DNA of 26,407 bases, taken from Candidatus Thorarchaeota archaeon (lineage in GTDB: Archaea > Asgardarchaeota > Thorarchaeia > Thorarchaeales > Thorarchaeaceae). This document shows positions 1-26,407 of the stretch, one piece after another; the stretch's first letter is position 1, and the number at the start of each line of letters is the position of its first letter. Location: NCBI GenBank assembly GCA_016840855.1, contig JAEORO010000161.1:1-26407 (forward strand). The letters are read 5' to 3'. A program made the position numbers and the translations under genes. The notes under the pieces are model-generated. The model was not told the origin of the DNA, did no database searches, and worked only from the letters and a program-made list of their open reading frames with translations.

Positions 1-5
1 CAGAA

Positions 6-1268
6 ATGGGTTTATGGGCGGCACATTTAGCGAACGAAACGCTTCATTCACTGCATGTTGATGCTGAGTACTTTATAAATGATTATTATTTTCGCGAACC
101 AATAGGAGTGGAAGACTATTGGGACACCTACGATATGGTCTTTTTTGAAATGAACTTTCATAGTAATGACATTGAATGGCTAGCATACGAATTCTGGGGG
201 GAGTCAATCGGTGATCCTAATTGGAATTGGTGTAATTTCAAGAATGAAACCTACGACAACTTATGCGATAAGCTCCTTTACAGTGCAACATATGAAGAAG
301 TATATGAGGCTGTAGTAGAGATGCAGAAAATCCTGCATTATAATGTACCACGACTTGTTTTGTATGAGAACATATACATTCAAGCTTATAGAAATGACAA
401 ATTCATAGGTTATGTTTCAGACCTAGTGAACCAAATCTCTGGTCCATGGACCATGAGGAAAATCCACAAACTCGATGGAACGCGTGGAGGAACTGTTCGA
501 ATTGGTACTCCTTATCAACCAGATAGGTTCAATATTTGGGATTCTAAAAATCCAACATCAGCTGCGATATTTCGCGAGCTCTGGCCATCGTTATACTCAC
601 CTGCTCCAGATTTAACGCTTCAGCCCTATATTGCTGAGAAGATGCTCAAAGAAACTCATGTAGATAATCCAGACGTACCAGTAGGACATACTCGATTCAC
701 ATTCGACATCATTAGGAATGCGACTTGGAGTGATGGAGAGCCCCTTACAGCAGATGATGTGGTCTATACTCTAACATACATCACAGAGTCTCTTGCCTAT
801 GGCAATCCTGCGGCTGAAAGATTGGAGCATCTGTTTGCAGCTTATGCTCCTAGTCCATATACATGTGTGATAGAATTCTCCACAGAATCGTACTGGCATT
901 TCTCGCATTTTGCTTTCCAATATATCATACCAAGACACATCTTCAAAGACAACATCGGCTATGATGAATGGGCTAATTGGAACCCAGTGGTTGATGCAAA
1001 TGCACCTCATGTGACATCAGGACCGTTTTTATTTCATAGCTTGGACGCCGGTGAGTTTTACCAGCTAACAGCTAACCCAAGGTTTGCATATCTGGAATCA
1101 ATTGTGACAGACCATCCAGTAACGACCCCAATTACCACCACGTCACTAAATGGCGATGTAATCAATCCGGTCACCTTAGCGGCAACATTGCTGGTGGGAT
1201 TCTCATCTGTAGTAATTATTGTGATGGTCGCAGAGATTATTCGCAATAAGGGCAGAATGAAGACTTAG
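6..1268 (+). CDS. ABC transporter substrate-binding protein (peptide/nickel family 5-like) with C-terminal membrane anchor; probably 5'-truncated by the window edge
   Basis: Family-5 SBP motifs (IRNATWSDGEPLTADDVVYT, IIPRHIF, SGPF, LTANPRF, EMQKILHYNVP); Thr-rich linker, hydrophobic helix and basic tail at the C-terminus; the frame is open upstream of the ATG at 6. Confidence 0.85.
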   Translation: MGLWAAHLANETLHSLHVDAEYFINDYYFREPIGVEDYWDTYDMVFFEMNFHSNDIEWLAYEFWGESIGDPNWNWCNFKNETYDNLCDKLLYSATYEEVYEAVVEMQKILHYNVPRLVLYENIYIQAYRNDKFIGYVSDLVNQISGPWTMRKIHKLDGTRGGTVRIGTPYQPDRFNIWDSKNPTSAAIFRELWPSLYSPAPDLTLQPYIAEKMLKETHVDNPDVPVGHTRFTFDIIRNATWSDGEPLTADDVVYTLTYITESLAYGNPAAERLEHLFAAYAPSPYTCVIEFSTESYWHFSHFAFQYIIPRHIFKDNIGYDEWANWNPVVDANAPHVTSGPFLFHSLDAGEFYQLTANPRFAYLESIVTDHPVTTPITTTSLNGDVINPVTLAATLLVGFSSVVIIVMVAEIIRNKGRMKT

Positions 1269-4123
1269 TACAATGGACCATATCGAACATTAGGACCAAA
1301 GAGTGCCGCTCGTAAATGATTGCCCGTATATGATCTCCAAGCTTCACTAATCTCCTCGGGTGTACCTTGAGCTACAACCTCGCCGCCTCCATCGCCACCA
1401 TCTGGACCCAGATCAATCACCCAGTCTGCAGTTTTAACAATCTCAAGATTGTGCTCGACAATGATAATTGTGTTCCCTGCATCGACCAAACGATTCACCA
1501 CTCCAAGGAGGATATGAACATCTGAAGCTGAGAGCCCTGTGGAAGGTTCATCCATGATATAGAGTGTGTTCCCAGTTGCTTTTCGTGCGAGTTCTGCAGC
1601 AAGCTTCATCCGTTGTGCTTCTCCACCAGACAAGGTTGTTGCTGGTTGCCCAAGCTGGAGATACCCGAGTCCGACATCGACTAGTGTCTTAAGTCTATCA
1701 GCAATTTTCGGAATGTCACCAAAGAACTCTAGAGCTTCATCAATCGTCAGCCCGAGTACTTGAGTGATGTTCTTACCTTTGTACGTCACCTCGAGGGTTT
1801 CTCTATCAAATCGATTACCCTTACAGACATCACAGGTCATGAACACGTCTGACATGAAATGCATCTCAACCTGAAGAACTCCACTTCCTTTACATTTCTC
1901 ACATCGACCATCTCTTGTATTAAAGCTGAAACGTCCAGGACCAAAGCCTCTCTTCTTCGCTTCTGGCATTCTTGCGAACAATGATCGAATCTCACCAAAT
2001 GTCTTAGTATAAGTTGCTGGATTGCTACGAGGTGTTCGTCCTATTGGTGACTGATCTACGAGAATAATTCTATCAATATATTCAGAACCATCGATTGAAT
2101 CATGGTCGCCTGGAACCATGCTTGCTCTATTGATTCTCTGTGCCAAGGCTTTGTAAAGGGTTTCATACGTGAGTGAGCTCTTACCTGCTCCTGACACTCC
2201 AGAAACACAGATTACTGTACCAAGTGGAAAATCAACGTCTATGTTCTTTAGATTATTAGCACGAGCACCATGAACTGTGATCTTCTGACCATTCCCTTGA
2301 CGTCTATTGTCAGGTATTGGAATCTGTTTTGTTCCAGCAAGGTACTGAGCTGTCAAAGATTTCGGATCAGCAAGAACCTTCGCTGGAGATCCTTCAGCAA
2401 CAAGCCGCCCACCGTTCACTCCCGCTAAGGGACCTAGGTCGATGAGATGATCTGCTGCGGTGATTGTATCTCTGTCATGCTCAATTACCACAACTGTGTT
2501 GCCAAGAGACCTCAAATGGTAAAAGGTGTCAATGAGCTTTCCAATGTCGCGCGGGTGGAGCCCTATTGAAGGTTCATCAAGGCAGTAGAGAACTCCAGTT
2601 AGAGCAGAGCCAATCTGTGTAGCTAGTCTGATTCTCTGGCTCTCTCCACCTGAGAGTGTCATTGACGCTCTGTCAAGACTGAGATAATCAAGCCCAACGG
2701 CAAGGAGAAAATTAAGACGAGCTCGTATCTCTTTCAATACAAGTTCAGCTATCTTGAACTCTCGTTCTGTGAGTGGGATGTTCTTGAAGAACTCAGCCGC
2801 ACTTTCAATCGTCATTGACGTGATTTCATCAATTGGTTTACCCGCAACTGTCACTGCAAGACTCTCAGGTTTGAGCTTTCTACCACTACAAGCTTCGCAG
2901 TTTGTCTTTCGAGAGAATTCATTGGCGATGCGATTAGCCCACCAACGTTGGTATGCTTTTTCACTGCTCTTCCCTCGGTCGAACATTCGCTCAAGCCATG
3001 GAACGATGCCGTACCATCTTCTTGTAATTTCCCAAGTCGAATCAGTACCGTGATGGACATAATGGAGAGTATATTCAGGACGCCCCCAAATAAGAGCCTC
3101 GGCTTGGGATGCATTGAGCTCACCAAATCGGCTTTCAATCGAGAATCCGAGTAGTTCACCCAAGGCTTCAATTCGTTCATTCCACCAAGGACGCTCTCCA
3201 GCATTGATACGTCGACTGATCTCATGGAGTGTCATATTCTTATTTGGAATTACGAGGTCAGGATCAATAGACATTGTCACTCCAAGACCATTGCAAACGG
3301 GACATGCGCCATCAGGTCTATTGAACGAGAACGCTTTCGGACCCAATTTCTCATATTGTATTCCACACTTTGGACACATCAACTGTTCAGCAAAAGTCAG
3401 GTCATCTGCTCCTTCTCGTGACACGATTGCCCTGCCATCACCAGTTTCGAGAGCGGTTTCCAGTGAGCCAATCAAACGCTCTCTGTTCTTCTGATTCAAC
3501 TCAAGTCTGTCAACAACCACATCAATGTCATGCTTTTTCCTTGCATCTAAATCGACTTGATCGATGTCCATGACCTGTCCATCAACGCGTACACGCACAA
3601 ACCCATTCTTGTGAAGACCCTCTAGGCACTCCTCATGTTTTCCTACCTCACCGCAAACAACAGGCGCCAGAATATGAATTCGCTGTCCTCCGTTTTCATC
3701 AAGGAGAAGTCGTGCAGCAGACTCAGCAGTGAGTTGCTCCATTGGAAGACCGCAATTCACACAATGAGCGATTCCTATGTTTGCGTAGAGGAGCCTAAGA
3801 TAATCGTGGATCTCTGTGCTTGTTGAAACCGTTGACCGTGGATTCTTTGTGCGGCCCTTCTGCTCAATTGATATTGCTGGAGGAAGACCTGTAATCTTCT
3901 CGACCTTTGGCTTGTCAAGCCGCCCGAGGAATCTTCGAGCATATGAGCTAAGACTCTCGACGTAGCGTCTCTGTCCTTCTGCGAAGATTGTGTCCAAGAC
4001 GAGGGTTGACTTTCCAGACCCACTGGGACCAGTTACGACTACTAGACGGTCACGTGGGATGTCTACATCAATTGACTTGAGGTTATGTTCCTCAGCTTTC
4101 CGTACACTGATGTAGCCAGTCAT
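1265..4123 (-). CDS. uvrA: Excinuclease ABC subunit A, second paralog
   Basis: Two ABC domains (GPSGSGKST, LSGGESQR, LDEPSIGLH; GVSGAGKSS, LSGGEAQR, MDEP), CxxC zinc modules, EGQRRYVESLSSYAR, DQSPIGRTPRSNPATY; ATGA overlap with the upstream uvrA. Confidence 0.95.
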   Translation of the reverse strand: MTGYISVRKAEEHNLKSIDVDIPRDRLVVVTGPSGSGKSTLVLDTIFAEGQRRYVESLSSYARRFLGRLDKPKVEKITGLPPAISIEQKGRTKNPRSTVSTSTEIHDYLRLLYANIGIAHCVNCGLPMEQLTAESAARLLLDENGGQRIHILAPVVCGEVGKHEECLEGLHKNGFVRVRVDGQVMDIDQVDLDARKKHDIDVVVDRLELNQKNRERLIGSLETALETGDGRAIVSREGADDLTFAEQLMCPKCGIQYEKLGPKAFSFNRPDGACPVCNGLGVTMSIDPDLVIPNKNMTLHEISRRINAGERPWWNERIEALGELLGFSIESRFGELNASQAEALIWGRPEYTLHYVHHGTDSTWEITRRWYGIVPWLERMFDRGKSSEKAYQRWWANRIANEFSRKTNCEACSGRKLKPESLAVTVAGKPIDEITSMTIESAAEFFKNIPLTEREFKIAELVLKEIRARLNFLLAVGLDYLSLDRASMTLSGGESQRIRLATQIGSALTGVLYCLDEPSIGLHPRDIGKLIDTFYHLRSLGNTVVVIEHDRDTITAADHLIDLGPLAGVNGGRLVAEGSPAKVLADPKSLTAQYLAGTKQIPIPDNRRQGNGQKITVHGARANNLKNIDVDFPLGTVICVSGVSGAGKSSLTYETLYKALAQRINRASMVPGDHDSIDGSEYIDRIILVDQSPIGRTPRSNPATYTKTFGEIRSLFARMPEAKKRGFGPGRFSFNTRDGRCEKCKGSGVLQVEMHFMSDVFMTCDVCKGNRFDRETLEVTYKGKNITQVLGLTIDEALEFFGDIPKIADRLKTLVDVGLGYLQLGQPATTLSGGEAQRMKLAAELARKATGNTLYIMDEPSTGLSASDVHILLGVVNRLVDAGNTIIIVEHNLEIVKTADWVIDLGPDGGDGGGEVVAQGTPEEISEAWRSYTGNHLRAALFGPNVRYGPLY

Positions 4124-7065
4124 TTTGTAGACCTCCCCTCGCCTGCGATGGTCACGGTTGACTGTTTAGTCGAAGATACTTTATCCGGATTTGCAGGTTC
4201 TAGAAGCTCACGAAGATATTGTCCAGTATAGGACTCATTACATGCAACAATATCTTCAGGGGTTCCTTCTGCAACGAGATAGCCTCCATCATCCCCTCCT
4301 TCTGGCCCGAGGTCAATGACCCAGTCCGCAGTCTTGACAACATCAAGCTGGTGCTCGATGACCAAGATGGTATTCCCTAGATCTACAAGTCGGTGAAGGA
4401 CTTCTAGTAGTTTCTTGATGTCTGCAAAGTGTAAACCTGTGGTTGGCTCATCAAGCAGAATTAGAGTCTGTCCTGTCGCTGGTCTTGATAGGAATTTGCT
4501 TAGCTTGATACGCTGAGCTTCACCGCCAGATAGCGTGGTTGCAGGTTGTCCTAATTTGACATAACCCATGCCCACCTCACATAGAGTTTCGAGCCTGCGA
4601 TGCACTGAGGGGATGCCTTCAAAGAATACTACTGCCTCATCAATCCGCATGTCGAGGATGTCAGCGATGTTCTTCCCCTTGAATCTCACCTGAAGGGTTT
4701 CTCTGTTGTAGCGTCGTCCCTTACACTCGCTGCAGGTGACTTGTACTGGCGGGAGGAACTGCATCTCAATGACCTCCACTCCAGCTCCCTTACAGGTTTC
4801 ACAACGCCCGCCCTTCACATTGAAACTGAATCGACCAGGTTTGTATCCGCGTATCAGTGACTCAGGAAGACTCGAGAAAAGGTCTCGTAACGGAGACCAT
4901 AGACCTACGTAGGTTGCCGGATTAGAACGAGGAGTCCTTCCGATAGGACTCTGATCAATGACGATAACCTTGTCCAGTTGCTCGACGCCCACAATCTCGT
5001 CAAACTTGCCGGGCTTAGCTTCAGCATTATGGAATCGTCGTGCAAGCTCTCGCTGAAGTGTTTCAACAATCAATGAAGACTTTCCGGAGCCTGAAACCCC
5101 AGTTGTCGAAACAAACATCCCAAGGGGTATTCGTATGTTTAGGTTCTTCAAGTTGTTATGCTTGCACCCTCTGAGTTCAATGAATCGTCCGTTTGGTTGT
5201 CTTCGATGCTCAGGAACTGGTATCTTCTCATCACCCCTGAGATACCGAGCTGTGGTGGACTTCTTTGATTTCAAGACATCATCAAGAGTTCCACAAACAA
5301 CAACCTCACCACCCTCTGAACCAGCCCCTGGTCCCAAGTCAACGATATAGTCTGCTGTGCGAATAGTTTCCTCATCATGCTCAACAACAAGGACATTGTT
5401 ACCAAGATCTCTGAGTCGGAGTAAAGACTTCAGAAGTCGAATATTATCGCGACTGTGAAGACCAATTGATGGTTCGTCGCAAACATAAGTCACTCCAACA
5501 AGATTCGATCCAATCTGACTGGCCAGTCGTATTCGTTGAGCTTCACCTCCAGCAAGACTGGGAGCAGACCTATCAAGAGTGAGATACTCAAGTCCTACAT
5601 CCTCTAAGAACCCAATCCGTCCTAGAATCTCACGAAGAATAGGTTCTGCTACTGGTTTTAATCGAGGTTCTACTTTAGCCTTCTCAAAGAACTCTCGAAG
5701 AGCTTTGATTGAGAAGCTGTTTACCTCTGTAATGGATTTTTCATTGAAAGTGACAGCTTGTGATTCAGGTCTCAATCGACTGCCTTGACAAACGGGGCAT
5801 GTTTGTGCAGACATATACTTCTCCAAAATGCCTCGACCATATTCAGACTTCGTTGTCTTGTAGATTCGTTTAGCACGCTCAACCCATCCCTCAAAGGGTC
5901 TCTTGAATGTCCCCTTGTACTGCACTTCAAACTCCGGATTGTCACCCTCCCAAGTGGCTTCGAACTTCCTTGAGCCTGAACCATATAGAAGAAGGTCTTG
6001 CTGCTTCTGGGTCATGTCTTTCCAAGGTGTGTCCATGGTGAATCCATATTTCTCAACAATATTCTTTGTAAAGACACGTTTGAGCTTCCATTGGTCCGTC
6101 TGAAAGAGACCAGTGTTTAGCGACCGATTCGGGTCTGAGATGAACAGGTCAGGGTCGAACTCACGAATGACACCGATTCCTGTACAATTTGGACAAGCAC
6201 CCTGAGGAGTGTTCCAGCTGAAGATACGCGGCTCCATCTCAGGAAGACTGATTCCACAGTCTACACAAGCGAATTGCTCTGAAAGGGTAAAATCTCCATC
6301 AGGCGTGACAATTGTGACAACCCTCTCAGCCATATTTAGAGCGGTTTCCACGGCCTCAGAGATGCGACCACGCTCGGACTCCTTTACTGCAAGCCTATCG
6401 ATGACCACCTCAATTGTGTGCTCGAAATACCTATCGAGAGACATTCCCTCTTCCAGCTCAGTCAGCTTTCCATCAACACGGGCCCGGATAAAGCCTTTCT
6501 TGAGGAGGTCTCGGAACTCCTTCCTGTACTCTCCTTTCCTCCCTCGAACGATGGGAGCAAGAATCATGATACGCGAACCTTCTTTGAGGTTCAACACTCG
6601 ATCGACCATCTGTTGAGAGGTCTGAGGTTCTATCTTTTTCTTACACTGTGGACAATGAGGTTCTCCCACTCGGGCATATAAGAGTCTGAGATAATCATAG
6701 ATTTCTGTGATTGTTCCAACACTCGATCTCGGATTCCTACTCACACTCTTCTGGTCAATAGATATTGATGGCGAGAGACCTGTCATAAGGTCAACTTTAG
6801 GTTTCTCAAGCATCCCCAGAAATTGACGTGCGTAAGGAGAGAGGGATTCCACAAATCTTCGTTGACCTTCGCTATATATTGTGTCGAAGACGAGTGAGCT
6901 CTTCCCAGAACCAGAAAGTCCTGTGACAACTGTAAACGTATTCTTAGGGATAGTGACATCGATATGCTTCAGATTATGTTCAGCCGCACCCATGACAATG
7001 ATAGATCTGGGGCCATCTGCCTCAGTATCAGTGGCTCCATTGTTCTTATCTGCTGCCGAATTCAC
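4120..7065 (-). CDS. uvrA: Excinuclease ABC subunit A
   Basis: GLSGSGKSS, EGQRRFVESLSPYARQFLG, UvrB-binding domain (ILAPIVRGRKGEY...GFIRARVDG), second ABC domain with RTPRSNPATY and LSGGEAQR; GTG start overlaps the uvrB stop (TAGTG). Confidence 0.97.
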   Translation of the reverse strand: MNSAADKNNGATDTEADGPRSIIVMGAAEHNLKHIDVTIPKNTFTVVTGLSGSGKSSLVFDTIYSEGQRRFVESLSPYARQFLGMLEKPKVDLMTGLSPSISIDQKSVSRNPRSSVGTITEIYDYLRLLYARVGEPHCPQCKKKIEPQTSQQMVDRVLNLKEGSRIMILAPIVRGRKGEYRKEFRDLLKKGFIRARVDGKLTELEEGMSLDRYFEHTIEVVIDRLAVKESERGRISEAVETALNMAERVVTIVTPDGDFTLSEQFACVDCGISLPEMEPRIFSWNTPQGACPNCTGIGVIREFDPDLFISDPNRSLNTGLFQTDQWKLKRVFTKNIVEKYGFTMDTPWKDMTQKQQDLLLYGSGSRKFEATWEGDNPEFEVQYKGTFKRPFEGWVERAKRIYKTTKSEYGRGILEKYMSAQTCPVCQGSRLRPESQAVTFNEKSITEVNSFSIKALREFFEKAKVEPRLKPVAEPILREILGRIGFLEDVGLEYLTLDRSAPSLAGGEAQRIRLASQIGSNLVGVTYVCDEPSIGLHSRDNIRLLKSLLRLRDLGNNVLVVEHDEETIRTADYIVDLGPGAGSEGGEVVVCGTLDDVLKSKKSTTARYLRGDEKIPVPEHRRQPNGRFIELRGCKHNNLKNLNIRIPLGMFVSTTGVSGSGKSSLIVETLQRELARRFHNAEAKPGKFDEIVGVEQLDKVIVIDQSPIGRTPRSNPATYVGLWSPLRDLFSSLPESLIRGYKPGRFSFNVKGGRCETCKGAGVEVIEMQFLPPVQVTCSECKGRRYNRETLQVRFKGKNIADILDMRIDEAVVFFEGIPSVHRRLETLCEVGMGYVKLGQPATTLSGGEAQRIKLSKFLSRPATGQTLILLDEPTTGLHFADIKKLLEVLHRLVDLGNTILVIEHQLDVVKTADWVIDLGPEGGDDGGYLVAEGTPEDIVACNESYTGQYLRELLEPANPDKVSSTKQSTVTIAGEGRSTK

Positions 7066-9047
7066 TATTCCATTCCCTCAATTCTCTTCCTGAGACTAGC
7101 AATCTGATCACGAAGTCGAGCAGCTTTCTCAAATTCCAGATTCCTTGCAGCCTCCTTCATCTGCTCCTCAAGGTCGATGATGTAGTCAGCTAGCTCATCT
7201 ACTTCGAATGGATCAAAGTCCTCAAGACTTGTCTGGCGGGTCTTCTCCGGTGTTTTGATTCCCTGAGCAATGTCTTGAATTGACTTGATAATTGACTCAG
7301 GCTGAATGCCATGCTCTTCATTATACTTCAGCTGATATGATCGCCGACGGTTTGTTTCATCAATGGCGGTCTGCATGGCAGTGGAAACATGATCCCCATA
7401 TAGGATGACTCGACCGTTTGCATTACGAGCTGCACGACCCATAGTTTGAATGAGCGCCCAGTCAGTCCTGAGGAATCCTTCCTTATCAGCATCGAGGATG
7501 GCAACCAGACCCACTTCTGGCAAGTCAAGGCCCTCTCTTAGAAGATTGATTCCTACGAGTACATCAAACTTGCCTTGTCGCAGTTGACGTACTATCTCAA
7601 TTCGTTCCACAGTTCCAATATCTGAGTGAAGATATCGTGCCTTGACTCCTGCCTCAACGAGATACTCACTCAACATCTCAGATGTCTTTTTTGTTAGTGT
7701 AGTTACAAGAACTCGGTCACCCATCTCAACAGACTTATTGATCTCACCGAGTAAGTGGTCAACTTGCCCTATAACGGGTCTGACTGTTATTGCGGGATCA
7801 AGGAGTCCGGTAGGCCGAAGGAGCTGTTCTACAATCTGCTGACTTTTCTGGCCCTCATATGGACCGGGAGTCGCACTTGTGTAAACAACGTGTTTCATGT
7901 ACTTTTCAAACTCATGAAACCTCAGAGGTCTATTATCAATGGCAGAAGGAAGTCTAAAACCATAATCGACTAAGTTCTGTTTTCGAGAAAGGTCCCCATT
8001 ATACATACCTCGTATCTGAGGTATTGTCATATGACTCTCATCGATAATCATCAGAAAGTCCTCAGGAAAATAATCGAGAAGGGTGTATGGCTTCTCACCA
8101 ATGGCTCGACCATCGATGAATCGAGAGTAGTTCTCAATACCTGAACACATCCCTGTTTCCCTGAGCATCTCAATATCGTACATTGTTCGTCTCTTGAGTC
8201 GATCAGCTTCTACAAGTTTGCCCTGCTTCCTGAACCATTCGACACGTTCACGCATCTCCTGTTCTATTGGTTCGAGAGCTTTGATGATGGTTTCATGTTG
8301 AGCTATGTGATGTTTAGCTGGGAACAACTCAATCCAGTTGGGTTCATACAGTCTTTTGGACGTCAATCCTTCCAAGACAGTGAGTCGCTCAACTCGGTCT
8401 CCATCTAATTCAATTCTGATACTGTTTTCTGAGCCTGCAGGATAGACATCAACGACATCACCACGAACTCGGAAGATGCCGGGCTTGATTTCCATATCAT
8501 TTCGTTCATACTGCATAGCCACCAGACGTTCCAATATCTCCCGCCTATCGATCTGATTGCCACGTTCAAGAAACATCCTGAAGTAATCATATTCGCTCGG
8601 ATTTCCCACACCATAAATACAGGAAACTGAGGCTACAACAATTGTATCTTTTCGAGCCCTCAAAGAGTGCGTCGCAGAATGACGAAGTCTTTCAATCTCT
8701 TGATTGATATCCGTTTCTTTCTCAATGTACATGTCCTTACTAGGAACATAAGCTTCTGGCTGGTAGTAGTCATAGTATGAAACGAAGTATTCAACACCCG
8801 CATCTGGAAAGAACTGCTTATACTCAGAGGTCAGCTGAGCAGCCAATGTCTTGTTATGAGAGATTACAAGCGTTGGTTTATTGTATGTTTCAATAACATT
8901 CGCCATTGTGAATGTCTTGCCAGAACCAGTGACCCCTAGTAGGGTCTGATGTAGCAGACCATTCTCGAGACCCTCCACTAGTTTCTCAATGGCTTGAGGT
9001 TGATCGCCAGTGGGTTTGAATGGAGCCTCTAGTTTGAAATCACTCAT
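7065..9047 (-). CDS. uvrB: Excinuclease ABC subunit B
   Basis: PTGDQPQAI, GVTGSGKT, beta-hairpin FVSYYDYYQPEAY, IDESH, INLLREGLDLPEV, GRAARN, C-terminal UVR domain (AARNLEFEKAARLRD). Confidence 0.98.
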   Translation of the reverse strand: MSDFKLEAPFKPTGDQPQAIEKLVEGLENGLLHQTLLGVTGSGKTFTMANVIETYNKPTLVISHNKTLAAQLTSEYKQFFPDAGVEYFVSYYDYYQPEAYVPSKDMYIEKETDINQEIERLRHSATHSLRARKDTIVVASVSCIYGVGNPSEYDYFRMFLERGNQIDRREILERLVAMQYERNDMEIKPGIFRVRGDVVDVYPAGSENSIRIELDGDRVERLTVLEGLTSKRLYEPNWIELFPAKHHIAQHETIIKALEPIEQEMRERVEWFRKQGKLVEADRLKRRTMYDIEMLRETGMCSGIENYSRFIDGRAIGEKPYTLLDYFPEDFLMIIDESHMTIPQIRGMYNGDLSRKQNLVDYGFRLPSAIDNRPLRFHEFEKYMKHVVYTSATPGPYEGQKSQQIVEQLLRPTGLLDPAITVRPVIGQVDHLLGEINKSVEMGDRVLVTTLTKKTSEMLSEYLVEAGVKARYLHSDIGTVERIEIVRQLRQGKFDVLVGINLLREGLDLPEVGLVAILDADKEGFLRTDWALIQTMGRAARNANGRVILYGDHVSTAMQTAIDETNRRRSYQLKYNEEHGIQPESIIKSIQDIAQGIKTPEKTRQTSLEDFDPFEVDELADYIIDLEEQMKEAARNLEFEKAARLRDQIASLRKRIEGME

Positions 9048-9118
9048 CTACTCTGACCTCGACCATTCAGGACTGCACACTCCTGACTGTAAGTAACCTT
9101 TACGGTACCTGCCACGCC

Positions 9119-9235
9119 TCGACAGCATTCTGTGAAATACACTAGTACATGGATTTTCTCGACCACCATCATCCATCCCAATGTACTGACTCGACCGAGA
9201 GAGATTGTCGAAACTAACACAGAGAGCTTTGTCGA
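9119..9235. ncRNA. Candidate structured RNA (three-way junction with loop-loop complementarity) upstream of uvrB
   Basis: Closing stem 9119-9134/9218-9235, stem 9144-9154/9175-9187, stem 9191-9195/9207-9211; loops TTCTCG and CGAGAG are complementary; manual folding only. Confidence 0.35.
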
Positions 9236-9377
9236 CTCGTAGAGTCGAAGGACTCCTCTATTAATCTTTGAAGCTCGGTTACTCCGAGAGAGGCAGGGTT
9301 TCTTTCTTACTGAAGGATAACTCACACCTTCTGAATCTTTATAGGTCTATGGAAAAAGAAGCAAACAGTGATTTCTC

Positions 9378-9827
9378 TTGAGTAACTATGTCTGGACCCG
9401 AGTACTCATACCGATGATCATTGGTTTTGGTGTCACATTTCTCTTCATTTTCATCATGTTTGAAGCATTCGGAATTTCAGAGTTGGTCTGGCCAATCCTT
9501 TTCCCGATTCTAACAACTACATTTGTGACCTTCTTCGTTGTGTTTTGCATCATCGGGCTTGCATCAGGTAAAGCATTCAAAGTTCCAAGCGATCAAGAGA
9601 TGGCTAAACTTACCTCATATCCGCGATATCGTGAGCATGACGGTGCTATTACTGAATATCCCACCTATGATAGCCTCTCAACTGGAGCTGTATATGTCAT
9701 TCCTCTATATTGTCCTCATTGCATGAATAAGTTAGAGCTCAGTAAAGCTGAGTGGATAGGTCCAAATGAGCTTACATGTCAGAATTGTCAAAGCATTGTT
9801 CAGGTCGGTGTGCGAGAGAATTTTTAA
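9378..9827 (+). CDS. Membrane protein with two N-terminal TM helices and a C-terminal zinc ribbon
   Basis: Two hydrophobic segments, then CPHC-x17-CQNC; TTTATA at 9338-9343 upstream. Confidence 0.75.
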   Translation: MSNYVWTRVLIPMIIGFGVTFLFIFIMFEAFGISELVWPILFPILTTTFVTFFVVFCIIGLASGKAFKVPSDQEMAKLTSYPRYREHDGAITEYPTYDSLSTGAVYVIPLYCPHCMNKLELSKAEWIGPNELTCQNCQSIVQVGVRENF

Positions 9828-9848
9828 TCGATGGAGATTTGAACACAA

Positions 9849-10556
9849 TTGAAAAATGAAGAAACTTGGGACACAGAGGACTGGCTTAGAAGTGCCAAAC
9901 AAATCCTTGAGTGGATTTCAGCAGTGAATCCAGACCAACCATTGATGTTTCTTGTACGACACTCACATCGAGACACCCTTCAGAATCACGATGAGATGGT
10001 GAGTGGAGGTCTAACTGAACTCGGAAAAAGGATGTCCTTTGAGCTTGGCAAGAGGATTGCTCGAAAGGGTAAGATGCATATCTTCACGAGCTTTGTACCA
10101 AGATGTTTTGAAACAGCAGAGGGTATTGCTGAAGGTTTCACTCAACAGGGAGGGGAGGTTATTGATATCGACCCGTTACCAGCCCTAGTTGGACCTCAAA
10201 TTATTGAGAGAGAAGTCTGGACCAATCTTCATCCCGATGGGAGAAATGTCACAGATTTTGTAAACAGATGGGTGGATGATAGTTTTGGTGACCGAATGGA
10301 ACCATTTCATCAGTATCGAGATAGATTGATGGCTGATACAGTGGACAGGATATTAAAAGAGAAAGAAGCTATTACTCATGTACATGTCACTCACGATCTT
10401 GCGATGATGTGTACAAAAAGGATTCTTCTCAATAGACCACTAGTAGAAGATGATAGAGAGCCCTTCCTAGGAGGTCTGGCTTTGACATTCTCAGATTCAG
10501 GAGCTCTCATCTTCGTTAAGGGAGAGAAGAAACCATATTATCTCAATAATCGATGA
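9849..10556 (+). CDS. Histidine phosphatase superfamily protein
   Basis: LVRHSHR, GLTELG, TSxxPRCFETA, HVTHD; GGAG RBS upstream of TTG. Confidence 0.85.
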   Translation: MKNEETWDTEDWLRSAKQILEWISAVNPDQPLMFLVRHSHRDTLQNHDEMVSGGLTELGKRMSFELGKRIARKGKMHIFTSFVPRCFETAEGIAEGFTQQGGEVIDIDPLPALVGPQIIEREVWTNLHPDGRNVTDFVNRWVDDSFGDRMEPFHQYRDRLMADTVDRILKEKEAITHVHVTHDLAMMCTKRILLNRPLVEDDREPFLGGLALTFSDSGALIFVKGEKKPYYLNNR

Positions 10557-10574
10557 TTGATCAGATGCAAGTTT

Positions 10575-11609
10575 CTATTGATAACTTGGAGTTGTGTCAT
10601 ACTTCTCGGATGGCTTGATTGACGCAAGCGCAGCTGCAATGATAACTAACACTGGACCAAGCAATAGACCTGCCCAGAGGAATGGAGATATCACACCTAT
10701 TACAAGCAATCTCAAACGATTATTGCGTTGGCTCTTCCAACCATTAGTGAGAACAATTCGTAATGTGAAGAATCCTAGGAGAAGTGGTATCATTCCAAAG
10801 ATTGCGGTTATAACCATCTGCGCATTTATTGCTGTTAATGAAGCAATTACCATCTGATAGAAGATTGTTATGCCACTACCAAAGAATAGCACTGCGCTTA
10901 GGGCGCCTAGCCATGAAACAATATTTCCTAGTTCCACCAGGTCATTCCTCTTGTACAAAAGATAGGCTAAACCAATTATGATGCTGATAATCATTGGAGC
11001 CAAAATCAGAAACAGGTTTTGACCATTCCATTGATGTATAGTCATGACGCTGAAAGGTACAAGTAACCATTCAACCAGAGTGAAAGATTCAACATAACCA
11101 AGAGCAACAGAAAATGGACCACCTTCATCATTTTCGAAGATAGCAAAATAGTACTCACCAGTTTCCACAACTTCCATGTCAACATCAATGAGTGCATAGA
11201 AACTTGTAGGAGTGAACCCTTCGTACTCAGGAGTTGCGGGTTCGCTATTGAAAATTATTACGCCTGCTGATTCCGGAATTTCTAGATATTCAGGAATTGA
11301 ACTGGAATTTGTAAGCCCAGGACCCATCAGAGCAATGGAGGGCTGAAACTCATCTGGATTTTCAGTAACAGGGATTGAAAGCAGCATTCTGATTCTTTCG
11401 CCAGCCTCTATCTCAAATCCAAAATATCTTGGCTCTCGACCTTCATGCAATTCTGAATAAATCACCCAACTTTTCGTAGGATCTTCAATGAAGAAAGCTG
11501 TTTCCAATGTTTCACCATCTTGAGTGGATACTGGAACATGGCCAGCAATTGGGTAAATTAAAATGGACAATGTAATAATAATACTGAGCCCATAAAATAG
11601 TCGTTTCAT
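10575..11609 (-). CDS. Signal-peptide-bearing membrane protein (extracellular beta-rich domain plus about 4-5 TM helices), function unknown
   Basis: Signal peptide MKRLFYGLSIIITLSILIYPIAG followed by HVP; acidic soluble domain; several C-terminal hydrophobic helices. Confidence 0.75.
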   Translation of the reverse strand: MKRLFYGLSIIITLSILIYPIAGHVPVSTQDGETLETAFFIEDPTKSWVIYSELHEGREPRYFGFEIEAGERIRMLLSIPVTENPDEFQPSIALMGPGLTNSSSIPEYLEIPESAGVIIFNSEPATPEYEGFTPTSFYALIDVDMEVVETGEYYFAIFENDEGGPFSVALGYVESFTLVEWLLVPFSVMTIHQWNGQNLFLILAPMIISIIIGLAYLLYKRNDLVELGNIVSWLGALSAVLFFGSGITIFYQMVIASLTAINAQMVITAIFGMIPLLLGFFTLRIVLTNGWKSQRNNRLRLLVIGVISPFLWAGLLLGPVLVIIAAALASIKPSEKYDTTPSYQ

Positions 11610-11619
11610 AAAAGAATAG

Positions 11620-11640
11620 TTAACAATTGTTAATATTACT
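11620..11640. promoter_or_regulatory. Palindromic operator candidate TTAACAATTGTTAA plus TATTACT (copy 1)
   Basis: Perfect 14-bp palindrome in a divergent promoter region; 19/21 identical to 24509-24529. Confidence 0.55.
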
Positions 11641-11718
11641 CTTTTGGTGGGGTCAATATCTGGTCTACGAATTTTTGAAAAAGAATATTTGCTCTCATAT
11701 AGAATCAGAAGCTAGTGG

Positions 11719-12591
11719 GTGGTTGAACCAGAAATGCGCGAAGTGACAATATCAACAGAGAAGGACCTATTTTTACCAGGGGACCTTGTTAGTGGACACG
11801 TCCTTGTTAGAACGGATAAAGGTTTCACATGCAATAGAATTGTTTTGAAGCTCCGTGGAAAACAGTACACTCACTATCAAGCAGGAAAGGCTCATGTTAG
11901 TGAAACTCATGAGATTCTAAGTAAAGACATCCCAATCTGTGACGGAGGACAATTTTACTCCGGGGATGAGAGATTTGAATTTGAATTCAGACTTCCTGAG
12001 AAAATTCCACCAGTCCACACTGGTCTTCATGGAATGATTGACTATACGGTTCAGGCAGTTGTCGAAATTGACCGAGCATTGGATCCAAAATCAAAGATTG
12101 AACTAATTGTGAAATCGCCACATCCAAACTATATTCCTGAGCCTATTCCCGAACCAATGCCAATCAGAAAAGAAACAGAATATCTACAAGCTGAAATTCC
12201 AACAAATATTCTTAGACCCAAAAAGGGATTTGTAGTTAGATTTCTTGTGCTAGAACGATCTCGTGTAAAGGGGATTAGATTAGACATCTTAAGAAAAGAA
12301 GATGTGATTTGTAGAAGCCGTAAGTTAGACTCTAAGATTGTGATAAGTGAAAAACATATACCAATAACAAACAACGATTTCGAACGGTGGATTGAGGAAA
12401 CGATACATCATGATTGGAGTACAGTGATTCCTTTTGAGAGTAAACTCATCAACACGTCGCTTGTTCTCAAAGTGGTATTAGAGGTTGGACTGTCAATTGA
12501 CCCTTTTATCGAGTTCCCATTGCGGCTTTCTGGAGAGAAACCTAAAGAAGACCCATCAGACGATTTTACTGATATTGACTTAGGCTGGTAG
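11719..12591 (+). CDS. Arrestin-fold protein (Arrestin_N/SpoOM-like plus a second beta-sandwich)
   Basis: FLPGDLVSGHVLV...IVLKLRGK...FEFEFRLPEKIPP...GMIDYTVQAVVE matches the alpha-arrestin N-domain pattern; Pro-rich linker; second beta-rich domain. Confidence 0.75.
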   Translation: MVEPEMREVTISTEKDLFLPGDLVSGHVLVRTDKGFTCNRIVLKLRGKQYTHYQAGKAHVSETHEILSKDIPICDGGQFYSGDERFEFEFRLPEKIPPVHTGLHGMIDYTVQAVVEIDRALDPKSKIELIVKSPHPNYIPEPIPEPMPIRKETEYLQAEIPTNILRPKKGFVVRFLVLERSRVKGIRLDILRKEDVICRSRKLDSKIVISEKHIPITNNDFERWIEETIHHDWSTVIPFESKLINTSLVLKVVLEVGLSIDPFIEFPLRLSGEKPKEDPSDDFTDIDLGW

Positions 12592-12611
12592 ATAGTCTAC
12601 TTATGTGGAAA

Positions 12612-13373
12612 TCAAGCGGTTGAATCCTCCCTAAAGAAGTAATCCAGAGGAAGAGTTACTCCAAAAGCAGAACCTGCTTTTAATTGAGATTCGATTCGGT
12701 CTGGCAAGCTTGGATGCTTTGTTAGTGAATAGACAGTACGCATAGGAGTTTCAGCAAGATGGATGTGAACCTGAGCTGAACTTGCTAAAGCTTTTCCAAC
12801 CGGAGGTGTTTCCGTTTTAGTTCCTTTGATTTGTGTTGAGATGAGGGTGACCAGGTCATGCCTCAGTGTGAAAGCATTGATTCTTGCGGATAGGTGAGTC
12901 ATCTGTCTTGTTCTATCGACATCTAAGCCCTCGTTGATAAAGAGGTCAACCAAACCAGGAAGGATTAGCATTTTTGCTGGCACCCTGTCAAAGAATTCAT
13001 CGAGATGATTAATGATTAAGTCATAGGTCTGAGTCGAATTGAATGCCCGAGAAATATAGATCATCTCCATCACCGCCTCTGGCTCGAGTCCAAGCTGGAA
13101 AGAAAAGTCCCTCAACTTAACAAGATCCATCATATTCGAACTATCAATCATGACTGTCGGACTAGAGAATCCACCTCGTGAAAGAGGAAGTTGAGCATGA
13201 ACAGCTGCTTTAAGGAGATTATACTGCAAATTGTCAGAACCATAAAGAAGGTAGATAAGTCCGGTTTCAAATCCCCCATCGAGTAGACTGTCTAATGCTG
13301 GGGTCCCTGTCTTACACATGACTCTCTGAATTTTATCAGCAGTCTGAAATGGCGTCAATAGCATTTCAGTCAA
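12612..13373 (-). CDS. RadA/Rad51-like RecA-fold protein with degenerate ATPase motifs
   Basis: TGTPALDSLLDGGFETG, AQLPLSRGG, MIDSSN, IYISRAFNS, GKALA; Walker A replaced by YGSDNLQY and Walker B by LILPG. Confidence 0.8.
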   Translation of the reverse strand: MTEMLLTPFQTADKIQRVMCKTGTPALDSLLDGGFETGLIYLLYGSDNLQYNLLKAAVHAQLPLSRGGFSSPTVMIDSSNMMDLVKLRDFSFQLGLEPEAVMEMIYISRAFNSTQTYDLIINHLDEFFDRVPAKMLILPGLVDLFINEGLDVDRTRQMTHLSARINAFTLRHDLVTLISTQIKGTKTETPPVGKALASSAQVHIHLAETPMRTVYSLTKHPSLPDRIESQLKAGSAFGVTLPLDYFFREDSTA

Positions 13374-13467
13374 TCCCGTTTTTCTTCTCTAGAAAACATA
13401 AGACAAAGATGGACTAGAGAGATTTGATTGGTAGATTTACAGTCTAATACACAGGAATGAGAAGCCG

Positions 13468-13505
13468 CTACATTTTGTAGGCACGATCTAAAACTTTCTT
13501 GTAGG
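13468..13505 (-). promoter_or_regulatory. Putative promoter and operator of the RadA-like gene
   Basis: On the minus strand, GAAAG-TTTTAG is flanked by two CCTACAA repeats; palindrome CTACA-N3-TGTAG at 13468-13480. Confidence 0.35.
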
Positions 13506-13570
13506 ACCTTATTAGGAAAAAAAGGGGACTTTTGTGTTTCAGAGCATTCTTCTTATTAGCGATGCAAGTA

Positions 13571-14773
13571 TCATCCTACAAATGAGAAGAACCTGCGTAT
13601 CGTTTCAGCATGTTTTCCTGGAAAGATTATGTGATGGTTTGCTAATGAACGCTCCAAGAAATAATCCACCTTCTCGTCTAACTTGACCCGAATCTGTGTC
13701 CGACACCCAGTATCATTTACCAAGTTCTCGATAATGACACCATCAGAAACCCAATACTCACTCAAGTCCTCTCCAAAAACCTTGAAAACAGTGATAGGTT
13801 GATGTGCGAAGGTTCCACGTATTCCAATACTCAACCCAGTTTCAAAATGAGAGGTGATCTCATATTTTTCTGTTAGCGACATAGGAACTGTGCAATGTGC
13901 AAATATTGCAGTATTTTCTCTTTCTTCAACATGAATTACATTCGACATAAAGCCTAATTGACCTGTGAGCATTCGCCCCAGCATCATTGTGAAGGTTGCT
14001 GGAATATCACCCTCGCATCCAGCGGTTGATTCCATTATGTCATTAAGAAGTGAGAGAGCAAAACATCCAGACACACTTGTTTCCATTAGGAGACTGAAGC
14101 ATTCAACGGTGACTGCATTCAGTTTGTGTTTACGTACTAAATCAATGAGAGCTTGAGCCACTAGACCAGCCTTTCGAAGCTCATCATCGGTAGGAGTACA
14201 TGATGTAGAGGATTGTTTGAATGAATCTGAATGATCTGTTTTCCCAGTTGACTTTGCAGACTCAATGAGTGTGTCAAGTGGAAGTTGCTTTGTAGTGAAA
14301 CCCCACCGATTTTTCACCATAGCCACATTAACATGTGATGCGATAAGCCAAGAAGAAGGTTGACCTATAATACCAATACTACTTGCCTCTAATTGGTTAA
14401 GTATCTCAACAAAAACGCACCACTCAGAAATCATCTGAATAAGATCAGGGAGTGAAGAATGGACTATCCTTGTTTCAATATCTCTTTGCTCAAGATATGA
14501 TCTAATCTCCATAGCAGCTGGGAGGGAATTGCGAAGGTCATAGCTGAGAATAATCACTGGAGGAGGAATAGGATTTTTCAATAAGAATTCTGCAACAATA
14601 TTCTCAGTCCCGCCTGTTCCAATGAACAGATAGTTCTTGTCAGTCTTTTGTTCGAATTGAAAATCTGTAGGTTCGATAATCTCAGCTTTGGTTAGTGAAA
14701 ACTGATTGATCACCTGTTCCTTAGTGCCTTCAGGTGAGAGAGGTGAAAAGAATGGGATTATCTTTAGTTTCAT
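13571..14773 (-). CDS. L-fucose/L-arabinose isomerase family-like protein
   Basis: IGTGGTE, NSLPAAMEI, TVECF, GCEGDI, FAHCT, CRTQI, ANHH; start placed at ATG 14773 because the longer ORF overlaps the divergent gene. Confidence 0.75.
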   Translation of the reverse strand: MKLKIIPFFSPLSPEGTKEQVINQFSLTKAEIIEPTDFQFEQKTDKNYLFIGTGGTENIVAEFLLKNPIPPPVIILSYDLRNSLPAAMEIRSYLEQRDIETRIVHSSLPDLIQMISEWCVFVEILNQLEASSIGIIGQPSSWLIASHVNVAMVKNRWGFTTKQLPLDTLIESAKSTGKTDHSDSFKQSSTSCTPTDDELRKAGLVAQALIDLVRKHKLNAVTVECFSLLMETSVSGCFALSLLNDIMESTAGCEGDIPATFTMMLGRMLTGQLGFMSNVIHVEERENTAIFAHCTVPMSLTEKYEITSHFETGLSIGIRGTFAHQPITVFKVFGEDLSEYWVSDGVIIENLVNDTGCRTQIRVKLDEKVDYFLERSLANHHIIFPGKHAETIRRFFSFVG

Positions 14774-14878
14774 GGAGAAGAAGATACAGGGCTCTGCTAT
14801 AAAAGTGCGGTTTATTAGATGGATAGCAGCGGTCAAAGGGTCACTGATTGTGAGAGCAAATCGAGAAGGCGATCCCAA

Positions 14879-17650
14879 TTGGTTGTGACACCTATAAACT
14901 ATGATGCATTTCAGGGCAAGAGAAGAAAATTAGTTGCTCTCTTTTGTTTCATGCTCTCTTCAGCCATCATAGCTGGTATCATGGTGTTCGTTGATTCATA
15001 TTCAATTGAAACTTGGAATTCCTGCACTGATGTCGGCCCTGTTTCTTTTGTAGCCATAGGGACTGGGATTGACAACAGAATGAGTTCTGTTCAAGAGATT
15101 TCAGGAATTGAAAAAGCTGCTGCAATTCGTGGATCACCCATCTATCTTGCATCAAGAGCACTGGGGCTGTGGTGGCAAGCTAACACTTTTGCCTTGGGAT
15201 ATGATGAAGAATTCATCGAAGCATTCCCCACCATATTCATTCTCATAGAAGGGAGATTTCCAGCGAACGGATCTGAAATAGCTATTTCAACTCTGACCGC
15301 ACATCGGCTCTATGTTGATGTTGGAGACCAAGTCAATTATTCCTTTACTTCAAATAATCCCGAAAATCCATCCTATAGACCTACAATCGTTTCAGGACTC
15401 TTTGAACACGGGGAAACAGGTTACGCCAATTCATTTTACTATATTCGTGGACATACACTCGTACATTCCTCGTTAAGTAGCTCCCTGACTGCGAGCTTCA
15501 TCTATGCAAATGCTGATAGAAACAAAGTTGTAGCTTACAATCCTGCACAATCTCTTGCTTATCTAAATAGCATTGATGAAGAAATTAGGGAACTGGACCC
15601 ATTATATGGGCGGACAGGAACATCTCAATATGTCATCATTAATTTCCTTTCTGATGGGATTGAAGATTATATGGACTATCTGAGGGACCTTCGGACATCT
15701 CAGATTATCAGAAGTGGCGGTTTAATACTCCTTGAACTTGCAGTCATTTACTTAGCTATCAATCATGTCTGGAATGAAAGGGATTATGAAGTCAGCATAT
15801 TGGTTGCGAGAGGAGCTTCTCAGTTTCGAGTTAATGCTACAATCAGCATTGAAATCGTTCTAATGGCAATGATATCAATTTTGCCGGGATATGTAACAGG
15901 TCTCATAGTCAGTAGATTTGCGATTGCATCAAATGGATTCTTTGCAATAGATTTTCAGAAAATCTTTACAGAGCCACTTTTGATTTCTCTTGATGGACTA
16001 CTCTATTCACTCATTGCCGGAATGGTTCTACCTCTTGTGGTCTTAGCCATATATCAAATGAGAGGGTCCATTACAATTACAGTTGGAGATAGGACCGGTA
16101 GACTAGCGAGAATAACAAGAGCATTGAGTTTTATCAGAGGTGATGTGGCTCTTCTTACTTTGAGTGCAGCTTTTCTTATCGCGCTTAATTTAGAGGGCAC
16201 TGCTGTCGCACGTGATCCATTTCTATATACAATTCTAGGTATCCTGCCCTTCACTTTGTTTTTCGGTCTAACAAGTCTTGCACTCAAGGGACTAAAACGA
16301 GGTGCTAATCGTTTGTCTCGAGTCTTTGGTGTCATAGTTGGACAGATACCAGCTTCTATAGGCATTAGAAGGATAAACAAAGCAACAGCATCATCTGGAC
16401 CCCTCATTATCGTTCTTGTTTTGGCCATGAGTCTTGGTTGGAACTATGCGATAAATGATGCAACTCTTCCCTATACGAGAATGAACCAATCCAGATTTGC
16501 AATAGGAGGTGACCTAGCATTTCACCTCGATTCAGACAAATCACAACAATGGGGATCATTTATTGGAAATATCACTAGTGCCATTCCTTCGTCAACAGGG
16601 AGCCTCATAAGTAAATTATCTCTCTCACTCTCTACTGGTACCGAGGGTACGTTTGATTTTATTGCGATAGATCCAGACGAGTATTCACATGTGGGATATG
16701 ATTCTGTTGGAGATAGACTAGATGAATCAAGTCTTGGTGTCTTAATGGAACAGCTCGCAATAATGGAGTTTGGTGCTATTGTCACACAAGATATTGCAGA
16801 ACAATATGTTCTATCAACTGGGGGTCTCTTGAGAGCATTTTGGAGGAATCAAACTGAACTCGCAGCGCTTGAATTCAATATAATAGGAATTGTTGAAGCA
16901 CTTCCAGACACATTGACATTTGAAACTGGATACAACCCTTACCCGGGCATCGCTTGGACCTATAGTGTGGGAATAGGAAAAGTTTGGGTGAACAGGGAAG
17001 ATGTCGATCTAATCTTCTCAAACGGAGATGATGTTGAAAATGTATACTGCATGAGAGTTGAAGACCCATTCTATGCGACTCTCATAACTGAAGATTGCCT
17101 TGATAATGCATGGATGAATGTACTTGAAAATCATAAGTGGGTATCAGCTGCTCGCGAAGTTGAGAACTACATATCACAGGATATCTATATTCTCGATCGT
17201 TCTTCAGACACTCTGATGACGATTGTTAGCGTAGGAGCTATTTTTGGAGCATTCATAGTCTATGCAATAGAAGGGATAAAGTCTAGAAAACGTGAGATAG
17301 CGCTTTTGAGATCTTTAGGATCCGAGAGAACTCTCATAATAAGAATACAGGCATCAGAGATGCTTGTCCTTCTTTTGATCAGTATTTTATTACTTGGACT
17401 GTTCACACCTGTTCTATCAGTAAATTCTCTACTAGCTGCAGTCAGGATATATGGCGGTGTAACATACATCTATCCTTCTCCTGTAACTATTCTTGCTCCA
17501 TGGTTCTTGATGGCGGTAATTCTTTCATTCTTTGTACTCTGTGTTGTAATCTTCATTGGGCTTGTAGCAGGGTTAAGTTCACGAGTCAATCTTAGTGAGG
17601 CACTAAACAGCACTTGGACTGAGGCTGGCCCATATATGGAGGGAACGTAA
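14879..17650 (+). CDS. ABC transporter permease, FtsX/MacB-like (two repeats)
   Basis: EGRFP...EIAIS, ERDYEVSILVARGAS, RKREIALLRSLG; TM bundles separated by large extracellular domains; start uncertain (14819/14879/14885). Confidence 0.85.
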   Translation: MVVTPINYDAFQGKRRKLVALFCFMLSSAIIAGIMVFVDSYSIETWNSCTDVGPVSFVAIGTGIDNRMSSVQEISGIEKAAAIRGSPIYLASRALGLWWQANTFALGYDEEFIEAFPTIFILIEGRFPANGSEIAISTLTAHRLYVDVGDQVNYSFTSNNPENPSYRPTIVSGLFEHGETGYANSFYYIRGHTLVHSSLSSSLTASFIYANADRNKVVAYNPAQSLAYLNSIDEEIRELDPLYGRTGTSQYVIINFLSDGIEDYMDYLRDLRTSQIIRSGGLILLELAVIYLAINHVWNERDYEVSILVARGASQFRVNATISIEIVLMAMISILPGYVTGLIVSRFAIASNGFFAIDFQKIFTEPLLISLDGLLYSLIAGMVLPLVVLAIYQMRGSITITVGDRTGRLARITRALSFIRGDVALLTLSAAFLIALNLEGTAVARDPFLYTILGILPFTLFFGLTSLALKGLKRGANRLSRVFGVIVGQIPASIGIRRINKATASSGPLIIVLVLAMSLGWNYAINDATLPYTRMNQSRFAIGGDLAFHLDSDKSQQWGSFIGNITSAIPSSTGSLISKLSLSLSTGTEGTFDFIAIDPDEYSHVGYDSVGDRLDESSLGVLMEQLAIMEFGAIVTQDIAEQYVLSTGGLLRAFWRNQTELAALEFNIIGIVEALPDTLTFETGYNPYPGIAWTYSVGIGKVWVNREDVDLIFSNGDDVENVYCMRVEDPFYATLITEDCLDNAWMNVLENHKWVSAAREVENYISQDIYILDRSSDTLMTIVSVGAIFGAFIVYAIEGIKSRKREIALLRSLGSERTLIIRIQASEMLVLLLISILLLGLFTPVLSVNSLLAAVRIYGGVTYIYPSPVTILAPWFLMAVILSFFVLCVVIFIGLVAGLSSRVNLSEALNSTWTEAGPYMEGT

Positions 17651-20460
17651 TGTTTCTTGTATCCAGACTTACATCACAGAGTCCTCAGGTCTTAGCAACC
17701 TTGATTATGTTTTCACTTTCAGCAGGAGTCCTGGGTGGTGTATTATTCTATATAGACAGTACAAGCTCAAACGTGCTTGAAGAAATGACTCAAGGCATCC
17801 TAGTCGATATGGAGGTTCAGTGCACTTCTGAGTTCTATAATACGAATGCGACGACTATCGAGGAAATCGCAGATATTGTAGATAACCAGAATCTGGTGAC
17901 TAACACGGAAATAGTAACTATTATCGATAGTTGGGATGATGAGTTTCCTGAAAGCAGATTCAGGAAATATACATACCTTGGCGTGGAAAATTCAATCTTT
18001 AATGAATTCCCAAAAGTAATTCAGCTGGTAACTGAGTCTGTAAGTCTAAATGACACATCATGTTACTTGGAACAACAATGGGCGAGTTATCTTGGACTAG
18101 AGGTTGGAGATGTTTATGTTGCCGAGATGTTAGCTCCTGATGAAAATTACACAATGCAGCGATATAATGCATCTTACTTGGTTGTAGGCATATTCACTAC
18201 CACCGCTTATAGTAATCGACGTGATTCCAGCGGGAATCCAATTACGTCACTTCGTATGGTCACAACTCGCGAGGGGCTTGTTTCAGAATTTGCCAATGTT
18301 GGCTTGCGATCAACGAACAATCTTTTCTTCAGTGTTTGGACTAAGTTTGACTCCAGCTTCATCATTCACGGCAGTCCGAGTCTTGTCGAATCATCCTTAT
18401 CAGATGTGAAAAAGAGAATAGAACAACGCACACTTCCCTATGCGAGAGTGACTGATTTCGAGATTCTTGGTATCGTCTATGGATACAACACTTGGGCGTC
18501 TACAATGACTGTCATCTCTCTGGCATTTTCAATCCCAAGCATCGTTATGGGAGTGATGCTCTTGTTCTACAACTCGAAAATAATGGAAGACCGACGTAGA
18601 CGAGACACAGGCACTTTAATCACGAGAGGGTCGTCAGGATGGCAGTCATTTAGTTGGATCATATCCGCAGCCCTTGTGACAGGAGTATTTGGTAGTGTTG
18701 GAGCGATTATAACAGGTGCAGTCGCAGCTATACTCTCAGGTGGCGTAAGGCAGCTTCTAGTCTTTGGTGAGAAAGAACTTTCAACATTCAGTTTATTGCT
18801 TGAACCGACTTCGATTGCCATTGTCTTCGTCTTCTCCTTTATTGTTGGCTTTGCTATATCGTTGCCATCAGCAATCAACGCGCTCCTTATGACTCCAGAT
18901 GAGGCTCACTCTGTGGTCGAGAAACAATCGCTAGCAGGAAGGGAATTAATTAAGCCACCTGTAGCAGAAATCATAGGATTCATCGTATCTGGAATTCTAC
19001 TATTTCCGCTTCTATCAACGCTTGGGTCAGGTGGAGTTCCACCAACTGAAATGATGCTTTTTTCGATATTAGTTATTGCAATGTTTGGTATCTTTATTGT
19101 TTCAATATCAAAAATCCTATCGATACCAACTTCATTCGTCAAATCGAAAGCACTCAATCTATTCCATAGTGCATCCCGAGCTGTAGGAGCACGGATGATA
19201 TCTAGGAATGCCATCTTAGCGAAGAAAAGCGAAGCTATGGGAGTAATGTTCATTGGGCTAGTATTTACCGCTGCATTCTTTTCAACACTATCATCAGCAA
19301 CTGGTTCGAGTCACATGGAAGAACTGTTTATGTATAATGTTGGAGCGGATATTGTCATTAACGTAAATGAAAACCTCAGGAATGTCACCAATAACATCGT
19401 GGATGAAATCAAAACCATTGAAGGTGTTAACAGTGCAAGCGGCTTACTGAAGATTTATGGTCGTGCATTGTATCTTCAAGCAATTGAGTTACATGAACCA
19501 GTTTTAGTTAATATGTCACTGCCGATTTATGCTATTGATCCCGCGAGTTGGATTCATAGTGTTTTCCTATTACCATATTTCACAATCAGTGGAGATCCGT
19601 TTGAGTCAATCCCACTTATTGCGGCCGAAGAAAGTAATGTTGTAAGCTCGTTCATGCCAGTGCAACAATATGTAGCAGGACAACCGGTGTATAATAATTC
19701 TGTCAATGTAGTCATCCAAATTATTGATCAAGAATACCCACTTGATTGTTCTATTGTGGATGTGATGTCTACTGATTACGTGATAAGAAGTGTGAGCTAC
19801 TTCCCAGGAGAACCAGATGTTCGTGATTTTCTTATCATGAATATTACCTACGTCCAGGCAACTCTCAATACGACTCGTGTAAACAAGATTTTTGTTGACC
19901 TTGCAGCTGATGCAAATTATACCAAGGTGATGGAGGATATCAGAAGTATCGGTAATTTCACTTCTGAAGAATTACGCTCAGCGCAAGCAGACATAGATAA
20001 AGTTCTAGATTCAAGGACTGGTCAATCAGTGTATGGAGTCTATACTCTGAACCTGATATTTTCACTCATTTACCTGACTGCAGGGCTCATGATCATTTCG
20101 ATAGTGAAAAATCGACGACTTCAGAAACAATTCTCAATACTTAGGGCACTTGGAACACCCAATTCCTCAATCATGCGCTCAGTCCTTATGGATGTAGGAG
20201 TGAGTATGATTCTTGGTATTCTGATAGGATTGATTATCGGAATGTTCTTGTCTCTTCTATTGCTTCAAATTCCTCTTGCTTTTCTTGGTATTACAACAGA
20301 AATTGTTTGGTTTCAACTTCCAGTCATCTTAGTCTTGCCACTACCATTTCTTATAGGAATTATTCTCTTGAGCATTCTTTCAGCATTTACGACTACCTAT
20401 ATAGCTACAAAGAAGAGTCTTGAAAGCAACCTAGCAGATGATTTCAGACACAATGAATAG
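17650..20460 (+). CDS. ABC transporter permease, FtsX/MacB-like (two repeats)
   Basis: RRRDTGTLITRGSS, YNVGADI, KQFSILRALG; TAATG overlap with the upstream paralog. Confidence 0.85.
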   Translation: MFLVSRLTSQSPQVLATLIMFSLSAGVLGGVLFYIDSTSSNVLEEMTQGILVDMEVQCTSEFYNTNATTIEEIADIVDNQNLVTNTEIVTIIDSWDDEFPESRFRKYTYLGVENSIFNEFPKVIQLVTESVSLNDTSCYLEQQWASYLGLEVGDVYVAEMLAPDENYTMQRYNASYLVVGIFTTTAYSNRRDSSGNPITSLRMVTTREGLVSEFANVGLRSTNNLFFSVWTKFDSSFIIHGSPSLVESSLSDVKKRIEQRTLPYARVTDFEILGIVYGYNTWASTMTVISLAFSIPSIVMGVMLLFYNSKIMEDRRRRDTGTLITRGSSGWQSFSWIISAALVTGVFGSVGAIITGAVAAILSGGVRQLLVFGEKELSTFSLLLEPTSIAIVFVFSFIVGFAISLPSAINALLMTPDEAHSVVEKQSLAGRELIKPPVAEIIGFIVSGILLFPLLSTLGSGGVPPTEMMLFSILVIAMFGIFIVSISKILSIPTSFVKSKALNLFHSASRAVGARMISRNAILAKKSEAMGVMFIGLVFTAAFFSTLSSATGSSHMEELFMYNVGADIVINVNENLRNVTNNIVDEIKTIEGVNSASGLLKIYGRALYLQAIELHEPVLVNMSLPIYAIDPASWIHSVFLLPYFTISGDPFESIPLIAAEESNVVSSFMPVQQYVAGQPVYNNSVNVVIQIIDQEYPLDCSIVDVMSTDYVIRSVSYFPGEPDVRDFLIMNITYVQATLNTTRVNKIFVDLAADANYTKVMEDIRSIGNFTSEELRSAQADIDKVLDSRTGQSVYGVYTLNLIFSLIYLTAGLMIISIVKNRRLQKQFSILRALGTPNSSIMRSVLMDVGVSMILGILIGLIIGMFLSLLLLQIPLAFLGITTEIVWFQLPVILVLPLPFLIGIILLSILSAFTTTYIATKKSLESNLADDFRHNE

Positions 20461-20961
20461 CTATCGTTTCAGCCTTTTGAAGCAGAATGAGTAAAAATCC
20501 CATAGCTCTTGATCATTTGGTGTTTTTGAGATTAACAACTGGAGCAATTCAATCGCCTCGGGTTGAGCATTTCTCGATGAGTATAGTGCTGCCAAATGAC
20601 GTGCAGTGTGTTTGTCACTCGGATCTAGCTCCATCGACATTCGATAAGCTTGCTCTGCTTCAGACAATCTGCCTTCCTGTCTAAGAAGATCACCCCAGAT
20701 TGTCCAAGTCCAAGCGTTTGAGGTATCGATATCAAGAGACTTCTCGATAGCATCTGCCGCATCGCTTGCACGATCAGACATCATGTAAACCAAGGCTAAT
20801 GAATTCCACATTGTCGTATTTTGGGGCTCAAGCATCATCGATCTCAAGCACGCATACTCAACACCAGGCGATGGTTTGACCTCTTTAGAGGTTTCTGCCC
20901 TCAGTAGTGCTTCTTGGAAATGTCCTAGTATATTCTCATCTTCTATATCAGACTCCGACAA
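20461..20961 (-). CDS. Tetratricopeptide repeat protein
   Basis: Repeats EPQNTTMWNSLALVY, DTSNAWTWTIWGDLL...AEQAYRMSMELDP, TPNDQELW; GGAAGTG RBS-like site before TTG. Confidence 0.85.
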   Translation of the reverse strand: MSESDIEDENILGHFQEALLRAETSKEVKPSPGVEYACLRSMMLEPQNTTMWNSLALVYMMSDRASDAADAIEKSLDIDTSNAWTWTIWGDLLRQEGRLSEAEQAYRMSMELDPSDKHTARHLAALYSSRNAQPEAIELLQLLISKTPNDQELWDFYSFCFKRLKR

Positions 20962-20996
20962 TGTTCATACACTTCCATCTTCTCATATGCGTTCCA

Positions 20997-21116
20997 TCAC
21001 GGACCATCATAGTAGATTCTAGCCAGCTCTACCAGCAGTGTTAGCTCACGTTTCTCTTTCTCCTTAAGCTCTTCAGGCGTGTGCTTGGTTACTGGCTGTT
21101 TTGCCTCTGCTGCCAT
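20997..21116 (-). CDS. Micropeptide 1, 39 aa (MAAEAKQPVTKHTPEELKEKEKRELTLLVELARIYYDGP)
   Basis: Protein-like charged helical composition; fills an otherwise empty gap; 8-bp hairpin 21130-21152 and AT-rich promoter upstream; alternative start at ATG 21128. Confidence 0.6.
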   Translation of the reverse strand: MAAEAKQPVTKHTPEELKEKEKRELTLLVELARIYYDGP

Positions 21117-21209
21117 TTTGTCTTGCATCCTACAGTCTAAATTTGACTGCAGTTTTGTGAATGATACAATAATATTCAAAATATACGTTTAATACATCTA
21201 GACAACAAG

Positions 21210-21250
21210 AAGCCAGTAAATGATTGAAGAAACCATCAATTAACTGGCTT
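21210..21250. terminator. Hairpin, possible terminator downstream of the aminotransferase gene
   Basis: AAGCCAGT/ACTGGCTT 8-bp stem plus inner ATTGA/TCAAT; pyrimidine-rich flank on the minus strand. Confidence 0.4.
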
Positions 21251-21356
21251 TCGATTATTAAGTGTTATAAAACCCCATTTTTTATTTTAAATTGTTTTAT
21301 AATCGAATTTTGTATATGGCTGTGGTCAAAAGTGCAATTATAACATGAAAAAATTG

Positions 21357-22484
21357 CTAGTATGTTTCAAGGAGTTCGCTAATTCTCTGCAATGCAGGTT
21401 CGAGGTACTCTTTATCGCTGCCAAAGCCAATTCGTATAAAGCCGGGCATGTTAAAGTGCTCACCAGGTGAAATAAGCACTTTCTTTTCATCTCGGACTCG
21501 CAAGACAAAATCCAACGAATTGATACCATCTTTCAACTTGATGAAACAGATTGCAGCTGCTTCAGGAGGCACCACTGTCATCAGATTTGAGTGAGAAGCA
21601 ATCCATTTCTCCATGATAGCCCAGTTCCCTCGAATCACTTTTCTTGTCCGTTTCTCAATAGCAGCTTGAATATCGGGCTGCAAAGCAAAGGTTGCCAACC
21701 AGTCACTCATTTTTGCGGGACATATGGTTGTGTAGTCAGAATAAGTCCAGAGTTCCAAAGCAACCCTAGGTGTTGGGCAGACAATCCAACCTATTCTGAG
21801 ACCGGGGAGACCATATGCCTTGGACAAGCTTGAAGTAATGAGGGCCCTATCATAGAGTTTGTGCATTGAGGGAGCTTTACTATCTTGAAGCTCCGCGCCA
21901 CGATAGATCTCATCAGATACAATCCATACCTCGTGTTCATTGGCGATGTCAACGATTGCACGTAGGTCTTCATTGGAAAGGATTTTACCGGTGGGATTGT
22001 TGGGCGTGCATATTGCTATAGCAGCAGTTTTCTTGGAAACCACCGCTTTCAAGCCTTTAATATCTGGAACCCATTTACTTCCATCCATTTTGAGTTTGAA
22101 GGGTATCACCTTCCCACCGAGGTTCGTCCAAATTCCACCGATTTGCATGTAGTTGGGCATCATGAAAACAAGCTCATTTCGCTCGGGATTTTCTCTACGT
22201 AACCACCAGGTTGTTACAAAGTTGGCTTCAGCGCCTCCCGATGTGGCAAGAATCTGATCGGATGTTGTTCCATGATAATGATATGAGATAGCTTCACGGA
22301 GAGGAATTGTGCCATTTGTTTGAGAATATCCTAGCTGGAGATCTTGAAAGCGATCCCTCAACTCTTGTGTATCAAGAAGATCTTTGATGCGTAGCGGCTC
22401 GACTCCACTCTCACTCAGATTATACTCAACCCGATGCTCCCATTCAGATTGAAATCGTTCAAGCTCAAACTGCTGTAATTTCAC
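21357..22484 (-). CDS. PLP-dependent aminotransferase class I/II
   Basis: NLSESG, PNNPTG, SDEIY, SLSKAYGLPGLRIGW (PLP lysine), IRIGF; GTG 22484 has an AGGTG RBS (alternative start 22502). Confidence 0.92.
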   Translation of the reverse strand: MKLQQFELERFQSEWEHRVEYNLSESGVEPLRIKDLLDTQELRDRFQDLQLGYSQTNGTIPLREAISYHYHGTTSDQILATSGGAEANFVTTWWLRRENPERNELVFMMPNYMQIGGIWTNLGGKVIPFKLKMDGSKWVPDIKGLKAVVSKKTAAIAICTPNNPTGKILSNEDLRAIVDIANEHEVWIVSDEIYRGAELQDSKAPSMHKLYDRALITSSLSKAYGLPGLRIGWIVCPTPRVALELWTYSDYTTICPAKMSDWLATFALQPDIQAAIEKRTRKVIRGNWAIMEKWIASHSNLMTVVPPEAAAICFIKLKDGINSLDFVLRVRDEKKVLISPGEHFNMPGFIRIGFGSDKEYLEPALQRISELLETY

Positions 22485-22552
22485 AGATGTCAACACCTGC
22501 ACATGTCAAGAACGATGCACAATAAGAATTCAGCTCTTTGTCACGCAGCAAG

Positions 22553-23602
22553 TTAGTTACTAAGATAATTCTCAAGATCATCAGTTCTCATCTGAGCTAT
22601 AATGATTTCTTTGTAGGGTTTGAATCCAAGTCGGTTATTGATTGATAACATTGGAGCATTTGTTGTTGCATTTCCTGTGGACATAGAAGTAACGTTTGGA
22701 AAACGCCTTTTTATCTCAAGGAGCATGATGGCTTTCAACCACTTTCCTTTTCCAGAACCACGATATTTCTCAGGGACACCCGTTAAATCTTGGAAGATAA
22801 GTGGAGCTTTGGATGGAAGATATATGACCTCTGTGAGTCCTGAAATATCACCATTTGGTTCTCGAGTTATGGCAGTAATCCAAGTACCCCCTCCAGATTT
22901 CCGGGATTCCTCAAGTTGTCGTCTCCGTTCAGGTGTAAAAGTATAGTCTCCAATTTCGAGGTCCTCCCGTGGTGCTTGGTTCCCAACTTCATTGTAGACT
23001 CTGCAGTATTCTTCAATCATTTCTTCAGGAACATCTTGGAAGAACTCAATTTTAGAATCGGGAGACCTGACTGGTCCTTCCTTAGTCCACTCATCAACCA
23101 TGTTCCAATCAAGTTTCTTCAAATCCAAACGGTTCTCAATTGCTGAAAGCGCTTCTTTAGCCTTGAGCTTCCTCATGAATCGCTTCCCATGATCTTCAGT
23201 TACTTGACAAAGAAGAAGGGATTTACCATGTTTCTTGGCAAAATTAAGCACGACCTCGAGTAGTTGCTTACCAATCCCATTTCCACGGTAAGGTGTAAGT
23301 AGCTCTAGATTAACAACTTGACAAAAATGCTTGTTTTCCTCATACGCAGCGGATGACTCCTTTAGTGTGGCTATCCGAACCATACCAATAGGCGCTCCGG
23401 GATTTTCGCGCTGGTGAACAAAATGGGTTTCCAGATAGCTCTCCTCAAGCATGCATCTGATGTTTTCTTCAACAACTTCATCAGCAGTGACAGGATCTCC
23501 TGGAAATGCTTCAGGGTATCGCTTATACCTATAATCATGATACATTCTCCATTGTTCCTTCGTCGCTTTTGAAGAGTCGAAAGCTCGTAGCTCAATCTCC
23601 AT
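22553..23602 (-). CDS. Tandem GNAT family N-acetyltransferase
   Basis: Two acetyl-CoA motifs (YRGNGIGKQLL; TGVPEKYRGSGKGKWLK) and TGNATTNAPMLSINNRLGF; GAGGAG RBS. Confidence 0.9.
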   Translation of the reverse strand: MEIELRAFDSSKATKEQWRMYHDYRYKRYPEAFPGDPVTADEVVEENIRCMLEESYLETHFVHQRENPGAPIGMVRIATLKESSAAYEENKHFCQVVNLELLTPYRGNGIGKQLLEVVLNFAKKHGKSLLLCQVTEDHGKRFMRKLKAKEALSAIENRLDLKKLDWNMVDEWTKEGPVRSPDSKIEFFQDVPEEMIEEYCRVYNEVGNQAPREDLEIGDYTFTPERRRQLEESRKSGGGTWITAITREPNGDISGLTEVIYLPSKAPLIFQDLTGVPEKYRGSGKGKWLKAIMLLEIKRRFPNVTSMSTGNATTNAPMLSINNRLGFKPYKEIIIAQMRTDDLENYLSN

Positions 23603-23661
23603 ATTGCATCGCTCCTCGTAGATGCATTGCTAGGCATGACTACTAGGTTAAGATTATCGAT

Positions 23662-24024
23662 TTAAGTAGCCTTCACTTCAAAATCAACATCAAGAATTGG
23701 AATCACGTATCGTTGGATATATCCAGTTTCAGAGTCGAAGGTAACATTCTTGAGAGTGCTCTGGAATGCTGGAGCAATGAGCTCATTGTCAAAAGACCTC
23801 GCAAAGATGATGAGGTGTGCACCTTTCCCTGTTATAAGAAGCATAGCAGTTTCAATGGTAGTTGAATAAGTTAGTCTATCGATTCCTTCCATAACCTTGT
23901 CTGCGATACCGATTGCTGCCTCATACACTGCATCTTTTTCCGAATGACCCCTAGCATCATAAATCATGTATGCTGGAGTATGAGTGTTGATTTGTGCCTC
24001 CATATCTCTCAGTGCATTGTCCAA
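23662..24024 (-). CDS. Hypothetical protein
   Basis: 120-aa ORF with globular composition that fills the gap; TTTTTAAA box about 30 nt upstream. Confidence 0.65.
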   Translation of the reverse strand: MDNALRDMEAQINTHTPAYMIYDARGHSEKDAVYEAAIGIADKVMEGIDRLTYSTTIETAMLLITGKGAHLIIFARSFDNELIAPAFQSTLKNVTFDSETGYIQRYVIPILDVDFEVKAT

Positions 24025-24057
24025 GGTATAAAACTACACTAAAAATCACAGGGTTTA

Positions 24058-24104
24058 AAAATTAGAATGAGAGTGCCCGCGACAGACACGGGCACAACCT
24101 CATT
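24058..24104 (-). terminator. GC-rich hairpin plus T tract ending the micropeptide unit
   Basis: Minus strand AATGAG-GTT-GTGCCCGTG-TCTGT-CGCGGGCAC-T-CTCATT followed by CTAATTTTT; the G-U pair favours the minus strand. Confidence 0.6.
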
Positions 24105-24137
24105 ATAGGTTGATCCGCATGGCTGATGCTACGACCT

Positions 24138-24233
24138 CTACCTGTTATAGAGGTAGGCATAAGCCAGTGCTTCGGTGCTTTGAAGCTTCTTTCCGTGGTT
24201 CAGCTTCTTCCTATCAGTTTTTGCGAGTGCCAT
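24138..24233 (-). CDS. Micropeptide 3, 31 aa (MALAKTDRKKLNHGKKLQSTEALAYAYLYNR)
   Basis: Hand-translated; near-perfect archaeal RBS GGAGGTGA 6 nt before the ATG; below the ORF-track cutoff. Confidence 0.7.
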   Translation of the reverse strand: MALAKTDRKKLNHGKKLQSTEALAYAYLYNR

Positions 24234-24255
24234 TACACTTCACCTCCATTTCTGC

Positions 24256-24363
24256 TCATTTTATACGAGCATAGTCGTAGTACAGGGAATCAAGCCTTCT
24301 GAGTCCCGGATTTCCGTTCCTTCGATTTGCGAAGGACTCGTTGTTTGCTGTTTCACCAGCCAT
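24256..24363 (-). CDS. Micropeptide 2, 35 aa (MAGETANNESFANRRNGNPGLRRLDSLYYDYARIK)
   Basis: Hand-translated; GGAGAGGAG RBS upstream; tandem with micropeptide 3; TTAAATA box and 5' hairpin upstream. Confidence 0.65.
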   Translation of the reverse strand: MAGETANNESFANRRNGNPGLRRLDSLYYDYARIK

Positions 24364-24427
24364 GGTTTTTGTATCTCCTCTCCAACTGCTGACGACCACA
24401 AAGTGTTGCTTACAGTTGTCATGTATT

Positions 24428-24452
24428 TTGTAATACTATTACAATATTTAAG
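24428..24452 (-). promoter_or_regulatory. Promoter (CTTAAATA) and palindromic operator TTGTAATA-N-TATTACAA of the micropeptide unit
   Basis: Perfect 8-1-8 inverted repeat at 24428-24444, immediately downstream of a TATA-like box on the minus strand. Confidence 0.55.
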
Positions 24453-24508
24453 TATTATGGTTACTTATAAGACGTACTAAAAGGTGTAAGAAACACACGC
24501 AAATATTT

Positions 24509-24529
24509 TTAACTATAGTTAATATTACT
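24509..24529. promoter_or_regulatory. Palindromic operator candidate TTAACTATAGTTAA plus TATTACT (copy 2)
   Basis: Perfect 14-bp palindrome just upstream of the peroxiredoxin gene; 19/21 identical to 11620-11640. Confidence 0.55.
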
Positions 24530-24532
24530 AAA

Positions 24533-25033
24533 ATGGTGATGCCTATGCTGTTACGTCAACAGAACGTGTGTCTTAATATCGGAGAGGAAGCACCTGACTT
24601 TGAGCTTCCTGACCAAAATGGACAGATTATGCACCTCTCAGATTACAAAGGCAAGCGCAATGTGCTCTTAGCTTTGAATCCTGGAGACCTCAATGATTCG
24701 TGCAAGAATTACCTTCTACTATATGCAGACAACCTAGCAAGATTTGAAGAACTAGATACGCAAGTTTTGGGAATTAATATGGATTCAGTTGCAAAGAACA
24801 GAGCGTGGTCAAGAAGTCTTGATGGTCTAGGATTTCCTATTCTGTCAGACCATGATCCACCAGGAGATGCCACCCTCAAGTATGATTGCTTTGTGCCAGA
24901 GGAAGGCTATGGAAAACGAGGAATCTTTGTAATTGATAAGAGAGGGATTATTCGCCATATCGAAGTCCAGTCAAGTAGCGCTGAAACTTGTCCAGATGTA
25001 TTTCATCTGTTAGAAGTCCTTCAGAAAGAATAG
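24533..25033 (+). CDS. Peroxiredoxin/AhpC-TSA (redoxin) family protein
   Basis: IGEEAPDFELPDQNG, LSDYKGK, PGDLNDSC, VLGINMDS, FPILSD, RGIFVIDKRGIIR; the true start may be ATG 24545 (GGTGA RBS). Confidence 0.88.
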   Translation: MVMPMLLRQQNVCLNIGEEAPDFELPDQNGQIMHLSDYKGKRNVLLALNPGDLNDSCKNYLLLYADNLARFEELDTQVLGINMDSVAKNRAWSRSLDGLGFPILSDHDPPGDATLKYDCFVPEEGYGKRGIFVIDKRGIIRHIEVQSSSAETCPDVFHLLEVLQKE

Positions 25034-25076
25034 ACATCATGAAGGGAAGATACGGGCCTCATTGACCCGTTGAGAA

Positions 25077-25589
25077 TTAGAAATCACCTTCTTCTTCCAC
25101 TGTCTTCCGTACGCCAGTACATATAGATGAATACTCAGTTAATTTCCACTGGCCACTCGAATTAAGCGCGAGTTGAACTGGAGTATCCATGTCCTTTCCA
25201 CCGCTATCAATGAAGATTTTCAGGCCTTTACCGTGCTCCTGCTTCTTAGTTACATTCATAGTGAGTTGGTCATTGTTGATTTTGTAGCCATTCTGAGGAG
25301 TGCCACCAACATATGAGCGTGCAATGTTCTTATTCTGCTTAAATTGACCAATAAAGTACTTAGCACTCCGACCAAGCTTCAGTCCCGAAGGAGATCCACT
25401 ATCTTCGATGGTGTCTTTCTTTGACACCACAATCGTCATCATCGCATCAGCAAGGTCAGGATCTTTCTCAACATTGAGTGCAGCAATCAGGTAGTACATT
25501 ATTGTGTTCTCTGGTTTATCAGCATCATTCTCCCATTCAGATTTGAATTTTGAAAATGATGTAATCATCTTCTTGGTGACCTTTGTCAT
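25077..25589 (-). CDS. Conserved hypothetical protein (resembles DUF6935)
   Basis: IARSYVGGTPQNGY, IDSGGKD..TPVQL, GQWKL; family name recalled from memory and tentative. Confidence 0.65.
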   Translation of the reverse strand: MTKVTKKMITSFSKFKSEWENDADKPENTIMYYLIAALNVEKDPDLADAMMTIVVSKKDTIEDSGSPSGLKLGRSAKYFIGQFKQNKNIARSYVGGTPQNGYKINNDQLTMNVTKKQEHGKGLKIFIDSGGKDMDTPVQLALNSSGQWKLTEYSSICTGVRKTVEEEGDF

Positions 25590-25639
25590 GTCAAATCACT
25601 TTGGTGTCTACATTTTTAATATTCAAAAAGGTTAGGCTG

Positions 25640-26200
25640 CTAGACTATATCAACGAGAACACGATTGTTTTTAACAAGCCCCCAAGCAAGGAACTCCAAT
25701 TGGCTCCATCGCTCAAAGGCGATTTCTTCTAGTCCTCTTAATTTGTTGAAATAGAGAGTGAGTACAATACCATGCGAAACTACAAGGATATTCTTTTGAT
25801 GAAACATAATGTCTATCTTTCTAACTGCGTCTTCGAATCGTTCAAGAGCCGAAGATCCAGACTCCCAGCCAACAACATTTTCATTCAAATCTGTTAGTGT
25901 CCTTTTAACACGATCACGATATTCATCTTCAGACAGAACGCCCCCATGCTCACGACTAAGCTCATCAAAACCAGAGAGCTGATACATTTGAACATCAAGA
26001 CCTTCTGCAAAAACCTCAGCAGTTTGTCGCGCTTTGAGTTCACTTGAGTGTATAATTCCGTCTATTGAGCTGAGTTTTTCCGACTTAGCAAGTTCCTTAG
26101 TGAGCGATAGACCTTCATCTGTTATTGACCAATCCCTTGCAGACATAGATAGATCCACCTTTGTTTTTGCATGCCTGAGGAAATAGATGGAATTGGTCAA
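25640..26200 (-). CDS. Histidine phosphatase (phosphoglycerate mutase-like) family protein
   Basis: FLRHA, HSSELKARQTA, WES, LVVSHG; GGAGG RBS before TTG. Confidence 0.9.
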   Translation of the reverse strand: MTNSIYFLRHAKTKVDLSMSARDWSITDEGLSLTKELAKSEKLSSIDGIIHSSELKARQTAEVFAEGLDVQMYQLSGFDELSREHGGVLSEDEYRDRVKRTLTDLNENVVGWESGSSALERFEDAVRKIDIMFHQKNILVVSHGIVLTLYFNKLRGLEEIAFERWSQLEFLAWGLVKNNRVLVDIV

Positions 26201-26370
26201 CCTTTAGTCCTCCATCCGTGCTATAGTCTACATCGGGTCCGCGAAATAATATGACTTCAAAAGGGGGGGACGACAAGGAAGAATCAGTTGGGTGTGGTAC
26301 TAATGGAAGAAGTACCAAGATTCTTCGCGGACGCCCACCTAGTTTCAGTAGGATTTCATGCTACTAAAGG
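26201..26370. other. Nested inverted repeats, candidate structured leader or ncRNA
   Basis: CCTTTAGT/ACTAAAGG, GTCCGCGAA/TTCGCGGAC, GAATC/GATTC and TGGTACT/AGTACCA are all mutually nested. Confidence 0.35.
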
Positions 26371-26407
26371 ATTCTTATCGACTAAAAAATATAGAAAATA
26401 TCCTTAC

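Follow-up and report, generated by a model that had tools for sequence, protein, structure and literature searches.

Two modules of small-protein genes, p35-p31 and p39-TPR, in a Thorarchaeota archaeon

Introduction

A stretch of 26,407 nucleotides from a Thorarchaeota genome, here called the window, contains three very short open reading frames (ORFs) with tyrosine-containing tails. An earlier interpretation made from the letters alone, the sequence-only reading, had proposed that they are hidden micropeptide genes of one family, acting as precursors of modified peptides (RiPPs), as helical short-motif regulators or as Tyr-sensing leader peptides. This raises the questions of whether the ORFs are genes, whether they belong together and what their products might do.

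Three small ORFs are protein-coding genes

The three predicted ORFs, p39, p31 and p35, were all found on the minus strand, each beginning with MA (Table 1). The gene order is p35-p31-hypothetical-GNAT-aminotransferase-p39-TPR, as had been described. Tyrosine occurs at positions 35 and 36 of 39 in p39, at 25, 27 and 29 of 31 in p31 and at 28, 29 and 31 of 35 in p35, which bears out its confinement to the last eight residues. The tails of two ORFs had been interchanged, since the 31-residue ORF ends with ...EALAYAYLYNR and the 35-residue ORF with ...LRRLDSLYYDYARIK. Strong SD-like sites precede p35 (GGAGAGGAG) and p31 (GGAGGTGA) and a weaker one, AGGATG, precedes p39, in line with the two strong ribosome-binding sites noted before.

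Table 1. Features of the two modules and of the genes between them
Feature	Position	Strand	Basis or remark
TPR protein gene, 166 aa, three repeats, 35 nt 3' of the p39 stop	20461..20961	-	Pfam TPR families, PDB profile search
p39, 39-aa micropeptide gene (MAAEAK...LLVELARIYYDGP), first of the p39-TPR pair	20997..21116	-	dN/dS, homologs in three genera
p39 5'-UTR hairpin TGCAGTC...GACTGTA, then invariant GGATGCAAG before the p39 start	21121..21151	-	alignment and RNAalifold
Class I/II PLP enzyme gene (context only)	21357-22502	-	Pfam
Tandem-GNAT gene (context only)	22553-23602	-	Pfam
Hypothetical protein gene, 113 aa, genus-specific (context only)	23662..24003	-	translation probably begins with the conserved Met, 24003
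Terminator-like GC hairpin GTGCCCG...CGGGCAC and T-rich tract, end of p35-p31 unit	24055..24104	-	covariation
Long stem, p31 Tyr-codon region and stop codon paired with near-invariant 3'-UTR segment GCATCAGCCATGC	24117..24170	-	folding
p31, 31-aa basic micropeptide gene (MALAK...STEALAYAYLYNR), second cistron, member of a multicopy family	24138..24233	-	orthologs, dN/dS, profile
p35, 35-aa micropeptide gene (MAGET...LDSLYYDYARIK), first cistron	24256..24363	-	orthologs and dN/dS
p35 5'-UTR hairpin AACTGT...GCAGTT, abutting the SD GGAGAGGAG	24384..24417	-	pairing and compensatory changes
TATA-like box ACTTAAATA, then palindrome TTGTAATAGTATTACAA, putative p35-p31 promoter/operator	24428..24453	-	conserved, 15 aligned upstream regions

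The coding status was assessed by dN/dS among orthologs. The ratio was 0.19 in frame against 1.11 and 0.97 out of frame for p31, 0.28 against 0.75 and 1.31 for p39, and 0.56 against 0.74 and 1.64 for p35; the value of p35 together with its low pS of 0.36 means that RNA-level constraint may contribute and that its selection signal is weak. The diversity at the codon positions followed the order 3>1>2, and indels in the orthologs, those of p31 among them, stayed in frame. With orthologs in related genomes and purifying selection at the codon level for all three, the earlier view of hidden micropeptide genes was right: the ORFs are genuine protein-coding genes kept by selection in this Asgard archaeon.

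The idea of a single family with the motif LxxLxx[LI]YYD had to be abandoned. A profile-profile comparison among p31, p35 and p39 detected no relation (probabilities 3.6%, 2.0% and 0.1%), and p31 falls into a different, large family. The motif is carried by p35 and p39 and is absent from p31; these two account for both hits among 109,357 six-frame ORFs of the genome (mean of 20 shuffles 0.35), a post hoc count as the pattern was derived from p35 and p39 themselves. Judged by their sequences, the three ORFs are not one family and fall into two unrelated modules, the p35-p31 unit and the p39-TPR pair.

What the analysis establishes is that the ORFs are coding and conserved, to which families they belong, which signals mark the transcription units and how the gene pairs are linked. 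As an explanation we propose, with about even confidence, two independent modules of small-protein genes, in which p35 and p31 would form a helical pair and p39 would serve as a partner or ligand of the TPR protein.

p39 is linked to a TPR protein gene

The protein encoded next to p39 was assigned to the consensus type of TPR by the PDB profile search; its sequence matches in the PDB include PEX5, OGT and consensus TPRs. Its start is conserved as TTG or ATG. The p39 family was found in 33 of 86 genomes of the family with one match per genome (20 of 27 in genus g1 plus the genome studied here, 1 of 1 in g16 and 11 of 17 in g25), and by comparison of coordinates all 33 matches lie directly upstream of the TPR ortholog on the same strand; 10 of the 13 homologs outside the genus came from an inspection of the region 5' of the TPR gene and were then put into the profile, so that they match by construction, and the profile's independent finds outside the genus are G073 and G083 only. 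None of the 86 genomes has p39 without the TPR gene, and the 11 genomes of g25 with p39 are the same 11 that have the TPR gene. A TPR match without p39 was observed in seven genomes (G008, G015 and G024 of the genus, G068, G069 and, weakly, G060 and G061). In G007, G018, G004, G013 and G006 the pair is located on a different contig or is separated by kilobases from the hypothetical and aminotransferase genes.

The p39 homologs have 38 to 47 residues and share the tail E-x-x-x-x-x-Y-x-G-P-stop across genera. The YYD motif, expected to persist in homologs, is lost in those of the other genera. Proline is the final codon in 20 of 21 homologs; one homolog ends with G-T instead of G-P, and one (G073) has an in-frame TAG. 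The codons of the final Gly-Pro vary synonymously in the 21 homologs (GGT/GGC/GGA and CCG/CCA/CCC/CCT). A 5' hairpin (TGCAG..CTGCA) was predicted by RNAalifold with mostly invariant pairs: its sequence is strictly conserved in 12 of 12 loci of the genus, and two of the 7 predicted pairs show compensatory changes.

These data also bear on a possible role of p39 as a cis-acting leader, where the last ~12 residues of the nascent peptide would slow termination and the stalled ribosome would set the translation of the TPR gene. The stall site would end with Gly-Pro-stop, and p39 lies 22-36 nt upstream of the TPR start. This short, fairly constant distance, the terminal proline, the conserved hairpin, the strict linkage and the restriction of conservation to the C-terminal part (the N-terminal half is acidic in some genera and Lys-rich in others) are all consistent with such a leader. 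The model is provided by TnaC and SpeFL, the bacterial termination-arrest peptides, with which p39 has in common a short ORF, a conserved Pro-stop end, a variable N-terminus and a gene tens of nucleotides downstream. In contrast to these, p39 is archaeal, and the identity of its stop codon varies (TGA 13, TAA 4 and TAG 4 among 21 homologs). To our knowledge, no arrest peptide has been described in archaea. Since a trans-acting ligand of the TPR protein predicts the strict linkage and the conserved tail equally well, we regard the leader as unlikely, though it deserves consideration.

We prefer p39 as a dedicated partner or ligand of the adjoining three-repeat protein, which may bind it through the free C-terminal tail. 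TPR receptors that read free C-terminal peptides are the TPR domains of Hop with the EEVD tail of Hsp70/Hsp90, and PEX5 with the PTS1 tail. The similarity lies in the canonical three-repeat TPR and in a peptide that is strongly conserved only at its extreme C-terminus. The difference is that the candidate ligand is a dedicated product of 38-47 residues encoded immediately upstream in the same operon, and that its tail Y-x-G-P, for which binding is putative, is neither acidic nor SKL-like.

p31 belongs to a multicopy family and is paired with p35

The p31 ortholog is present in 16 of the 21 syntenic loci, and p31 matches the family profile A4 with E=1.6e-16. Its own genome has 10 copies at 5 loci, and all 28 genomes of the genus have matches, 3-12 each. 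The family was detected in 74 of 87 genomes of the class, covering 16 of 17 genera. A sample of the phylum gave matches in 51 of 59 genomes from the own family and in 0 of the 191 that represented 27 other families. When 1.84 billion representatives were searched exhaustively with HMMER, 34 matches were returned, of which 32 are peptides of 29-73 residues and two were rejected as spurious repeat proteins. All 10 clusters that were looked up are unnamed or 'hypothetical'. By these searches, p31 represents an undescribed multicopy family whose members are basic peptides of ~30 residues.

The conserved C-terminal segment of the family reads [ST]-T-[DEQ]-A-[LI]-x-x-[AS]-Y-x-[YF]-R. It is predicted to be helical: a naturally fused relative was modelled with AF2, and there the segment is part of a helix of residues 19-41, with a pLDDT of 87 for residues 21-30 and a pTM of only 0.32. 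The genes usually occur as tandem pairs, and p35 fills the first position of one such pair. The p35 ortholog is intact in 15 of the 21 syntenic loci, and the p35 profile, run on the 87 genomes of the class, found a single copy in each of 20, all of which belong to the own genus; the copy is next to a p31-family match wherever this was checked. p35 is the genus-restricted upstream partner of p31 in a bicistronic unit.

Among the three models offered earlier, helical short-motif regulators appear to fit best. Protein-binding microproteins would be the best-fitting reading of the peptides from their sequences, where we infer every binding step and the cellular role. In particular, p35 and p31 might pair helix to helix and jointly serve as small regulators that bind proteins. 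sP26 and sP36 of Methanosarcina mazei are archaeal regulatory microproteins, and by analogy the present peptides, also archaeal and a few tens of residues long, are likely to act by binding larger proteins. They differ from sP26 and sP36 in that homology is absent, the p31 family is multicopy and p39 is operon-locked to a TPR gene.

Tandem cationic peptides of ~30 residues, each with its own SD and without leaders, are also reminiscent of the multi-peptide leaderless bacteriocin operons of the aureocin A70 and enterocin L50 type, which likewise have several paralogs. The p31 family and p35 could accordingly be archaeocin-like antimicrobials or toxins, with the acidic third peptide that some cassettes carry as immunity protein or antitoxin. 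The copy number of 0 to 12 between genomes, the scattered and unrelated insertion contexts and the Ala-x-x-x-[Ala/Ser] spacing within the predicted helix point in this direction, as do natural fusions of the second to the acidic third peptide, which suggest that these two interact. However, the cassette in the window has no third peptide, the N-terminal halves are highly polar and not amphiphilic, no dedicated exporter, transporter or immunity gene adjoins any of the five cassettes of the genome, and the family has no sequence similarity to the bacteriocins. We therefore consider an antimicrobial function doubtful.

Signals of the p35-p31 unit

Hairpins had been proposed 5' of both p35 and p39, and both were recovered. 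Unlike the mostly invariant one of p39, the p35 hairpin covaries: 85.5% of the cells were paired, against 22-55% with slid partners, and seven cells were changed on both sides, which was attained in 0 of 500 shuffles. Its arms alternate between CAACTG/CAGTTG and CAACCG/CGGTTG among the orthologs. From their positions, the TATA-like box and the palindrome are the putative promoter and operator of p35-p31. The word TATTGTA...ACAAAA, described before as common to both loci, coincides in the p35 orthologs with a conserved palindrome (TTGTAATAnTATTACAA), but it has no fixed spacing in the p39 orthologs, so that an operator common to both loci is not demonstrated.

At the end of p31, a long stem was predicted with an MFE of -49 kcal/mol (z=-4.77). 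Its pairs are conserved and almost invariant, and thus uninformative on covariation. The terminator-like hairpin that follows has 12 pairs, and among 15 orthologs compensatory changes affect 10 of these; it was not flagged by a simple consensus scan. The conserved promoter and palindrome, the 5' hairpin and the covarying terminator-like hairpin suggest that p35-p31 is its own transcription unit.

The genes between the modules

The hypothetical protein gave an AF2 model with a pLDDT of 78 and a pTM of 0.71, no match at E<=1e-3 in a PDB fold search and no Pfam or NCBIfam family. A conserved TATA-like sequence (TTTTATACC, ~24025-24033) is found ~27-31 nt before its conserved Met, which suggests that the gene has its own promoter of the leaderless type. 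The nearest models of the PLP enzyme are PRK07324, GntC and VioD, all below cut-off.

The GNAT and PLP enzymes located between the ORFs had led to the assumption of RiPP precursors, in which a polar leader precedes a Tyr-rich core modified by these enzymes or by a remote maturase. The conserved Tyr-rich C-termini and the several precursor-like genes per genome would agree with this, and GntC and VioD are natural-product enzymes. Yet no radical SAM, P450, YcaO or lanthipeptide-type domain was detected among the 20 large ORFs of the window that were scanned, in accordance with the earlier remark on P450 and radical SAM, and 10 of the 21 syntenic loci keep the peptides without the GNAT. In addition, unrelated genes adjoin the genome's four other cassettes (methyltransferase, PolX, desulfoferrodoxin and 3-hydroxyacyl-CoA dehydrogenase), p35-p31 is closed by a terminator-like hairpin of its own and p39 accompanies the TPR gene and not the enzymes. 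RiPP precursors are therefore very improbable.

The last model, a Tyr-sensing p31 leader in which stalling at the Tyr codons would melt the stem, block the terminator and let transcription enter the hypothetical-GNAT-aminotransferase genes, is the least probable. As in the classical trp, phe and his leaders of bacteria, codons for a single amino acid are clustered near the ORF end (Tyr takes three of the last seven), here within the 5' arm of a stable stem, with the near-invariant complementary 3'-UTR segment, the covarying terminator-like hairpin and an aminotransferase-containing gene set downstream in an attenuator-like layout. In contrast to such leaders, however, purifying selection acts on the whole of p31, its N-terminal MALAK included, Tyr27 is replaced by Trp in 8 of 16 orthologs, and homologous cassettes stand alone and lack biosynthetic genes downstream. 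Moreover, the hypothetical gene retains a TATA-like box of its own at leaderless distance, and G004 has a p35/p31-like pair without the hypothetical gene. The stop codon is TAG in all 15 p31 orthologs examined.

Because the GNAT can be missing from the locus and a separate promoter signal precedes the hypothetical gene, there is nothing to connect the peptides with these enzymes, and the hypothetical, GNAT and PLP genes probably form a separate transcription unit of neighbours, not partners. The order p35-p31-hypothetical-aminotransferase is kept across the genus, so that some functional link to those genes is possible.

Conservation and coding potential of the three small ORFs

Two results on this region are new and solid: p39 forms a gene pair with a TPR gene, and p31 is assigned to a lineage-wide microprotein family. 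The genome that carries them comprises 3.36 Mb on 259 contigs and is 92% complete. Since the host belongs to the Thorarchaeota, the signals to look for are archaeal, namely TATA boxes and SD-led or leaderless mRNAs. The sequence-only reading had placed the three small ORFs correctly and had noted their MA start, but it had swapped the tails of the 31- and 35-residue ORFs. Tyrosine is confined to the last 5-8 residues of each.

Genes of the region, in their order on the minus strand
Feature	Window positions	Strand	Product
p35	24256-24363	minus	35 aa
p31	24138-24233	minus	31 aa
Hypothetical gene (longest ORF)	23662-24024	minus	
Tandem-GNAT gene	22553-23602	minus	
Class I/II PLP enzyme gene	21357-22502	minus	
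p39	20997-21116	minus	39 aa
TPR gene	20461-20961	minus	166 aa

The hypothetical gene was matched in 21 of the 24 other genomes of the genus and in none of 16 outside it, and the 21 syntenic loci around it were used for the comparison of orthologs. An intact p35 was present in 15 of these loci, p31 in 16 and p39 in 12; at the remaining loci p39 was cut off by contig ends (4), located elsewhere in the genome (2) or absent (3). The pooled Nei-Gojobori estimates of dN/dS were 0.56 for p35 in frame and 0.74 and 1.64 in the shifted frames, 0.19 for p31 (shifted, 1.11 and 0.97) and 0.28 for p39 (shifted, 0.75 and 1.31). In all three ORFs the diversity was highest at third codon positions, followed by first and second, and the lengths of the orthologs differed by whole codons. 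The orthologs, the in-frame dN/dS, the codon-position diversity and the whole-codon indels thus show conservation and a coding signal, and the proposal that the micropeptides are real genes holds. The coding signal of p35 is the weakest of the three, and its low synonymous divergence suggests an additional constraint on the RNA. Two plus-strand ORFs (54 and 58 aa, 24110-24302) run antisense across p31 and p35; they are probably shadows, since the codon-level signal favours the minus-strand frames.

The three peptides had been grouped as one family by the motif L..L..[LI]YYD, which is present in p35 and p39 and absent from p31. Among the 109,357 six-frame ORFs of the genome p35 and p39 are its sole carriers, with 0.35 expected from shuffles, a post hoc count because the pattern was drawn from these two peptides. 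Profile-profile comparison with hhalign gave probabilities of 3.6% for p35 and p39 (six columns near YYD), 2.0% for p31 and p35 and 0.1% for p31 and p39, so that homology is not shown for any pair and the single family is not supported. Nor is the motif kept among homologs: in the alignment of 21 p39 sequences the first Tyr and the Asp are not conserved.

p31 belongs to a multicopy peptide family of the Thorarchaeota

An HMM built from the p31 orthologs was used to search the genome for paralogs. After one iteration it found 10 copies at five loci (two each on contigs C86, C10 and C256, three on C257 and one in the window). p31 matched the resulting family profile (A4) with E=1.6e-16, whereas p35 and p39 were not matched by the family HMM in this genome at E<=10. 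Together with the low hhalign probabilities, this makes p31 the sole family member of the three.

The family consensus is M-A-L-x-K, a basic middle part and [ST]-T-[DEQ]-A-[LI]-x-x-[AS]-Y-x-[YF]-R(R). In p31 itself M1, A2, L3, K5, K10, E21-A24 and A26 are invariant and the stop codon is TAG in 15 of 15 orthologs. The conserved segment is helical in an AF2 model of a natural fused relative (residues 19-41; pLDDT 87 over 21-30, pTM 0.32) and bears an Ala-x-x-x-Ala/Ser spacing.

Matches to A4 were found in all 28 genomes of the genus with 3-12 copies apiece, and in 74 of 87 genomes and 16 of 17 genera of the class. In a phylum-wide sample, 51 of 59 genomes of the own taxonomic family were matched, as against none of 191 genomes from 27 other families. 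Orthologs of p31 occur in Candidatus Thorarchaeota archaeon genomes including SMTZ1-45. An exhaustive HMMER search against 1.84 billion cluster representatives returned 34 matches at E<=1e-3, of which 32 were peptides of 29-73 aa of the p31 kind and two were unrelated repeat proteins; the 10 clusters checked by name were all unnamed or called 'hypothetical protein'. Searches of Pfam and NCBIfam with the three peptides, with two fused relatives and with one paralog were empty but for a chance-level transposase match of 15 bits at a cut-off of 225. The ESM Atlas gave no usable match for the fused metagenomic relative P0007, and no Rfam family reached its gathering score in the window.

Among known lineages, Asgard archaea stand closest to the eukaryotes, and the annotation of their genomes mostly skips genes below 50 codons. 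The present locus indicates that such genes can be numerous, with up to 12 copies per genome of one family confined to one archaeal family, and that those found here are under selection and have regulatory signals of their own. Literature searches on Thorarchaeota, Asgard and archaeal small proteins yielded no description of the p31, p35 or p39 families, and supplementary small-ORF catalogues (e.g. PMC11364881) may include them without a name. Passages of PMC13321764 refer only to machine-predicted Asgard antimicrobial peptides, none of them from Thorarchaeota.

p35 and p31 as a diverged cassette

Members of the p31 family are usually encoded in tandem. We surveyed 24 paralogous cassettes from 19 genomes (fetched loci L038, L039 and L048-L067, and in the own genome C86 34507-34833 and C10 16854-17178). 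In the usual layout, a first peptide of 32-35 aa ending in Y-R-R is followed about 10 nt further on by the start of a second peptide of 27-31 aa ending in Y-R, and the Arg codons of the first make up the SD sequence of the second. A third, acidic peptide of about 35-40 aa ending in E-V-L-x-x-E-A-T frequently follows; it showed nothing significant in hhalign against p39, p35 or p31.

By its N-terminus, its position and its TAG stop p31 is a peptide of the second type, and the first position is held by p35. The two genes lie 22 nt apart, each with an SD sequence, and have a common TATA box upstream and a common hairpin downstream. The p35 profile found one copy in 20 of the 87 class genomes, all within the genus, and two of these copies (in genomes G004 and G013, the latter on C52) adjoin a p31-family gene far from the hypothetical gene. 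Taken together, the second-type p31, the place of p35 and the p35 copies beside family genes identify p35-p31 as a diverged family cassette, whose first peptide would have been replaced or have diverged beyond recognition.

The third peptide was present in 18 of the 24 cassettes. In 15 of these 18 the second peptide ends with TAG and is continued in frame by the third; the other three have one in-frame TAA and two TGA codons with the third peptide in a different frame. Four metagenomic proteins (P0007, P0013, P0018 and P0029) are continuous fusions with Gln at the position of the TAG codon, and the read-through translation of the cassette locus L053 shares 87% identity with P0007. The junction possibly reflects read-through, a recent split or fusion, or the shared descent of a short spacer. 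As the conserved TAG between the second peptide and the in-frame third has Gln in its place in some relatives, low-level read-through could give both a split and a fused form. Pyrrolysine at this codon was rejected: PylS had no match in the 92%-complete genome, no tRNA with anticodon CUA was among the 24 tRNAs detected, and TAG terminates 566 of 1708 long ORFs. The same aragorn scan, run without intron search, listed a tRNA-Sec (anticodon TCA), so the organism probably uses selenocysteine.

RNA elements and transcription units

Upstream of p35, the 15 orthologous regions have in common a TATA-like ACTTAtATA, the palindrome TTGTAATAnTATTACAA and a hairpin. The palindrome is sited where an archaeal repressor would block initiation. 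The arms of the hairpin switch together between CAACTG/CAGTTG and CAACCG/CGGTTG; 85.5% of its cells were paired versus 22-55% with slid partners, and none of 500 shuffles equalled its seven compensatory cells.

The RNA 3' of p31 folds strongly (z=-4.77) into two elements. In the first, the Tyr-codon end of p31 and its stop codon are predicted to pair with a near-invariant segment of the 3'-UTR, GCATCAGCCATGC, which is complementary to the codons for A-L-A-Y-A (24117-24170, minus strand, 15 orthologs). The pairs of this stem are conserved but invariant; mRNA stability, translational control or an attenuator-like switch are candidates for its purpose. The second element, 3' of the stem, is a GC hairpin in which 10 of 12 pairs have compensatory changes, followed by a T-rich tract. 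It was not listed by a simple terminator scan.

A Tyr-sensing attenuator with p31 as its leader peptide would have, besides a stem across the Tyr codons and a terminator-like hairpin such as the covarying one seen here, a mutually exclusive antiterminator and downstream genes that depend on read-through. We disfavour this reading, since the whole of p31 is under selection and not its regulatory codons alone, Tyr27 is a Trp in 8 of 16 orthologs, and the next gene, the hypothetical one, has a conserved TATA-like box of its own. In that gene, all 21 orthologs keep a Met that lies eight codons into the longest ORF, and TTTTATACC is found about 27-31 nt upstream of it in most of them. Archaeal mRNAs that are leaderless have a TATA-like box at this distance from the start, and the mRNA of the hypothetical gene may be of this type.

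A further conserved leader, TGCAG...CTGCAGGATGCAAG, belongs to p39, and the GNAT gene is absent from 10 of the 21 syntenic loci. Based on the separate leader or promoter signals of p35, the hypothetical gene and p39 and on the terminator-like hairpin after p31, the region can be read as three putative transcription units: p35-p31, hypothetical gene-(GNAT)-PLP enzyme, and p39-TPR.

Three paralog cassettes have a near-identical promoter region, in which the palindrome GTCACAnnnTGTGAC precedes TATATATA (C10 16759-16853, C256 7900-7954 and C257 75799-75848). It is missing upstream of p35 and p39 in the window and at C86, and a single family promoter for all cassettes was therefore rejected.

Four metatranscriptome contig sets were searched at 85% likeness. 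One 244-nt contig of the marine-sediment run X5 matched 24119-24170 (the p31 3' end) and 24270-24320 (the 3' part of p35) at 90-95%, with 82 unlike letters between them; run X2 yielded one 35-nt piece only. The X5 contig probably comes from the p35-p31 locus of a relative; that it was recovered from an RNA library does not prove transcription.

p39 is paired with a TPR gene

Within the genus, a gap of 27-35 nt always separates the end of p39 from the start codon of the TPR gene, a conserved TTG/ATG. Beyond the genus, the narrow p39 profile (A3) had no match. This is a limit of its sensitivity, which was overcome by inspecting the DNA upstream of TPR orthologs, which occur in other genera too (40 of 86 genomes, E<=1e-15). 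Of 12 such loci in other genera, 11 had a small ORF immediately upstream, one (in genome G073) interrupted by an in-frame TAG, and the ORFs end in E-W-A-K-T-G-Y-K-G-P, Y-E-W-L-K-V-R-Y-D-G-P or similar. In the joint alignment of 21 p39 homologs, M1, Y36 and G38 do not vary, and conservation at E30 and P39 is 90% or more. The last ~12 residues make up the conserved part, and 20 of the 21 homologs end in Pro. Synonymous codons are used interchangeably for the final Gly and Pro, and each of the three stop codons is represented, so the tail is conserved at the protein level.

A widened profile matched 33 of 86 genomes, once in each, and all 33 matches lie directly upstream of a same-strand TPR match; ten non-genus sequences are in this profile by construction, and the independent finds are those in G073 and G083. 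In the genus g25, p39 and the TPR gene occur in exactly the same 11 genomes. In seven genomes the TPR match is not accompanied by p39. Three of them represent the most divergent species of the genus and have an opposite-strand gene upstream; in two others the match is weak and lies within a far longer frame. In five genomes (G007, G018, G004, G013 and G006) a different contig carries the pair, or kilobases separate it from the hypothetical gene, and the pair is therefore a module of its own.

The TPR protein matches TPR_1, TPR_2 and others in Pfam, and consensus TPR proteins, OGT and PEX5 among the PDB profiles; by these matches it is a canonical, consensus-like TPR of three predicted repeats. 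The usual job of the TPR fold is to hold a short peptide. The sole conserved part of p39 is its free C-terminus, and p39 is never inherited without the TPR gene; most simply, p39 would be the partner of the TPR protein and putatively bound by it. The tail of p39 and the canonical TPR bear a resemblance only to the known recognition of C-terminal tails by TPR proteins, one of the nearest functional analogues. A complex prediction from the TPR (A6) and p39 (A3) alignments, made without controls, gave a score of 0.02 (mark, 0.32) and counts neither way.

The second explanation for the pair is that p39 acts in cis as a leader, where slowed termination at Gly-Pro-stop would set the translation of the TPR gene. 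The conserved segment of ~12 residues, the Pro-stop in nearly all homologs and the gap of 22-36 nt to the TPR start speak for it. Termination-arrest leaders are another of the nearest analogues, with a resemblance only to p39 in the conserved C-terminal segment and the Pro-stop. With binding as the preferred reading, the p39-TPR pair (a single peptide, a single small TPR protein and a single conserved tail) offers a compact and directly testable hypothesis on the recognition of a partner by a TPR protein in archaea.

The in-frame TAG of the p39 homolog in G073 (locus L090 562-678; C1 1465758-1465874) stands where the homolog of G084 (locus L096) has Gln. Both the tail past this codon and the TPR gene are intact. 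The homolog is a pseudogene, or else a second instance of TAG in the place of Gln.

Possible roles of the p31 and p35 peptides

We favour small helical regulators that would bind proteins as the role of p31 and p35, in view of the helical conserved segment in the model, the Ala-x-x-x-Ala/Ser spacing, the tandem genes and the fusions. Since the genes are in tandem and second peptides occur fused to third ones, the members of a cassette may bind each other.

The main rival is an archaeocin- or toxin-like function of the p31 family. Leaderless multi-peptide bacteriocins, like archaeal regulatory microproteins, are known systems to which the peptides bear a resemblance only. Against a leaderless bacteriocin, the five own-genome cassettes adjoin unrelated housekeeping genes with no transporter or immunity gene, and the FtsX-type permease genes of the window lie on the other strand, past the TPR gene. 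RiPP precursors are disfavoured, as no radical SAM, P450, YcaO, LanM or similar enzyme is encoded among the 20 large ORFs scanned in the window or beside the four other cassettes; the enzyme-linked peptide system proposed earlier finds no support, and a tempting reading of the region is removed. If the peptides are regulators, toxins or signals, they would give a view on the cell biology of a lineage with few cultured members.

The tail of p35 is akin in shape to that of p39 (hydrophobic-x-x-hydrophobic-x-x-hydrophobic-Y-Y-[DE]). A scheme that joins two parts, one in which the p39 Y-x-G-P tail is read by its own three-repeat TPR protein and the p35 tail could be a second, competing ligand, and one in which TAG read-through could yield split and fused forms of the cassette peptides, appears to us improbable as a whole. 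If true, p39-TPR would be an archaeal counterpart of the eukaryotic TPR/C-terminal-tail recognition, and the paired helical peptides would be a multicopy part of a lineage-specific microprotein layer in Thorarchaeota.

Neighbouring genes

From the kept Met, the hypothetical gene (23662-24003, minus strand) encodes a genus-specific protein of 113 aa with a confident alpha/beta AF2 model (pLDDT 78, pTM 0.71), for which no family was found. A Roadblock/LC7 fold was considered and rejected, as there was no PDB match at E<=1e-3 and the best TM values were 0.2-0.4. The PLP enzyme scored best against PRK07324, the guanitoxin cyclodehydratase GntC and the capreomycidine synthase VioD, all below their cut-offs, and it may not be a simple transaminase given these models.

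Elsewhere in the window, two FtsX-type permease genes for proteins of ~940 aa (14819-20460, plus strand) are convergent with the TPR gene, and UvrB is encoded with two neighbouring UvrA paralogs at 1265-9047 on the minus strand. The plus strand also encodes a protein with arrestin N and C domains, a eukaryote-type domain, at 11719-12591.
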